This document shows, piece after piece, positions 1-64,000 of a stretch of DNA of 64,000 bases; position 1 is the first letter of the stretch, and each line of letters opens with the position of its first letter. This DNA comes from Thainema sp. GTDB taxonomy: Bacteria > Cyanobacteriota > Cyanobacteriia > Phormidesmidales > Phormidesmidaceae. The translations under genes and the position numbers were made by a program. The notes under the pieces are model-generated. The model had not been told where the DNA came from and made no database searches. It saw only the letters and a program-made list of their open reading frames with translations. Location of the stretch: positions 11,251 to 75,250 of the forward strand of contig JBQLZK010000037.1 of assembly GCA_052168235.1 (NCBI GenBank). The letters run 5' to 3'.

Positions 1-24
1 AATTCATCTCAGATTATTTTTCAC

Positions 25-52
25 TTGACATGAAATTGAATTGTGTTTAATT
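25..52 (+). promoter_or_regulatory. Possible sigma70-type promoter for cysA
   Basis: TTGACA at 25-30, 16-nt spacer, TG-n-TTAATT at 44-52. Confidence 0.35.
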
Positions 53-137
53 GGAATAAGGTAGAGCCACAAGTTGGCTCTATTCCGGACGCTCAGAATT
101 CAGTAAACCTTTGAAGTACTCAAGTTGTAGAAATCCT

Positions 138-1169
138 ATGGGTATCAAAATTGAAAATGTGGCAAAGCGATTCGGTTCTTTCCAGGCGCTGGAGCCTGTT
201 TCCCTTGAGGTAAAGACCGGGTCACTGGTGGCCCTGCTGGGGCCATCCGGTTCAGGTAAGTCAACCCTGCTGCGGATCATCGCCGGATTGGAAACCCCGG
301 ATACAGGCAATATTTATCTGTCAGCTCAAGACGCCACCTATCGCAAAGTGCAGGAGCGCAATGTCGGCTTTGTCTTTCAGCACTATGCGCTGTTCAAGCA
401 CATGACCGTGCGCAAAAATGTGGCTTTTGCGATGGAAATTCAGGGGTGGCCTCAGACGCGCATCCAGCATCGGGTGGAGCGGTTGCTGGATTTGGTGCAG
501 TTAGAGGGATTGGGCGATCGCTATCCGGCCCAACTGTCTGGAGGTCAGCGTCAGCGAGTCGCTTTAGCCCGTGCCTTAGCCATTGAACCTCAGGTATTGC
601 TACTGGATGAACCTTTTGGAGCCTTGGATGCCAAAGTTCGCAAAGATCTCCGGGACTGGTTACGGCGACTTCACGATGAAGTCCATGTCACCACGGTATT
701 TGTCACGCACGATCAGGAAGAAGCTATGGAAATTGCCGATGAGATTGTAGTGATGAATCAGGGGAGAGTAGAGCAAATTGGTTCGCCAGCAGAGGTTTAC
801 GAGAATCCGGCGACTCCTTTTGTTATGAGCTTTATCGGAGCTGTCAACGTTTTGTCACCCGATGCAACCTGGCAATCATTGCATCACGCACTTCCTAGTA
901 ACGGCGAAGTATTTTTACGACCCCATGATATTGAAATTTTCTCAAGCGATGTTCCCGGTAGTCTAAAAGCTAAAGTGCAACGCTTGATTCACCTGGGCTG
1001 GACGATTCGCCTGGAGTTAAGCCTGAGTGACGGGCAATCCTTGACCGCCCATATCAGTCACGAGCAGCTTCATGAATTCAAACTCCAGCCACAAAAGGTT
1101 GTTTACATTTGTCCTAAATCAGTTCGCACCTTTGAACCTATGTCAGATGCTCAAACAACGGTTGCTTAA
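138..1169 (+). CDS. cysA: Sulfate/thiosulfate ABC transporter ATP-binding subunit
   Basis: Walker [33 protein letters not shown] signature, [20 protein letters not shown]-terminal TOBE-like region; start taken at ATG 138 (MGIKIENV). Confidence 0.92.
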
Positions 1170-1269
1170 AAGAAAATGCTCATGCTGTTATTCGGTTATT
1201 CTGCGTATGCTTTCAAACTGCCAAGTCGCTCTGGTCGATAGGCTCCATGATTGTAAGCTTACGGTTAAG

Positions 1270-2247
1270 CTATTTGGACTGAAACGGATTTTGCACCATC
1301 GTTTCTTTCAAACTGGCTGCTACCTTATCTAATTCACTCACCTCACCATCATCCAGCGACCAACCGAGTGCGCCCATATTTTGCTGTGCCTGCTCCAGCG
1401 TTTTGGCCCCTGGAATCGGTATCGTTCCCTTGCAAATGCACCAGTTGAGCGCTACCTGAGCCATTGTTTTCTGCCGCGATCGCGCAATTTCATCTAGACA
1501 GTTCAGTACAGGTTGTGCCGCTGGCACGAGCCGCTTAAACAAGCGTCGCCGTAATCCCTTTGGATAGGTATCACCGGGTTTATATTTACCCGTCAAAATG
1601 CCCAGGCAGAGCGGACTGTAGGCGATGAGCTGAATGCCTAACTCGTCACAGACTTCCTTGACCCCCAGCTCCGTCACGGGCTGAGTGGAGAGTAGCGAAT
1701 ACTGCACCTGCAAGGTCTTAATTGGGACACCTCGTTCCTGGAAGCGCTGATGCACTTTTCGCAGCCGCTGGCCGCCGTAGTTCGACAGGCCAACACCTTT
1801 CACTTTGCCCTGCTGATACAGTTCCGCCAAACCATCCAGTAACGGCCATTCCTGCCAGGGAAAATAATTGGCGGTTGACCAGTGCATCTGCACCAAATCC
1901 ACGGGGCGCTGCAATCGCTTAGCAGATGCTTCACAGGCTCGTACCATTGCGCCGGAGGTGAGTCGCCAGGGATAGGGAGCCAGCTTAGTGGCAATGCAAA
2001 TTTGATCTTGATTTGCACCCTCGTAAGCGTGGCTGAACTGGCCCAGTAGCTTCTCACTCTGACCACTGAGTCGGCCCGTGCCGTAGGAATCCCCGGTATC
2101 AAACAGTGTGACCCCGTGGCTGACGCAGTAGTTAAACACCTGCTGGAGCTGGCTATCCATGCTGGGGTCATAGTTCCAGAGCAGCCGATTGCCCCAAGCC
2201 CAGGTACCGCAACCCATAGCGGGCAGTGAAAGCGTTTGGTCGATCAT
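1270..2247 (-). CDS. Aldo/keto reductase
   Basis: GCGTWAWG, FDTGDSYG, IATK, VGLSN, QVQYSLL, IAYSPL and PIPGAKT motifs; start taken at MIDQTL. Confidence 0.9.
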   Translation of the reverse strand: MIDQTLSLPAMGCGTWAWGNRLLWNYDPSMDSQLQQVFNYCVSHGVTLFDTGDSYGTGRLSGQSEKLLGQFSHAYEGANQDQICIATKLAPYPWRLTSGAMVRACEASAKRLQRPVDLVQMHWSTANYFPWQEWPLLDGLAELYQQGKVKGVGLSNYGGQRLRKVHQRFQERGVPIKTLQVQYSLLSTQPVTELGVKEVCDELGIQLIAYSPLCLGILTGKYKPGDTYPKGLRRRLFKRLVPAAQPVLNCLDEIARSRQKTMAQVALNWCICKGTIPIPGAKTLEQAQQNMGALGWSLDDGEVSELDKVAASLKETMVQNPFQSK

Positions 2248-2310
2248 GCGAGTGGATGGTGAACCGAAAGACGACAGTACTCTGTTGCAGCATATCGTAT
2301 TCGATTCCAC

Positions 2311-3447
2311 TTAAATGCCACACTGTTTTAATTTCGCCATCCAGCGGCCAAATCCCTCCCGCCGAAATCGGGTCGGTTCCTTTTCCGTAGGTTCTAGCAC
2401 CTGCCAGCGATGCCAGGGTAAGTAACCTACCGGAATCGTGCTGTCTGAGACAATCTCAGGACTGAAGTTCAATTCATCAAACTTGAGCCAGTCGCCGTTT
2501 TGCTGCCAACCAACTGCGATCGCAAATTTGCCATAATCTTGATTGACGGCAGGACTTTCCCAAATCTGTCGCTGCACGGCGTAGCTAAATCGACCGTTAC
2601 TAGCCTTTTCCCACAAGGCATTTAAACGCTCCAGATCTGCACACGGCGGATCGAGTGCGATTTCTTCCCAGTTCGCGTCATATTTGGCATCGTTGAAAAG
2701 CACACTCGTTTCGGTTTCGGCGGTTTGCCAGTCTTGGTTTTCAAAGCTGGTTTCAAGCACGGCAGTCGGCACAAAGCAATCTCGTTGAGATACCTCCCCA
2801 GAGGGCAAGATTGTATTGCAAAGCCGGACATTATCCAACGCTGTAGATTCCGCTGGCAAAATCGCCTGCGTGAGATTAGCTTTGGCCAAAGTTATGGGTG
2901 GATGCTGCCAACCGCTTAAGTTAGCCCCCGTCAGGTCAGCATGGGCCAGGGTGACTCCTTCTAAGTTGGTACCGCTCAAGTTTGCGCCGCTCAGGTTAGT
3001 ATTCTCCATCACTGCGCCTTGTAAGTCGGCGTTGCTGAGGTTTGCGCCGCTGAGGTTGGCATACTGAAAGTTCACCCCCCGTAACACGGCTTCTGTAAAA
3101 TTCGCCTGTTCTGCAATGGTGGCTTGAAACAGCGCCCCGGATAAGTCCGCTCCCCGCAAATCAGCTTCTTCCAGGTAAGTCGCGCCACTGAAGTCTGTTC
3201 CCCGTAGATTGGCATTGCGCAAGTTAGCGCGATTGAGCCAAGCTTCCCGAAAGATGAGTCCGGACAGATCGGCACCCGCTAGATTTTTACCTGACCAGTC
3301 AACGGCGCGAAAGTCGGAAAAGCCGTCGCGGCTGCGGCTGCGCCAATCAATATTGGCAGGTCGCGTGAGCCAATAGAGGCCACCCGCGCCCAGTAATACT
3401 GCCAAAAGACCAACACCACCACAGCCAGCCAGAACCTTTTTCCACAT
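2311..3447 (-). CDS. Membrane-anchored pentapeptide-repeat protein with C-terminal GUN4-like domain
   Basis: N-terminal hydrophobic helix, many A(D/N)LxG pentapeptides, then W..AETET / PCADLERLNALWEKASNGRFSYAVQRQIW / GYLP GUN4-like motifs. Confidence 0.85.
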   Translation of the reverse strand: MWKKVLAGCGGVGLLAVLLGAGGLYWLTRPANIDWRSRSRDGFSDFRAVDWSGKNLAGADLSGLIFREAWLNRANLRNANLRGTDFSGATYLEEADLRGADLSGALFQATIAEQANFTEAVLRGVNFQYANLSGANLSNADLQGAVMENTNLSGANLSGTNLEGVTLAHADLTGANLSGWQHPPITLAKANLTQAILPAESTALDNVRLCNTILPSGEVSQRDCFVPTAVLETSFENQDWQTAETETSVLFNDAKYDANWEEIALDPPCADLERLNALWEKASNGRFSYAVQRQIWESPAVNQDYGKFAIAVGWQQNGDWLKFDELNFSPEIVSDSTIPVGYLPWHRWQVLEPTEKEPTRFRREGFGRWMAKLKQCGI

Positions 3448-3476
3448 GAAAAGCACCTGTTTTCTGAAATCGGCAA

Positions 3477-4406
3477 TTACAGCGAAGCGGCGACGGGCAG
3501 TCTACTTTCTCCGGTAGCAAGCCAATGGGCACATTCTGGCCCCAATCGGCGTAGCGCTGTTTCCTCATACTTGGCGATATCTGCTGCCGTCAAGATATCC
3601 TTCCAGCGTCCATTTGTGCCTTTGTGAATAAACGTCTGGGCACCGCCTTCCCAGAAGGCTCCTTCCAGTGGTACGGTTTTGACCGCATGGTGCTTCATAT
3701 AGTCAAAGCTACAGTGTTCTAAAATCAGCGGCCATCGGGATGGTTCAATTTCGATATCCAAAAACTCAGCGATTTGCCGAATTTGCGTAGCCATATCCCG
3801 TTTTAGTGCGGCATAGTGCACCAGCTTGACGTTGGGTAAATGGCGAATGTCCCACCAGGATTTGACATTTTCCCAGTTTGACCAGAAAGGATAGCCATCT
3901 CCGTCTAGCCACTCTCGGAAATATTGCAGGACTGATGCAGGAGGATGCTCAATTGGTGGGCCAACTCGGCCAGGGGTTTCGTTGACCGCTTCGTACCAAG
4001 CGGCGTTGGCTTTGGCATGGTGGTTATATAGACTCCAGACAACATCGCGTCCATCCCGTGCAATGTACAGATACTTTGCCTGGGGCGAGAAGACAAGCGC
4101 GTCTACAGGTAAATGGGTTTTGATGAAGCGGCGATGGGTTTGAGCTTCTACGGCAGGCAGCTTAACCTCTTTGGGCGGGATACGCAGATCCAGCCAGGGA
4201 GACATGTCTGATACGTTAAGGTCTTCTGCACCGCTCCAGATTAGCTGAGCCACAATTTGCTGTAGCCAGGTGGTGCCGGATTTGGCGTAGCTGGCAATGA
4301 TAATGTCGTCGTTGCGAAACTGAAAATCATTCCAGACGGTGGAATCAAAGTGGTGATTGTGAATCTCCCGAACTTTTTGAGGCCACTGATGACTAACTTG
4401 GCTCAT
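3477..4406 (-). CDS. PAPS-dependent sulfotransferase (Sulfotransfer_1 family)
   Basis: 5'-PSB motif YAKSGTTW, IKTHLP, YIARDGRDVVWS, HKGTNGRWK. Confidence 0.9.
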   Translation of the reverse strand: MSQVSHQWPQKVREIHNHHFDSTVWNDFQFRNDDIIIASYAKSGTTWLQQIVAQLIWSGAEDLNVSDMSPWLDLRIPPKEVKLPAVEAQTHRRFIKTHLPVDALVFSPQAKYLYIARDGRDVVWSLYNHHAKANAAWYEAVNETPGRVGPPIEHPPASVLQYFREWLDGDGYPFWSNWENVKSWWDIRHLPNVKLVHYAALKRDMATQIRQIAEFLDIEIEPSRWPLILEHCSFDYMKHHAVKTVPLEGAFWEGGAQTFIHKGTNGRWKDILTAADIAKYEETALRRLGPECAHWLATGESRLPVAASL

Positions 4407-4445
4407 GACTGATTTCCTTTTCAAGTTACTAAATGTGTAGAAAAC

Positions 4446-4543
4446 CTCACATCTTGCTAAAACCCAAAAGGGTTATTATGCTGCCGCATCGCGGCGGCAT
4501 AATAATTTCTTCGGTTGTCAAAGTGCAAGGTGCAAGATGTGAG
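4446..4543. mobile_element. Small palindromic repeat/MITE-like element, CTCACATCTTGC family, copy 1
   Basis: Terminal inverted repeats CTCACATCTTGC/GCAAGATGTGAG, internal hairpin TTATTATGCTGCCGC-ATC-GCGGCGGCATAATAA; homologous to 25029-25104 in opposite orientation. Confidence 0.75.
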
Positions 4544-5137
4544 AAATTGCATGGTGCATGGTGCGAATTGAGATGTTGGAGAAGTGATTTGTTTTGTGTT
4601 GCAGTGACAAAGCGGCGGCAAAATTGCCCCGTCAATTGACTATAAAGGGGAGGAAAAACATATTCTGGATGGACAAAATTAATCTTTGGATTGCCTAAAG
4701 GTTTTGAGTAAAAGCGCATCCTGATGATGCCGATTCTAATCAATCCATAGATTTAGAGAAAACACAAGGATTTCGTAATGTCTTGTGAGGAAATCATCTG
4801 AGGCGTTAGGTATATTGACTCATCTTGGATGTAGAGCTAGCGGAGTAATAGGTCTTTTTAACCTACAAAATCTGAGTACTGCTTTCCGGAAAGCAGTACC
4901 AATAATAATTCGCTTTGCACTTTGGCAGATGTGCGATCGCACTTATCTAGCACACCTATCTAGCACACTTATCCAGCGATCTCTAAAACAAAACAAAAGC
5001 AACAGCTATCTATACTTAGTAGCTGTTGCTGATGATGCTTGAGTAACATTTCTTGTACTGTGACGATCAAGTTTCACAACACAAAAAATATTGCTGTTTG
5101 TTAATAAACCATTGCTTGTAGTAAAAGTTGCGATCGC

Positions 5138-5632
5138 TTATAGCAATGGCTGAATATCTTTAGCGATCTCTTCCGGTTTTGCCGTTGGAGGATAGCGCTT
5201 AACAACCTTGCCACTGCGATCAACTAAAAACTTAGTGAAGTTCCACTTAATTCCCTGAGTGCCGAAAATTCCGGGTGCAGCTTTGGTTAAATACTGATAC
5301 AGCGGATGGGCATTGTTGCCATTGACCTCAATTTTCTGGAAAAGCGGAAAGGTTACTCCGAAATTAGTTTCACAGAAAGACTGAATCTGGTCTGCATTGC
5401 CCGGTTCCTGCTTGCCAAATTGGTTGCAGGGAAATCCCAGGATCACCAATCCCTGCTCGGCATATTGCTCGTATAGCGCCTGGAGCCCTTTGTATTGGGG
5501 CGTAAAGCCACACTGACTGGCAGTATTAACAATTAGTAAAACCTTGTCCTTATAAGTACTGAGCGGCACTGATGTGCCATCAATACGGGTGGCCGAAGTG
5601 TCATAAATCGACGCAGACGCTTGTGCGGTCAT
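5138..5632 (-). CDS. gpx: Glutathione peroxidase family protein (Cys-type)
   Basis: IVNTASQCGFTPQY, GFPCNQFGKQEPG, WNFTKFLV. Confidence 0.95.
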   Translation of the reverse strand: MTAQASASIYDTSATRIDGTSVPLSTYKDKVLLIVNTASQCGFTPQYKGLQALYEQYAEQGLVILGFPCNQFGKQEPGNADQIQSFCETNFGVTFPLFQKIEVNGNNAHPLYQYLTKAAPGIFGTQGIKWNFTKFLVDRSGKVVKRYPPTAKPEEIAKDIQPLL

Positions 5633-5699
5633 GAATAATTACGTCCTCGGTATGAAACATAACTTTACAATACAATTTTACATCTTGCTTTCTGTTGCG

Positions 5700-7175
5700 T
5701 TATTCTGACGCGTTTGCGTTAGATGTCGTCGCTGACAGTGCTAACTCAGGTTCAGGCTTCGCTTGAGTATCACTGAGCTGAACGGTTTCAACTCGGAATA
5801 GATAAGTAATCACTGCCGCAGCTATGCAGATGAACGCGAGCACAAGTAGCAGGTTTGTCAGTCCTACCGTCTGTCTGAGAATCGGCAGGACAAACGTACC
5901 GAGTACCGCTCCCGCTTTGGCAAAGGCGGCGGCAAATCCGGCACCGCTAGCTCGGATGGAAGTGGGAAACACTTCTCCCGACAGCAGAAACGTGGTCGAG
6001 TTTGGCCCCATATTCATCAACAGATTGAATAGGATAAATCCCGCGAACACCAGCGGTAGGTTTGTTGTAGCCCCTTTGGTTGGCTCACCTGCCAACGAGA
6101 GCAAAATCAAGCCCAGCGCCATGCCCAGGAAGCCGATGATCTGTAAATTAATTCGCCCCCAGCGGTTAATCAGTGCGATCGCAAGTAGAAATCCCAGAAT
6201 TAAAAATACATCCACTCCAGCCGCACCCAGGGCTGCATTCATTTCGTGCCGCATAAAGTCGGTTTCATTGGCAAAGGCCAAAATGCCGATAATCACCGGG
6301 GTAAAGATACCGATGCCGTAGGTGGCGATGTCCTGCAAGAACCACGGTACGGAAGCGAGAATCGTTCGCCGCTGATACTGCTGGGTAAATAGTGACCCGT
6401 AAGTCAGACTGGGATTCTGTTCTGGCGGATCGGTGGTAGGCGTAATCTCAATTGGTTGCTCCAGTAGTTCCGAGGCGGCGGCAGATGCCTGCTCATAGTC
6501 ACCCTTGGCGATGTAGTAGCGGGGACTTTCCAATAAAAATTGAAGCCGCAGAACTGCCACCAGGATTGCTAGCCCTAGCCCCACTCCTAGCATCCAGCGC
6601 CAGGCATACTGGAGCGCAGGTTCGACTGACTCTGGATAAAAATGTCGAAAACTAGCAATCACAGCTAATCCGACCAGGGCACCTAGCAGTGCGCCGACCG
6701 CTTGGAAGCTGAAGGCCCCAATTACCATGCGTCCTCGCAAACGAGTTGGCACGTTTTCGGTAATGTATGAGACGCTAATCGGATAGTCGGCTCCAATGGC
6801 TATGCCTACTAGAAACCGAAAAATCACGAGGGACGTGACATTCCAGGCTAGAGCTGTCGCGGCAGATGCGACGACGAACAGTGCGATATCCAGCACCAGC
6901 ATCCGCTGGCGGCCCACTCGGTCAGTAATCGGGCCGAGGGTGAGGGAACCCACCAGTGATCCGGCAATAGCGGCAACTGCGATCGCACCCACATTGGCGG
7001 CACTAATCCCGAAATCCCGCTCAATGAAAGGCATAGCGACGCCAATGATAAAAAAGTCAAAGCCATCGAGCGCAATCAGACCTGCGGACAGAATCCACAG
7101 CAGCCACATGGGGCGGGTGAGTCGAGATTGATCAAGCCGTTGCTGAAAGGAAAGGGTTTTGGGCGCAGTAGTCAT
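5700..7175 (-). CDS. MFS transporter (sugar-porter/phosphate-like family)
   Basis: About 12 hydrophobic segments, DRVGRQR motif A, GADYPISVSYITE, EVFPTSIRASGAG. Confidence 0.88.
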   Translation of the reverse strand: MTTAPKTLSFQQRLDQSRLTRPMWLLWILSAGLIALDGFDFFIIGVAMPFIERDFGISAANVGAIAVAAIAGSLVGSLTLGPITDRVGRQRMLVLDIALFVVASAATALAWNVTSLVIFRFLVGIAIGADYPISVSYITENVPTRLRGRMVIGAFSFQAVGALLGALVGLAVIASFRHFYPESVEPALQYAWRWMLGVGLGLAILVAVLRLQFLLESPRYYIAKGDYEQASAAASELLEQPIEITPTTDPPEQNPSLTYGSLFTQQYQRRTILASVPWFLQDIATYGIGIFTPVIIGILAFANETDFMRHEMNAALGAAGVDVFLILGFLLAIALINRWGRINLQIIGFLGMALGLILLSLAGEPTKGATTNLPLVFAGFILFNLLMNMGPNSTTFLLSGEVFPTSIRASGAGFAAAFAKAGAVLGTFVLPILRQTVGLTNLLLVLAFICIAAAVITYLFRVETVQLSDTQAKPEPELALSATTSNANASE

Positions 7176-7377
7176 GTCTGATGTGCTAATCGATCTGGAA
7201 TATTCACATCTTGTCCCGAAATCCAGAATTAGGCATCTTACTGCCGCCGCATTGTGTCTAGAATCGGCCTGACTCTAAACAAACTAGATCAAACACTCGC
7301 TAGGATAGAACTGCATTACCCACACCATTGCCCATGTAGACCGATTACTCAGATCTTGTACCCACACTTGAAGAATC

Positions 7378-7845
7378 ATGAGCAGAGTAATTCCAGAGCG
7401 GATGACCGTTGATATTGAAGGTGATTTTGTTGTCTTTTTAATTGGGCTGCGGATTAACAAAATCTGGAAAGCCCATAAGTGGCTACCCGCTTTTCTGGCT
7501 ATGCCGCGCATGATTCGGGAACTCCAGGCTGATCCAGATAGCGGTTTCCTGGGACATACGATGGGATTCCCTGTTATTGTTCAATACTGGCGGTCTTTCG
7601 AGCAGTTAGAAGCCTATGCCCGTAACCGTAACCAAGAACATTGGCCAGCCTGGGTCAATTTCAACCAGCGAGTCGGCAAAAGTCGCGGTGATGTTGGCAT
7701 TTGGCACGAAACCTACAAAGTTCGAGCCGGAGAATATGAGGCTGTCTATAGCGGTATGCCCGCTTTTGGTTTAGGAAAAGTCGGTCATCTGGTGTCCGCA
7801 ACAGGCAATAAAGAGGCCGCCCGCGATCGCATCTCTGCACCGTGA
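7378..7845 (+). CDS. DUF4188-like protein (putative monooxygenase/dehydratase fold)
   Basis: [51 protein letters not shown]. Confidence 0.8.
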
Positions 7846-7884
7846 GTACACGAGCCACTGGACAACTATTCTCAGCACTTGACA

Positions 7885-8012
7885 AGTGAGGAGTGAGGCG
7901 TAAGGAGTAAGGGCTGTAAAGGTCGTAAAGATTCCACGCCTGTCACCTAGTACCCAAAACCCAGAACCTAATACCCATCAACTAGCCTTCAGCCCTCAGC
8001 CTTACCCGCTTC
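7885..8012. repeat. Degenerate heptamer tandem repeats (STRR-like) between convergent genes
   Basis: AGTGAGG/CGTAAGG/AGTAAGG run, then ACCCAAA/ACCCAGA/ACCTAAT and GCCTTCA/GCCCTCA runs. Confidence 0.55.
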
Positions 8013-8250
8013 AAGACTGACGATAAACATTCTCTAGCCACCGTCGCTGCTCCTCCGTCGTTTCTAGATACGGTGAAAAGCGAGTGCTCATCCCGTAGCG
8101 ATAGGCGCGAATGTTGCTCCACTGACTGGAGTAAGCTGGGTCGTGAACCATGAAGCGAGTGAAGTGACGCCATCCGGTTCGAATGCTGTCCCAGAACCGA
8201 TTTGTTGATTTTGCCTGTGGCGCTTCTGTGCCATAAGATTGATTTTGCAT
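8011..8250 (-). CDS. Small cyanobacterial hypothetical protein
   Basis: GGAGG Shine-Dalgarno 5 nt before ATG; C-terminal EEQRRWLE..Y resembles a motif of small cyanobacterial hypotheticals. Confidence 0.6.
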   Translation of the reverse strand: MQNQSYGTEAPQAKSTNRFWDSIRTGWRHFTRFMVHDPAYSSQWSNIRAYRYGMSTRFSPYLETTEEQRRWLENVYRQS

Positions 8251-8809
8251 AACACCCTCCTTTTTAAGATTCTGTATATAGCATTACTATTTTATAATTT
8301 CTGCTCGAACTTGGCTTTATTCCTAAGAAGGATAATTGGGGAAGTTACGTCCTAATTTAGGCTAATTTAGGAACAGGCTTTGTAGGGCTACGGCATGCTG
8401 TGTCCCTATGGTGGGCTTGAGACCAAAACTGGAAAGGGCTTGGGTGCGAGCTGAATCTGCATTTGCCATGAACCTTACGGCAGTTCCTCTTCTTCCGGCC
8501 AGAACTTGTCGTCTATCCGCATCGGGGCATCGCGCCAGGTCAGGTTCAGCGTTTGGCAGCGGTGAATGGTAGCGGGTATCGGCATGTTGAGCGGATCGGC
8601 ATCGAGCCAATCCAGTAAAGACTGCCGTTGAGCGGCCTCTAGAACCGCAACGTTGAGAAAGCGATCCGCTGGATCAACTTCAGGTGCGATCGCAAGTCGA
8701 GGGCCAACCCGGCTTTCGACATTAATTTTTCAGATAATTTCGCGCTGGTTTCAGGAAATGCGCGTAGGTTGGTGGTTATAGATTGTGTCGATGCTTCAGG
8801 ATCAAGTGA

Positions 8810-9105
8810 ATGCCATTTGATATCGGTGCTTTTTTCCGGGCCTGTAATCCCAGCAAAACGCTAAATTTGACCGCTCCCGAGGATAAAAATACTACATCGA
8901 TTTTTCGGGCGTGCGGGGCAGCGATCTGGTGCGGGAAATGCAGCGCACAATCACCTTTTCTGGACAAGAACCGACCTGCCAGCTTTTTACTGGGCACATC
9001 GGCTGCGGCAAATCAACTGAGCTTTCACGCTTACAGCGAGAGTTAGAAGCCGATGGCTATCACGTGGTCTACTTTGAGTCCACCGATGACCTGGATATGG
9101 GCGAT
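8810..9105 (+). pseudogene. Frameshifted, 3'-truncated cyanobacterial P-loop ATPase
   Basis: Adding one A to the run at 8885-8889 joins two ORFs into MPFDIGAFFRACNPSKTL...EDKKYYIDFSGVRG...QLFTGHIGCGKSTEL...VVYFESTDDLDMGD; similarity stops there, before Walker B. Confidence 0.8.
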
Positions 9106-9191
9106 AGTATTCTGCCAAGTTCGATATAGCAAAAGCCATGATCTTGAAAATCATTTACGATTGGTGCAAATGTATTTAATTGAAACCAAGC

Positions 9192-12100
9192 ATGAGTCTT
9201 GCAGGAAAACGGTCAACTCAAGGTGACGAATACCAATTACGTGTGGCATTACATTGGCTGATACGTATGCTCGGGGATGATTCTATCTCCGGTATTCAAG
9301 TTGACTCAACTGGTATACCCGGACAAAGCTTTCCAATCACAGTTGATGATGTAGTTGTTTTATATGCAGACGGTCGTGCTTGCTTTATTCAAGTAAAGAA
9401 GAATCAGACTGATTATAAATCGTGGTCACTCGCTGATGAAATCTTAAAAGAAGAGCTAGAAAAAGCTCGTATACAGTTGGAGTCTAAAGAAAACTCGAAG
9501 GTCATTTTTTATTCTCGAACGCCTTTTGGAGAGTTAGAATCACTAGTTGAAGCCTGCAAAGCTTTTCCTGATTACGAATCATTCCTACGAGAGGATTCTA
9601 AAAAGCAGATCACTACTTTGAAGAAACTTGCAAGCATTATAGAAAGACCAGAAGAAGTAAATTTTAGTCTCGTTTTACGACTTAAATTTGGCCCACCACA
9701 TACATTTGAAGATTGGGATCGTTTAAATCGTATTGATTTGGAGCGTTTGTCCCCATCTGTTGATCTAGTAATACCAATTCTAGAGCGTTACTTAACCGGA
9801 CATGAAGCTACGCTAAAGGATACAAAACACATTATTAATCGCGAGGAAGTGTGGGCTGAACTAGGAATGTTGGGACTAAGACCAACGCCTGAGCGCAGTG
9901 AAACAGAAATTCTTGAAACTTTCAGGCTGGCTTCGAGAATTGGTCGTAATTGGTTATGCACAATTGATGATGAGAAAATTCCTCGTATTGAATTGAATCA
10001 AATCACTGAACTGATTGAACAGGACAACCGGACAATTTTATTGACAGATCGTCCTGGCAGTGGAAAAACCTGTTTATTGCTAGACTTAGTCAATGAGCTT
10101 GAGAATCAAGAAGCCTATGGGCTGTTGTTTATCAAAAGCGATCTATTTACAGAAATCAACAACGAACAAGATTTGGTAGATAGAGGATTACCAGAAGACA
10201 TCGTTGGCCAATGTGCTCGTCTGGCAAAATTTCGATCCGTTGTTGTTATTATTGATTCCCTTGATGAGCTTTCGCTAAGCCGACAACATAGTGCGCTTAA
10301 AGTATTCCTAGGGTTGATAGATAGGCTTGAAAAAATTGTGAGCATAACAGTCATTGCAGCATGTCGTGATTTTGATTTACAGTATGACCCTTTGCTACGA
10401 GGACGCTCATGGAAACACACTATTCATCTGTGTCCACTTGATTTTGAGTCTACTGTAAAACCCTTTCTCATTCGTTGGGGCATTGATCCATCTAGTATTA
10501 GTTCTGAACTTCGCGAGTTGTTGCAGCTACCACAGCATCTACGAATTTATGGGGAACTAGCGAAAGTTGGCAGATGTTTGAATCCTGCATCAGCTTATGA
10601 ACTTTATGACAGCTTCCTAAATGAAGTAATTGCTCTAAATTCAAGATTGGGAGATCAGGCTATAACTGCCCTTCAAGACATGGCAGATACCTTGATGCAA
10701 AGCCGTAGCCAATCTTTTAGCAGAACTAATTTTGCTGCAAGTGAAAACATAGTAAGGCTTCTAATTAGTCAGGAAATCCTATGGGATTCTTCTTCAGGTA
10801 GCTTATCTTTTAGCCATCAAACCTTAGCAGAATGCCTAGTTGTACGTTCTGCATTAGCTAAAAGTAAAACTTTGGTGGAATTTATTATCGACCACCCCCA
10901 GCTTCCTTTTATCCGTCCAGCAGTCCGAGCTTTTTTCTTTTTTCTACGGTCACACCAACCACAACTTTTTAGAAGACAAATTAGACAAGTTCTATCACAT
11001 AAGGAAATCGCTTACCATGTGAAGCGTTTAGTTTGTGAATCATTGGCTGAAATTATTCCTATAGAAGATGATTGGCGATTGTTTCGTAGAATCTTCCAGA
11101 ATTATCCTGACTTGTTTCGTCGTCTGTTAGTACGAACTCAGTCAACTGCTTGGCTGCATTTTCTCAAAAACTACTGGCTAGATGCTGCTCAAGCTTCGGA
11201 GGAGCGAGAAGATTGGCTACGTGAGTTTTGTTGGAAATTGCGAACATGGATAAACTCTGATGCTACAGAGGTTATTACTCTATGGCGGCAAGCAATTGCT
11301 TTTAATTGGTTTGATGAACAAAGACTAATCAGAATTATTCTTGGTGGATTGAACAACCTGCAAGATTGGAATGCTGAGGGTATTCGAGAACTGTTGGAAA
11401 TCTTAGTTAAAGATTCTGGTGATGAAAGAGACTCACTTGGCAGAATTATCAGTCAATGGGTACATGCCACAAACTCTGGTGATGATTTGCTATGGAGATA
11501 CATTACTAAAGATATTTTGCCTGAAGATCTCCAGAAATGGGATCTACGAGATAAGCTTCACTGCTCACCACATAATTTTCATCATGAGAGATTTTTAGAA
11601 GAACGTTTAAAGCAATCAGATCAATTGCTTACTCTAGTCTTAAAAGATTTAGCCCGCTGGAGCGAAATACGAATTGGTTTTCTCCAAGAAACTTCTTGGC
11701 ATATAGCACATAGTAAAATTGATATCTATCCAGTGACTGGTTTAACAGAAATTTTTTCTGGGGTAGAGGAAGCGTTAAAGCATAGAGCTCGTGAAAACGA
11801 TGCTTGGTGGAAGTTATATGAACCAAATTTACGTGATACTCAAGAACCATATCTTCGCTATCTAATTATTCAATCTTACAAAGAAAATATAGAAGAAAAT
11901 ATTTCTGGAATTGAGTTTCAACTTCAAGACCAAGAACTTATTTGTAATAGTGAACTTAGCTATGAATTAGGTGGACTTATGCAAATGAGCTACCCGTATA
12001 TCTCAGAAACTACACAGATCAATAACCAAACAATCATTCTCTCATCATGCGCCGTTCAAGAAAACGATCAAAATAGTTCATCCTTCTGGCAATATCGTAA

Positions 12101-13721
12101 AACTTATAATCTTCTTATTTGGATTTCTCCTTTCTTCAGAATTGCAGAAACACAGACTTTCATTGATACTTGGCAAAATCATTTTGGCTATAGCCAGCCC
12201 GAACCTGAAATTTATTCTAGAGGTGGAGCTATACTGCCACCTTTATCTAAAGAAAACTTGCTAAAGCTTTCAGATGAGTCTCTTTTTCGCCTATTGCAGT
12301 ATTATCAGCAGTATCTACACTCAGACTTTTTTGATCGTGATCTAGCTCGCGGTTTTAATGGCGTTGTGAGTATTCTGCGTGAAGCTTGCTCCTTGCATCC
12401 TATTCACTTTTTAGATTTATACTCTGGTTTTTTTGAGTCAGATTTACATGAAGCATATACACATGCTCTGATTGAAGGAATTTCAACACACTTGCTCTAT
12501 CGCTTTGGTGACGTGCGACCAAATCCAGAAAACGCATGGCAACCGATAGAACCTCTACCTGATAAAGAAGCACTTGCAGCAGGGCTGTTATATCTATTGG
12601 AACGGTATTCAATTATTTGGAAGGATGGCCGGGCAGTTAGTAGAGCTCTGGAAGCTTGTTGTGATGTATTAAATGATTCTAAATCATCTGAGCGTCTAAC
12701 ACTATTGCTCTTTTGGACTTGCTTTAAGTCTCTAGATGATGAGATAAATGAAATTAATGAGAAAAATCTTGTTTATCATGCTCTTAACTCGACTTTAGGA
12801 ATAGCTGCAAAAAGTGCAATTAAGCTTTGCAACAATCTTTTAGAAAAAGGCCAATCTTTACCAGAATTACTTCCATATTTGTTACATTACTTCTCACGTA
12901 ACACAGCTACCCATGTACGTATTCCTATCGTTGAACATCTTCCCTTCTTGATGTACAAGCAACCTGCTTTGGGATGGCAGTTGTTAGCTGATGTTTTTCA
13001 AAAACCTCAACCTTTGCTATGGAAGCATACAGAACAATGTTTTTACTATCAGTATCGAGATAACTTTCATCAGGTTGTTCCATATTTGGATCGTCTCTTA
13101 CACGAAGGAATAGACGAAGCTGGTGGTACTTGGGGCCGTATTTCTGCATTGGCTCATCTTGCAGGACATATCGAACAAGATCAGATATTTAATACGTTGG
13201 CAGATTTGAATGATGATGCATGGAGAGGAGTTATTCAGGTATTTTCAGCTAATCTCAATCGGTACGAGCATACCGCCAAGTGTCATTCTGGACTCATAAC
13301 TGCCTTGCATCAGGAAAGCTTACCAAACAGAGTTCTTAACGAAATTGAAAAATGTTTTGCTAAAGAAGCAAGTAAAGGACGCCGTGGATATGAACTTGCA
13401 GTTGCTTTTCTCAATAAACTTTCAATGTCTACAGATGGATATGATCTTTACGATTTTCTCGAATGGTTAAGTTATGAATCTCGACGTGATCCTTTGCAGG
13501 CTCTAGATATGGCTGAGCTTCTTGCTGAAAAGCTGGAAACGGAAATTCAATCAGATCAACTTTGGCATACTCAACCCTTGATTTCAGCACTAAACGAAAT
13601 CTTGCGCGAAGCAGATGAAACTGATGATCTAGATCTAATCAGACGTGCTATTGATTTACAAGATCGTTATCTGCAATTAAATATTTATGGAATTGAAGAA
13701 CTTTTTAATAAAGCTGGGTAA
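9192..13721 (+). CDS. Nuclease-STAND/NACHT-type ATPase, Avs (AVAST)/NLR-like anti-phage candidate
   Basis: N-terminal GDEYQ...VDDVVV...FIQVKK (PD-(D/E)xK, Cap4/Mrr-like); Walker A DRPGSGKT; Walker B VVVIIDSLDE; ACR sensor; FSHQTL winged-helix motif; about 900 aa helical C-terminus; AT-rich; no HIP1 seen. Confidence 0.8.
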   Translation: MSLAGKRSTQGDEYQLRVALHWLIRMLGDDSISGIQVDSTGIPGQSFPITVDDVVVLYADGRACFIQVKKNQTDYKSWSLADEILKEELEKARIQLESKENSKVIFYSRTPFGELESLVEACKAFPDYESFLREDSKKQITTLKKLASIIERPEEVNFSLVLRLKFGPPHTFEDWDRLNRIDLERLSPSVDLVIPILERYLTGHEATLKDTKHIINREEVWAELGMLGLRPTPERSETEILETFRLASRIGRNWLCTIDDEKIPRIELNQITELIEQDNRTILLTDRPGSGKTCLLLDLVNELENQEAYGLLFIKSDLFTEINNEQDLVDRGLPEDIVGQCARLAKFRSVVVIIDSLDELSLSRQHSALKVFLGLIDRLEKIVSITVIAACRDFDLQYDPLLRGRSWKHTIHLCPLDFESTVKPFLIRWGIDPSSISSELRELLQLPQHLRIYGELAKVGRCLNPASAYELYDSFLNEVIALNSRLGDQAITALQDMADTLMQSRSQSFSRTNFAASENIVRLLISQEILWDSSSGSLSFSHQTLAECLVVRSALAKSKTLVEFIIDHPQLPFIRPAVRAFFFFLRSHQPQLFRRQIRQVLSHKEIAYHVKRLVCESLAEIIPIEDDWRLFRRIFQNYPDLFRRLLVRTQSTAWLHFLKNYWLDAAQASEEREDWLREFCWKLRTWINSDATEVITLWRQAIAFNWFDEQRLIRIILGGLNNLQDWNAEGIRELLEILVKDSGDERDSLGRIISQWVHATNSGDDLLWRYITKDILPEDLQKWDLRDKLHCSPHNFHHERFLEERLKQSDQLLTLVLKDLARWSEIRIGFLQETSWHIAHSKIDIYPVTGLTEIFSGVEEALKHRARENDAWWKLYEPNLRDTQEPYLRYLIIQSYKENIEENISGIEFQLQDQELICNSELSYELGGLMQMSYPYISETTQINNQTIILSSCAVQENDQNSSSFWQYRKTYNLLIWISPFFRIAETQTFIDTWQNHFGYSQPEPEIYSRGGAILPPLSKENLLKLSDESLFRLLQYYQQYLHSDFFDRDLARGFNGVVSILREACSLHPIHFLDLYSGFFESDLHEAYTHALIEGISTHLLYRFGDVRPNPENAWQPIEPLPDKEALAAGLLYLLERYSIIWKDGRAVSRALEACCDVLNDSKSSERLTLLLFWTCFKSLDDEINEINEKNLVYHALNSTLGIAAKSAIKLCNNLLEKGQSLPELLPYLLHYFSRNTATHVRIPIVEHLPFLMYKQPALGWQLLADVFQKPQPLLWKHTEQCFYYQYRDNFHQVVPYLDRLLHEGIDEAGGTWGRISALAHLAGHIEQDQIFNTLADLNDDAWRGVIQVFSANLNRYEHTAKCHSGLITALHQESLPNRVLNEIEKCFAKEASKGRRGYELAVAFLNKLSMSTDGYDLYDFLEWLSYESRRDPLQALDMAELLAEKLETEIQSDQLWHTQPLISALNEILREADETDDLDLIRRAIDLQDRYLQLNIYGIEELFNKAG

Positions 13722-13839
13722 TTTTGATACACCATAAACTCAACTAAGAGGTCATGAGAAAAGGATTTGAGTGCTAAGCACATCCTGAGTCGATTGAGAC
13801 TCATGTCTGCCAGTAGCGGATTCGCCAACTCCTGGGAAT

Positions 13840-13862
13840 TTATTGCATATTATTCTCAATAA
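13840..13862. promoter_or_regulatory. Candidate Fur box
   Basis: TTATTGCATATTATTCTCAATAA, an AT-rich inverted repeat resembling the Fur consensus, just before a TAAGCT -10-like hexamer and upstream of an IsiC-like gene. Confidence 0.55.
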
Positions 13863-13879
13863 GCTGCTAAGCTATGGAT

Positions 13880-13976
13880 TAGCCACTAATCGCTGAAAAT
13901 ATTGCACTGGCGCATGGCCATGCGCCCCTACGAATATCTGTTCTGTATGTGCCACATTCAACTTGATTAACGGCTA
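13880..13976. repeat. Small repeat element with imperfect terminal IRs and an internal REP-like palindrome
   Basis: TAGCCACTAATC...GATTAACGGCTA ends; perfect palindrome GGCGCATGGCCATGCGCC (13909-13926) followed by CCTAC. Confidence 0.55.
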
Positions 13977-14026
13977 CTGAATCGCAGTTTAACGAGAATA
14001 CTTTTTAATTGTGTGGGAGAAACAGC

Positions 14027-14773
14027 ATGTCTACTATCGCCTCTAATATCACCGATGCCCTGTGGCTGAGCGTCAATCCCAGCTTTGTGGATTTCCATAA
14101 ACCACTACTGCGAGAGCTGGCGCAGGATAGCGCGATCGCACATTGGGAATATTCCCAAACCCAAGACGAACCCTGTTCGCTGGAGAAAGCATTGGTGCTG
14201 CTGCATGATTATTTGAAAAATCGCGATCGCAAAATTCATCTAATCGGCCACAGCACTGGCGGACTGCTGGGCCTGCGCTATGCGCGGCGGTATCCAGAGC
14301 GGGTGCAGTCGCTGACGCTGCTTTCCGTTGGCGTTAACCCCACCGTGGACTGGCAGGCACACTACTACGTGCAGCGGCAGTTGCTCCCCTGTAGCCGCTC
14401 GATTGTGATGGCGCAGATGGTGCGGCATATGTTCGGCCCCCAAAGCTGTCGCCGAGCCAAAGGCTTAATTAAGCTGCTGGAGCGGGATTTGGCAACGTCT
14501 CCGGCTCCCCATAGCCTGCTGCGCCGCGAGCATCTCTCACCCGGTCGCGTCCAGGTTCCCCTGCTCGTTTGTGGAGGAGACAACGACCTGATTGTCGATT
14601 CCAATCAAATCGACCACTGGCGACCCTGGCTGAAAGAATGCGATCGCATTTGGCATTGTCCCAACGGTCGCCACTTTTTTCATGCTGAACACCCAGAAGC
14701 CGTGGGGGCGCAAATTCGCGATTTTTGGCAATTGGCATCGGTTGCTCGACCTGTGAAGCAATCAGTGGCCTGA
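14027..14773 (+). CDS. Alpha/beta hydrolase, IsiC-like
   Basis: Nucleophile elbow GHSTGG, acid D in GGDNDLIV, His in GRHFFH; N-terminal LWL..NPSF..F...LL and QDEPCSL motifs; GGGAGA SD. Confidence 0.8.
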   Translation: MSTIASNITDALWLSVNPSFVDFHKPLLRELAQDSAIAHWEYSQTQDEPCSLEKALVLLHDYLKNRDRKIHLIGHSTGGLLGLRYARRYPERVQSLTLLSVGVNPTVDWQAHYYVQRQLLPCSRSIVMAQMVRHMFGPQSCRRAKGLIKLLERDLATSPAPHSLLRREHLSPGRVQVPLLVCGGDNDLIVDSNQIDHWRPWLKECDRIWHCPNGRHFFHAEHPEAVGAQIRDFWQLASVARPVKQSVA

Positions 14774-15379
14774 AGTTCGCTGGCTGGTAATGAGCTGAAT
14801 CAGGCTCTCCGTCAGCACGTCCGGCTCAATCGGGGCAACCTGCTGACCGTGCAGAATGTGCTGCGTCATGGCATAGCTCATTAATGTGCCCGTAAAAATC
14901 CGCGCTGTGGCCTCTGGATGGGGCAAGTTTAACTCTGGGTGAGCCGCAAAGTACTGGCTGAGTACATGCCACACCTTTTGCGGCAGCGCCTTGACAAAGA
15001 GCTTTGCCAGCTCCGGGAAGCGACCCGACTCACCAATAATCAATCGCAGAAAAGCCACATACTCTTCATCACCACTGACCAGCTGCATAAACTTTTGGGC
15101 AATGTGATGCAGGACATGAGCCGGATCTTCCGTCAAAGACAGCGTGCCAAAAACCTGATTAAATCGCTGACGAGTAACCTGCTCAATCAGCGCTACAAAC
15201 AGCCCTTCCTTATCCTCGAAATGCTTATAGATGGTGATTTTGGAGACCCCAGCAGCAGCAGCAACCCGATCCATGCTGGTGCCTTCATATCCCTGATGCA
15301 GGAAAATTTTGAGCGCTCCTTGTAGAATTTGCTGACGCTTTGCTGTGGTTCCAGCCGAGCTAATCGAGGATGAAGCCAT
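14762..15379 (-). CDS. TetR/AcrR family transcriptional regulator
   Basis: HTH GYEGTSMDRVAAAAGVSKITIYKHFEDKEGLF; IIGESGRFPELAKLF C-terminal motif. Confidence 0.93.
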   Translation of the reverse strand: MASSSISSAGTTAKRQQILQGALKIFLHQGYEGTSMDRVAAAAGVSKITIYKHFEDKEGLFVALIEQVTRQRFNQVFGTLSLTEDPAHVLHHIAQKFMQLVSGDEEYVAFLRLIIGESGRFPELAKLFVKALPQKVWHVLSQYFAAHPELNLPHPEATARIFTGTLMSYAMTQHILHGQQVAPIEPDVLTESLIQLITSQRTSGH

Positions 15380-15431
15380 AGATATGATGGAAGAAAAGTT
15401 CAAACTTTGTTTGCGTTTTAAGCTTAACAGC

Positions 15432-15452
15432 TATACTATACCGTATAGTATA
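15432..15452. promoter_or_regulatory. Candidate TetR operator
   Basis: Perfect 10-1-10 palindrome TATACTATAC-C-GTATAGTATA in the divergent tetR/hlyD intergenic region. Confidence 0.7.
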
Positions 15453-15588
15453 AACAGTGCCAGTAATTTAATTACAAGTTGACAGTGAGGAATGAACCGG
15501 AGACCTGTTGACGGTGCATTTCGTAATGCTCAGCACATCCTACGATTCAATACCGTAAAGTCCTCAAACTATTTCTGGGTTCGTGATT

Positions 15589-16899
15589 ATGACTCAGGTT
15601 GCACCGCAAAATCCAGCCAATCCCGATCGTCCATCGCCAACGAAAGATTCAACTCCGCGATCTCAACGATCCAAGGCTAAGAAACTGCTGCTGTTGATTC
15701 CAGTTGGCTTGCTGTTGGCGGCAGTGGGATTTGGAGTGAGGCATTGGCTGCTACAGCCAGATGAGAATGAGCTGGAGCTAAGTGGACGAATCGAAGGCTA
15801 CGAAACGGACTTGGGCGCGAAGACGGGTGGCCGAATCGAGTCAGTCGCCGTCAGAGAAGGTGACTCTGTGCAACAGGGGCAGGTGGTGGCTCGATTAGAA
15901 GACGATGAGCTACAGGCTACACTGGCCGCAGCCAAAGCGAATCGGGCAGCGGCTGATCAGCAGGTAAATCAGGCACAGAGCCAAATTGGAGTCATTCAAA
16001 GCCAAATAGAAGAAGCGCAGTTGACGTTGCAGCAGTCGCAAGGAGATACGGCAGGACGAGTTAATCAGGCCGAAGCAACGGTGGCCACAGCCCAAGCGCA
16101 GCTCGCATCTGCTCAAGCTCAGGTAGAGCAGGCTGAGTCTGAACTGAAGCTAGCCCGACTAGAGCGCGATCGCTTTCAGGTGTTGGTGAACAATGGCGCG
16201 ATTCCGCAGCAGCAGTTTGACCAGGCTCAAACCCGCTTTGAAACCGCTCAAGATACGCTAGCCGCTCGGCAAGCATCGATCGCTGCTGCCGAGCGGCAGG
16301 TAAGAGCCGCTCAGGGTGGACTCACGCAGGCAGAAACCAGCCAGCTCAATCCCGATATTCGTACTGCTCAGATTACCCGATTGCAGCGCCAGCTAGAGCA
16401 GGCCAACGCCCAACTGGCAGCCGCTCAAGCCGAAGTGGAACGTGCGATCGCAAATCAAAACGAGGTTGAGGCGAGACTGGCCAATCTGGAAATCACCAGC
16501 CCGATTGATGGTGTGGTGGTGACGCGCATGGTCGAACCAGGGGAGGTAATCGCCGCTGGCACAACGGTAATGACGGTAATTGATCTGAACGATGTCTACC
16601 TGCGCGGCTACATCGCCGAAGGCGAAATCGGTAACGTGCGAGTGGGGCAACCTGCCCATGTATTCCTGGATTCCGCACCTGAGCAGCCGCTAGACGCAAC
16701 GGTAATCGCGATTGATACTGAAGCTTCATTCACGCCGGAAAATATTTACTTTCAGGATGACCGAGTGACGCAGGTGTTTGGCCTGCGGTTGGGAATCGAG
16801 AACCCGGCTGGATACGCAAAGCCAGGGATGCCTGCGGATGGGGAGATTTTGCTGTCGGTGGAGGGGCAGGAGGAGCTAGAGGAGCAGGCGGCGCAATGA
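15589..16899 (+). CDS. HlyD family membrane fusion protein (YbhG-like)
   Basis: N-terminal TM, SGRIEG, lipoyl halves GGRIESVAVREGD / ITSPIDGVV, long coiled coil, ASFTPENI, AKPGMPADG. Confidence 0.92.
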   Translation: MTQVAPQNPANPDRPSPTKDSTPRSQRSKAKKLLLLIPVGLLLAAVGFGVRHWLLQPDENELELSGRIEGYETDLGAKTGGRIESVAVREGDSVQQGQVVARLEDDELQATLAAAKANRAAADQQVNQAQSQIGVIQSQIEEAQLTLQQSQGDTAGRVNQAEATVATAQAQLASAQAQVEQAESELKLARLERDRFQVLVNNGAIPQQQFDQAQTRFETAQDTLAARQASIAAAERQVRAAQGGLTQAETSQLNPDIRTAQITRLQRQLEQANAQLAAAQAEVERAIANQNEVEARLANLEITSPIDGVVVTRMVEPGEVIAAGTTVMTVIDLNDVYLRGYIAEGEIGNVRVGQPAHVFLDSAPEQPLDATVIAIDTEASFTPENIYFQDDRVTQVFGLRLGIENPAGYAKPGMPADGEILLSVEGQEELEEQAAQ

Positions 16900-18980
16900 C
16901 TTCCTTTTCTCCTGAATATCCAGAAGTTACAGTGTCGTCTTTTAGCCAAGATGAGCAGGTTGCGATCGCAGTTTGTGACCTGCATAAATCCTATGGCGCG
17001 ACCGCTGCGCTAAAGGGGATCAGCTTTGCCGTTCGACCCGGTGAAATCTTTGGCCTGATTGGCCCCGATGGTGCTGGCAAGACAACCACGTTCCAGATTC
17101 TGGCGGGGGTACGCGAGGCCAGCAGCGGTCAGGTAAGCATCCTCGGCAAACCACCACGAGCTGCAAGATTAAATCTGGGCTACCTCACCCAGAAGTTTTC
17201 CCTCTATGCCGACCTCAGCATTATGGAAAACCTGCGCTACAGTGCGGGTTTACGGCAGGTAGCAGACGCCCGATTTGCGGAACGTGCCCCCTATTTACTT
17301 CAGCGAGTTGGGCTAGAGCAGTTCGGTGATCGGCTGGCAGGACAGCTATCCGGCGGCATGAAGCAAAAGCTGGCGCTGTGCTGTGCCCTGATTGCTAATC
17401 CGACTGTGCTGCTGCTAGACGAACCAACTACGGGCGTCGATCCAGTTTCGCGGCGGGAATTCTGGGACTTGCTGGCAGCCGTCGCTGCTGAGGGCGTAAC
17501 GGTTATAGCCGCAACGCCCTACCTCGACGAAGCCGAACGCTGCCACCGAATTGCCCTGATTTACGATGGCGAAATTCAGCAAATCGGCACGTTAGCAACA
17601 CTGCGAGATGACCTAGCATTGCAGCGGCTGGAAGTCTGGATAGACGATGTTGCCAGGGCTGAAGAGGCTTTGCAATCTATTCCCCCCTTTTTAAGGGGGG
17701 CTGGGGGGGATCTTCCGAATTCAGTTAGTGCCGGAGATCCCCCTAAATCCCCCTTAAAAAGGGGGACTTCAAGCAATTCTACTCCCCCCTTTTTAAGGGG
17801 GGCTGGGGGGGATCAAACCATCGTTGACGTGCAAACCTTTGGCGATCGCTTAGATGTTCTCGTCACCGATGCAGATCAAGGCGAGCAGCAAATCCGCCAC
17901 ATCCTGGCGCAACAGCAGATCCCGCTCTCGTCCATTCGCCCCGATGCACCAACGCTGGAAAACGTCTTTGTGAATCGATTGCGGCAGCAGGGTTCTGATC
18001 CGCCCTATATTCCATTTCCCGCCTACCGCTCCGGCAAAGAGAAAGGCAACGTTGCGATCGCAGCTCAGTCACTTCAGAAAACCTTTGGTGATTTCCAAGC
18101 AGTGAAAGGCGTTGACCTGACCGTGCGTTACGGCGAAATCTACGGATTACTGGGCGCGAACGGGGCAGGCAAAACCACGACGATTAAGATGCTCTGTGGC
18201 TTGCTACCCGATAGCGGTGGAGCCATTCAACTCGCGGGCGAAACCGCCAATCTCAATCGATCAGAAGTGCGATCGCGGATTGGCTACATGAGCCAGAAAT
18301 TTACGCTGTATGACGATTTGACGATTCTGCAAAATCTCAGTTTCTACTGCGGCGTGTATGGTGTGCCAAAACGCTTGCAGGCTGAGAAGATCAATTGGGT
18401 ACTTGCCACCTGTGGGCTGGAAGGACGGGAGAATATTCTCACTGGCAGCTTGCCGGGAGGCTGGAAGCAGCGAGTAGCCTTTGGCGCATCGGTGATGCAT
18501 GAGCCGGATATTTTGTTTCTCGATGAACCTACCTCCGGCGTTGATCCCCTGGCGCGACGCCAGTTTTGGCGATTAATTCGCGATTTTGCTCGACGCGGTA
18601 CGGCAATTTTAGTCACGACGCATTACCTGGAAGAAGCTGAAAACTGCAACAACATGGCCTTTATGGTGGCGGGGCAGGTGGTGGCGCAAGGCTCACCGAA
18701 TGAGATTAAAACCAGCCAGCCGGGGCAGTTGATTGAGCTGATCACTGACCAAACTCAAGCTGCTTCTGACTTGCTGAAGCAGCAGCTAGACGATTGGCGA
18801 GTTGCGATCTTTGGCGATCGGCTACACCTAGTGCTTGATGATCCGGAGCAGGAGTTATCCCGAATCAAGCAGTGGTTGCAGGACGCGCAAATTCAGATCC
18901 GGTCGGTGCAGCCGATTCCATTCTCGCTCGAAGATGCCTTTATTGGGATTGTGCAGCGGGCAGAGGGAGAGAACCTATGA
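16896..18980 (+). CDS. ABC transporter with two ATPase domains (YbhF-like), carrying an in-frame repeat insertion
   Basis: Two Walker A motifs (GPDGAGKT, GANGAGKT) and two LDEPT motifs; ATGA overlaps with both neighbours. Confidence 0.92.
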   Translation: MTSFSPEYPEVTVSSFSQDEQVAIAVCDLHKSYGATAALKGISFAVRPGEIFGLIGPDGAGKTTTFQILAGVREASSGQVSILGKPPRAARLNLGYLTQKFSLYADLSIMENLRYSAGLRQVADARFAERAPYLLQRVGLEQFGDRLAGQLSGGMKQKLALCCALIANPTVLLLDEPTTGVDPVSRREFWDLLAAVAAEGVTVIAATPYLDEAERCHRIALIYDGEIQQIGTLATLRDDLALQRLEVWIDDVARAEEALQSIPPFLRGAGGDLPNSVSAGDPPKSPLKRGTSSNSTPPFLRGAGGDQTIVDVQTFGDRLDVLVTDADQGEQQIRHILAQQQIPLSSIRPDAPTLENVFVNRLRQQGSDPPYIPFPAYRSGKEKGNVAIAAQSLQKTFGDFQAVKGVDLTVRYGEIYGLLGANGAGKTTTIKMLCGLLPDSGGAIQLAGETANLNRSEVRSRIGYMSQKFTLYDDLTILQNLSFYCGVYGVPKRLQAEKINWVLATCGLEGRENILTGSLPGGWKQRVAFGASVMHEPDILFLDEPTSGVDPLARRQFWRLIRDFARRGTAILVTTHYLEEAENCNNMAFMVAGQVVAQGSPNEIKTSQPGQLIELITDQTQAASDLLKQQLDDWRVAIFGDRLHLVLDDPEQELSRIKQWLQDAQIQIRSVQPIPFSLEDAFIGIVQRAEGENL
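17682..17814. repeat. Three alternating-orientation copies of the cyanobacterial CCCCCTAAATCCCCCTTAAAAAGGGGG-type repeat, in frame
   Basis: Copies at about 17682-17712, 17736-17768 (inverted) and 17784-17814, translated as PPFLRGAGGD / DPPKSPLKRGT / PPFLRGAGGD; same repeat is intergenic at 50997-51085. Confidence 0.88.
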
Positions 18981-20086
18981 AACGAGTGATTTCCCAGTGC
19001 ATTAAAGAACTGTCCCAGTTTCGGCGCGATCGGCTGACGGTGGCGCTGGCGTTTGTTCTGCCACTGGCGGTGCTGCTGATCTACGGTTATGCTATTCGCC
19101 TGGAGTCGAAAAACATTCCGCTCAGCGTGCAGGACTTTGATAATAGCTCGCTCAGCCGCAGCTATGTAGAGCGCATTTTTGCCACCAATCAGTTTGTGCC
19201 GAGACCACTGATTGAAGGTGATCCAATGCTGACGCTGGATTTGGATCGAGCTAAGGCCGCCGTGATCATTCCGCCTGACTTCTCTCAATCCATCAAGGAG
19301 CGTGATCCGGTCGTCGTGCAGGTGCTGGTGGATGGCACCGATGTGAATAATGCCCGCGTCATCCAGAACGGGATTCGTGCCGCCACCCAGTTCTTCCTCC
19401 GTAGTAGCCAGCTCATGCCCGATCAGGCCCAGCCCCAGGTCGTTACAGACACGCGGCTGTGGTTTAATCCCGGTCGGGAAGAAGCGCTGTATATTGTCCC
19501 CGGCATTTTTGGCGTCATTCTGTGGGTGTTTCCCTCCATGCTAGCCGCGATCGCAACTGTGCGCGAGAAAGAACAGGGCACCATCGTCCAGATTTACGCC
19601 TCCGATCTGAGCGCCGCTGAATGGCTTCTGGGTAAAGAATTAGCCTATGTGGTGATTGGATTGGGAGAGGCTGTCTTAACGCTTACGGTGGCGGCCATTC
19701 TATTCGGTATCCGAGTCCGGGGCGACCCGACGACGTTAATTGTAGGTACGTTACTGTTTCTACTGGCAGGCGTGGCCTTTGGCCTCTTTGTCGGCGTTCG
19801 AGCTGGCAATCAAACGGGTGCTGTTCAGGGTACAGCCATCGTCGGATTTTTGACCGCACTGCTGCTCTCTGGCTTTATCTATCGAATTGACAATATCCCC
19901 TTTCCGCTGTCCCTTGTCTCAAACGTAATTCCGGCTCGCTACTACATTGCCATCACCCGCGATGCCCTAGTGCGCGGCACTGGCTGGACTGGTATTGGCC
20001 TCGCTCCAGTTGCGATCGCACTCATCGGCGGCTTTTTCTTCCTAATGGCCATCCGCATCCTCCACCGCATGCAGTTTTCAGACTAA
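18977..20086 (+). CDS. ABC-2 type permease (YbhS-like)
   Basis: KELSQFRRD, LVDGTDVNNA, WFNPG, REKEQGT, LLSGFIY; start at ATGA overlap. Confidence 0.9.
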   Translation: MKRVISQCIKELSQFRRDRLTVALAFVLPLAVLLIYGYAIRLESKNIPLSVQDFDNSSLSRSYVERIFATNQFVPRPLIEGDPMLTLDLDRAKAAVIIPPDFSQSIKERDPVVVQVLVDGTDVNNARVIQNGIRAATQFFLRSSQLMPDQAQPQVVTDTRLWFNPGREEALYIVPGIFGVILWVFPSMLAAIATVREKEQGTIVQIYASDLSAAEWLLGKELAYVVIGLGEAVLTLTVAAILFGIRVRGDPTTLIVGTLLFLLAGVAFGLFVGVRAGNQTGAVQGTAIVGFLTALLLSGFIYRIDNIPFPLSLVSNVIPARYYIAITRDALVRGTGWTGIGLAPVAIALIGGFFFLMAIRILHRMQFSD

Positions 20087-20137
20087 CTCTACAGATCACA
20101 CCATTCACAATCCAAAATCTAAAATCCAAAATCCCTC

Positions 20138-21286
20138 ATGCTCTCCCTCCGCCGTCTATTTAGCTACTTATCCAGCTCCCGCCTCTGGCCGCTGATGAAG
20201 AAAGAGGTGCAGCAGATCCTGCGGAATAAGCAGATTGTATTTCTGCTGCTGTTTCCGCCCACGATTCAACTGCTGGTGTTCGGTTTGGCGCTCAACCCAG
20301 AAGTTAGCGGCTTGAGTCTGAGCATCGTAGACTACAGCCGCACGGCTGACAGCCGGGAGTTAGTAGCTGCACTGGTGGAGAATGATGTATTTGAAGTACG
20401 AGCTTACGCCACCAGCCAAGCCGATTTGGGTGAGCAGGTGAGTACGGGCCAAGTGACGACCGGAATTGTTATCCCGCCCGACTTTAGCGAGAAACTAGGA
20501 AGCAGCCAACCCGCCCATATCCAAGTGCTAATTGATGGTGTTGATGCTAATACGGCAGGGATTGCGCGGGGGTACGTGCAGCAAATTATCAATCGCTACA
20601 ACCAATCACTCTGGCAATTCTCTAACCCGCAAGCTCAAGCGCCACCCGTCGAAACTCAGGTCAAATTTCTCTATAACCCTGGCCTGCTGAGTAGCTGGTT
20701 TTTTGTACCCGGCGTGATCGGCGTGGTTCTGACGCTAACCGGATCGCTGGTGTCCTCCACTACAGTGATCCGCGAAAAAGATGTCGGAACGCTTGAACAG
20801 CTTCTGATGACGCCAGCCGCAGGTTGGGAAATTTTGGTCGCCAAGATTATCCCGCTGTTTGTGCTGCTTTTGGGAGATGTACTGCTAGCCTCAGCCATTG
20901 GATTATTGATTTTTCATTTGCCGTTTCGCGGTAATTATCTATTATTTTTGAGCTTATCGGCTCTATACTTATTTGTTTGTATTGGCATTGGTATTTTACT
21001 GGCGACGCTAGCCAATAACCAGCAGCAGGTGGTGCTCACCTCATTCTTTTTCAACGTGCCGCTGATTCAGCTCTCAGGTGCGATCGCACCTATTGAAACA
21101 ATGCCGCCATTTTTCCGTGCCCTATCGTTTTTCGATCCGCTGCGCCACTATGTTCACATCTGCCGCAGCCTGATTCTGAAAGATGTTGGCATTGAAGCCC
21201 TCTGGATCAATATCATTGCGCTGTTTATCTTTGCTCTTTTCTTTTTAGGTATTAGCATCGATCGTTTTCGTTCTCAGTTAAGTTGA
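20138..21286 (+). CDS. ABC-2 type permease (YbhR-like)
   Basis: KEVQQILRN, IDGVDANTAG, YNPGL, REKDVGTLEQLLMTP, LSGAIAPIETMP. Confidence 0.9.
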   Translation: MLSLRRLFSYLSSSRLWPLMKKEVQQILRNKQIVFLLLFPPTIQLLVFGLALNPEVSGLSLSIVDYSRTADSRELVAALVENDVFEVRAYATSQADLGEQVSTGQVTTGIVIPPDFSEKLGSSQPAHIQVLIDGVDANTAGIARGYVQQIINRYNQSLWQFSNPQAQAPPVETQVKFLYNPGLLSSWFFVPGVIGVVLTLTGSLVSSTTVIREKDVGTLEQLLMTPAAGWEILVAKIIPLFVLLLGDVLLASAIGLLIFHLPFRGNYLLFLSLSALYLFVCIGIGILLATLANNQQQVVLTSFFFNVPLIQLSGAIAPIETMPPFFRALSFFDPLRHYVHICRSLILKDVGIEALWINIIALFIFALFFLGISIDRFRSQLS

Positions 21287-21308
21287 GAATAAAATGTGAC
21301 CGTTTTGA

Positions 21309-21492
21309 CACTTTAAACACCCTTGAATCTACTGATTTAAGGATAAAGTATCGATAAAGAATTTTTATAAGCTCAAATTTCGCAGTGTACCTGGGTTTAC
21401 TGTCACTATAGATGCTTTGTCACTTTAAATACCCATAAATCTACTGATTTAAGAATAAAGTGGCAATGAAGAATTGTGTACAGTCTCAAATT
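21309..21492. repeat. Degenerate direct duplication, 112-bp period
   Basis: CACTTTAAA.ACCC...AATCTACTGATTTAAG.ATAAAGT....AT.AAGAATT...CTCAAATT starts at 21309 and at 21421. Confidence 0.8.
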
Positions 21493-21626
21493 GTCCTGTT
21501 CTAGGTGTTTTTCGCTGAAGCAAGAAGAAGAAAGAGACCTGTATGTGTTGGCTTTAAACCCAATAAATATTCAGTTCTGATCAGCTCACTGTAGTTTCTT
21601 AGTCCGCAAAATCTCCAGTTCTCACC

Positions 21627-21818
21627 ATGTTGCTTATCGTATATTGCTCAGGATCTTTAGCCACAGCAGTTTTGCTGTTACTGGTTTTTCTCAAAGACAA
21701 GACAACACCGCTATCTTGTTGGCGCTCTTGGCTGCTTTTGATAGTGGCTTCTGCGATCTGGCCGATTGCATGGGTTGTGGCAAGTATTGAACTTTGCTTC
21801 CGATATAGATGCAGATAA
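21627..21818 (+). CDS. Small two-TM cyanobacterial hypothetical protein
   Basis: Hydrophobic helix, FLKDKTTP...SW, second helix IWPI; pattern recalled from small cyanobacterial membrane proteins. Confidence 0.6.
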   Translation: MLLIVYCSGSLATAVLLLLVFLKDKTTPLSCWRSWLLLIVASAIWPIAWVVASIELCFRYRCR

Positions 21819-22000
21819 GACATCCGAAATCTAATCAAAAGCTCATTCCAGATGCGTTAAAAATGGATGCATCGGCTACTACCCTGTTTTAGGTGTGCCA
21901 CTGCTGATGCTGGCGTTTACTATTATGATCACCTATGCCAGCTATAAGAATGAACGGGATGATGTTGCCAAAGATGTCTGGGTCACGGCGATTGTTAACA

Positions 22001-22291
22001 TTAGGCCCGAATCTTCTGTTTAGCTACCCAGCCAACGTGTTTCCGAATATTGGCATCGGCTTGAATGTGCTTCAGTGTCCGAAACTCTTTGGCTAAGGTC
22101 ATTTCGTCGTAGCAATCGTGAATGCCGTTGTGGCAAAGGCGACAGATGAAAATGCCTTGATTCAATTCAGCTTTGGAATAGTTCTTTTTGAAGTACGTTC
22201 TGCGGTGGACTTTTTTGGGGATGAGATGGTGAAAGGTTAATGGAACCGTTCGTTTACACAATGGACATTCGCTAATCTTGTCAACTGCCAC
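22001..22291 (-). CDS. Small stand-alone HNH endonuclease-like Zn-binding protein
   Basis: CPLC...TFHHLIPK...ICRLCHNGIH. Confidence 0.75.
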   Translation of the reverse strand: MAVDKISECPLCKRTVPLTFHHLIPKKVHRRTYFKKNYSKAELNQGIFICRLCHNGIHDCYDEMTLAKEFRTLKHIQADANIRKHVGWVAKQKIRA

Positions 22292-22378
22292 GGCTTATGA
22301 ATCTAGCTACTCGTCACTCTCCATTGTATTCATCTCCACGGCCAGCGTTAGGCCGTATTACCTTACCTTTCAGTCGCA

Positions 22379-22891
22379 CTATCGCCAACTGGGTGGAAAG
22401 CATTCTGGGCATTCCATATCAACAAACTCGACCCAGCTTCTAATTTCGGCTTCAGCGGGTAGCTGATCGGCTTCAGCGGCGACGGCTTGCATGTAGAGTT
22501 CACAAAAGCGATCGCAAATAAAAATGCCAACGGTTGATGGGTCAGCTACCTCTCCGAAATAAGTCTGCTGTACGGTTTTCTGCTGATCCCACAGAATGGG
22601 AAAGGGAATTGTGTGTTGGTCGGTAAATTGTTGCAGCGAAGGAACAGTATTGGGTTGATTGTTTGTTGAGATCGCAAGCACCTCTGTTTCGGCGTGGCGA
22701 TAGGCTGAATAGTGCTGAGCAATGTTGAGCAGCAGGTCGTGGCAAGCTGCACAGGTTGAGTTATGAAATAAAAGAATAGCAAGGCTTTTACGCTGCTTAT
22801 AGTCCCACGGACTGATCACCGCATCGCGATTAATCGCCTGGAGCTGAAAGGATGGAATCAGCCCGTTTACACTCAAGGTTTTGCTATTCAT
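22379..22891 (-). CDS. AhpC/TSA-like redoxin domain protein
   Basis: PSFQL, CAAC motif, EVLAIS, IPFPILWD, FICDRF, C-terminal CPEC. Confidence 0.75.
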   Translation of the reverse strand: MNSKTLSVNGLIPSFQLQAINRDAVISPWDYKQRKSLAILLFHNSTCAACHDLLLNIAQHYSAYRHAETEVLAISTNNQPNTVPSLQQFTDQHTIPFPILWDQQKTVQQTYFGEVADPSTVGIFICDRFCELYMQAVAAEADQLPAEAEIRSWVEFVDMECPECFPPSWR

Positions 22892-22989
22892 GACAGGTTG
22901 GCCTGACAGGTTGGAGATCGTTAATCAAACCTATCATGCTTGATCACACGGCTCCAGTGCCGGATTTGGTATCTTTGAAGTCTCAGTAG

Positions 22990-23937
22990 ATGGCATTGGC
23001 TATGAGCTTTGATATCAAACTTCTCTACGTATGGCTTGTTCTATTTATCGTTTTCTTTGTTTGGCGGATACTGACACACCCCTTGAATCGCATTCATCGT
23101 GCTGCAATGGGAGGTGACATTGAGACAGTAAAACAATGCTTGGATAAAGGAGTTGCGCCAGATACCCGCAAAGGAGAAGGCTTGACACCGCTCTGTCTGT
23201 CTGCGGCAAAAGGTCACAAAGAGATTGTAGAACTGCTGCTTGATTATGGTGCGGATGCTAATCAGGGCTTAGATGAAGAAGATGGAATGAATCCTCTTCT
23301 AGAAGCTGCCCTTAAAGAACAAACCGAGGTAGTTGAAACGTTAGTGAATCGGGGTGCTGTAGTCGGACTCCATTTTTCAGCCTATCAAGGTGATTTAACT
23401 ACAGTACGAGAACAGCTTCAACAAGGCGCTGCAATTAATTCAATGCGAAACCGGGGAATGACTCCGCTTCATCTTGCAGCATTGGGAGGCCATGTAGAGG
23501 TCGTCAAGTTCCTATTAAATCAGGGTGCTGATGTCAATGCTTACGCCTACCTCAGTGAAACCCCACTGCATATAGCGATTAGACAGCATCAGCGAGATAT
23601 TATTCAACTACTCATCGAGTCTGGTGCAGACCTGAATCGGTCAGGAAGATTAGGTTCCCCGCTTTGTATAGCAGTTCGTGAAAACGCAGAAGATCTTGTT
23701 CAGTTATTGATAGATAGTGGAGCAGATGTCGTTGGCCGTGAGAACAAAAAACCGCCTTTACATCTAGCAGTAAAAAAGGGTTCTGTAAACATTGCTCGGT
23801 TGCTGCTTGAAAACGGGGCAGAAGTGAATCTTCGGAGTCGGTGGGGCAACATTCCATTAGATTATCTGGCACAACATGATTTGGACATGGCTGATTTACT
23901 AGTTAGCTATGGGGCAAATGCTAATGCTAAAAATTAG
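22990..23937 (+). CDS. Ankyrin repeat protein with N-terminal TM anchor
   Basis: About 8 TPLH.A...G..E.V..LL..GAD.N repeats after a hydrophobic N-terminus. Confidence 0.92.
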   Translation: MALAMSFDIKLLYVWLVLFIVFFVWRILTHPLNRIHRAAMGGDIETVKQCLDKGVAPDTRKGEGLTPLCLSAAKGHKEIVELLLDYGADANQGLDEEDGMNPLLEAALKEQTEVVETLVNRGAVVGLHFSAYQGDLTTVREQLQQGAAINSMRNRGMTPLHLAALGGHVEVVKFLLNQGADVNAYAYLSETPLHIAIRQHQRDIIQLLIESGADLNRSGRLGSPLCIAVRENAEDLVQLLIDSGADVVGRENKKPPLHLAVKKGSVNIARLLLENGAEVNLRSRWGNIPLDYLAQHDLDMADLLVSYGANANAKN

Positions 23938-23982
23938 GTTTCGCCAAACTCCATTGGCATTATTAGATTTTGAGAGGAGATC

Positions 23983-24510
23983 GTGCATTTTTACAGACCC
24001 AAACCATTACCAGACGACTACGATTCTCTCCAGATTGTCAGAAGTAGTGATCTTCATTGGTTTATAAATTACCGAAGGCAGTATTATGCAAATGGAATTG
24101 AGGAGCCTTGGGAATCTGTATTAACTGAAGTTGTTTCACGAGGTAAGTCAGGAGATTTCCCTAGCTTTTCTGCCCTAGATCCTGTCTTTAGTGAGAGAGC
24201 CTTGAACTACCTGGAAGATTTGCTTTCAGGTAGTATAGAGGCTCTTCCATTGAGAACAGCAAAAAATGATATTTTCTTTTATATAAAGGTTCTCGATAAA
24301 TTGGATTGTCTAGACTACGAACGCTCAATTTGGAAGCAAAATCCTTCTGGCCTAGTTATGGTCGAATCTTATGTTTTTCACGAAAAGTTAGTCAGAGAGA
24401 AGCATATTTTTTGGCTACCTCGTGTAAATCAATTTATTGTTTCGGAATCGTTTAAAGAGCTGGTTGAACGGTGTTCGTTAGAAGGGCTAACCTTCCAACA
24501 AATTACGTAG
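23983..24510 (+). CDS. Imm11/DUF1629-like immunity protein
   Basis: GDFP, VFSERA...L..LL...IEALPL, VL..LDCLDYERS, YVF, HIF, FIVSE.FKELVE...L.GL.F; GAGAGGAG SD before GTG. Confidence 0.7.
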   Translation: MHFYRPKPLPDDYDSLQIVRSSDLHWFINYRRQYYANGIEEPWESVLTEVVSRGKSGDFPSFSALDPVFSERALNYLEDLLSGSIEALPLRTAKNDIFFYIKVLDKLDCLDYERSIWKQNPSGLVMVESYVFHEKLVREKHIFWLPRVNQFIVSESFKELVERCSLEGLTFQQIT

Positions 24511-24511
24511 C

Positions 24512-24540
24512 GCGATCGCAACTTAAGAAGTTGCGATCGC
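24512..24540. terminator. HIP1-anchored hairpin between convergent genes
   Basis: GCGATCGCAACTT-AAG-AAGTTGCGATCGC, perfect 13-bp stem right after the stop codon. Confidence 0.5.
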
Positions 24541-24573
24541 TCTTTAGGTCAGACTAGGCAATCGAAGTACGGT

Positions 24574-24948
24574 CTACTGATTCAGCACATCCCGTTTGTG
24601 CTGGGGTGCGGCTGCGATCGCAGCTACCTGATCCAGTAGTTCCGGCGGAACGTCCATTTCCTTCAGCGTTTCCATTAGATCTTCAGCCACCGCATCAAAA
24701 TGTGCGCTGTTGAGGCCCTGCTTTGCCACTAGCTCTTTGTGGGCTTCCCGCATATAGCGACCATCGTATTTATCGGTGCCGCCAAAGGCATAGGTCAGAA
24801 ACGCTTTCTGGTGTGCCCGCTGTTTGACCATGTCTACATCTGCAAAGAAATGTTTGATCCGGTCATCTTGGAGAACCCGCTGGTAGAACTTATCAACCGC
24901 TAAATCAACAGCAGCGGCACCACCTAATTTATCGAACAACGTCGTCAT
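24574..24948 (-). CDS. glbN: Group I truncated haemoglobin (cyanoglobin)
   Basis: TLFDKLGG.AAVD.AVDKFY.RVL.D, QRAHQKAFLTYAFGGTDKYDGRYMREAHKELV, HKRDVLNQ. Confidence 0.95.
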   Translation of the reverse strand: MTTLFDKLGGAAAVDLAVDKFYQRVLQDDRIKHFFADVDMVKQRAHQKAFLTYAFGGTDKYDGRYMREAHKELVAKQGLNSAHFDAVAEDLMETLKEMDVPPELLDQVAAIAAAPQHKRDVLNQ

Positions 24949-25028
24949 GTACTTTCCATATCGTTTCAACCTCCCCACTATAGGTAATCTACGCCGCAGA
25001 TTCTTTGACTTAAGTCAAATCAGAATTA

Positions 25029-25104
25029 CTCACATCTTGCACCTTGCACTTTGAAAACCCAGAAGGGTTGTTTCAACCCTTCTGGGTTTTAGTGCAAGAT
25101 GTGA
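25029..25104. mobile_element. CTCACATCTTGC-family palindromic element, copy 2
   Basis: CTCACATCTTGCAC...GTGCAAGATGTGA ends with inner AAAACCCAGAAGGGTTG/CAACCCTTCTGGGTTTT stem. Confidence 0.75.
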
Positions 25105-25107
25105 CAA

Positions 25108-26229
25108 TTACACAATCTCCGCTAGCGGTACGTCTAACAGACCCGCAATGGTTGTTAGATCATAAGTGTTGTTTACGTCTCCGAGCGGTGTTGCGAGGTT
25201 GGTGGTTAAACTGCCATCTGCGATCGCAACTGAACCGTTGACCTGACCAAAGAAGTCGATACCCTGCTGGGTAAAGGCGACGACATCAAAACTGGTGTCA
25301 AACGTGCCGAGTGGGTTCTCCAAAGTGGCATCAATCACACCATTAGTAATCGTTGCTGTGCCCAGTGAGCTTTGAATCAGTTCAGCCACATATTCGCTGG
25401 TAAGGGTGCCGATTTCCAGCTCAGTTTCTACCGTTCCGAGTAGCGGCACATCGGTGCTAAAGGTAGCAATGCCGTCCGTCAGCGTCACCAGGCTGCTGAT
25501 GTCGGTCAGCGGAATCTCCAGCGATCCGAAGCTGCCAAATAAAGCAGAAATGGTGCCTTCGTTTAGATCAAGCTCCACGCTCATGCCGCCGATTGTCGTC
25601 GGGATAAACAGTGGAACTATAGCCGTTTCATCAAAGTCAATGTCGCCTACGATTTCCCCAAACGGCGTTAGTAAATCCACATTCAGATCGCCACCCGCAA
25701 AGTCAACCGTGCCGATGAAGGAGCCAAGCGCCGTGTCCACGTCAATATCAAACGCACCGTTTTCCAGCAGCACCGTGGCATCAACCGACTGAATCGCATT
25801 TAGGATCAAGCTGCTCGCGGCGGTAGCTAAATCAAATCCTTCGACGAAGAGAGACTCGTCCCCGGTACTCAAATCCACGTCTAGAATGCCGTCCACCAGC
25901 GTCGCCGTTCCGTTGGTGACTGCGGCCAGTGCCGCCCAGTCGCTCAAGGTTGTCGGCACATCAACGGTTTCCGCCAGCAGGGAGCCATCCGGTAGCACTA
26001 AATTGCTGGTAAAAATTCCATTCGTAACGGTGATATCGCCAGCCAAATCGGTAATATCTGCCGCAAACTCGGCAACGACATCCGCCAAGCTGGGACTTAA
26101 CGCACCTAACAGACCCAAAACGCTGAAGGAACCTAGAACACTCAGATCGGGGGTGAAGCTGAGGTCTGCTGTCTCTAGATCCAGCAGGCTGGAAGTCCCT
26201 AAATTAGGCAATAGCGTGGTAGAAGACAT
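25108..26229 (-). CDS. Hypothetical, extremely acidic internal-repeat protein
   Basis: 373 aa, no K/R/H/C; about 6 repeats of roughly 43 aa (G..T+.(N/D)G+....L.TP.G.....FD+); AAGGA SD upstream. Confidence 0.8.
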   Translation of the reverse strand: MSSTTLLPNLGTSSLLDLETADLSFTPDLSVLGSFSVLGLLGALSPSLADVVAEFAADITDLAGDITVTNGIFTSNLVLPDGSLLAETVDVPTTLSDWAALAAVTNGTATLVDGILDVDLSTGDESLFVEGFDLATAASSLILNAIQSVDATVLLENGAFDIDVDTALGSFIGTVDFAGGDLNVDLLTPFGEIVGDIDFDETAIVPLFIPTTIGGMSVELDLNEGTISALFGSFGSLEIPLTDISSLVTLTDGIATFSTDVPLLGTVETELEIGTLTSEYVAELIQSSLGTATITNGVIDATLENPLGTFDTSFDVVAFTQQGIDFFGQVNGSVAIADGSLTTNLATPLGDVNNTYDLTTIAGLLDVPLAEIV

Positions 26230-26515
26230 GGGGCAACATCCTTATGTAATTACGTGTAGTGCGCGGACTGATTGCTAGAGAAACTTAGCGCACAATGGTA
26301 AAGAAACCAGTAAGGAGAGCGGTGTTCAGGTAACGTTTTCTTGCACTCTCCCATTTTTTGCACCGCCCGCGTTTCACAAACAATAACCTGCGGGTTTCCA
26401 ACCAGGCTTCGAATCACGATGCGCGATCGCACAGATTACTCCAATCCCTTTTTAACAGCTTCTTTCGGCAACTTCTACCCGTATCTTCTAGTCGTCTGCC
26501 ACCTTTATTTTGCGG

Positions 26516-26566
26516 GTTTTGATGGTTGCTGTGCCGTGTGTGGCGCGGCACAGCAACCATCAAAAC
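26516..26566. repeat. Perfect 21-bp inverted repeat
   Basis: GTTTTGATGGTTGCTGTGCCG-9 nt-CGGCACAGCAACCATCAAAAC. Confidence 0.85.
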
Positions 26567-26721
26567 TAATTTGGCAGAGCAGTAACAATAAAAAGTAAAG
26601 ATCCGGAACAAGTATATAAAACGATACTTATTTCTCAGAGGAAAAGAAGTATAAGTAAAAGAAACACCAAAACTTTCCTCAAGCAAGAGGTTTTGGCCTG
26701 TCAATGGGAGTATCTGCCCCG

Positions 26722-27993
26722 ATGCACCAGCTTCGCCGTCCACCCAGCCCCCCCGAAAACGCGATTTATGATCACCTAAAAGCGATTGTTCAGCAGAAAA
26801 CTGCTGTTGAGGTGATTGAGCGTTACGAACAACTGTTCATCCGAGGAGCCTATCCGCACAATTCTAGAGTTCAACAGGCGCTACACAGCGTTTTGCGATC
26901 GCAGGAGATTGATCGTAACTATCCCTTTTTCTTCAATCGCAGTTGCTACATTGCCGTCAACAACTGGTACTACCACACGGCCAATCGGCAGATGATCTCG
27001 CCGCTGATTGGCCTGTTCAGTGCAGACTCGTTTCCACCCTCTCCGTTGAAGAGTACTCACAAGCTGCATCGTCTGGTGCAGCAGTTTCAGACCACGGATG
27101 AATACCGCGAACTGAGGAATCTCTCGGAGTTCATTCAGTCGTCCTATCAGGAAGCCAATGCTGACGGCTACACAGCGAATACCAAGCTGGACGATCTGCG
27201 GCCTCGCTATCCCTTTGTCTGTGAGCAAACGCTGATGCCGCAGGCACTGCAAACGGGCCATGCTCATCTGATCCACGATATCCGCATGCAGGCGCAGCAG
27301 CAGCAGCAGTCAAAGCTCGACAGCTTCAAACTACATTTCAAGCTGAGTCAGCAGCGCCAGAATCCCGAAATGCGGCAGAAGGAGCAAGCCAAAGCCGCCA
27401 AGTATAACTTCACGCTGCTGACTGAAACGGGTTTAGGAGAAGCCGTTCAGCAGTTTGACACGATGGGGACTTGCCACGACGCCTACAAGCGGTTTCAGGG
27501 CCAATCCCCCTGGATTATGACGCTGCATGACTTTAAGCGAGAGCTGTACGAATACCTGCTGGAAGCGATTCCGCCGCAGTACAGCCCCAAGTCATTTCCG
27601 ACCAAACTGCGCGATCTCATTCGTGCGATCGCAGAACGATTGGACGATGCACCGCTCAACGAGCGCCTGATCCGTCACGTGTGCAAAGAACTGTTGGACT
27701 TTTTGACTGTTCGCACTGATTCAAATCATCAGAAAGATTACCGCACGCTGATTGACTTGGAAGGGAATGTGCCAACGGTGATGCTGGTCGGACTGCTGCT
27801 GCGGATTCTGTTGGTTTGCCGCAGCACGTTTGACTGGTTGGAAAAGAAGCTAGCTAGTCTGTTTGACAACTTCATGCTGGAGAAAAAACAGCAGACTGAA
27901 TGGCTGATCCGGATTTTGGAGTACGTGAATGTGGCGATTTGTTTGAACTATGAGGATCGTGCTTCGCTCATGGTGTCAGAAGGGGGCTTCTGA
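26722..27993 (+). CDS. Conserved cyanobacterial hypothetical protein (helical)
   Basis: Long ORF with host-like codons and HIP1; motifs IYDHL, FFNRSCYIAVNNW, RYPF, LLLRILL.C, WLI..LE..N.A; GGGAG SD before ATG 26722. Confidence 0.75.
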   Translation: MHQLRRPPSPPENAIYDHLKAIVQQKTAVEVIERYEQLFIRGAYPHNSRVQQALHSVLRSQEIDRNYPFFFNRSCYIAVNNWYYHTANRQMISPLIGLFSADSFPPSPLKSTHKLHRLVQQFQTTDEYRELRNLSEFIQSSYQEANADGYTANTKLDDLRPRYPFVCEQTLMPQALQTGHAHLIHDIRMQAQQQQQSKLDSFKLHFKLSQQRQNPEMRQKEQAKAAKYNFTLLTETGLGEAVQQFDTMGTCHDAYKRFQGQSPWIMTLHDFKRELYEYLLEAIPPQYSPKSFPTKLRDLIRAIAERLDDAPLNERLIRHVCKELLDFLTVRTDSNHQKDYRTLIDLEGNVPTVMLVGLLLRILLVCRSTFDWLEKKLASLFDNFMLEKKQQTEWLIRILEYVNVAICLNYEDRASLMVSEGGF

Positions 27994-28044
27994 TCTTTGC
28001 GTCAATCACACAGACGAGGGTGGTAAGCTTCGTTCGTCAACTAA

Positions 28045-28143
28045 GGAGCGTGAATTAAATAGCCTGTCAATCATTCCATCCGTAGGGACACGGCATTGCC
28101 ATGTCCCTATCCCAAAGATTCCACCTTATTAAATTCACGCTCC
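28045..28143. mobile_element. MITE-like element carrying a GTAG-REP hairpin
   Basis: TIRs GGAGCGTGAATTAAAT / ATTAAATTCACGCTCC, TAA on both flanks, internal GTAGGGACACGGCATTGCCATGTCCCTA; near-identical left part at 62117-62185. Confidence 0.8.
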
Positions 28144-28243
28144 TAAGGTGCTTCCATAGTTCTGAGCGTTGAATTTGTTTAAGCCAACGGGCATATTTGG
28201 TGCAAGATGTGAGTAGCTGTACGTGATCCTGTGCTCAATCGCT

Positions 28244-30319
28244 ATGCTGGAATGGCTGCCCAATAGTCCACTGATTTCATTTACAATCCTGCTGCTGGTC
28301 ATCTTGACCGTGCCGCCGATCTTTGAGCGATTGCGATTGCCGGGGCTGGTGGGCCTGCTGTTTGCGGGGGTTGTGCTGGGTTCTGATGGTCTGGGGCTGC
28401 TCGATCCCGACTCGGAAACCACCAAGTTACTGTCAGACATCGGCAAAATCTATCTGATGTTTGTGGCAGGTTTGGAAATTGACCTGGACGAATTTCGCAA
28501 GACCAAAGAGCGATCGCTGGGATTTGGGTTTGCCACCTTTTTGGTGCCGCTGATTGCGGGGACGCTGATTGGACAGCTATTTGGCTTTGGCCTCAATGCT
28601 TCGATTCTGATTGGCTCACTGATTGCCTCTCATACCCTGCTTGGCTACCCAATTGTGCAGCGGCTGGGCATCGTGCGCAATGAAGCGGTGACGGTGACGA
28701 TTGGCGCAACTATTTTCACCGACATTGCGGCGCTACTGGTACTCGCCATCTGCGTCGCCATCCATGCCGGAGAATTTTCGGCTGGGACGCTGGTGCTGCA
28801 ACTGTTCCTGCTGGCTGTCTACGCGGCAGCGGTGCTGTTTGGGCTGGACTGGGCCGGAAAAGCCTACTTTCGCCGCACGGGTGATGAGGAAAGCAATCAG
28901 TTTCTCTTCGTGCTGCTGGCGGTCTTTCTGGCTTCGATGGGGGCGCAGGTGATCAATGTCGATAAAATTGTCGGCGCGTTTCTAGCTGGATTAGCCGTCA
29001 ATGATGTCGTCGGGCACGGCCCAGTTGAAGAGAAGATTGAATTTGTTGGCAGTACGCTATTTATTCCCTTCTTTTTCGTCGGCATGGGGCTGCTGCTGGA
29101 TGTGCCTGCCTTTATTGAAAGCCTGACCACCAATTTTGGCCTGACGGCTGCGATCGCAGTTGGCCTATTTGTCAGTAAATTTCTAGCGGCAGCGATTTTT
29201 AAATTCGTCTTTCGCTATCAGTGGTACGAGGCTCTCACCATGTGGTCGCTGTCGCTGCCCCAGGTGGCGGCAACGCTGGCGGCGGCGCTGGCTGGACTCA
29301 GCGCTGGCATTATCGATGAATCGGTATTCAACAGCATTATTGTCTTGATGCTGCTCACGTCGCTGGCGGGGCCGATGCTGACCGAGCGGTTTGCCGTGCG
29401 GCTGTCTGCCCCCAAAGCGGCATCGTCGTTGGATCATCCCCAGCGTGAATCCTGGTGGGGAGCGATTAGCGAGGCAGAAGCGCAAATCAATCAGCGCGAT
29501 CGCTATCCGTTTACCGTTGTGGTACCGATCTACAATCCCAACACCGAGCGCAATTTGATTGAACTGGCGGCACTGTTGGCCCATCACGAGTCAGGCACGG
29601 TGATTCCCTTGGCGGTCGTCAAAGCGCACGTTCACATGGATGAGCCAGAGCTAACTGGGACGCTCCAGCGCAGTCAAAAGCTCCTGGAACGCGCCGTAGA
29701 TATTAGCCAAACCTTCAGCGCCGATGCCCGTCCCGACATTCGGATTGACGATGATGTGGCCGAAGGGATTAGCCGCACCGCTCGCGAAACCAATGCTAGC
29801 CTAATCGTCATGGGCTGGAGCGGCAGCGGGTTGCGATCGCGTTTATTTGGCAGCGTCACTGATAACGTGTTCTGGGCTGCTCACTGTCCGGTGGCGGTGA
29901 CGCGGCTGCTGGATGAACCGATTCACTTTAAGCACATCCTGGTGCCAATTAAAAACATTACGTCCCAAACCCTGCGAATTCTGCGCTTTGCCCAACTGTT
30001 TGCCGACACTAATCAGGCATCGCTGCTCCTGCTCCATGTTCACGATCCGCGCACGCTGCCGGAACATGTCAGCGGCTTTGAACAGGCTGTCACTCAGGCC
30101 ATGCAGGCGCAAGGCCCAGCGGTTGATTTTGATATCAAAGCCATTCCTAGCGATCACCCCGGTCAAACGATTCTCAAAATGGCGCAGTCATTTGATCTGG
30201 TCATCCTGCGCTCAACCCGTCGCCGCACGGCGGGTGGTTTAGCGGTCAGCGATGTGACGACTCAGGTGATTAAAGAATTGCGCTGCTCAGTGATCCTGTT
30301 TGGTGAGCCTCATACATAA
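28244..30319 (+). CDS. Cation:proton antiporter (CPA2) fused to universal stress protein domains
   Basis: N-terminal multi-TM domain (LPGLVGLL, YLMFVAGLEID, ATIFTDI, VGAFLAG) and C-terminal USP-like IVMGW...LFGSVTDNV. Confidence 0.9.
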   Translation: MLEWLPNSPLISFTILLLVILTVPPIFERLRLPGLVGLLFAGVVLGSDGLGLLDPDSETTKLLSDIGKIYLMFVAGLEIDLDEFRKTKERSLGFGFATFLVPLIAGTLIGQLFGFGLNASILIGSLIASHTLLGYPIVQRLGIVRNEAVTVTIGATIFTDIAALLVLAICVAIHAGEFSAGTLVLQLFLLAVYAAAVLFGLDWAGKAYFRRTGDEESNQFLFVLLAVFLASMGAQVINVDKIVGAFLAGLAVNDVVGHGPVEEKIEFVGSTLFIPFFFVGMGLLLDVPAFIESLTTNFGLTAAIAVGLFVSKFLAAAIFKFVFRYQWYEALTMWSLSLPQVAATLAAALAGLSAGIIDESVFNSIIVLMLLTSLAGPMLTERFAVRLSAPKAASSLDHPQRESWWGAISEAEAQINQRDRYPFTVVVPIYNPNTERNLIELAALLAHHESGTVIPLAVVKAHVHMDEPELTGTLQRSQKLLERAVDISQTFSADARPDIRIDDDVAEGISRTARETNASLIVMGWSGSGLRSRLFGSVTDNVFWAAHCPVAVTRLLDEPIHFKHILVPIKNITSQTLRILRFAQLFADTNQASLLLLHVHDPRTLPEHVSGFEQAVTQAMQAQGPAVDFDIKAIPSDHPGQTILKMAQSFDLVILRSTRRRTAGGLAVSDVTTQVIKELRCSVILFGEPHT

Positions 30320-30346
30320 TCTGTAGTGTGATTAATACCTATTGCC

Positions 30347-32155
30347 ATGAATTCGCGTTTTGTTTATCAACATCTGCGTTGGTCTACACTACAGCGCTAC
30401 ATTGCCTGGTGCGTGCTGGTAATTTTCGTTGTGCTGATGATTGTGGTGCAACCCATCGCAGCGCAAAATTCTTCTTCAGATGCGGCTTTTTCCGCTTGGG
30501 CGCAGGCTCCCGCCACCGACAGTCAACCTAATCCTGATCCTGATTTAGCCAGTGATTTAGAGGATACAAATTTAGTTGACCCCGTCTTGGTTGATCAACC
30601 TGCGGGCAATCGAATCGATGGTTTTCCGGTCGTGCTGAATAATGAAGTTCTGTTTCGCATTAAAGAAGGTGTGGCAGGTGTGGCCACCGCTGAGGAGCGA
30701 GCCGGAATCATCCAAGGACGAATCGATGCGATCGCAACGAATCCAGCTGTTTCCCTCGACCAAATTCGCGTTGATACGCAAAATAATCGCACCGTAATCA
30801 AGGCTGGCGAGCAAGTTTTGTTTACCGTGACTGAAGCAGATGCAGAAGTTTATGATCAGTCGATTGATCAACTCGCCAATCAAGCCGTAGAGTTCATTCA
30901 AACTGAAATTGCGACCTATCGGGCGGAACGCAGCGTCAAACGACGCACACTTGGAATTGTCCTTACTATTGTCAGCACGCTTATTCTGATTATCTTTTTA
31001 CGCAGCCTGTTCCTCTTTTCCTCAAAACTCTTGCTGCGGGTTGCGCAAGCGCGTCACCATCGCAGTTTAGAACTGCGAATCCATAACTTTCAAATTTTAG
31101 GCGCTAGTGCAACGGGATACTTGTTGGCGGTGCTGATTCGTTTAGGACGGCCCATCCTTGTCCTGGCTGCGTTCTATCTATACATTCCGTTTGTTTTGCG
31201 GCAGTTTCCGGCCACGCGACCGCTGGGCGACCGGGTGTTAAACGATTTGGCTGGGCGATTAAACAATTTTGCTCAAGCTTTTGTTGCCTATCTGCCCAAC
31301 CTGATCACCATCGTCGTGATTGGGGTCGTGGCCTACTACCTGTTTGGCTTTGTGAAGCAGGTAATTGCGGAGCTGGGCCGAACCGATGTTTATCCGTGGT
31401 TTTATCCGGAATGGATACAGCCTACCAATCGACTCGCAGGATTCTTGGTATTTGCGATCTCATGTGTCGTTGCTGGTCCTTATTTACCCGGATTTGGATC
31501 ACCCGCGTTTCAGGGCATATCGATTTTCTTGGGGGCGCTGCTAACCCTTGGTTCATCGTCTGCCGTTGCCAATGCCATTTCCGGCATTATCTTGATTTAC
31601 ACCCGTGCCTTTCAAATCGGTGACTTTATTCGGATTGACACAAACATGGGTGAAGTAACGGAAAAGTCGCTGTTTGTCACCCGCATCATGACCCCGAAGC
31701 GGGAGACAATCACCATTCCCAATCTGTCTGTGTTGAATAGCAATGTGGTCAACTACACGGCGATCTGCCGCGAATCAGGCGGATACTTAACGCTGCACAC
31801 GACGGTGACTCTGGGTTATGACGTACCCTGGCGCAAAGTTTATGAGGTGATGACCGCAGCCGCAACGGCCACAAAGCACATCACGGCTGAACCTGCCCCC
31901 TTTGTGCTGCAAACTGCGCTGAATGATTTCAACGTTAGCTACGAACTGAATGCTTACACCGATCGGCCTGAATTGATGCCGCGCATTTATTCCGAGCTGC
32001 ACGCCAATCTTCAGGATTACTGCAACAGTGCCGATATTGAAATCCTTTCGCCTGCTTTTTCTGCGCTCCGAGACGGCAATCACTCCACACTTCCGGCTGA
32101 CTATCTACCAGAAGACTATCGCGCCCCAATGTTTCAAATTCGCCAGGACTCGTGA
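30347..32155 (+). CDS. MscS family mechanosensitive channel with periplasmic N-domain
   Basis: GSSSAVANAISGIILIYTRAFQIGDFI, TITIPN, TLGYDVPW, LQTALNDFNVSYELNAYT, IEILSP. Confidence 0.9.
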   Translation: MNSRFVYQHLRWSTLQRYIAWCVLVIFVVLMIVVQPIAAQNSSSDAAFSAWAQAPATDSQPNPDPDLASDLEDTNLVDPVLVDQPAGNRIDGFPVVLNNEVLFRIKEGVAGVATAEERAGIIQGRIDAIATNPAVSLDQIRVDTQNNRTVIKAGEQVLFTVTEADAEVYDQSIDQLANQAVEFIQTEIATYRAERSVKRRTLGIVLTIVSTLILIIFLRSLFLFSSKLLLRVAQARHHRSLELRIHNFQILGASATGYLLAVLIRLGRPILVLAAFYLYIPFVLRQFPATRPLGDRVLNDLAGRLNNFAQAFVAYLPNLITIVVIGVVAYYLFGFVKQVIAELGRTDVYPWFYPEWIQPTNRLAGFLVFAISCVVAGPYLPGFGSPAFQGISIFLGALLTLGSSSAVANAISGIILIYTRAFQIGDFIRIDTNMGEVTEKSLFVTRIMTPKRETITIPNLSVLNSNVVNYTAICRESGGYLTLHTTVTLGYDVPWRKVYEVMTAAATATKHITAEPAPFVLQTALNDFNVSYELNAYTDRPELMPRIYSELHANLQDYCNSADIEILSPAFSALRDGNHSTLPADYLPEDYRAPMFQIRQDS

Positions 32156-32164
32156 TGGAATTTT

Positions 32165-33448
32165 TTATTGAGATTGGCTTGAAATGCTGTTTCTATAATC
32201 TCCTAATTTCGTAGGAGCCACAGGGCTATCTTCTTTAAATTCGCCTTTAAATTGAATTGATTTGAGATACCAAAAGGCTACGACCAGAGGCAAAACATAT
32301 CGATCCCAAGGATATGCTTTCATCATAATTAGGCTATTAAACAAAACCATCAGAGTAATTAGGTTTGACTGAGAGAAGCGAACACAAGCTAAATAAGATA
32401 GTCCATAAAACAGAGCGATTTTGGCAATATCACTCGGCAAAAGATCCGCAATTTTAATCAGAGTTCCAGCTCCGAATAGCAGCGGAGGATAAACTAAAAC
32501 AAATAGTAGTAGTAGAGCTGCAACAATCAGAAGTCGCTGCCACTGCGCTTGAACAACCGAAAGACCCTTTCTGAGCATAGATGCTATTTTATTTGTTCTT
32601 TTTGCGCTCAAGAAATATTTTGGAAAAACAAATAAAATAAATTCTGGAATGACAATATAAACTCCAACAAAAGCTAAAAAATTAATCGCTCCACCGGGAG
32701 TTAAGCTCCAAAATGATTGCTGTACATCCGGTACCGAGCGATATTCCAAACCAGATTGAGGTGCCAATCCTTGAAACAAATAAACCCAAAACAGAAGGGA
32801 GAGTACGGCCAGTAGAGGAGCAAGCCATTTCCAGTGATCCTGTAGGCGAAACTTACGTATCCGTAGCGAGTGATTAAACGCTAGGACAAACTCATAGCTC
32901 ATAATCGCAGCCGGAAACGCAATCATATACTGTCTTGATGCGATCGCAAGGACAAAGGCAAAGCTACTCAGCAAATAGCGATCGCGGATATAGGTCATGA
33001 GTCCTAAAATCATCCAAAAGCAGGCAATCATCTCCGTATAAAGTCGCCCACTTAAAAATAGATAGTAAGGGCACATAAACAGCCCAATTAAGCATAAAAT
33101 TGCTCTTCCCCCTCGGCTGCGATTGGGCCAACCGATTAGAAAAACAATGACTAAGGATAGGATAAGGTTTAAGAGTCGTCCAGCGAATATGCCCTGATTG
33201 AAAAGATATTCTAATGAGCCGAAGATCACGAATGGCAATGGTGTATTTAGCTCTTTATAGTCGCTTAGATCCTCAAGAGATGGAACGAGTCGGTCGCTGA
33301 ATCCCAAACTGGTTTCCCAAAATGTCCTTTCATCCCACAAAAAAGGACCTCGCAGAAAATCTAGCCAAGCTAGTAAAGCCATGTAGATAACTACTACGCC
33401 GACTATAAAAAAGAACTTTTGTTTTGATTTGTCGTTGATTAAGTCCAT
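32165..33448 (-). CDS. Polytopic membrane protein, probable GT-C fold glycosyltransferase
   Basis: WDE in first periplasmic loop, TPL, GRLLN, YTE, RQ, RY.LP; about 10 TMs; end of glycan cluster. Confidence 0.6.
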   Translation of the reverse strand: MDLINDKSKQKFFFIVGVVVIYMALLAWLDFLRGPFLWDERTFWETSLGFSDRLVPSLEDLSDYKELNTPLPFVIFGSLEYLFNQGIFAGRLLNLILSLVIVFLIGWPNRSRGGRAILCLIGLFMCPYYLFLSGRLYTEMIACFWMILGLMTYIRDRYLLSSFAFVLAIASRQYMIAFPAAIMSYEFVLAFNHSLRIRKFRLQDHWKWLAPLLAVLSLLFWVYLFQGLAPQSGLEYRSVPDVQQSFWSLTPGGAINFLAFVGVYIVIPEFILFVFPKYFLSAKRTNKIASMLRKGLSVVQAQWQRLLIVAALLLLFVLVYPPLLFGAGTLIKIADLLPSDIAKIALFYGLSYLACVRFSQSNLITLMVLFNSLIMMKAYPWDRYVLPLVVAFWYLKSIQFKGEFKEDSPVAPTKLGDYRNSISSQSQ

Positions 33449-33561
33449 ATTCTTTATGTTCAAAATTGCCGTTAATTTTTAAGTATGGGGAAATAGAATA
33501 TAGTCTGTCCTGCGTTTTTCGATGAGCAATTTTCAACGCAAAATCTCATCGAATTGGTTGC

Positions 33562-35142
33562 TCATGCGTGAATTTGAGATGGCTCATCTGCTGCATTCAA
33601 CGCTGGGTTTGGGCAAATACTGTTATTCCTAAAAGATTGAGGTGTGGTTTGGAGCAAGTGCTCACCTAGGCGGCGAGCGATCGCTAAGATCGTGAACGTG
33701 GGCGAGTAAGATGGCCCGGTCGGAAATACGGCTGAACTTGCTATATACAGGTTTTCGGTGCCAAATACGCGACAGTTGGTGTCCACGACCCCTTCCTCCG
33801 GTCGGCTAGCCATGCGAGTTGTGCCCATTTGGTGAGCCGCATCCGTCATATTTTCCAAGCTGGGCGGTTCATCCCCAAAGTCAAAAGTGCCTAGCCCCAC
33901 CTGTTCAAACCGCTGAGTCAACAGTTCCAGCGTTGTTGCCATTGATTGCCGATCGTGATCCGTGAAGCACCAATCAACTTCCAGTTTGCGCTGTCCCAGA
34001 ACATCCCGTTCGGTGCCAAGCTTGATCCGGCTCCTCTTCTGGGGCACCTGCTCGGTGACAAACTTGACCCGATAAGTTGCGATCGCACCATTTCCATCTC
34101 GGCAAACGGGCCGTCCCCGCACAATCCGCCACAGTCGATCAGTTGTCTTTTCGTAGATAGGTTTTATGTATAGAACGTGCTCCAGTAGCTTGTGTTCTGC
34201 CTGAGTTGCATCGTCTAGCGCAAAACAAATACAGAACCGGGGCTTCGGCGCATACTGCAATTCATGGGCATATTGGCGCGTCAGACTGCCAGGGTGAAGC
34301 GTTCCCGTGTGGTGCTTGGGGTGATCGGTATAGAAGCGGCCTACTAGGTCGTGAGCGTTACCAATACCTCCCGGCAGTTGGCGATCGGAGGATAGGAGCA
34401 GACGGGCTGCTTCAAATGCTCCGGTCGCAAGCACCACGACATCGCCCTCGACCGTCAGTTCTCGACCCTCTAAGGAGCGGCAAACCACTGTCGTTACTCG
34501 CTGACCGGTTTCGTCTAGTTTTAATTCGGTTGCCGTTGCGCCAAGCACCACCTGCAAGTTGGCTGAGCGGCGCATTTCGTCCCCAAAGCGTTTTGCTGTC
34601 CGGGTTGGCGTCTCTTCCCAATAGAAGCTACTCATCTTTAAGCCACCCGCCGCGATTTTGGCTCGCAGCTCGACGATTTCAGGACGCATAGCTTCGGCCT
34701 CTAGATCTCCAAAACCGTAGTCTTTAGCGGCGGAACGATAATGCTCCAGCAGATCCTCGAACCGGATGGGCCAGCCGCTGTTGGCAACCCAAGGTCTGCC
34801 CTCAAAATCAATCGGCTGTAGGTATTTCCATTTGCCCGTCCAAACATTGCTCGTGCCACCAAACTGGCGCACACGACTCACTCCCCGCAGTTCTGGCGGT
34901 AGGTAGCGATGATAATACGAATTGGGATTTAGCTCACGATGACGCTTACCTAGAAAAACTACGTCATTCAAAGCCTGGATAGAGGGATCAAAGCGATCGC
35001 GCCCGCTTTCCACCAGCACCACGTCTCGGCCATGACGAGCTAGGTGTGTAGCGACCTCAGCACCCGCAATGCCGGAACCCAGCACCACCACCTGCCCCCG
35101 TAGCGTCGTCTGCTCACCCATTTCCAAAATATCGGTAATCAT
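33562..35142 (-). CDS. GMC family FAD oxidoreductase
   Basis: VLGSGIAG FAD motif, RQFGGTSNVW, VGRFYTDHP, HQMGTTRM, VVD.NCRVFG, SPTFTILA. Confidence 0.9.
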   Translation of the reverse strand: MITDILEMGEQTTLRGQVVVLGSGIAGAEVATHLARHGRDVVLVESGRDRFDPSIQALNDVVFLGKRHRELNPNSYYHRYLPPELRGVSRVRQFGGTSNVWTGKWKYLQPIDFEGRPWVANSGWPIRFEDLLEHYRSAAKDYGFGDLEAEAMRPEIVELRAKIAAGGLKMSSFYWEETPTRTAKRFGDEMRRSANLQVVLGATATELKLDETGQRVTTVVCRSLEGRELTVEGDVVVLATGAFEAARLLLSSDRQLPGGIGNAHDLVGRFYTDHPKHHTGTLHPGSLTRQYAHELQYAPKPRFCICFALDDATQAEHKLLEHVLYIKPIYEKTTDRLWRIVRGRPVCRDGNGAIATYRVKFVTEQVPQKRSRIKLGTERDVLGQRKLEVDWCFTDHDRQSMATTLELLTQRFEQVGLGTFDFGDEPPSLENMTDAAHQMGTTRMASRPEEGVVDTNCRVFGTENLYIASSAVFPTGPSYSPTFTILAIARRLGEHLLQTTPQSFRNNSICPNPALNAADEPSQIHA

Positions 35143-35235
35143 AAAAGCTCCAGTTATAAAAGTTGAAGTTCTATATGGTTTGTAAGGGCGAATGGCCATT
35201 CGCCCCTACGTAACGCTACCTGCTTTCCTAGGAGA

Positions 35236-36150
35236 TTAAGAAGCATTTGTGGTCACCACAAATCGCATTTTTAGACTTTTGATTAATTGCGATATGAGAG
35301 GCTGCAAGATTCGCTTTGAAATATGCACTGGATGAATTTTGAAGGCCCATATAGCATGAACTAGCGCCGCTCGCTTTTGACCCATTTCATAGGATTTCAC
35401 CGCATGTTTGTAGAGAAATTCAGCAAACATTTTGGGATGAGATTCAAAGGCGTAGCGATGTTTTTGAACTAACTGGTTAAAGCTATCCTGGCGCAGATTT
35501 AAACTACCTGAAACTCTTGTGCCTGAGTGTACTAAAAGCTGATACGCTACCTTTGGCAAACCAATCAGGGTACATTCAGGATTCAGTCTCAAAAAGAATT
35601 CGGAATGAACTCGGGAGCGAAATGCTTCGTCCCAACCACCAATCTTAAGCACTAGTTCACGCTCAACCACCAGCGTTTGTTTGGTATGAAACGATCGCCC
35701 CGGTTCGGGATCTGCCAAAAAGAAATAGCTGCCTTTTGAACATTGGGTGGGTGGCAGACGAGTGAGTAGAACGTCTCCATGCTCATTCACCTTTTGCAGA
35801 CCCGAAATCACGGCCACAGGCGGATCACAAGATGTACTTTTCAATGCGGCCAACGACATTTCCACCATGTGCGGCAGCAGCACATCATCATCATCGAGAT
35901 ACGTTACCCAGCGCCCCCGAGCCGCTTGGGTGCCGACATTGCGAGCACCCGCACCGCCGACGCCTGCTTCGAGTCGAATCACTCGTAAGCGCGGATTTTC
36001 TGGAAGTTGGACAGGTTCGCTGGATGCATCATCGACTACCACCACTTCTAAGTCTTGGTAGGTTTGATTTAAGGCACTCTCAACCGCAAGTGGCAGCAGA
36101 TGAGGCCGATTATGGGTCGGAATAATGATGCTGATCGGAGGATGAGACAT
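35236..36150 (-). CDS. Glycosyltransferase family 2
   Basis: IIPTHNR, VVVDDAS, ARNVG, YLDDDD. Confidence 0.92.
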   Translation of the reverse strand: MSHPPISIIIPTHNRPHLLPLAVESALNQTYQDLEVVVVDDASSEPVQLPENPRLRVIRLEAGVGGAGARNVGTQAARGRWVTYLDDDDVLLPHMVEMSLAALKSTSCDPPVAVISGLQKVNEHGDVLLTRLPPTQCSKGSYFFLADPEPGRSFHTKQTLVVERELVLKIGGWDEAFRSRVHSEFFLRLNPECTLIGLPKVAYQLLVHSGTRVSGSLNLRQDSFNQLVQKHRYAFESHPKMFAEFLYKHAVKSYEMGQKRAALVHAIWAFKIHPVHISKRILQPLISQLIKSLKMRFVVTTNAS

Positions 36151-36289
36151 CGTTTATAAGCGTAATGGAATAGAAGTTAATAAAACGGCAAGATATTGTT
36201 TATCGTGGGTCGTAGTCTGTGTGTGAGGCTGGTTGACTAGCGTTGAATTTCACATTGTTCAAATCAACTTGTTGTGGGACATTTGCGAG

Positions 36290-37624
36290 TTATTTAGGTA
36301 TATGCGGTTGACTAACAGATAGCGGCTCGGTTGAGGGGACTAAAGCCCAGGTTCGCGGTTGATAGAACTGACATTTGTTGATGTTGCAGTAGGCCGTGAC
36401 GGTGAATCGAAACGATTCCACGACATCAAAGGTGTAAACCGCATCTTTTCTGACCCGTATTTGCGCCGTATATACACCAGGAGCAAGACCCAAATAGGGA
36501 AGCTGGAGTTGAATTTCAGAAAAGCCAGAGGAAAGGTTAAAGAAGGCATCGTCGTTTTGCCCCCGCAGCGACAAGGCATAGCCTGCATTCTCGACACCGC
36601 CCACCTTAGTAATCCGCATGTCTAAAGCCACACCGCTATAGCTGCCGTGAGCCTCGCAGTTGACGCACAAGCTCATGGCTTCTCCCGTCAGCACGGTTTG
36701 CGTCGGTTGGCCTTGAGCATCGCGGAAAAAGAGGTCGCGAATGTCAATGCCAGTGCTGGCTGTGCCAGGTTTAGCTGGAAAGGTCATGCGATTCTCAGAG
36801 CGTTCGACGCTGCTGAGGAAGAGGTCGTGCTCGTACCGATCGACGACCGTATTAACCTCGCCTTGCGTCACCAATGCGCCCTGAGAGAGATAAATAGCCG
36901 TATCGCAGATGTTCAAAATGGCCTGGGCGTTGTGGTTGACCAGGATAAACGCGACGCCTTTTTGCCGAAGTTCATAGAGACGGCGATAGCATTTGGCTTT
37001 GAAGCGGGCATCGCCGACGGCGAGAACTTCATCAATCAGCAAAATATCGGGTTCGGTATAGATGGCGCAGGCAAAGCCCAAACGAGCTGCCATTCCTGAG
37101 CTGTAGGTTTGCACCGGAGCATCAATGGCTGTTTCAATCTCGGCAAACTCGACCACATCCTGAAACCGCTGCTCAATCTGGCGAGTTGTCAAACCCAGGA
37201 TCGACATGTTGGCATAAATATTTTCCCGTCCCGTCAGAATCGGATTAAAGCCTGCCCCCAGCGCAATCAGCGGCGCGAGACGGCCTCGAATTCGCACTTG
37301 GCCCGTATCCGGTTTAATCAGACCGCTGATAATCCGTAACAGGGTACTTTTGCCAGCGCCGTTACTGCCCACCAGTCCCACAGCCTGCCCCCGATGCAGC
37401 TGAAAACTAATCGACTGGAGCGCCCAAAATTCCTGCGATCGCAACCGATCACTGTGGCGTCGTCCCCCGGTCAGGTCTGCCGCGATATCCTGCACGCCGT
37501 AAAAGAGCGATCGCTTTAAATCACGACAGAACTTTTTAGACACTCCTTCAACGGAGATCACGGGCGGCTCGGGCGACACCTGTTCAGAACTGGATTGTTG
37601 TTGATGTTGAGTATTCAGCAGCAT
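36290..37624 (-). CDS. wzt: Polysaccharide ABC exporter ATP-binding subunit with Wzt C-terminal domain
   Basis: FWAL, GSNGAGKS, YSSGM.ARLGFA, IDEVLAVGD.RF..KC, C-terminal beta domain. Confidence 0.9.
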   Translation of the reverse strand: MLLNTQHQQQSSSEQVSPEPPVISVEGVSKKFCRDLKRSLFYGVQDIAADLTGGRRHSDRLRSQEFWALQSISFQLHRGQAVGLVGSNGAGKSTLLRIISGLIKPDTGQVRIRGRLAPLIALGAGFNPILTGRENIYANMSILGLTTRQIEQRFQDVVEFAEIETAIDAPVQTYSSGMAARLGFACAIYTEPDILLIDEVLAVGDARFKAKCYRRLYELRQKGVAFILVNHNAQAILNICDTAIYLSQGALVTQGEVNTVVDRYEHDLFLSSVERSENRMTFPAKPGTASTGIDIRDLFFRDAQGQPTQTVLTGEAMSLCVNCEAHGSYSGVALDMRITKVGGVENAGYALSLRGQNDDAFFNLSSGFSEIQLQLPYLGLAPGVYTAQIRVRKDAVYTFDVVESFRFTVTAYCNINKCQFYQPRTWALVPSTEPLSVSQPHIPK

Positions 37625-38521
37625 CTATGACGTTACCCTCTCGACCACATACGGCATCGCAATCCGAAAACCCACCCAGGTTAGTACTAGTCCAACTAGA
37701 GTTAATCCACTCACCACCCAAAAGCCCAATGACTGGGTCAGTATTCCAGTCGTCGCTAACTCTCGCAGCGTGACTAATAGCGGTGTGACGGGATTCCACG
37801 CCACTAGCGCTCCAAACAGTCCCTCTGTCGGTACGGGATAGATTACCGGAGTCAAAAACAGCCAAAATCCCATAATCATGTTCAGGCTTTTGGAAACGTC
37901 CTGGTACAGCACGCCAATTGGAGCCAGTAAGACGCCCACCAGCGTACCCAGCAAAATCAGGTGAATCAGCGCAATTGGAGTCAGGACAATAGTCCAGCTC
38001 ACGGGCACCCGGAAGTAGATAAATAAGCTGACAATCAGAATCAGCTTGATGCCAAAGTTGAAGAAGACTTCCCCCAGTTTGGCTAGGATGATGGCCTCGC
38101 GGGGAAAATTGACCCTGGCCAGCATCGGCTTAGCCAAAATCACCGCCTGCACTGGCCCGGTTGCGGCATCCACAAAAGTTTGCCACAGAGCTGTGTTGAA
38201 CATGACGTAGGCCGGATAGGGAATATCCGTTTCGCCCACGGCAAACACATTGGCATCCTTGGCCAGCGTGAAACCGAGCGCCATCGCAATGGGTGGAATA
38301 AACGCCCAGGCAATGCCCAAAAGCGCCTGCCGATACTGGGCGCTGATGTCGCGCACCATCAGCCGCCAAGCCAACTCGCGAGATGCCAGCAGATCACGCC
38401 ACATCGTCCACAGCAAATACCGGGGACGCCGCAGCAAACTATCGGGAGTATGAACAACTTCTGGAGGCATAGAGATCACAACCGAACTACGAACTAACTT
38501 GCTGATGCTGGGTTTCGTCAC
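37625..38521 (-). CDS. wzm: Polysaccharide ABC exporter permease
   Basis: RDISAQYRQALLGIAWAFI, RVNFPRE, FLTPVIYP, WNPV. Confidence 0.9.
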   Translation of the reverse strand: MTKPSISKLVRSSVVISMPPEVVHTPDSLLRRPRYLLWTMWRDLLASRELAWRLMVRDISAQYRQALLGIAWAFIPPIAMALGFTLAKDANVFAVGETDIPYPAYVMFNTALWQTFVDAATGPVQAVILAKPMLARVNFPREAIILAKLGEVFFNFGIKLILIVSLFIYFRVPVSWTIVLTPIALIHLILLGTLVGVLLAPIGVLYQDVSKSLNMIMGFWLFLTPVIYPVPTEGLFGALVAWNPVTPLLVTLRELATTGILTQSLGFWVVSGLTLVGLVLTWVGFRIAMPYVVERVTS

Positions 38522-38538
38522 CTCAGCCCAACCTACGA

Positions 38539-39507
38539 CTAGCTGGCCGTTTCACGGCTGGGGCTGGGTTCAATCTTTTGATCAATGTGCTGGTCAATGC
38601 GATCGCAGATCGGTGCGGCATCACCTTGGCCTGAACGCTGATACTGCAGCATTTCCCAGAAAAAGCCAGCGGCATTGGCAACTTGGGATACAAACAGCAC
38701 AGCCGTCAACACCAGCCCCTTGCTGCCTTGACCATTGACAAACGGATAGCGCAGCAGGCTGAGATAGTAGTTGCCTTCAATTTGAAACTGACCCCATCCT
38801 TTCTCTTCACGTGTTTTGTGGAACCGAAATGCTCCTTGGCCATAGCTAAAGTGCTGCTTCCAGAAGCTTTTTAGCGTCATGGGATGAGCATGGTAAATCA
38901 CCACCTCCGGCGCATAGGTCATGCGGTACCCGTGATGAATCCAGCGATCGCACAACTCGCGATCCTCGGAAGTGGTAAAGCTTTCATCAAACCCGCCCAA
39001 TTCTCGGAATTGCACCGCAGGTACCACCATGTTATTGGAAGCAAAGAACCGCGCCTGATCCCGCACCGCATTGTAGTGGTCATAGCCCATGCTGATAATG
39101 TTCTGGCTGGTGGTGGAATAGGGATTATCGGCTAGAGCGTTGACCGTTCGTCCCCCGACAATGTGCTCTGGCTCCTTGGTAAAACAAGCTTCTAATGCCG
39201 TGAGCCAGTCGGTGGCGGGTCGGCAGTCATCGTCGGTAAAGGCGAGATATTTGCCCTGAGCCAGTCGGGCTGCGTGATTGCGAGCCGCAGCAGGGCCAGC
39301 ATTGGCCTGTCGAATCAGCCTCAGATTGAGCGGGTCTCGAAAGGGCGCAACCACTGAGTCTAAGGGCTGCTGGCTGCCATCATCCACAACCAGAACTTCA
39401 ATGCGATCGCGGGGATAGTCTAGCTGAGTCAGCGACTTTAAACAGGTCGCCAACTGCTGCGGGCGGTTATAGGTGGGAATGATGATGGAAAAGGTTGGCT
39501 GTTCCAT
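38539..39507 (-). CDS. Glycosyltransferase family 2
   Basis: IIPTYNR, VVDDGS, GPAAARN, FTDDDC, GGFDE, EDRE. Confidence 0.92.
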   Translation of the reverse strand: MEQPTFSIIIPTYNRPQQLATCLKSLTQLDYPRDRIEVLVVDDGSQQPLDSVVAPFRDPLNLRLIRQANAGPAAARNHAARLAQGKYLAFTDDDCRPATDWLTALEACFTKEPEHIVGGRTVNALADNPYSTTSQNIISMGYDHYNAVRDQARFFASNNMVVPAVQFRELGGFDESFTTSEDRELCDRWIHHGYRMTYAPEVVIYHAHPMTLKSFWKQHFSYGQGAFRFHKTREEKGWGQFQIEGNYYLSLLRYPFVNGQGSKGLVLTAVLFVSQVANAAGFFWEMLQYQRSGQGDAAPICDRIDQHIDQKIEPSPSRETAS

Positions 39508-39559
39508 GTTCGTTAGGAGCCTCAGTAGTTGCCGTCGGTTATTGTTTGGGAGTACTCAG

Positions 39560-39599
39560 GTAATGATGTTGTGGGGCGGTGCCCCCACAACATCATTAC
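39560..39599. repeat. Perfect 17-bp intercistronic hairpin overlapping a stop codon
   Basis: GTAATGATGTTGTGGGG-CGGTGC-CCCCACAACATCATTAC. Confidence 0.75.
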
Positions 39600-40630
39600 T
39601 TTGAGGCATGCATCAACTGTTGGCGCTGTTGCTCACGCGCGTGGCGCGCAGTGAGTAAGCGGTTCAGGCGATGGTCAAACCACATCAACACTCGCTCTAG
39701 TTTGGGACTGTAGAGGCCAAAAGTTAGCTTCAGGATCACAGGCGCTAGAATCGTGCCTTTGCGCCGCCAGCCCAGCTTTTTGTACTTGGTTTTGAAGTAG
39801 CCATCTTCAGCCAGATTCCACTTATCCCGCAGGTGATACAGGCTCTTCAGCGTCCACTCGTCGCTCCAGCGCAGCATGTAGTAGTGCAGATCGCTCCACT
39901 GGGCAGGTGGGCCAGGAACGTAAGTTACGATGCAATCTGGCTCAAAATATACGCTGCCGCCTGCCTCTCGCACCGTCATGCAGAAGTCTAAATGCTCTTT
40001 GGTGTTGAGCATTTGCTCATCTAGCAACCCCACTTGATCAAACACAGAGCGACGCACCAGCACGCAGTGAAACTCCGCTAGCTCCGTCTCTTGACGCTGG
40101 AGCTGCGGCTGAATTTGGGCAACGGTTTTGCCTTGGCTATACATCTTCTCGCGCAGCCGTCGCCGCCCGGTCTTATCGACCCAAATGTGAGATTCTCCGC
40201 CCGCAAAATGGACTTCGGCATGGAGCGGTTCGTGCTGACACATAAGGGGGCCAACCACCGCCGCACCCGTCTCTTCAGCACAGCCAACTAGGGCTTTGAG
40301 CCAACCGGGAGTGACCACTACGTCATTGTCAACAAAGACGAGATAAGGCGTATCGACCGCTGCTAGACCAATATTGCGAGCTTGGTTCGGATACAGGTAA
40401 TAGTCTTTGCGAATCAGGGTAAAAGACTTATCTTCCGCCTGCTCCTCTAGATATTGCCGGACAGAGGGAGGCGAGTTGCCGTCTACATACACCAGCTTGA
40501 ATGGCATCTGCGTATGCTCGTAGATGCTCTCCAGTGAAGTTTGAGTACAGCTAAAGCGCTCACGCGGTACGACCACAAGGGTGACGATAGGTTCGGTCAT
40601 GGTGGGTTTCTGGCTCATCTTCAGGGACAT
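39596..40630 (-). CDS. Glycosyltransferase family 2
   Basis: VVVPRERFS, YVDGNS, ARNIG, FVDND, EFHC, EHLDFC. Confidence 0.88.
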   Translation of the reverse strand: MSLKMSQKPTMTEPIVTLVVVPRERFSCTQTSLESIYEHTQMPFKLVYVDGNSPPSVRQYLEEQAEDKSFTLIRKDYYLYPNQARNIGLAAVDTPYLVFVDNDVVVTPGWLKALVGCAEETGAAVVGPLMCQHEPLHAEVHFAGGESHIWVDKTGRRRLREKMYSQGKTVAQIQPQLQRQETELAEFHCVLVRRSVFDQVGLLDEQMLNTKEHLDFCMTVREAGGSVYFEPDCIVTYVPGPPAQWSDLHYYMLRWSDEWTLKSLYHLRDKWNLAEDGYFKTKYKKLGWRRKGTILAPVILKLTFGLYSPKLERVLMWFDHRLNRLLTARHAREQQRQQLMHASK

Positions 40631-40669
40631 TAGTAGAACAAGTCAAGTCTTGTCAGGAGCGATGCACAG

Positions 40670-41968
40670 TTAAGGCGAACTGGGTTCCATCGAAACGGTG
40701 CGCGATCGCACATCTTCTGTGTCTGGTGTATCTGATTTCAACAGCCGCTCGTATAGCTGCACCAGCCGATCATTTAGGCGATGAATATCATAGTGCTGTT
40801 CCACAAACGCCCGTCCAGCCTGACCCATTGCGGGCCAGCGTTCGGGATGCTCAATTAAGTAGCCAAGCTTGGCCGCGATCGCATCAGCATCTCGCTCAGG
40901 CACTAAAAATCCTGAAATACCATCTTCCACCAGCTCTGGAATACCACCATGCAGCGTACTGATCACAGGCAATCCTATCGCCATCGCTTCTTTCAATACA
41001 TTTACAGGCGCATCTTGATCGCCGTCCTGTGCAGTGACGCTAGGAGCTAAGAATAAATGTGACTGATCTAATATTTCGATTAATTCCTGCTCAGTTTTCC
41101 AGCCAACTAATCGAATGATTGACTCGGCGTGTAATTGTCGAATCAAGGCTTGTAACTCAGTTTTGAGCGGCCCTTCGCCGACAATGCAGTAATCCAAATT
41201 GAGATGAGGATAGGCTTGTACGAGCTGAGTAACCGCGCGAATAGCATATTCAACGCCCTTTTTCTCAACCAGCCGTCCTGTTGTCACAATCCGAACAGGT
41301 TCATTGGACGCTAATGTTCTTGGCTTAAAGGCAAACTTATGGCAGTCCAAGCCAGATTGGTGAACCGCAATCCGTTCAGACGGACAGCCTAGCTGAATGG
41401 CTCTCTGACGGAAAAAATCGCAGTTTGCCAAGAAGGAATCGCCCGCTCTAAATAGTTCATCGTAAATATGTATGCCCTTTTCCTGAGGATATCGGCTAAT
41501 ATCATGACCTCGAAACATCACAATTAGCTTAGGTCGTGGCTGCTGTAAATGGCAGAAGTATAAACCCCGATATCCCTGGGTGCCAAATTGACAGTGAATA
41601 ATATCATAATGTGGCTTATCAATAAGAGCAATGACTGAATACATCAGCCACAAACCTAGTGCCTGTAATCCATATTTTTGAATCTGAATTGATTGGAAAA
41701 ACAAGCCCGGAGCACGGTGGAAATTTCGCACGAGTAGCCCTATTCCTCGGATGATCCGTAAAGCTTGGTTGCCAGGAACATAAGGAAGCTGATATGTGCG
41801 ATCGCACAATCCATATTTTTCAACATCAGGATGGACTTTGTTCGTATCTCCCCACTGTTCGGTATAAATATCGACTTCGTGTCCCCGCTCAATCAGTCCT
41901 GTAATTTGATTCAGGACAAACGTTTGGGACAGTATAGGAAATCGACCGACGATAAACGCAATTCTCAT
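40670..41968 (-). CDS. Glycosyltransferase family 4, WcaL-like
   Basis: FP.LSQTFVLNQI, FRGHDIS, GRLVEKKG, PSVTA.DGD, LKEAMA.GLPVIST.HGGIPEL. Confidence 0.92.
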   Translation of the reverse strand: MRIAFIVGRFPILSQTFVLNQITGLIERGHEVDIYTEQWGDTNKVHPDVEKYGLCDRTYQLPYVPGNQALRIIRGIGLLVRNFHRAPGLFFQSIQIQKYGLQALGLWLMYSVIALIDKPHYDIIHCQFGTQGYRGLYFCHLQQPRPKLIVMFRGHDISRYPQEKGIHIYDELFRAGDSFLANCDFFRQRAIQLGCPSERIAVHQSGLDCHKFAFKPRTLASNEPVRIVTTGRLVEKKGVEYAIRAVTQLVQAYPHLNLDYCIVGEGPLKTELQALIRQLHAESIIRLVGWKTEQELIEILDQSHLFLAPSVTAQDGDQDAPVNVLKEAMAIGLPVISTLHGGIPELVEDGISGFLVPERDADAIAAKLGYLIEHPERWPAMGQAGRAFVEQHYDIHRLNDRLVQLYERLLKSDTPDTEDVRSRTVSMEPSSP

Positions 41969-42034
41969 TACAAATACTTAAACAAAGTTTGTTTGCAGTA
42001 GGGCTTTTTCAGGCAGATTGCACTGAAGAAATAG

Positions 42035-42958
42035 TTACTCTCGAATCGATACTCCTCCAAGTAGCAGGCGAATTTTTTCCCAAGCATTGATATAGCGAAT
42101 TACTAAAAGCATCAGAGAAACTTTCACCTTTCGGGTGAATCCCTTTACAGCAGGATTCCTAAACGTAGTAATTGTGAAATTGACAGGCGGAATCAAATCT
42201 TCGGCAAACAGGTGGCCAAACATTAGATAGCGCTTCAACCACGATGGCTCCCGCTGAATAAAGTGATCGTAGACACCACCTGCGGTTCGGATAGTTCGCT
42301 GATAAAGCTGGTTCCAGGTATGGCGGGCCGGATGGTTCACTACCACATCAGCCGCATAAACCTGCTGATAGCCAGCCAAATAAACTCGCCTGCCCCACTC
42401 CAAATCGCCAAAGGATTTAAGCCGCTGATCAAACAGACCGACCTGATCGATCACCTTGCTCCAGGTAAATAAGTTAGCCGTTACGCCGCCCCGAAATTGC
42501 TTCAGGTAAAACTCTTGGGGAAAAGCCGTCATGCTTTGATATAGCTCAACGGTGGTCGGTTGATCGGCCCGCTTAAAAAAGACCTCAACTTTACCGGACA
42601 CCATACCGCAGTTTGGAACTTCATCCAGTTGAGCTGCTCCCTTTGCTAACCAGTCGGGAACTGGAATACAGTCAGCATCGGTAAAGGCAATCACCTCACC
42701 TTTGGCAAGAGCAATTCCTTGATTCCGAGCCGCATAGGAACCGGGAGTCGCCTCAAACGTCAAGATCACGTTGTCGTAGGATTCGACTGCCGCTTTAATT
42801 GGGTCAAGCGGGTCAGAGCCGTTGTCCACCACAATTACTTCAACGTGCGATCGCGGATAGGTCTGCTGGGCCAAGGCGGCCAGACAAAGCTGTAAGCGCT
42901 CCCCATCATTGAAGACGGGGATAATTACTGAAATGAATGGGCGATCAGAATTTGCCAT
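42035..42958 (-). CDS. Glycosyltransferase family 2
   Basis: IIPVFN, VVDNGS, GSYAARN.GI, FTDADC, TANLF, GD.EW. Confidence 0.92.
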   Translation of the reverse strand: MANSDRPFISVIIPVFNDGERLQLCLAALAQQTYPRSHVEVIVVDNGSDPLDPIKAAVESYDNVILTFEATPGSYAARNQGIALAKGEVIAFTDADCIPVPDWLAKGAAQLDEVPNCGMVSGKVEVFFKRADQPTTVELYQSMTAFPQEFYLKQFRGGVTANLFTWSKVIDQVGLFDQRLKSFGDLEWGRRVYLAGYQQVYAADVVVNHPARHTWNQLYQRTIRTAGGVYDHFIQREPSWLKRYLMFGHLFAEDLIPPVNFTITTFRNPAVKGFTRKVKVSLMLLVIRYINAWEKIRLLLGGVSIRE

Positions 42959-42981
42959 GATGCTTTCCCCCTTAACCCAGG

Positions 42982-44472
42982 CTAGTAGGCGCGAGATAGC
43001 GGTTGGGTATTAGCCTGCGGCTGTAGTTCTCCTTGCCGCACCTTTGACCACTCCTGATCGGTAAAGTTCTCGTGATACGAGCGCTCAACATTAACGTTCC
43101 AGAGATCGTGCTGCTCTCCAACAATATTGCGAGCTGCCAGCAGCGCCGTCAACATTGAATGATCCTGGTTGTTATAGCGGTGCATCCCATTACGCCCAAC
43201 CGTTTGCAGGTTTTCAAAGGTCTTAATGTAGTCTTCCAGAACCTGTAAATGCTGACGATATTCACCGTCATAAACGGGATATGCCTTACGCTGACGAATG
43301 ACGCATCCGTCCTGCACATCGTCGGGTTTAACCCCTAAATCAAGCCGGACGACTTCCTGGGCAGCTAAGTCAATCAGTTGCTGATCAGACATTTCCCAAA
43401 GGTCGTCCCCTTCACTACAGAAATACTCCATACCCAAGCAGGTTTTCTGAGGATCAGGCACCATTTCTGGACTCCAGTTTTTGAAGTTTTGGATGCGACC
43501 CACTTTGAATTCAGGACTGTGGATATACAGCCAATTATCTGGAAATAATTGATCGCGATTAATAATTAGCGACACAATCAAAAAATCGCGATACTTGAGT
43601 CCACGTGCTGCTGCTAAAACCTCTTCCGGTGGCAGTGGATCGAGGCGATTGACTAATAGTGCGATCGGCATCGAGTTGATAAAATTGTCACCCGTCAATT
43701 CGAATATTTCGTCACCCTGCTTCGCAATTACTTTCGTAATCCGCTTTCCTTCTTGCTCCACGCGAATCACCTCAGTGTTGAGATGGACAGGTGAACCATG
43801 CACGTCAAGTAGATCCTGACAGCGTTCCCACATCATGCCAGGGCCGAGCCGAGGATAGTCAAATTTTTTGATTAGGCTTTTAGCATTTTGGCTACCAAAG
43901 AGAGCATTGATAACCGCCTGCTTGAGCGACATATTTTTAATACGCTGAGCAGCCCAATCAGCTCGAATTTGACTACAGGGAAGACCCCAAACTTTCTCCG
44001 TATAAGTCTTGAAGAAAATCCGGTAGAGTCGCTCTCCGAAGCAGTCAATCACCCACTCTTCAAACGTTTCCGCTTCGAAATTTGGATTTTGATACTTATG
44101 CAATTTAGCTTTTAAGTAACTAAACAGGATGAGAGCGCTTCTGATCGGCCCTAAATTTCTCAGAGTTTTGAATAGCGATAGCGGGTAATCGTAGAATTTA
44201 TGGTCGTAATAGATACGCGACAGTCGAGGCGTTTGAATGAAATCATCCCCCAGAATTTCTTTCCAAACCGCTTGCACTTCACCAACTTTGGTGAAAAAGC
44301 GGTGTCCACCAATGTCAAACCGATAGCCCTTATAGGTTTCTGTACGAGAAATGCCACCCACTCTATCGGCCTTCTCAAGCACAATTGACTTCTGGCCGTG
44401 CTTCATCAACTCGTAACCTGCCGTGAGTCCAGCAGGACCTCCTCCGATGATGACTACGGGAAAAGACTTCAT
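42982..44472 (-). CDS. FAD-dependent oxidoreductase of glycan clusters (UDP-galactopyranose mutase/protoporphyrinogen oxidase-like fold)
   Basis: IIGGGPAGL, VGGISRT, DIGGHRFFTK, YTEKVWG, WAAQRI, GRNGMHRYNNQDHSM. Confidence 0.85.
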   Translation of the reverse strand: MKSFPVVIIGGGPAGLTAGYELMKHGQKSIVLEKADRVGGISRTETYKGYRFDIGGHRFFTKVGEVQAVWKEILGDDFIQTPRLSRIYYDHKFYDYPLSLFKTLRNLGPIRSALILFSYLKAKLHKYQNPNFEAETFEEWVIDCFGERLYRIFFKTYTEKVWGLPCSQIRADWAAQRIKNMSLKQAVINALFGSQNAKSLIKKFDYPRLGPGMMWERCQDLLDVHGSPVHLNTEVIRVEQEGKRITKVIAKQGDEIFELTGDNFINSMPIALLVNRLDPLPPEEVLAAARGLKYRDFLIVSLIINRDQLFPDNWLYIHSPEFKVGRIQNFKNWSPEMVPDPQKTCLGMEYFCSEGDDLWEMSDQQLIDLAAQEVVRLDLGVKPDDVQDGCVIRQRKAYPVYDGEYRQHLQVLEDYIKTFENLQTVGRNGMHRYNNQDHSMLTALLAARNIVGEQHDLWNVNVERSYHENFTDQEWSKVRQGELQPQANTQPLSRAY

Positions 44473-44560
44473 ATCGATTAACTCCAAATGCTTGCGTCGT
44501 GAATCTAACGTTACGAATCTGGTGCATCTAACTGCCGCATTGAACGGGCGATCAGAAAAC

Positions 44561-45637
44561 CTATCTGGATTTACAAACTCCCCAAGGCATAGGTGGTTGC
44601 GGTAGATGCAACTGACTTGAGAAATGCCTCAAGCTGCCGTATGCAAAGGCAAGTCCGCCATAGAGGAAATAAAACCAGTGCCAGGGAACCACTCGTAAAG
44701 CAAACCAAAGCCCCCGCTGACGATAAAAAAATCGATATACATCCCAGTTGATTGCCAGCAATCCAAGCGCTAGAACTGCGACAACTCCAAGGAGCCAGGG
44801 CATGAACTCATTTGCCACTAAACTGGCCGCTAAGCTAGCTACTAAACTAGCGACTAGGGCGAAGGTAAGGATGACGCTGATGCGATTTTTATGGTTTAGG
44901 TTCAAATCCGCATTGAATGTGCGATCGCTTAAAATCAGCTCTGTCCAGGGCAATGCTCGGTAGAATATCTCTGCCCTAAGTAAAGAGGTAGGCGTCCAGT
45001 GCTTTAAATGTTTAACTTGGATATCTTTACACATGCGAATGGAATAGCCTGCCTGCTTCAGTCGATAGCCTAACTCGATGTCTTCTACACAGGGCTTACG
45101 ATAGCTTTCATCAAAACCCCCAACGGCTTGAAAGGCTGAGCGGCGAATTGCCCCACACGCGCCCCAAAAGGTAGAAGCAACTTCGGACGATATTTGATGA
45201 GTGTAGTGATGAAATAAATTCTTATATTGAGATAGAAAATTCTCAGCTCCTGGTGCATTGTCATAGGAACCAATTATGGCTGCCAGATCTTTTTCTCGTT
45301 GAAAGACATCTATCAATCGAGAGATTGTGTCTCTATGAATCGTGACATCAGCATCAACAAAGAACACAATATCGCCCTGTGCAGCGTGTGCTCCCCGGTT
45401 TCTGGCTCGGGCTGGGCCACCCGCAGTGGGATACCTAAAAACCTTGACCCCAAACGATTCTGCAACTTGCCAGGAGCCGTCTGTATCACCATCCGCTACA
45501 ACGATAATTTCATCAGGTTGCTGGCTAGACTGCTTGAGGCTGTCAAGACATTGACGAAAACTCTTCCCCCCATTATGAACTGGAATGACAACTGAAATTG
45601 TTGGCTTAGATAGCACCTTGGTCTGCTGAAAATTCAT
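44561..45637 (-). CDS. Glycosyltransferase family 2 with C-terminal TM helices
   Basis: VIPVHN, GPARARN, FVDADV, FWGACGAIRR, GGFDE, VEDIELGYRL. Confidence 0.92.
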   Translation of the reverse strand: MNFQQTKVLSKPTISVVIPVHNGGKSFRQCLDSLKQSSQQPDEIIVVADGDTDGSWQVAESFGVKVFRYPTAGGPARARNRGAHAAQGDIVFFVDADVTIHRDTISRLIDVFQREKDLAAIIGSYDNAPGAENFLSQYKNLFHHYTHQISSEVASTFWGACGAIRRSAFQAVGGFDESYRKPCVEDIELGYRLKQAGYSIRMCKDIQVKHLKHWTPTSLLRAEIFYRALPWTELILSDRTFNADLNLNHKNRISVILTFALVASLVASLAASLVANEFMPWLLGVVAVLALGLLAINWDVYRFFYRQRGLWFALRVVPWHWFYFLYGGLAFAYGSLRHFSSQLHLPQPPMPWGVCKSR

Positions 45638-46655
45638 GAGGTCAGGGCTTAATAGAGAATGTGTGTACAGGCCAATAACGTAAGGTCAAACTCAGTAGAT
45701 CGGTCTGGATAGACTCAACCCAAAACGAGGGCGCACTCTAAGCGAACCTCTATTTTTGTTTGGTTCATCTATGTCAACTTAATTGGTTAGCTTATTGATG
45801 TGGTATTGAGCTATTTTTCAGTACCACAATCTGCAATCTGTTCTAGAAAGCTCGCATTTCTAGACCTGGTTTTAGATGATTCGAAATCTTGGCAAGACTG
45901 GGTGAAAGGAAGAAGTTAAGGAAACACTAAGGAAACACTAAAATTGTATTATGAGTGACTTTTTGCTTTAGAAATTAGCTTTTCCTTCCTTATTTATGCC
46001 GATAAACTAACACGCTTGTTATTGCCGATTCATGAGAGAATTTTCATCTTTATGAGAAGTTCATAATTGAATTTGTGTAATGATTGCGACTTTTTCTATT
46101 ATTTTCTCGCCGAAAAATAGGAGGCAATAATTCTTTGTTCTTTAGTTGTTCTGCTTATCACGTAGAGGTGTAATGGCCTGTTCTACGTGGTTCCGAGGAG
46201 CAGCTGAATTAGAGTAGCTGTTAAATTCGGCACATAAATGTGGGATAAACCATTTTCCTGCTGGGAAACATTTTGCCCTCTAAAAAGCGCATCTAAGTTC
46301 TATCTGTAGATAGAAGACATTTGTATTTCTGCTATTCAATCGAAAATGTTTGCGCCTCATCTCCAAAAAGAGCAGAGATAGATTTTGCTGCGATGCTACA
46401 GCAGTAAATTTTATTTGTAACGAAAAACACGAGATAATTTATATACTCGCTATCTAAATCTGCCTCAGGTAGGTTGATGTTCTGCTAACTATTTGTACTA
46501 GCAGCGAAGGTTTTTGTAACAGTCCCAGGTGACTTTCATAAAAAATGCCATTGCCAAACTGGAGACAACCTGCTTGACAATGGCATGATTCAGCTAGTGA
46601 GTGTGTGAAACCCGATGAGATTGACCGTTGTTTGAGTTTCCCTACCGATCAGTGA

Positions 46656-46874
46656 TTATCTAACCGCAGAGAGATCATCAGTCATTACAATCCGTTGACG
46701 CACAACAGCATGTAATAACCGATCAATCGAGGATTGCTCCTCCTGCGATAATGCACCGGATAGGATTGCTGCCTGAATCCCATAGCGATCAGCTTGGGTA
46801 AGTTTGCCTGTTGCACTGGCTTGGGCAAAGAGTTCAGCAATGGCACCGGGGAGAGGAAGGATGGGAGCAAACAT
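46656..46874 (-). CDS. Small conserved cyanobacterial hypothetical protein
   Basis: LPGAIAELFAQ...G.LT.ADRYG..AAIL...L..EE...IDRLL.AV pattern. Confidence 0.7.
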   Translation of the reverse strand: MFAPILPLPGAIAELFAQASATGKLTQADRYGIQAAILSGALSQEEQSSIDRLLHAVVRQRIVMTDDLSAVR

Positions 46875-47155
46875 GATGACGACTTCAGGAACTTCGATTC
46901 GATACTATTAGTATCTTTCGGAAGCCCAAATTTCTCTGTGATAAGTCGGTTTGTTCAACGTGATTCTGATGGTGTGGTGGCTGTGATATGTGCGATCGCA
47001 CATTATGACTGATATCTTCCGCTACCCGTGATCGCGATTTAACTGCACCATGACGCAGATCACGATGTGACAGTAGATTGCAAACTTGACGTTTTGATAC
47101 AGGTAAAACCCGTTATCCCTAATAATCTAGATGGAAAGGGAAAACGCAACGTACT

Positions 47156-50100
47156 GTGACAACGCTAAAGGCTTCATCAGTTGGACATTCGCAAATTAAA
47201 CAGGCACGACGCGCCAAAGGCTGGCCTGTGAATGATTTCAAGTGGATAGAAGCAGCCAGTCAGATACTTGGTACCGTTTGGGAGGAGACAGGGGTGCTGG
47301 CTCCCGGTGTCTCAGAAGGAACCTGGAAGCGATTCCTGGCGGGCAAGGTGCCGATTAACGCCGAGGCGTTCAAAGCTTACTGCCAGGTGTTGGAGCTGGA
47401 CTGGACTGCGATCGCAGAACTCGATCCAGAACTTGATCCAGAACCCGTCACCGAACTAGAACCACCGCAGGCAAATTCATCTAGCTGCGCGACGAATCCA
47501 GATAACTCAACGAATGTTGTTTACCTGCGCAATCACGCTAGCCCGACCTACGTTACGAGTCCTCCCGATCCGCTTGTTGAAGCGAATCTCCTCAAGCAGC
47601 GTGCAGTGGCAGCGCTACCCACTCGACAGGACTGGAGCAATGCGCCTGACGTTTCCATATTCTATGGTCGTCAGGCTGAACTGGAAACGGTGCAGCGCTG
47701 GATTACTCAGGATCGCTGTCGGTTGGTGACGCTGCTGGGCATGGGCGGCATCGGCAAAACGGCGCTGTCGGTTAAGCTGGCTCGTCAAATTGTGGCTCAG
47801 CAAAAGCAGCGGACGGCGGGGGATCAGCCGTTTACCTATGTCATCTGGCGCTCGCTGCGCAATGCGCCCTCCGTGGACGAAATGCTGGCCGATCTGATTC
47901 AGTTCCTATCGGATCAGCAGGTGACGGATTTGCCAGCGGATGCAGATGGTCGGTTGGCGTTGTTGCTTCAGTATCTACGGACTAATCGCTGCCTGATCAT
48001 GCTCGACAATGCTGAGTCAATCCTCAAAAGCGGCGATCGCATGGGCCGCTATCGGGTGGGCTATGAGGGGTATGAAGCCCTGCTGCGCTGTGTGGCGGAA
48101 ACGACTCATCAAAGCTGTCTGGTAATTACCTCACGGGAAAAGCCCAAGGGGCTGACGGCGTTTGAGGGGGAAACGCTACCCGTGCGATCACTCCAGCTCA
48201 GCGGCCTGCCGGAGGCGGACGGGCGAGAGCTATTTAACGTTAAAGGTTCGTTCACAGCGACGGACGCGGAGTGGCAGACTCTGATTGAGCGCTATGCAGG
48301 CAATCCCCTAGCGCTGAAGATTGTCGCATCCTCGATTCACGACTTTTTTGACAGTGATGTTTCGCAGTTTTTAGCCATCTCGCAGCAGAGCGCTTTCCTA
48401 TTCGACGACATTCGCGACTTGCTGGATCAGCATTTTCAGCGCCTGACGGTTCTAGAGAAGTCGGTGATGTACTGGTTGGCAATCAATCGGGAACCGACAT
48501 CGATCTCTGATTTACAGGCTGATTTCTTAATCAATGTATCCCCCCGTGACCTGCTGGAATCCTTGAATTCTCTACAGCGCCGCTCCCTAGTTGAAAAAGG
48601 TGCCGCTGGCATGACGCAGCAGCCTGTGGTGATGGAATACGTAATTAATCAGCTGATCGAACGAATTAGCGATGAGATAACCGGGCAGACGGTTGATCTG
48701 TTTAAGAGTCATGCCCTGACCAAAGCCCAGGCCAAAGAGTACGTCAGGGAAACACAGCTCAATCTGATTGTGCAGCCGATTATGGATCAGCTACTGAATC
48801 AGTTGGGCAGTAGAGATGCGATCGCAACTGCTCTCCAATCTATTCTCGCTCAGCTCCGGGGCAGAACGCCTCAGGAGACGGGCTATGCGGGCGGCAATGC
48901 GTTAAATTTACTGCTCCAGCTTGGAGTTGATCTGACGGGCTATGATTTTTCGCGGCTAAGCGTGTGGCAAGCTTACCTACAAGATGTAAAGCTGCACGGT
49001 ATCGACTTTACGGGTTCCGATTTGTCCAACTGCGTGTTTACCGAGTCACTAGGAAACGTGCTGTGGGCTACCTTCAGTCCAGATGGAGAGCGGCTTGCTA
49101 CCTGCGACACGGATTGCCAAGTGCGGGTGTGGGATGTGCAAACGGGGCAGCTTGTGCTGATCTGTCGTGGTCATGCCAACTGGGTGAGGCATGTCACCTT
49201 TAGTCCTGATGGTCGGATGATCGCGAGCTGTGGTGCGGATCAAACGGTGCGACTGTGGACTGCTCAGGATGGAGTCTGCATTAAAACTCTGGCGGGTCAT
49301 GATCATGAAGTGTTTGCTGTCGCCTTCAGTCCCGATGGTCAGCTTCTCGCCAGTGCAGGCGGTGACTGTACGATTAAGCTCTGGGACGTGCAGGATGGGC
49401 AGTGTATTCAAACGCTGACGGGACATACAGACTGGGTGCGGACGGTAGTTTTTGCGCCATATTCTAGTCAGAATGCTGCTCAAAATTCACAGCCCCTGCT
49501 GCTAGCTAGTGGCGGAGCCGATCAGCAAATCAAGCTCTGGGATGCGGCTACCGGGCAGTGTTTACAGACCTTGAGTGGGCATCAGGGCTGGGTGCGATCG
49601 CTAACCTTTAGTCGCGATGGCCAACTCCTAGCTAGCGGCAGTGGCGATCAGCAAATTAAGCTCTGGGACTGTAGTACAGGCGACTGTCTATCCACCTACG
49701 ACGGCCACAGCAGCGGCGTTTACTGCGTTGTTTTTAGCCCCACAGCCGACATATTAATCAGCAGCAGCGGCGATCGCACCGTCAAACTCTGGGACTGGCA
49801 TACAGATACCTGCCTCAAAACCTTATCGGGACAGAGCAATGAGGTTTGCTCCATCGATATTCATCCTGACGGTCGCCGCTTAGTCTGCGTCAGCCTCGAT
49901 CAGACGGTGAAGCTGTGGGACTGCCAAACCGGACAGTGTTTACGCACCTGGGATGGCCACACGGATTGGGCTTTGCCCGTTGCCTTCAGCCCCGATGGTC
50001 AAATCCTCGCTAGCGGTAGCAATGATAAATCCGTCGTGCTGTGGAACTGGCAAACCGGACAGCAGCAAATGGCTTTATACGGCCATACGGATTTCGTTTA

Positions 50101-50935
50101 CGCCGTCGCCTTCAGTGCCGATGGTCAAATCCTGGCCAGCGGCAGCACAGACCTAACCGTGCGGCTGTGGCGTACTGATACAGGACAGTGTGTGCAAGTC
50201 TTGCAGGGCCATACCGATTGGATTAATGCGATCGCATTTCATCCCAGCGAGTTTACCCTGGCAACGGCTAGCGCCGACGCTACAGTCAAGCTGTGGAACT
50301 GTCAGACGGGCCAGTGTATTCGGACTTTGACGGGACACGTCGGTAAACTGCTCGGCGTCAGCTTTAGTCCCGATGGATCACTGCTGGCGAGCTGCGGCAT
50401 TGACCAAACCATTAAGTTATGGGCAACCGATACAGGTGAGTGCCTGAACACTTTGCAGGGTCATGCCAGCCGCGTTTGGTCGGTCGTCTTTAGCCCAGAT
50501 GGTAAACTGCTAGCGAGCAGCAGTACGGATCAAACGATTCGCCTCTGGAGCGTCAAGTCGGGCAAGTGCCGCAAAATCCTGACGGGACATACAAATTGGG
50601 TGTTTGCCTTGGCCTTTAGTCCTGATAGTCAAACTCTTGCTAGTGCATCGCATGATCAGACGGTACGGATCTGGCAAGTGCAAACGGGCGAATGCCTGCA
50701 TGTCTGTACTGACCATGCTCACTTGGTTTCATCGGTTGCTTTTAGTCCCGATGGCAGCGCGATCGCAAGTGGTTCACAGGATCAAACCGTTCGCATCTGG
50801 GATGCGGCATCTGGTGAGTGTTTGCGGGTGCTGATTGCCAAGCGGCTCTATGAAGGGATGAAGATTACTGGCGTAACGGGTTTAACGCCCGCGACAATGA
50901 CAACGCTGCAAATGCTGGGTGCAGTTGTTGAATAA
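47156..50935 (+). CDS. HTH + NB-ARC (STAND) + pentapeptide + WD40 repeat protein
   Basis: GVSEGTWKRFLAG HTH-like N-terminus, FYGR..EL, GMGGIGKT, MLDNAE, ITSRE, GNPLAL, about 14 GH...V..FSPDG..LAS...D.T..LW repeats, LYEGM.ITG.TGLT tail. Confidence 0.92.
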   Translation: MTTLKASSVGHSQIKQARRAKGWPVNDFKWIEAASQILGTVWEETGVLAPGVSEGTWKRFLAGKVPINAEAFKAYCQVLELDWTAIAELDPELDPEPVTELEPPQANSSSCATNPDNSTNVVYLRNHASPTYVTSPPDPLVEANLLKQRAVAALPTRQDWSNAPDVSIFYGRQAELETVQRWITQDRCRLVTLLGMGGIGKTALSVKLARQIVAQQKQRTAGDQPFTYVIWRSLRNAPSVDEMLADLIQFLSDQQVTDLPADADGRLALLLQYLRTNRCLIMLDNAESILKSGDRMGRYRVGYEGYEALLRCVAETTHQSCLVITSREKPKGLTAFEGETLPVRSLQLSGLPEADGRELFNVKGSFTATDAEWQTLIERYAGNPLALKIVASSIHDFFDSDVSQFLAISQQSAFLFDDIRDLLDQHFQRLTVLEKSVMYWLAINREPTSISDLQADFLINVSPRDLLESLNSLQRRSLVEKGAAGMTQQPVVMEYVINQLIERISDEITGQTVDLFKSHALTKAQAKEYVRETQLNLIVQPIMDQLLNQLGSRDAIATALQSILAQLRGRTPQETGYAGGNALNLLLQLGVDLTGYDFSRLSVWQAYLQDVKLHGIDFTGSDLSNCVFTESLGNVLWATFSPDGERLATCDTDCQVRVWDVQTGQLVLICRGHANWVRHVTFSPDGRMIASCGADQTVRLWTAQDGVCIKTLAGHDHEVFAVAFSPDGQLLASAGGDCTIKLWDVQDGQCIQTLTGHTDWVRTVVFAPYSSQNAAQNSQPLLLASGGADQQIKLWDAATGQCLQTLSGHQGWVRSLTFSRDGQLLASGSGDQQIKLWDCSTGDCLSTYDGHSSGVYCVVFSPTADILISSSGDRTVKLWDWHTDTCLKTLSGQSNEVCSIDIHPDGRRLVCVSLDQTVKLWDCQTGQCLRTWDGHTDWALPVAFSPDGQILASGSNDKSVVLWNWQTGQQQMALYGHTDFVYAVAFSADGQILASGSTDLTVRLWRTDTGQCVQVLQGHTDWINAIAFHPSEFTLATASADATVKLWNCQTGQCIRTLTGHVGKLLGVSFSPDGSLLASCGIDQTIKLWATDTGECLNTLQGHASRVWSVVFSPDGKLLASSSTDQTIRLWSVKSGKCRKILTGHTNWVFALAFSPDSQTLASASHDQTVRIWQVQTGECLHVCTDHAHLVSSVAFSPDGSAIASGSQDQTVRIWDAASGECLRVLIAKRLYEGMKITGVTGLTPATMTTLQMLGAVVE

Positions 50936-50943
50936 TCCCAAAC

Positions 50944-51128
50944 GTCTGTTAGCGAGCGGCACAAGCCGATACTTGTTTAGTGTAACACTGGACATAGATC
51001 CCCCTAAATCCCCCTTAAAAAGGGGGAACTTTGAACCAACCTGTGACTAGCCCCCTTGTTAAGGGGGCGGCGATAGCGGGGGATCACACAGCTACGCTAA
51101 ACAAGTACCAAGCCGCTCGTTAACAGAC
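50944..51128. mobile_element. Three-layer nested small repeat structure
   Basis: Outer IR GTCTGTTAGCGAGCGGC/GCCGCTCGTTAACAGAC; middle IR TACTTGTTTAGTGTAAC/GCTACGCTAAACAAGTA flanked by direct CAAGCCG; inner GATCCCCC...GGGGGATC repeat pair. Confidence 0.8.
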
Positions 51129-51142
51129 ACACCTATTTTTGC

Positions 51143-51607
51143 TTAACGTTCGTAAGTGCCGACGAGTCTCGCTTGCGCCGTCACGTGATCTGCGATCGCA
51201 TCTAGCAGTTCAGTTCGACTCAGTTCAGGCTTTAGATCCAGCTTTTCAGTTAGCGCATAGAGCCAGAAATAGTAGTGATGCACCCCATGTCCGGGCGGTG
51301 GAGCTGGGCCAGTGTAGCCGTTGCTGCCAGAGCTGTTCAGCCCTTCGGTAAAGTGATCCCCGCCACCTTCGGCAATTTCATTGACGTCCGGTGGAATGTT
51401 GTAAATTGTCCAGTGGGTGAACCCAAACGGCAGCGGCGCATCGGGATCATGGCAGATCAGCACCAGTTGTTTTGTTTCAGATGGTATCTTATCCCACTGC
51501 AGGGCTGGCGAAACATTGTCACCGTCGCTGGTATAGCGTTCGGGGATCGATCCCAATGTTGAAAACGCTGGGCTATTCAGCTCTAGGTCTTTTAGTTTTA
51601 ACTCCAT
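51143..51607 (-). CDS. YbhB/YbcL family PEBP (Raf kinase inhibitor-like) protein
   Basis: SPAF, NVSPALQW, HDPDAP, FTHW, YTGPAPPPGHG.HHYYF.LYAL. Confidence 0.93.
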   Translation of the reverse strand: MELKLKDLELNSPAFSTLGSIPERYTSDGDNVSPALQWDKIPSETKQLVLICHDPDAPLPFGFTHWTIYNIPPDVNEIAEGGGDHFTEGLNSSGSNGYTGPAPPPGHGVHHYYFWLYALTEKLDLKPELSRTELLDAIADHVTAQARLVGTYER

Positions 51608-51620
51608 GAGAGTCCCTTGC

Positions 51621-52358
51621 TTACAGTTCTTGCTGCGTCGGACGAATAATCATTTCGTTGATATCCACATCGTTCGGTTGCTCAATCGCAAACGCGATTG
51701 CACGTGCGATCGCATCTGGGTCAATGGCTACGGAATAAAGCTGATTGACGCCTTGAGCTGTTTCTTCATGCGAAATCGTGCTTGTTAGCTCTGTATCGAC
51801 GGCTCCGGGTGAGATATTGGTTGAGCGAATTTGCCCGTTAGATTCCTGCCGAACGCCTTCAGAAATCGCCTTCACTGCAAATTTGGTCGCGCAGTAAACG
51901 GCCCCCGCTGGAAAAACCTGATGTCCAGCAACCGACGATAGGTTAATAATATGCCCGGACTTTTGCTGTCGCATGATGGGCAATACGGCGGCGATGTTGT
52001 ACAAGACGCCTTTGATGTTGACATCGATCATCCGATCCCACTCGTCTACCTTCGTTTCATCCAGAGGTGACAGGGGCATCAAACCTGCGTTGTTGACCAA
52101 AACATCAATCCGGCCATAAGCCTGATGAGTTGCTTTCGCTAATGCTTCAGCCTGACTGCGATCCGTCACATCAGTAACCTGATATTGAGCGGTTCCACCA
52201 CTTTGTTCAATTTTAGACACCAAATCTTTGAGCCGATTTTCACGTCGAGCAGCCAGCATTAGTTTCGCGCCAGCTTTAGCTAAGCGTTGAGCTGTAGCCT
52301 CGCCCAGTCCACTACTTGCGCCTGTGATAATAACAACTTTATTTTGAATTTCAGACAT
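51621..52358 (-). CDS. SDR family oxidoreductase
   Basis: TGASSGLG, NNAG, SSVAG, YCATK, ISPG. Confidence 0.95.
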   Translation of the reverse strand: MSEIQNKVVIITGASSGLGEATAQRLAKAGAKLMLAARRENRLKDLVSKIEQSGGTAQYQVTDVTDRSQAEALAKATHQAYGRIDVLVNNAGLMPLSPLDETKVDEWDRMIDVNIKGVLYNIAAVLPIMRQQKSGHIINLSSVAGHQVFPAGAVYCATKFAVKAISEGVRQESNGQIRSTNISPGAVDTELTSTISHEETAQGVNQLYSVAIDPDAIARAIAFAIEQPNDVDINEMIIRPTQQEL

Positions 52359-52562
52359 AGCAAATCGTTAGTTTAGTTCTCTAGCTTTAGCTGCAAAATA
52401 TGTAGCAATCGGCACTGTTTCAAGGTCAACCAGTAAATGCAACAGACCTAAATCAGATCATTTAGATATGCCGACAAGTAGCTTGATGGTTGACAAACCA
52501 CCAAATAGTATGAGTTTTTATACCCAAAATGGATCTGACTAAAGACAGACTTAAGATGCCGC

Positions 52563-53177
52563 TCAGGATAAACAAGCGAGCAACAAATGTACTGTTCCGT
52601 GTGGCACTAAAACGGCTGAATCCTCTAGCTTTAGGTTGGTCTGATAGTTGATCAGCGCACCTGCATTAGTCAAATCAGCGACTGATAATTGGGGGTTCGC
52701 TTTCAAATGGACGAGATGCTGGTCCATCAGGTAAACAATGGCCGCGATTTCATTACGTGGTTGAGGCTGAGCTATCAATGTGGCATCAAACGCAACTAAA
52801 TAGTAGGCTTTGTTGGAATCTGCCATGCTGCCGTGGTCAGAGTGGCGGCGCTTTTCAAAAATGAAGCGAGGTTGAATTGGTTCGTCTTGCAAATCAATTT
52901 GCTCTAAACTGCCGCTCGATTTCAGCCAGTAGGTTTGCGGCGCACTATTGAGATGAGCTACGACATCGCCAATTTCCTCACGACTCTCTCGTAGCGCACA
53001 GTCTGAAAAGCTTTCTGCTGGGTTTTCTCGCTTGCCACCAACACCGCAAAACCGAACCCGCTGCGGTGATTCTAGGACTTCTCGCTTGGGAATTGAAAAC
53101 ACATGATATCCCTGCCAAGTTAGGAATAGAGCCGTTCCTGATGGGGTTGTTGGCGTAATGATATCCGATAAGTACAT
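52563..53177 (-). CDS. NUDIX hydrolase-like protein
   Basis: Nudix box variant GGKRENPAESFSDCALRESREEIG. Confidence 0.75.
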   Translation of the reverse strand: MYLSDIITPTTPSGTALFLTWQGYHVFSIPKREVLESPQRVRFCGVGGKRENPAESFSDCALRESREEIGDVVAHLNSAPQTYWLKSSGSLEQIDLQDEPIQPRFIFEKRRHSDHGSMADSNKAYYLVAFDATLIAQPQPRNEIAAIVYLMDQHLVHLKANPQLSVADLTNAGALINYQTNLKLEDSAVLVPHGTVHLLLACLS

Positions 53178-53261
53178 GAAGGTTATGGCAGGTGTTGCTG
53201 ACCATCATAGGCCGATGTAATAGTTACTGTAAATATAGCAATTCTTAAACGTTGATTGTTA

Positions 53262-53367
53262 ATAAGTAGGTTGGCATAAATAAGCGCATATAAAGAACCG
53301 GGGGAGCATCCCACCGGGGTGCTCCCCGGTCCTTTAGTTATGCATTTATTCATATGCAGCTACTTAT
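53262..53367. mobile_element. TAAGTAGGTTGGCATAAATAA-family palindromic element, copy A
   Basis: Whole element folds back: TAAGTAG...CTACTTA ends, central ACCGGGGGAGCATCCC/GGGGTGCTCCCCGGT stem; copies at 54453-54537 and 63545-63649. Confidence 0.82.
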
Positions 53368-53454
53368 GAATTCCTGTGTTGTTTGTTATGAGGAGCTTGT
53401 TATGTAAGCTCCTTGTTCTGAATCAGTCTATTCTATTTAATGTTGGGCTAGCTG

Positions 53455-54147
53455 TTATTGATTTGAACTGTTAGTTGAAGTGATTGCTTTTCTAGCAAAA
53501 TGAGTTATGTAAATTGCCAGTGCGATCGCAACACCTAAACCCGCAACTTGCAGCACGATTAGACTTGATTTGGAGCTGCCACCCAATAAACTCATGCTGA
53601 TATAGCCGATATAAATATAAAAGCTAATAATTGGCAGCATTCCTAACCATGTACACAAAAGATACTGCCAAAAACTGATTTTAGTTAGACTAAATCCATA
53701 GTTCAAAATATTAGACGGGATCATTGGCGATAGACGACTAAGCAGCAGAATCTTCCAGCCTTTTTGGGCAACTGCTTGATCCAACTGAGTAAATTGAGCA
53801 TTGTGCCCAATCCAAGCGGTCAACCGTTTGCGTAACAGGGTTCGTCCCAGTAGAAAACATGCGATCGCACCCGCTGTATCCGCCACTGATGCCGACGCAA
53901 TACCTTTGACAAAGCCAAACAGAGTACCCGCCAGCAGCAAAAGGACAACGTTGGGCAAACCACAAACTGAAACCAGCACGTAGAGTCCCACAAATGCTGG
54001 CAGCGCCCAAATTCCCAGCGATTGTAGCCACTGATTGAGTTCACCTGACCATTCTTGGATCGGGAACAGGCTGGGTATAACTGCGATCGCAATTCCAATG
54101 CTAACTAGACCAGTGATGGCCTTTGTCCGTCGTCCGTTTATTCGCAT
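53455..54147 (-). CDS. TVP38/TMEM64 (DedA/VTT) membrane protein
   Basis: AGTLFG..KG, GA..CFLLGR, GWKILLLSRLSPMIP.NILNY.FSLT. Confidence 0.9.
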   Translation of the reverse strand: MRINGRRTKAITGLVSIGIAIAVIPSLFPIQEWSGELNQWLQSLGIWALPAFVGLYVLVSVCGLPNVVLLLLAGTLFGFVKGIASASVADTAGAIACFLLGRTLLRKRLTAWIGHNAQFTQLDQAVAQKGWKILLLSRLSPMIPSNILNYGFSLTKISFWQYLLCTWLGMLPIISFYIYIGYISMSLLGGSSKSSLIVLQVAGLGVAIALAIYITHFARKAITSTNSSNQ

Positions 54148-54452
54148 AGTGTGTCGCGATCTTAAGAAATTATTAGGGATCTTCCCGTTAATGGTTTATC
54201 AGTGGATCTCACATGAAGGGGGCACTTTGCCGCGATAGGCAGCAAAATGCCCCTGCTGTTTTGGGATATAAGCTGTGAGTAGAGGTTGCAAAGAGAATTG
54301 AATTAAGCATATCCTGACCTTCATTTAATGCCAGTCTGCCAGGGGAAAGATTTCCTTGGTAGATTTTTAACTGACCTCAGGTGTGCGTCGAGTCGGCAAG
54401 GCACATGTTCCGAGACGGTCTTGCGGCTTGTTCTGTAGCAGCCAGTTGAGTC

Positions 54453-54537
54453 AGTAGCTACATTTTGATAAACGTATCCTAAAAACGGGGTGCTCCTCTG
54501 GTTTCTAGAATACGTTTATTTATGCCAACCTACTTAT
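54453..54537. mobile_element. Same family, copy B (inverted, internally shortened)
   Basis: TTTATTTATGCCAACCTACTTA right end; partial GGGGTGCTCC core. Confidence 0.72.
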
Positions 54538-54563
54538 AGCTCTACCGAATCGCTAGTGAACTG

Positions 54564-54614
54564 AGTTGATTATGAACAGGTCGCCCCAGCGAAGCGACCT
54601 GTTCATAATCAACT
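54564..54614. repeat. Perfect 21-bp inverted repeat
   Basis: AGTTGATTATGAACAGGTCGC-9 nt-GCGACCTGTTCATAATCAACT. Confidence 0.85.
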
Positions 54615-55199
54615 TAAATCTGCTGTATCTACAGAATATCTTTATGTAATTTATAAATGTTAACTGTTATTAAAAGAAAGCAAGTTAATTTGTCTTTTGA
54701 TAACTTAACCATTGCTGCACCGGGGCACAACAGGCTTTACTATTTGAGCACTATCTGGCTTGGTAACGTGCAATAAGAATAAAGAATAAATCTTTGAAGT
54801 TGAAGCTTTTGCAAAGCTGGTTCAGACAGGTATAGACGTGAATGATGATTTGCTAGGACTGAAATATTGTAGGCGTGTTCTGAGTTTGGGCTTTTGATGT
54901 TGAGCTTGTGTCTGTTTGGGGATCACGGCTGACAGTCGGGGATCACGCCAGCATAGCGGTCTTCATGTAGAAATCTCTAACGAGACTATAAAAGGGAACT
55001 ATAGACAGAATAAGCAGAATAGTAAAGGCGTTGCTAAAGCGCTGGGATCGCGAGGATCCGCCGTTATAGATGCTTGTCGGTTTCCGGTTTTGCAAGGTTC
55101 TATAAGGGCTTGCAAGGTGCAGATGTGGGGTGGGTGTTAAGCAGAATAAGCACTCGGCGCAGACAGCGCGCGGGATGTAACCAGTTTGATGTAATCAGT

Positions 55200-55590
55200 T
55201 TGGCAATTAAGCTATCGCTGCGCTACCTTAGACTACGTTCGCCTCACAATCTACACAATCAGCCATCACTGGCTGTAACCACGCGTATACTGAAGCATAG
55301 AGCCAGGATTTCGGCATGATTCCCACTTAAAAGGGCTGAAATCGCTGTGTTTCGGCAGTAATGGAAAGACGCTATAGGATGCTGTACAACTGGCTGCTAA
55401 TGTTGATGCTGATGACCAATACTAATCCCAACAAGGAGACGCTTATCCAATATCTTGACCGCCTCTTAACGTTCTATATCCGCCTGACTGATAGGCTAGA
55501 GCGAGCGTTGACTGGGCTCAACAAGCTAGCAGGAGGGCTTGATGACTTAAAGCAAGCGGTGATTGACAAGCCTTTGAGAGTTGATGCAGC
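55200..55590 (+). pseudogene. nirB: Decayed 3' part of NADH-dependent nitrite reductase large subunit
   Basis: Across frameshifts and stops: LAIKLSLRYLRLRSPHNL / SAITGCNHAYTEA*SQDFGMIPT*KG*N / KETLIQYLDRLLTFYIRLTDRLERALTGLNKLAGGLDDLKQAVID, collinear with the recalled NirB C-terminus. Confidence 0.8.
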
Positions 55591-55606
55591 ATCTGTAACT
55601 GAGTCT

Positions 55607-55928
55607 GTAACTGTATTGGCAATTGATGACATTCGATTTACATTGGGGAGGCTGGTTTTCTAGGCAATAGTCAGCAGATCACTGCTGTTTGGGTGGGGCA
55701 GATAGAAGCCATTTATGCCCACCAAAACAAGGATCTGTTCAGTCAAGTGTTTGTGTGGTCGAGTGGATAAATTAGTGATTGGCGGGGAATACTAAAAAAT
55801 AGACTCGTCAATTTATAAGCAAAACTTTAACTTAAAGGACTGGAGAAAGAACTGGAGAATGCCTTAATGGTGAGAAGATAAGGATCCTTTCCTGTCTGTC
55901 TCGCGTCGTTGAGGAGTATGTGCAATTT
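55607..55928 (+). pseudogene. nirD: Decayed nitrite reductase small (Rieske-like) subunit
   Basis: VLAIDDI / QQITAVWVG..EAIYAHQNKDLFSQVFVWSSG*ISD / SSIYKQNFNLK / TGECL...RVVEEYVQ, collinear with NirD motifs. Confidence 0.75.
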
Positions 55929-56110
55929 GGTTCTGCGATCGCACATTCAACCACACAAGTTAATTGCAAGATCGCACAAGTGAGTCAATCGACAATCCCT
56001 ACTTATGGAGTCCCTACGGAGAAAGCTTTAAGCCAATCGAACTTAGATCACCAGGCATATCGAGCTTGATTTTCGATCTGCTACACACTGTTTACCTCGA
56101 CTTATTCAAT

Positions 56111-58693
56111 ATGGACAAACTAAACAACAGCGAAGCAAAAATCTCACCACTTTCAGCTTCCGTATCGGGTGACCGCCAAATTCATATCGAAGACGATCGT
56201 ACAGGGATCAGCATTGAAACGCTCAAGCGAGCACTGGCCGATAATCTGTATTACACCCAAGGCAAAGACGAGTGTTTTGCCACTCCCCACGATTACTACA
56301 TGGCGCTGGCCCACAGCGTGCGCGATCGCCTCTTCCAGCGACGCATTGAAACGGCCAAAGTCTATGCCAATCACGATGCCAAAACGGTTTATTACCTGTC
56401 TGCTGAATTCCTGATGGGACGACACCTGAGTAACTGTCTGATCAATTTGGGACTGTATGACCGGGTGCGGAAAGCGCTGAGTGAATGTGGTTTAGAACTC
56501 GATTACCTACTGGAGCGGGAAGCGGAACCGGGATTGGGTAATGGTGGTTTGGGGCGCTTAGCTGCCTGTTTTCTGGATTCTCTAGCGACGCTGAGCATTC
56601 CTGCTGTGGGACACGGCATTCGCTATGAGTACGGCATCTTTTCGCAGATCCTCAGCGATGGCTGGCAGGTAGAGCTGCCGGACAAGTGGCTTAGCTTTGG
56701 CAACCCCTGGGAAATTGCCCGACCTGAATATCGAGTAGAAGTGAAGCTTGGCGGTTATACCGAAACCTACACCGATGAACATGGTCGCTATCGGGTGCGC
56801 TGGGTTCCGGCTCAAATCATCTTGGGTATCCCATACGATACGCCCGTTCCAGGCTACAAGACAGACAACGTCAATACTCTGCGTTTGTGGAAAGCAGAGG
56901 CCAGTGAAGCCTTTAACCTGCAAGCGTTTAACGCAGGTGATTACTTTGGGGCAGTTGCCAACAAGATGATCTCGGAGAATATCTCCAAGGTGCTGTATCC
57001 CAATGATGAAACGCCACAGGGCAAAGAGCTACGCCTCCAGCAGCAGTACTTCTTCGTCACTTGTGCGCTGCAGGATATCATCCGGCTGCACCTGCGCACC
57101 CACGACAGCCTGGATAATCTTAATGGGAAAGCTGCCATTCAGCTCAACGATACTCACCCAGCCATTGCGATCGCAGAATTGATGCGCCTGCTGATGGATA
57201 TCTACGGCTATAGCTGGGAGCGGGCTTGGTCGATTACTCAGTCTACCTTTGGCTACACCAATCACACCCTGCTACCAGAAGCGCTGGAGAAGTGGTCAAC
57301 CGATCTATTTGGTCGCCTGCTACCGCGCCACCTAGAGATTATCTACGAGATCAACTTCCGCTTCCTAGAGCAGGTCAAAAAGCTGTATCCCGGTAACGAA
57401 GCGAAGTTAGCCAGCCTGTCTCTGATCGAAGAAGGGTCAGAGAAACAGGTACGGATGGCAAACCTAGCCTGTGTGGGCAGTCACGCGATCAATGGGGTGG
57501 CAGAGCTACACACCGAACTGCTGAAGGAAAATGTACTGCGCGACTTCTACGAACTCTATCCAGAGAAGTTCAGCAGTAAGACCAATGGTGTGACCCCGCG
57601 TCGTTGGCTGTTGATGAGCAACCCGGCTCTGGCTGATTTGATTACCGAGAAGGTGGGTGAGAATTGGCCAACCTATCTAGATCAGCTCAAGGGCTTAGAG
57701 GCCTATGTGGATGATCCCTCCTTCCAGGCGCGCTTCTACCAAATCAAGCAAAAGAACAAGGAAGAGTTAGCACGCTACATCCTTCAACACGAAGGCGTCA
57801 ACGTCAATCTGGATTCTATCTTTGATATTCAGGTGAAGCGGCTGCATGAGTACAAGCGGCAGTTGCTGAACGTGCTGCATATTGTGGCGCTTTACAAGCG
57901 GATTCAGCGCAATCCCGATTTGGAGATGGTGCCCCGCACCTTTATCTTTGGTGGTAAGGCGGCTCCGGGCTATCACAAAGCGAAGATGATCATCAAGCTG
58001 ATCAATTCGGTTGCAGCGGTGGTCAACAACGATCCCATCGTCCGCGATCGCATTAAAGTGGTCTTCCTGGCCAACTTCAATGTTTCGCTGGGGCAGATTG
58101 TCTATCCCGCTGCTGACCTGTCGGAGCAAATTTCCACCGCAGGTAAGGAAGCGTCCGGTACGGGCAACATGAAGTTTGCGCTCAACGGCGCATTGACCAT
58201 CGGCACCCTGGACGGTGCGAATATCGAGATTCGCCAAGAGGTCGGTGAAGAAAACTTCTTCCTGTTTGGCCTCAAAGCCCATGAGGTGGCAGCAATGAAA
58301 GCCAATGGCTATCAGCCTTGGGATGTCTACAGTTCTCATCCCGAACTGAAGATGGTGCTAGATGCGATCGCGCATGGCGAGTTTTCTCCCGATGATCCCT
58401 ATCGATTTGAATCGCTGATTCGGGCATTGATCACCCAAGATCCCTATATGCTGCTAGCAGATTTCCAATCCTATGCTGACTGTCAGCAGTACGTCAGTGA
58501 GGCGTATCGTGATCGGCAACGCTGGACAAAGATGTCAATTTTGAACACCGCACGCATGGGTAAGTTTTCCGCCGATCGCACCATTCGGCAATACTGTGAC
58601 GAGATCTGGCATGTCAAGTCGATCCCGGTGCAGCTCATGCCTTATCAGCAAGAAAATGCCATGCTGAATCTCACTTGTGAGATCAAAGGATAG
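56111..58693 (+). CDS. glgP: Glycogen phosphorylase
   Basis: YYLSAEFLMGR, LGNGGLGRLAACFLDS, IQLNDTHP, KTNGVTPRRW, KRLHEYKRQ, EASGTGNMK (PLP lysine); start taken at MDKLNN. Confidence 0.97.
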   Translation: MDKLNNSEAKISPLSASVSGDRQIHIEDDRTGISIETLKRALADNLYYTQGKDECFATPHDYYMALAHSVRDRLFQRRIETAKVYANHDAKTVYYLSAEFLMGRHLSNCLINLGLYDRVRKALSECGLELDYLLEREAEPGLGNGGLGRLAACFLDSLATLSIPAVGHGIRYEYGIFSQILSDGWQVELPDKWLSFGNPWEIARPEYRVEVKLGGYTETYTDEHGRYRVRWVPAQIILGIPYDTPVPGYKTDNVNTLRLWKAEASEAFNLQAFNAGDYFGAVANKMISENISKVLYPNDETPQGKELRLQQQYFFVTCALQDIIRLHLRTHDSLDNLNGKAAIQLNDTHPAIAIAELMRLLMDIYGYSWERAWSITQSTFGYTNHTLLPEALEKWSTDLFGRLLPRHLEIIYEINFRFLEQVKKLYPGNEAKLASLSLIEEGSEKQVRMANLACVGSHAINGVAELHTELLKENVLRDFYELYPEKFSSKTNGVTPRRWLLMSNPALADLITEKVGENWPTYLDQLKGLEAYVDDPSFQARFYQIKQKNKEELARYILQHEGVNVNLDSIFDIQVKRLHEYKRQLLNVLHIVALYKRIQRNPDLEMVPRTFIFGGKAAPGYHKAKMIIKLINSVAAVVNNDPIVRDRIKVVFLANFNVSLGQIVYPAADLSEQISTAGKEASGTGNMKFALNGALTIGTLDGANIEIRQEVGEENFFLFGLKAHEVAAMKANGYQPWDVYSSHPELKMVLDAIAHGEFSPDDPYRFESLIRALITQDPYMLLADFQSYADCQQYVSEAYRDRQRWTKMSILNTARMGKFSADRTIRQYCDEIWHVKSIPVQLMPYQQENAMLNLTCEIKG

Positions 58694-58740
58694 GGATTCT
58701 ATTTAGTTTTTCATTCATGACCTAACCTAACCAGGTCAGA

Positions 58741-58767
58741 CTGGGGTAACCATGCCCCAGTTTTTTT
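58741..58767 (+). terminator. Rho-independent terminator of glgP
   Basis: CTGGGG-8 nt-CCCCAG followed by T7. Confidence 0.7.
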
Positions 58768-58796
58768 ATGTGAGGTCTGATTTAGATTCTGATTAG

Positions 58797-58886
58797 TAGA
58801 CTTTATTGGAAATTGTTTTGTAGCGCGGCGGAGCCGCGCTACAAAACAATTTCCAACCCCAAAAACTTTATTTCCAATAAAGTCTA
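58797..58886. repeat. Palindromic element with 24-bp inner stem and outer IR
   Basis: Outer TAGACTTTATTGGAAAT/ATTTCCAATAAAGTCTA; inner TTGGAAATTGTTTTGTAGCGCGGC-GGA-GCCGCGCTACAAAACAATTTCCAA. Confidence 0.8.
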
Positions 58887-59043
58887 GTTGAGGTGCCGCG
58901 CTTTGCGTAGTACCTCAGCTATCTGATCAGCTTCAGCTTCGCGATCGGCGACTGTTTCAATTCCGTGTTGTTGCTCAGGTGTAGAGTTGAGGATAAATCC
59001 CTGGAGAATTTATTTTCAACTCTATACTTGACGCTGTACGTGT

Positions 59044-60000
59044 CTACTGTTCCACGATGACGAGAGTGCCTTTTGAAACCCATTCATATAGTTTTTGAAT
59101 ATCTTCGTTATACATCCGTACACAACCATGAGAGGCGGCCTGTCCGACAGATGATCGATTGGAGGTTCCGTGAAAGCCGATAGAGTTGAAACCATCTGTC
59201 CAAAACTCAATCCACCGTTCCCCTAGAGGATTATTGGACTCCGGAGACATCACCTCTCCCGTGAAGGGATGCGTCCAGCCTGGATTTTTGACCATTGTTC
59301 TCACGTGAAAGGTGCCGACAGGTGTTTCCCACCCGGGTTTACCAACTGCCACTGGAAAACTCGCCAACTCTTGCTCATCTTGGTAAGCATATACTCTTCT
59401 CTCACTGCGTTTGAGTACCAATCGAGTAGCCTGTACTTGCTCCTGCTGTTTGGCAGCGATTGAGCGGATAATCGTTGGTTCACCAGAAGCGGCATCTATT
59501 CCCAAGTAGTTCAGTCCTGACTGACGCTCTGGCTTAGATTTTGGCTGCTGAACGTCTGCTATGGCTATTGGGGTGTTGCTCGTGTAGGTATTGACCCTGT
59601 CATGAGCCATACTGTCACAATCCTCATTGGCACGGGTGCCGAATGCGATCGCAGTTGCAGTATTAAATAAGGAATATGGCGCTAACCCATATCGCTGGAA
59701 AAACTGCAGAATTGCGTACTTGGGCTGGCTACTGAACTCATCCGCTGAATTTGGAACAGGATTCTGAATCCGTGACTGCTGTCCTACCTGTACGGTTGAG
59801 CAGGTAGTCTCTGGCGCTACAGCCGCATGAGTACGAAGATTGGTCAGCATAGACACAGCTACAATATATCCGACTATTTTGAGCGCAATAGCAGGTTTGT
59901 AGACAGCGAGGCTGAGTAAATCTGTCAGCGATCGCAGTTTGGGACGTTCTCTCGGATCTTCATGGGCAACATGGGCATGAAGAAAGGCAAGTGTTTCCAC
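59044..60000 (-). CDS. L,D-transpeptidase (YkuD domain)
   Basis: FPVAVGKPGWETPVG, NPLGERWI, IGFHGT, SHGCVRM; GTG start at (M)ETLAFLH with GAGGA SD. Confidence 0.9.
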   Translation of the reverse strand: METLAFLHAHVAHEDPRERPKLRSLTDLLSLAVYKPAIALKIVGYIVAVSMLTNLRTHAAVAPETTCSTVQVGQQSRIQNPVPNSADEFSSQPKYAILQFFQRYGLAPYSLFNTATAIAFGTRANEDCDSMAHDRVNTYTSNTPIAIADVQQPKSKPERQSGLNYLGIDAASGEPTIIRSIAAKQQEQVQATRLVLKRSERRVYAYQDEQELASFPVAVGKPGWETPVGTFHVRTMVKNPGWTHPFTGEVMSPESNNPLGERWIEFWTDGFNSIGFHGTSNRSSVGQAASHGCVRMYNEDIQKLYEWVSKGTLVIVEQ

Positions 60001-60066
60001 AGCTTCCTCACAACGCAGCAATTTACAACTGAAATACAACTGAAGTCGGTTGGGGTCGGTACTAGG

Positions 60067-60894
60067 CTACCAAAGCGCTCGCGGTGCTACTGGAGCTTCG
60101 GCTGGAGGTTCGGCCACTTGAGCCGTCTCCCCTGTATCCTCTGTTTCTTCAGCTGTTTCATCAATGGCTTGAGCCGTCTCTGTCGGTTCGGTAGGTACAG
60201 TTGGTACAGCCAGCTCGGCAGGTTCTGTGGGTTCAGGTGCTTGAGCGGTTTCAGTCGGCTCAGCAGATGCGGCAGGTTCAATGATTACAGGTGCGATCGC
60301 AGTTTCAGTTGTTCTTGTTGCGGATTCAACTACGTCTGCGGTTGCTATCTCAACCGGCTCAACTGGCTCAACGGACTCAATCACAGTTCCTGTGTTGGGT
60401 TCGAAGGAAGCGTAACCCATTGATATAGCCGTGTCACGGCCTAAAATCACCACTGATTGAATACCATTGATATCAGTACCTGGTGGAATTAAGTAGCGCT
60501 GTTCTCCCTGCGAGGCACTTAATGGGCCTAAGTCTAAATAACTTTCGACTGGAGCATCAGTATAGGAGCTGGGCGGTACTGCTTCTGGAGTCAGCAAGAC
60601 TTGCCCTGCTTCCTGGGAAGAAGCCCGAAATGTTGGATCAAATTCCAAATAGAAAGCGCCCTCTTCTTCTAAGATTTGAGCCGTGCCCTGAATCGGTTGC
60701 GTACCTTCGGTAAACGTTCCCGATCGTATGCCTATAGGCTCAATCACTTCTCTTTCATTGCTGGCGCTAACCGTTGTGCCGTCAAAATCAGCAGAATTGA
60801 CTAACGGCCTATTACACGATGTCATTAAGATTCCAGCAGTTATCGCCGTGGCGATAGTTGTCACAAATGTTGGAGTAGATCGAAGTAGTCGCAT
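60067..60894 (-). CDS. DM13-domain lipoprotein with acidic Pro/Glu/Thr/Ala-rich tail
   Basis: Lipobox LMTSC, SGTF....P.QG.AQI, YLDLGPL....GEQRYLIP, SVVI; tail ends PRALW. Confidence 0.72.
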   Translation of the reverse strand: MRLLRSTPTFVTTIATAITAGILMTSCNRPLVNSADFDGTTVSASNEREVIEPIGIRSGTFTEGTQPIQGTAQILEEEGAFYLEFDPTFRASSQEAGQVLLTPEAVPPSSYTDAPVESYLDLGPLSASQGEQRYLIPPGTDINGIQSVVILGRDTAISMGYASFEPNTGTVIESVEPVEPVEIATADVVESATRTTETAIAPVIIEPAASAEPTETAQAPEPTEPAELAVPTVPTEPTETAQAIDETAEETEDTGETAQVAEPPAEAPVAPRALW

Positions 60895-61382
60895 GGGTCT
60901 TAATCCGTAATCAGTAGTCAATCAAAGCAAACTAAAATTGTTAGAAAGAAATCGGTTATGAGCAAATAATAAATTAATCAAATTTGCAAAAATAGAATCA
61001 GTTGTAGAAGTAGAGCACACTAGCTGTTACTCGTAAACGTTTGATAGTATAAATTTTGATAGTAATTTAGTTGCTATTCATAAACGTTTGATGGTAGCTA
61101 GAAGTCTGAGGTTACTATTTAACGCTTTAATATTATTTTCACTGCTTGATATGCTGCGAAAAATAATATGTGTATATTAATAGGTTACTCTTATGAGTCA
61201 ATTATTACTTATCTCGTAAGTTAGAGTAGCGGTTGATATTTGGCCGTTTTCACGATTTTTGTCTGTGACATGCAGGAAAAATGATATAAAAAATCTTAAG
61301 AGCTTTGAGAGGTGGATTAGCAATTTTATCCACCTCTAAAAAAATTACGTGAAGGTGTGAAGTCAAGTGAGTGGAGTTTATC

Positions 61383-61898
61383 TTAGAAGACTCCTTCATT
61401 CTCAGGAGACAGCTCTGATTCTTCAAAGATTCCTGCTTCGTCAGTAAATGCTCCGTCTTCATTGTAGGCATAGTCATCTTCATAATCGGAATATTCACCC
61501 GTTGCTGAATCAAAGCTATCTTCCGCTTCAAAGACAGAGTCTGGATCAATACCTAAGATTGAATCCCAAGTATTAGCGCCAACAATGCCGTCAGATAATA
61601 GACCATAATCGGTCTGAAATTCCTCAACGGCATTGACGACCTCGTTGCCATAGTTACCGTCGATGGGGCTGTTGTAGTAGCCTAGCTCATCCATGAAAAT
61701 TTGCAGATCCTGAACTGTCGGGCTTGTTATGCCATAAGTTAAGGTTGGAGTTATTCCTGCTTGATATTCCTCAAAACGGCCATCAATATTGGCAACTTGT
61801 GCTTGTGCAGATAAGCCGTGAAATAGGATAGGGGCTACTGCGAGCATAGAAGCAGCACCTAGAGATGCAAATCTGGATTGTAAAATTCTTCTAATCAT
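61383..61898 (-). CDS. Secreted peptidoglycan-binding (PG_binding_1) protein with acidic tail
   Basis: Signal peptide ending AQA, L.YG...V.DLQ....LGYY..IDG.YG...AV.EFQ..YGL.SDGIVG.NTW. Confidence 0.85.
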   Translation of the reverse strand: MIRRILQSRFASLGAASMLAVAPILFHGLSAQAQVANIDGRFEEYQAGITPTLTYGITSPTVQDLQIFMDELGYYNSPIDGNYGNEVVNAVEEFQTDYGLLSDGIVGANTWDSILGIDPDSVFEAEDSFDSATGEYSDYEDDYAYNEDGAFTDEAGIFEESELSPENEGVF

Positions 61899-62116
61899 GG
61901 AGCAAAATCTCCTTGTGAGTACAGTGCAATACTGTTGCCAGAGCTGATTGCTCTGGTTTAGCATTGCTAAAATAGACATTCGCAATACAGAACGCAATGT
62001 AGAAATAATTGCGATCGCATTTTTGCCAAAACAGATGTTTCCTAATCTGGCAAATTGGTTATTTCATCCGTGGGCCAACTGATCAAATTAGTACCAGGCA
62101 GATTAACCTGTACTTA

Positions 62117-62185
62117 GGAGCATGAATTAAATAGCCTGTCAATCATTCCATCCGTAGGGACACGGCATTGCCGTGTCCCTACCCC
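62117..62185. mobile_element. Second, right-truncated copy of the GGAGC MITE with perfect GTAG-REP hairpin
   Basis: Near-identical to 28045-28113; GTAGGGACACGGCA-T-TGCCGTGTCCCTAC at 62154-62182. Confidence 0.8.
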
Positions 62186-62324
62186 AATGAGATGCGTCTG
62201 CTGGTTTATCTCCGACAAGCATTCTCAAGTAGCCAGTGGTGGGCTGAGGAAGTTAAGGAAATCTTAGAAAACGTGAAATCGTTTCACATCTTGCTAACAG
62301 TTTATTGCCCAAATTAAACCTCTA

Positions 62325-63443
62325 CTAATTGGCATAAATTGGCCTTGTTTCCTCGACTAGATAGTCCACTACCTCTGTTAGAGAACCGTGTTGCTTCAGA
62401 ATGTGTCGCTGGCGATCGGCTCCAGTTCCTTGCTGTAGCGTATGATGTGCGATCGCAACTACGTCCTCCCATTCTCCCCAATCCTCTAAAGCTGGACGGA
62501 CAAAGGCTAGCAGCTTTTCAATCAGCTGATCAGCGGGAACAGCCTGAGCGGTGTCTACATCAACCAAGTTGGCGCTTAAACCCCAACGAGACGCCTTCCA
62601 CTGAGCTGCCGCTAGCACTTCAGGTCGAATAGCTGTGTAAGGTATGCCAGATTGCACCTGTTCGTAGCAGGTGCGGACTAGGCCGCGCACCAACCCTGCC
62701 ACCATGACCGTTTCATCTACCGTCAACGGCATATCTGGAATGCGAAACTCCAGCGTCGGGAACCGCTCAGACGGGCGTAGATCCCAACACACCTGATTGG
62801 GACTATCGATGATTTGGGTATCGAGTAAATTCTGCACTGTGTCTCGATACTCCTGGTAGGACGCAAAGGGCTGGGGGCAACCTGTCATTGGCAAGCGCTG
62901 AATCAGCACCGTTCGGTAACTCGCATACTGAGTATCCTGTCCCAGCCAAAAGGGAGAAGAGGCCGACAACGCCAGCAGAGGCGCTAGCCAGTGCCGCACA
63001 CGGTTCATCACCTGAATGGCCAAGTTGCGATCGCAAATTCCTACATGCACATGGCACCCAAACGTTACCAGCTCATGCATCAGTCCCTGGTAGCGATTTG
63101 CCAGCTTCTGGTAACAGGATTTTGGCGTTAATGTTTGCTCCTGCCAGGAGGCAAACGGGTGGGTTCCGGCAGCAGCCAGCTTACAGCCCACGCTATCGGC
63201 AGCCGCAATCAGATGATGGCGCAGCTTGGTTAAATGAGTACGAACGTCCGCTAATGACTGGCATACAGGCGTCGCGACTTCAATCTGTGACTGGCGAAAT
63301 TCCAGTTGCACTGTGTCGCCCAAGGAAATCTGAGCAATCGGTAGGATCAGGTGCGATTTTGGGCAAAGTTTACGATTTTTTGGATCAATGATCTGATATT
63401 CTTCCTCAACTCCAATCGTAAATAGCTCAGCATTCGGCAACAT
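62325..63443 (-). CDS. Carboxylate-amine ligase / glutamate-cysteine ligase 2 (YbdK family)
   Basis: FTIGVEEEYQ, QIEVATP, AAGTHPF, GCHVHVG, SSPFW.G.DT.YASYR, WDLRPS..FPTLEFR; an alternative TTG start lies at 63452. Confidence 0.92.
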   Translation of the reverse strand: MLPNAELFTIGVEEEYQIIDPKNRKLCPKSHLILPIAQISLGDTVQLEFRQSQIEVATPVCQSLADVRTHLTKLRHHLIAAADSVGCKLAAAGTHPFASWQEQTLTPKSCYQKLANRYQGLMHELVTFGCHVHVGICDRNLAIQVMNRVRHWLAPLLALSASSPFWLGQDTQYASYRTVLIQRLPMTGCPQPFASYQEYRDTVQNLLDTQIIDSPNQVCWDLRPSERFPTLEFRIPDMPLTVDETVMVAGLVRGLVRTCYEQVQSGIPYTAIRPEVLAAAQWKASRWGLSANLVDVDTAQAVPADQLIEKLLAFVRPALEDWGEWEDVVAIAHHTLQQGTGADRQRHILKQHGSLTEVVDYLVEETRPIYAN

Positions 63444-63544
63444 TTCTGACAATTCACTTAAACAAAATTAACTGAATTTTTGTGGCTTATTTCTGAATCT
63501 ATCAATAGGGACATAGCAGCACTATGTCCCCACCACATGTTTGC

Positions 63545-63649
63545 TAAGTAGGTTGGCATAAATAAACGCATCTAAAAAACCGGGGGAGCGCCCCTCAGGG
63601 GCGCTCCCCCGGTTTTTTAGATATGCATTTATTTATATGCGGCTACTTA
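63545..63649. mobile_element. TAAGTAGGTTGGCATAAATAA-family element, copy C
   Basis: Near-perfect fold-back with CTAAAAAACCGGGGGAGCGCCCC-TCA-GGGGCGCTCCCCCGGTTTTTTAG core. Confidence 0.85.
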
Positions 63650-63794
63650 TTGATGCAGTTTGAAAGTGTCAAAGTTGTTTTAGTCTAATTTAGACTTTTT
63701 CAGGTTTTTTAGCTGATACCGTCATCCCAAAGACGTAAATTTTACAGCACCTAATCCCATCGGCAGAGTAAGAAAGGAAACCACTAGATCCACT

Positions 63795-63962
63795 ATGAAA
63801 CGCAACATTCATTTCAATAATTACACGGTCATGAAGTCGCCGCTGAGTGACTTTATTGAAGCTGCAAAAGCTGCCCAGCTAGAGACTCGAATTCAGTACT
63901 TAGATCATGGTGATACCTATACATTCAATGTTCCTTTTGGTAGCCGATATAGCGATTCCTGA
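63795..63962 (+). pseudogene. 3' remnant of an MBL-fold metallo-hydrolase
   Basis: IHFNNYTVMKSPLSDFIEAAKAAQLETRIQYLDHGDTYTF resembles the PIHY.DY.VFKSPL.DF...YL.HG.TY.F C-terminus; no HxHxDH domain upstream. Confidence 0.6.
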
Positions 63963-64000
63963 ATGGGCAAGGTACGATCAATGTAGAGGAAAAGCCACAC

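Follow-up and report, generated by a model that had tools for sequence, protein, structure and literature searches.

What kind of protein does the long reading frame at positions 9192-13721 of this cyanobacterial DNA encode, how did the gene come to lie where it does, and what might it sense? An initial annotation had proposed a horizontally acquired, single-gene, NLR-like protein combining a nuclease and a STAND NTPase with a helical sensor, and had left its subtype unassigned. In the window (the whole 64 kb stretch of DNA analyzed here), the ORF list and translation place the gene on the plus strand from an ATG at 9192 to a stop codon ending at 13721, exactly the coordinates first given, with an intact frame of 1509 codons plus stop (1509 aa, against the earlier estimate of about 1510). 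An alternative TTG at 9180 would lengthen the protein by four residues, but the ATG is favored: the homologs begin there, as does P0002, the 1509-aa database representative. The gene is present as a single copy in its own genome.

Assignment to the Avs7 family

A profile of 31 family members was compared to the PDB and matched 9n00_A, the Salmonella enterica Avs7 protein (SeAvs7, 1523 aa; reference structures 9N00, 9N01 and 9YIX), over residues 1-1522 with 1230 bits. SeAvs7 was the only match below an E-value of 0.005. The protein alone also matched SeAvs7, with residues 1-698 aligning to 1-699 (E 1.9e-105) and residues 701-1502 to 702-1514 (E 7.3e-95). The two proteins share the order of nuclease, STAND NTPase and large sensor, are of similar length (1509 and 1523 aa), and stay collinear from residue 1 until no more than 10 residues remain at either C-terminus. 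On this homology, we assign the product of ORF 9192-13721 to the Avs7 family. The full-length match and the conserved residues described below support the single-gene receptor architecture originally proposed; the subtype can now be named, and the claim to novelty falls away, as the family has already been published.

The N-terminal domain (9192..9701, plus strand; approximately residues 1-170, with an approximate boundary) aligns to the Cap4 domain of SeAvs7 and is a predicted Cap4-like PD-(D/E)xK nuclease effector, in agreement with the initial annotation. Its motifs, numbered from the ATG, are GDEYQ (E13), VDDVVV (D52, D53) and IQVKK (Q67, K69). D52, D53, Q67 and K69 are kept in 53, 56, 56 and 55 of 62 aligned family rows, respectively, and the rows without them represent other effectors or cut N-termini. 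The PADLOC LmuA model matches residues 12-294 (E 1.6e-8), and the nearest named Atlas clusters of this domain are Cap4_nuclease sets (17/30 hits, score 0.92). The Pfam Cap4_nuclease model gives E 0.024 on this protein, under the cut-off, and only one of the 31 aligned family members reaches E ≤ 0.01. The linker that follows (9702..9920, plus strand; approximately residues 171-243) is the least conserved segment, with 19% identity to L092, a SeAvs7-like protein that itself matches 9n00_A with 2163 bits. It contains a loop matching the regulatory loop 199-215 of SeAvs7, six residues shorter here.

The STAND NTPase module (NBD-HD1-WHD; 9921..10991, plus strand; approximately residues 244-600, with an approximate C-terminal boundary) is matched by Pfam AAA (E 1.7e-6), alongside weak NACHT and nSTAND5 matches. 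Walker A reads DRPGSGKT (D286...K292, T293), Walker B reads IIDSLDE (D355, D358), and H542 lies in FSHQTL; together with the DD...QxK nuclease motif, all of the motifs first noted by eye are present in the translation. K292, D355, D358, R392 and H542 are invariant across the 62 family rows, of which 60 retain T293 and 61 retain R364. The NTPase residues map to K291/T292, D358, R395, H545 and R367 of SeAvs7, and those matching the Walker A K/T, D358, R395 and H545 are the ones described as ATP/Mg and ADP contacts in that protein. Nucleotide-binding residues, WHD histidine and nuclease motif are alike in the two proteins. The P-loop, in contrast, begins with Gly in SeAvs7 and with Asp (D286) here, a replacement found in 39/62 family rows.

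The remainder of the protein (10992..13718, plus strand; approximately residues 601-1509) shows homology to the sensor of Avs7, a bilobed TPR domain, with residues 701-1502 aligning to SeAvs7. The earlier figure of about 900 aa for this region was correct, and its helical nature is probable from the alignment to the solved SeAvs7 sensor. The C-terminal helix of SeAvs7, according to the preprint of that work, has a conserved length and clashes with the NBD on activation (bioRxiv 10.64898/2026.01.04.697583). The C-terminus here is 2-3 residues shorter than in the nearest relatives and the SeAvs7-like rows, with the alignment reaching the C-terminus.

Avs3, which Gao et al. reportedly described in 2022 as a Cap4 nuclease-STAND-TPR receptor sensing the phage large terminase, shares the N-terminal Cap4-type nuclease and STAND NTPase. 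As compared in the preprint, a phage protein triggers Avs3 tetramerization and thereby DNA cleavage, and Avs3 and Avs7 differ in sensor, Cap4 tetramer geometry and regulatory loop (bioRxiv 10.64898/2026.01.04.697583). No Avs/AVAST model in PADLOC matched the protein and no Avs3 chain in the PDB was matched by the family profile, each at E ≤ 1, which speaks against an Avs3/AVAST type III identity. EcDsr1 is described as having an Avs7-type sensor with capsid protein as its trigger (bioRxiv 10.64898/2026.01.04.697583); Dsr1 (defense-associated sirtuin 1) was ruled out, as Pfam finds no SIR2 domain and does find a STAND NTPase (AAA, NACHT, nSTAND), and the Dsr models in PADLOC gave no match. The PADLOC LmuA match and the Atlas Cap4_nuclease clusters relate the N-terminal domain to Lamassu LmuA and CBASS Cap4, but here that domain shares one polypeptide with a STAND NTPase and a sensor. 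Neither an LmuB/SMC partner nor a CBASS cyclase was found among the neighbors, and Lamassu was rejected: an LmuA-like domain is present, yet no SMC-like gene is adjacent.

Foreign origin and insertion locus

The gene has a GC content of 0.386 compared to 0.494 for the remainder of the window, and its GC3 is 0.275 compared to 0.55-0.61 in six neighboring genes, confirming that it is AT-richer than its flanks. The HIP1 sequence GCGATCGC occurs at 73 sites in the window (1.46 expected from shuffles); inside the gene we counted none, as the initial annotation had noted, against the 5.6 that the density outside it would predict (Poisson P ~0.004), and the gene sits in the window's longest HIP1-free gap, at 8694-14131. 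A search of 40 related genomes did not recover the gene, the one positive among 41 being the window's own, as would suit an accessory gene. The Avs7-family gene is of foreign origin. Composition, the negative search of the 40 relatives and the interruption of a conserved locus all agree with the horizontal acquisition first suggested.

The interrupted locus is seen by comparison to a same-genus genome (G001). Window positions 8013-8714 match 2358-3069 of its locus L012, and 14061-14774 match 4126-4839; the segment between them (8715..14060), which comprises a pseudogene remnant, the Avs7 cassette and a 340-bp low-GC spacer, has no counterpart between the conserved flanks, which in G001 are separated by only 1057 bp. 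There, the flanks sit around an intact DAG-kinase-like gene (L012 2764..3663, minus strand) with DAGK_cat and YegS_C domains. In the window, this gene is truncated to the 3′ remnant of a DAGK/YegS-like lipid kinase gene at 8421..8714 (minus strand; residues 199-296 of 299, tblastn 80% identity). The pseudogene remnant at 8810..9105 (plus strand) retains codons 1-99 of a 451-codon gene for a STAND-like P-loop ATPase and ends just before the Avs7 cassette. It is 88% identical (tblastn) to an intact gene in a second genome (G012) and carries one frameshift near 8887-8890, which places residues 1-27 and 27-99 in different frames. This ATPase gene has weak nSTAND5, NPHP3_N and AAA_22 matches, and the intact copy adjoins an nSTAND1-WD40 gene.

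The likely transferred cassette is delimited by DNA-level homology to Leptolyngbya sp. JSC-1 at 9128..13706 (plus strand; blastn 71% identity over 4637 columns), which extends from 64 bp ahead of the ATG into the last codons. Its near neighbors are MFS, monooxygenase, hydrolase, TetR, HlyD and ABC genes, and Pfam detected no defense genes among the immediate neighbors in the window. The window also contains a second STAND-WD40 gene. The locus could be read as serial STAND-gene replacement at one site, starting with truncation of the DAG-kinase-like gene, continuing with that of an earlier STAND-like ATPase gene, and ending with insertion of the Avs7 gene; the site may be a small turnover hotspot for defense genes without recognizable mobile-element machinery. 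Taken jointly with the idea of a cyanobacterial mechanistic variant discussed below, we regard this scenario as speculative and rather doubtful.

Adjacent remnants also raise the question of whether the gene is a relic, recently acquired and unexpressed or non-functional in its present host. The two gene remnants, the strongly foreign codon composition (GC3 0.275) and a search for a consensus promoter upstream of the gene, which found none, would fit such a fate. RNA contigs 95% alike to the gene cover 12202-13633 at low depth in three metatranscriptome runs from one study, weak evidence that it may be transcribed; this weakness is a point in favor of a relic. Nevertheless, a 95%-alike allele does occur in RNA-library contigs, the 64 bp upstream are conserved with the JSC-1 copy, and the 1509-codon frame is uninterrupted with all checked catalytic and nucleotide-binding residues kept, which makes an inactive relic the least probable of the alternatives that we considered.

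Predicted activation mechanism and trigger

On binding the phage major capsid protein, SeAvs7 recruits EF-Tu, exchanges ADP for ATP and forms a tetramer, whose Cap4 nuclease degrades dsDNA, as described by Lee et al. (Nature 2026, PMC13581612; preprint, bioRxiv 10.64898/2026.01.04.697583). Our preferred reading, to which we assign a probability of roughly 80%, is that the gene encodes a functional antiviral STAND (NLR-like) receptor of the Avs7 family, acquired horizontally from another cyanobacterium, that would work by a similar mechanism. The trigger, cofactor, oligomerization and outcome given here are proposed because of the analogy with SeAvs7.

At rest, the protein would be an autoinhibited, ADP-bound monomer. 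The bilobed helical sensor (approximately residues 601-1509) would clamp a newly made HK97-fold phage major capsid protein, possibly assisted by host EF-Tu, releasing the NTPase so that ATP replaces ADP. K292/T293 and D355 would contact the nucleotide, with R392 serving the ATP gamma-phosphate and H542 serving ADP. Tetramerization would then assemble the N-terminal Cap4-type PD-(D/E)xK nuclease (D52, D53, Q67, K69), and degradation of dsDNA would abort the infection.

Residues of the sensor allow a closer comparison. N1199, Y1285 and N1356 are identical in the alignment to SeAvs7 N1204, Y1289 and N1361, the three residues hydrogen-bonded to capsid that were mutated in the SeAvs7 work (bioRxiv 10.64898/2026.01.04.697583). 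By analogy, we expect the sensor to recognize a cyanophage HK97-fold capsid protein, which narrows the initial suggestion of an uncharacterized cyanophage protein. Q988, D992, R1033, Y1037 and D1048 align with the SeAvs7 EF-Tu contacts Q999, D1003, K1044, H1048 and D1059; three of the five are identical (Q988, D992, D1048), R1033 is a conservative replacement of K1044, and Y1037 is changed from H1048. Two of the five EF-Tu contacts differ, and the pattern is Q/D/R/Y/D compared to Q/D/[KRH]/H/D in the SeAvs7-like clade. EF-Tu is a structural cofactor in the SeAvs7 clade, though not for the family as a whole. From the published SeAvs7 work, we infer that the protein may sense capsid and use EF-Tu.

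Of the large regions, the sensor has diverged most (30-32% identity to SeAvs7-like proteins), and trigger specificity may therefore differ. An Avs7-type receptor of a cyanobacterial clade could respond to another conserved cyanophage protein, or to capsid protein either unaided or aided by a different host cofactor. Besides the sensor divergence, the partly changed EF-Tu contacts and the shorter Cap4-regulating loop would suit this alternative, as would the confident prediction of EF-Tu complexes, in the preprint, only for SeAvs7's own clade (bioRxiv 10.64898/2026.01.04.697583). The identity of the three mutated capsid-contact residues and the retention of Q988, D992 and D1048 argue against it, and the same source extends capsid sensing by Avs7-type sensors to unrelated architectures such as Dsr1. 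On balance, we consider a different trigger or the dispensability of EF-Tu unlikely. A more specific proposal is that the cyanobacterial clade is a mechanistic variant, marked by a P-loop that starts with Asp, EF-Tu contacts that have changed from K to R or Q and from H to Y, and the loop shortened by six residues. Such a variant would sense cyanophage capsid proteins with no help from EF-Tu, or with another abundant host factor in its place. We offer this proposal tentatively, together with the serial-replacement scenario above, and give the pair a low probability.

The cyanobacterial Avs7 clade

In the tree, the protein is nested in a 13-row cyanobacterial clade with a support of 100, and its sister and nearest named relative is the protein of Leptolyngbya sp. 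JSC-1 (69% identity). SeAvs7 lies on the other major branch; the clade is ~32% identical to SeAvs7-like proteins, as is the window protein to L092. Close relatives carry caspase, trypsin or PNP_UDP_1 (phosphorylase) effectors on the same core, and in these effector-swapped proteins the alignment to this protein begins at residues 172-236. The family is defined by its sensor in the preprint, which describes a variable N-terminal effector and effector swapping on the Avs7 core (bioRxiv 10.64898/2026.01.04.697583). At the loci of 9/12 cyanobacterial relatives, 16 of 80 flanking proteins match PADLOC models (E ≤ 1e-8, a count made with no background control), including DISARM DrmA/DrmB, IetA and caspase/CHAT proteins.

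Cyanobacteria encode many STAND and caspase proteins whose role is unknown, and the gene might likewise encode a STAND protein that needs no phage trigger and serves a filamentous cyanobacterium in programmed cell death or signaling. The caspase effectors of close relatives and the second STAND-WD40 gene in the window are compatible with such a role. Full-length homology to an experimentally proven anti-phage receptor, a patchy, transferred distribution that is not lineage-conserved, and the defense-type neighbors of several relatives make it very improbable, and we retain the reading as an antiviral receptor.

The literature already covers the Avs7 family, with its trigger and mechanism; what is new is one intact cyanobacterial copy. 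The comparison to the same-genus relative dates its arrival to after their split, and within the clade nuclease, caspase, trypsin and phosphorylase effectors share one conserved core. Beyond these points and the one that follows, the copy is a matter of routine annotation. The published Avs7 experiments were carried out in enterobacteria, with Salmonella Avs7 in E. coli against Drexlerviridae phages (PMC13581612). Because of this, the cyanobacterial clade, whose hosts bring other phages and another EF-Tu, is a natural test of capsid sensing and EF-Tu recruitment in other hosts and phages.

An Avs7-family protein in Thainema

Scans of the window protein as a lone sequence were uninformative on subtype. 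Pfam returned AAA (E 1.7e-6), weak NACHT and nSTAND5 matches, and Cap4_nuclease at an E-value of 0.024, below the cut-off. PADLOC matched LmuA over residues 12-294 (E 1.6e-8) and no Avs model, and the NCBIfam scan gave no match above noise. A homologue search recovered 189 proteins, mostly of about 1500 aa, and those of this length came from cyanobacteria, Gemmatimonadota, Desulfobulbales and Magnetococcales. When compared to solved structures, a 31-member profile matched 9n00_A (1523 aa; also 9n01 and 9yix) over its whole length with 1230 bits, and all matches beyond these entries had E > 0.005. The window protein alone aligned to the same chain in both its first half (residues 1-698 to 1-699, E 1.9e-105) and its second (residues 701-1502 to 702-1514, E 7.3e-95). 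These structures are of Salmonella enterica Avs7 (SeAvs7), 9N00 in the apo form and 9N01 and 9YIX bound to EF-Tu and the major capsid protein of ZL19, as described in a preprint (bioRxiv 10.64898/2026.01.04.697583) that later appeared as Nature 657:735 (PMC13581612). The initial annotation had read the gene as a nuclease-STAND-sensor protein of the Avs type without a subtype; with both halves aligning to solved SeAvs7, this reading holds and the subtype is Avs7. We consider membership in the Avs7 family close to certain.

Other memberships were rejected: Avs3 on the lack of any Avs/AVAST match in PADLOC at E <= 1 and on SeAvs7 being the sole PDB match below E 0.005; Lamassu on the finding that an LmuA-like domain is present but no SMC-like gene is adjacent; and Dsr1 on Pfam matches to AAA, NACHT and nSTAND, with no SIR2.

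Among 31 aligned family members, the Pfam Cap4_nuclease model matches only one at E <= 0.01. We assign the N-terminal domain to Cap4 because of its homology to the solved SeAvs7 domain, the LmuA model and an Atlas lead, where Cap4_nuclease sets account for 17 of the 30 named matches (score 0.92). By homology to the solved protein, both a Cap4 fold and a bilobed sensor are predicted for the window protein.

The gene occupies a single long frame in the ORF list of the window (9180..13721, + strand), whose translation opens with LKPSMSLAGKRS. The ATG at 9192 yields 1509 residues, as in the database representative P0002 (1509 aa, 100% identity), and the homologues begin MS.AG, the same start as this product. 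The coordinates originally proposed, 9192..13721, are therefore exact, and the translation, numbered from this ATG, carries every motif at its annotated place: the nuclease motifs GDEYQ (E13), VDDVVV (D52, D53) and IQVKK (Q67, K69), Walker A DRPGSGKT (D286 to T293), Walker B IIDSLDE (D355, D358) and FSHQTL (H542).

Foreign composition and a disrupted host locus

The gene has a GC content of 0.386 vs 0.494 across the remaining window, and a GC3 of 0.275 vs 0.55-0.61 in six adjoining genes. The cyanobacterial octamer HIP1, GCGATCGC, occurs at 73 sites in the 64-kb window compared to 1.46 expected from shuffles, and is absent from 8694 to 14131, the longest HIP1-free gap in the window; at the density outside, about 5.6 sites would be expected within the Avs7 gene, and none was observed. 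The composition of the gene is clearly foreign, as had been proposed from its AT-richness and lack of HIP1. We note that dense HIP1 is the mark of a HIP1-rich cyanobacterial host and that HIP1-free gaps are a handy marker of foreign DNA.

The Avs7 gene is single copy in the 7.5-Mb host genome, and a search of 40 others (one from the same genus, 23 more from the same family and 16 from the same class), most of them at least 90% complete, did not find it. The flanks of the site are conserved in the same-genus genome, G001, where they are separated by 1057 bp: positions 2358-3069 of the corresponding locus (L012) match window 8013-8714, and positions 4126-4839 match window 14061-14774. The failure to find the gene in these 40 genomes and the conservation of the flanks support the horizontal acquisition that the initial annotation had inferred. 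The gene is thus a genuine member of the Avs7 family, intact and gained by horizontal transfer.

The 1057-bp interval of G001 contains an intact gene for a 299-aa DAGK/YegS-like lipid kinase, of which only the 3′ third, encoding residues 199-296, is left in the window (8421-8714, - strand). This host gene was destroyed upon arrival of the foreign DNA. A STAND-like P-loop ATPase has also left a pseudogene remnant in the window (8810-9105, + strand), which retains codons 1-99 of 451 with one frameshift and has 88% identity to an intact copy in a relative (G012), where the intact homologue adjoins an nSTAND1-WD40 gene. DNA homology with the Avs7 gene copy of Leptolyngbya sp. JSC-1 is limited to 9128-13706 and begins right past the stop codon of the ATPase remnant, at its 3′ edge. 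The simplest reading is that at least two successive events took place at this site, the last of them being the insertion of a cassette that contained little beyond the gene and the 64 bp preceding it.

At both ends of the insert, a search for direct or inverted repeats gave only short low-identity pairs that we judged to be chance, and no integrase, transposase or recombinase was seen in the insert. Rfam yielded no family at E <= 0.1 within 7800-14500, and a tRNA search of 1-24000 found none. Terminator-like sites were uninformative (8 vs 4.1 expected); one, a hairpin of 10 pairs followed by a T-run (8696-8720, + strand), coincides with the left boundary of the foreign DNA.

Across cyanobacterial relatives, the GC content of the Avs7 gene is 0.36-0.44, equal to that of the flanks in Nostocales-type genomes and below it in higher-GC hosts, a pattern consistent with circulation from low-GC cyanobacteria.

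Neighbourhood and transcript signals

The neighbours of the gene in the window are ordinary: an MFS transporter, a monooxygenase, a hydrolase, a TetR regulator and an HlyD-ABC exporter. Among 80 proteins encoded next to the gene in the loci of 12 cyanobacterial relatives, 16, spread over nine of the loci, match PADLOC models at E <= 1e-8, a count that includes some generic models and has no background control. These matches include IetA, adjoining the Avs7-type gene at L014, caspase/CHAT proteins, and DISARM DrmA and DrmB at L022 (1-10620, uncultured cyanobacterium), where the drmA and drmB genes immediately precede an Avs7-type gene with a caspase head. On plasmid2 of Nostoc carneum NIES-2107 (L023, 2087-14674), another caspase-headed Avs7-type gene is flanked on both sides by genes for other large caspase-domain proteins.

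Elsewhere in the window, a second STAND protein of 1259 aa (47156-50932, + strand) combines an NB-ARC/NACHT-type NTPase (residues ~170-390) with about 13 subsequent WD40 repeats; its outline resembles that of Apaf-1, and its GC content is not obviously foreign. At 22990-24507 (+ strand), a 315-aa ankyrin-repeat protein is directly followed by one of 175 aa that carries an Imm11 immunity-protein domain, and the pair may belong to a locus for polymorphic toxins or immunity.

A promoter scan was uninformative, with 4 sites vs 13.4 expected and none upstream of the Avs7 ATG. Five sequencing runs had small word shares (0.08-0.14). In four of these runs that we compared, RNA-library contigs about 95% alike, from three metatranscriptome runs of one study, cover 12202-13633 only and at low depth, and the DNA run gave no matching contigs. 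The RNA contigs derive from a related allele and are no proof of transcription in the Thainema strain; the lack of contig cover over the 5′ two thirds of the gene carries no evidential weight. The downstream alpha/beta-hydrolase gene (13808-14400) reached a depth of up to ~4000 in one metatranscriptome run, vs 2-10 at the 3′ part of the Avs7 gene.

Effector exchange and correspondence with SeAvs7

To place the window protein, we scanned one genome per species, obtaining 80 loci, of which 61 had a complete homologue and 19 were left out as incomplete. When the NTPase-plus-sensor part was used to build a midpoint-rooted FastTree of 62 rows and 1298 columns, the window protein came out as sister to that of Leptolyngbya sp. 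JSC-1 (69% identity, support 100), within a 13-row cyanobacterial clade (support 100). The other major branch holds the SeAvs7-like rows and two more cyanobacterial rows. Given the midpoint rooting and several long branches, the deep relations are unsure.

Close relatives from the homologue search carry a caspase or trypsin domain where the window protein has its nuclease. Within the cyanobacterial clade, seven rows, the window protein included, have a Cap4 N-terminus, and L022-L025 and L028 have a caspase; trypsin N-termini occur in metagenomic relatives, and in a Synechococcales MAG (L074, 4972-9858) a PNP_UDP_1 domain of the nucleoside phosphorylase superfamily replaces the nuclease on an Avs7 core. 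The effector-swapped rows align to the window protein from residues 172-236 onward. A 1968-aa family member of Burkholderiaceae bacterium UC74_6 (L067, 4585-10488) has a long N-terminal extension with weak matches to FAD/NAD(P)-binding oxidoreductases. Avs7 is reported to be defined by its sensor, which is found joined to 20 or more N-terminal effectors and has undergone extensive horizontal transfer (bioRxiv 10.64898/2026.01.04.697583, PMC13581612).

According to the same report, SeAvs7 shields E. coli from Drexlerviridae phages, and a screen of a gene library identified the major capsid protein as its sole activator. Its assembly, its nuclease activity and its defence are all enhanced by EF-Tu, which is recovered along with SeAvs7 on purification. 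When active, SeAvs7 forms an asymmetric tetramer for which the Cap4 nuclease domains provide the scaffold, with ATP bound and R395 at the gamma-phosphate, and the apo form binds ADP with a contact from H545; nuclease-dead SeAvs7 loses both defence and toxicity (bioRxiv 10.64898/2026.01.04.697583, PMC13581612). Later 2026 preprints already describe Avs7 as well characterised, and among the matches listed in the Avs7 literature no title was about cyanobacteria.

We mapped SeAvs7 residues onto the window protein by pairwise alignment, checked against the translation. K291/T292, D358, R395, H545 and the autoinhibitory R367 correspond to K292/T293, D355, R392, H542 and R364. In a 62-row alignment of the window protein and the 61 complete homologues, every row has K292, D355, D358, R392 and H542; 60 rows have T293 and 61 have R364. 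The nuclease residues D52, D53, Q67 and K69 are kept in 53, 56, 56 and 55 rows, respectively, and the rows without them have other effectors or truncated N-termini.

For identity figures, a Tolumonas protein (L092) was used in place of the SeAvs7 sequence; when we sought the latter via a Tolumonas homologue, none of the best 120 of 938 matches was named Salmonella. L092 scores 2163 bits against 9n00_A (P0137, 2142 bits) and shows the SeAvs7 pattern in the 62-row alignment: its P-loop starts with Gly, its EF-Tu contact positions read Q-D-x-H-D and its capsid contact positions read N-Y-N. The window protein is 32% identical to L092 (Cap4 36%, linker 19%, NTPase 40%, sensor 30-32%). Its loop matching the SeAvs7 regulatory loop 199-215 is six residues shorter, and the first glycine of its P-loop is replaced by Asp, as in 39 of the 62 rows. 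The SeAvs7 EF-Tu contacts Q999, D1003, K1044, H1048 and D1059 correspond to Q988, D992, R1033, Y1037 and D1048, three identical, one conservative and one changed, and confident EF-Tu complex predictions are reported as limited to SeAvs7's own clade (bioRxiv 10.64898/2026.01.04.697583). The Thainema genome has an EF-Tu of its own (L094, 1501-2727), which may or may not take part here. The weakness of the Cap4 model, the distance from SeAvs7, the shorter loop, the Asp in the P-loop and the clade-limited EF-Tu prediction count against a simple reading. The capsid hydrogen-bond residues that the SeAvs7 authors mutated, N1204, Y1289 and N1361, are N1199, Y1285 and N1356 in the window protein. By homology, it is likely that the Thainema protein would sense a capsid protein.
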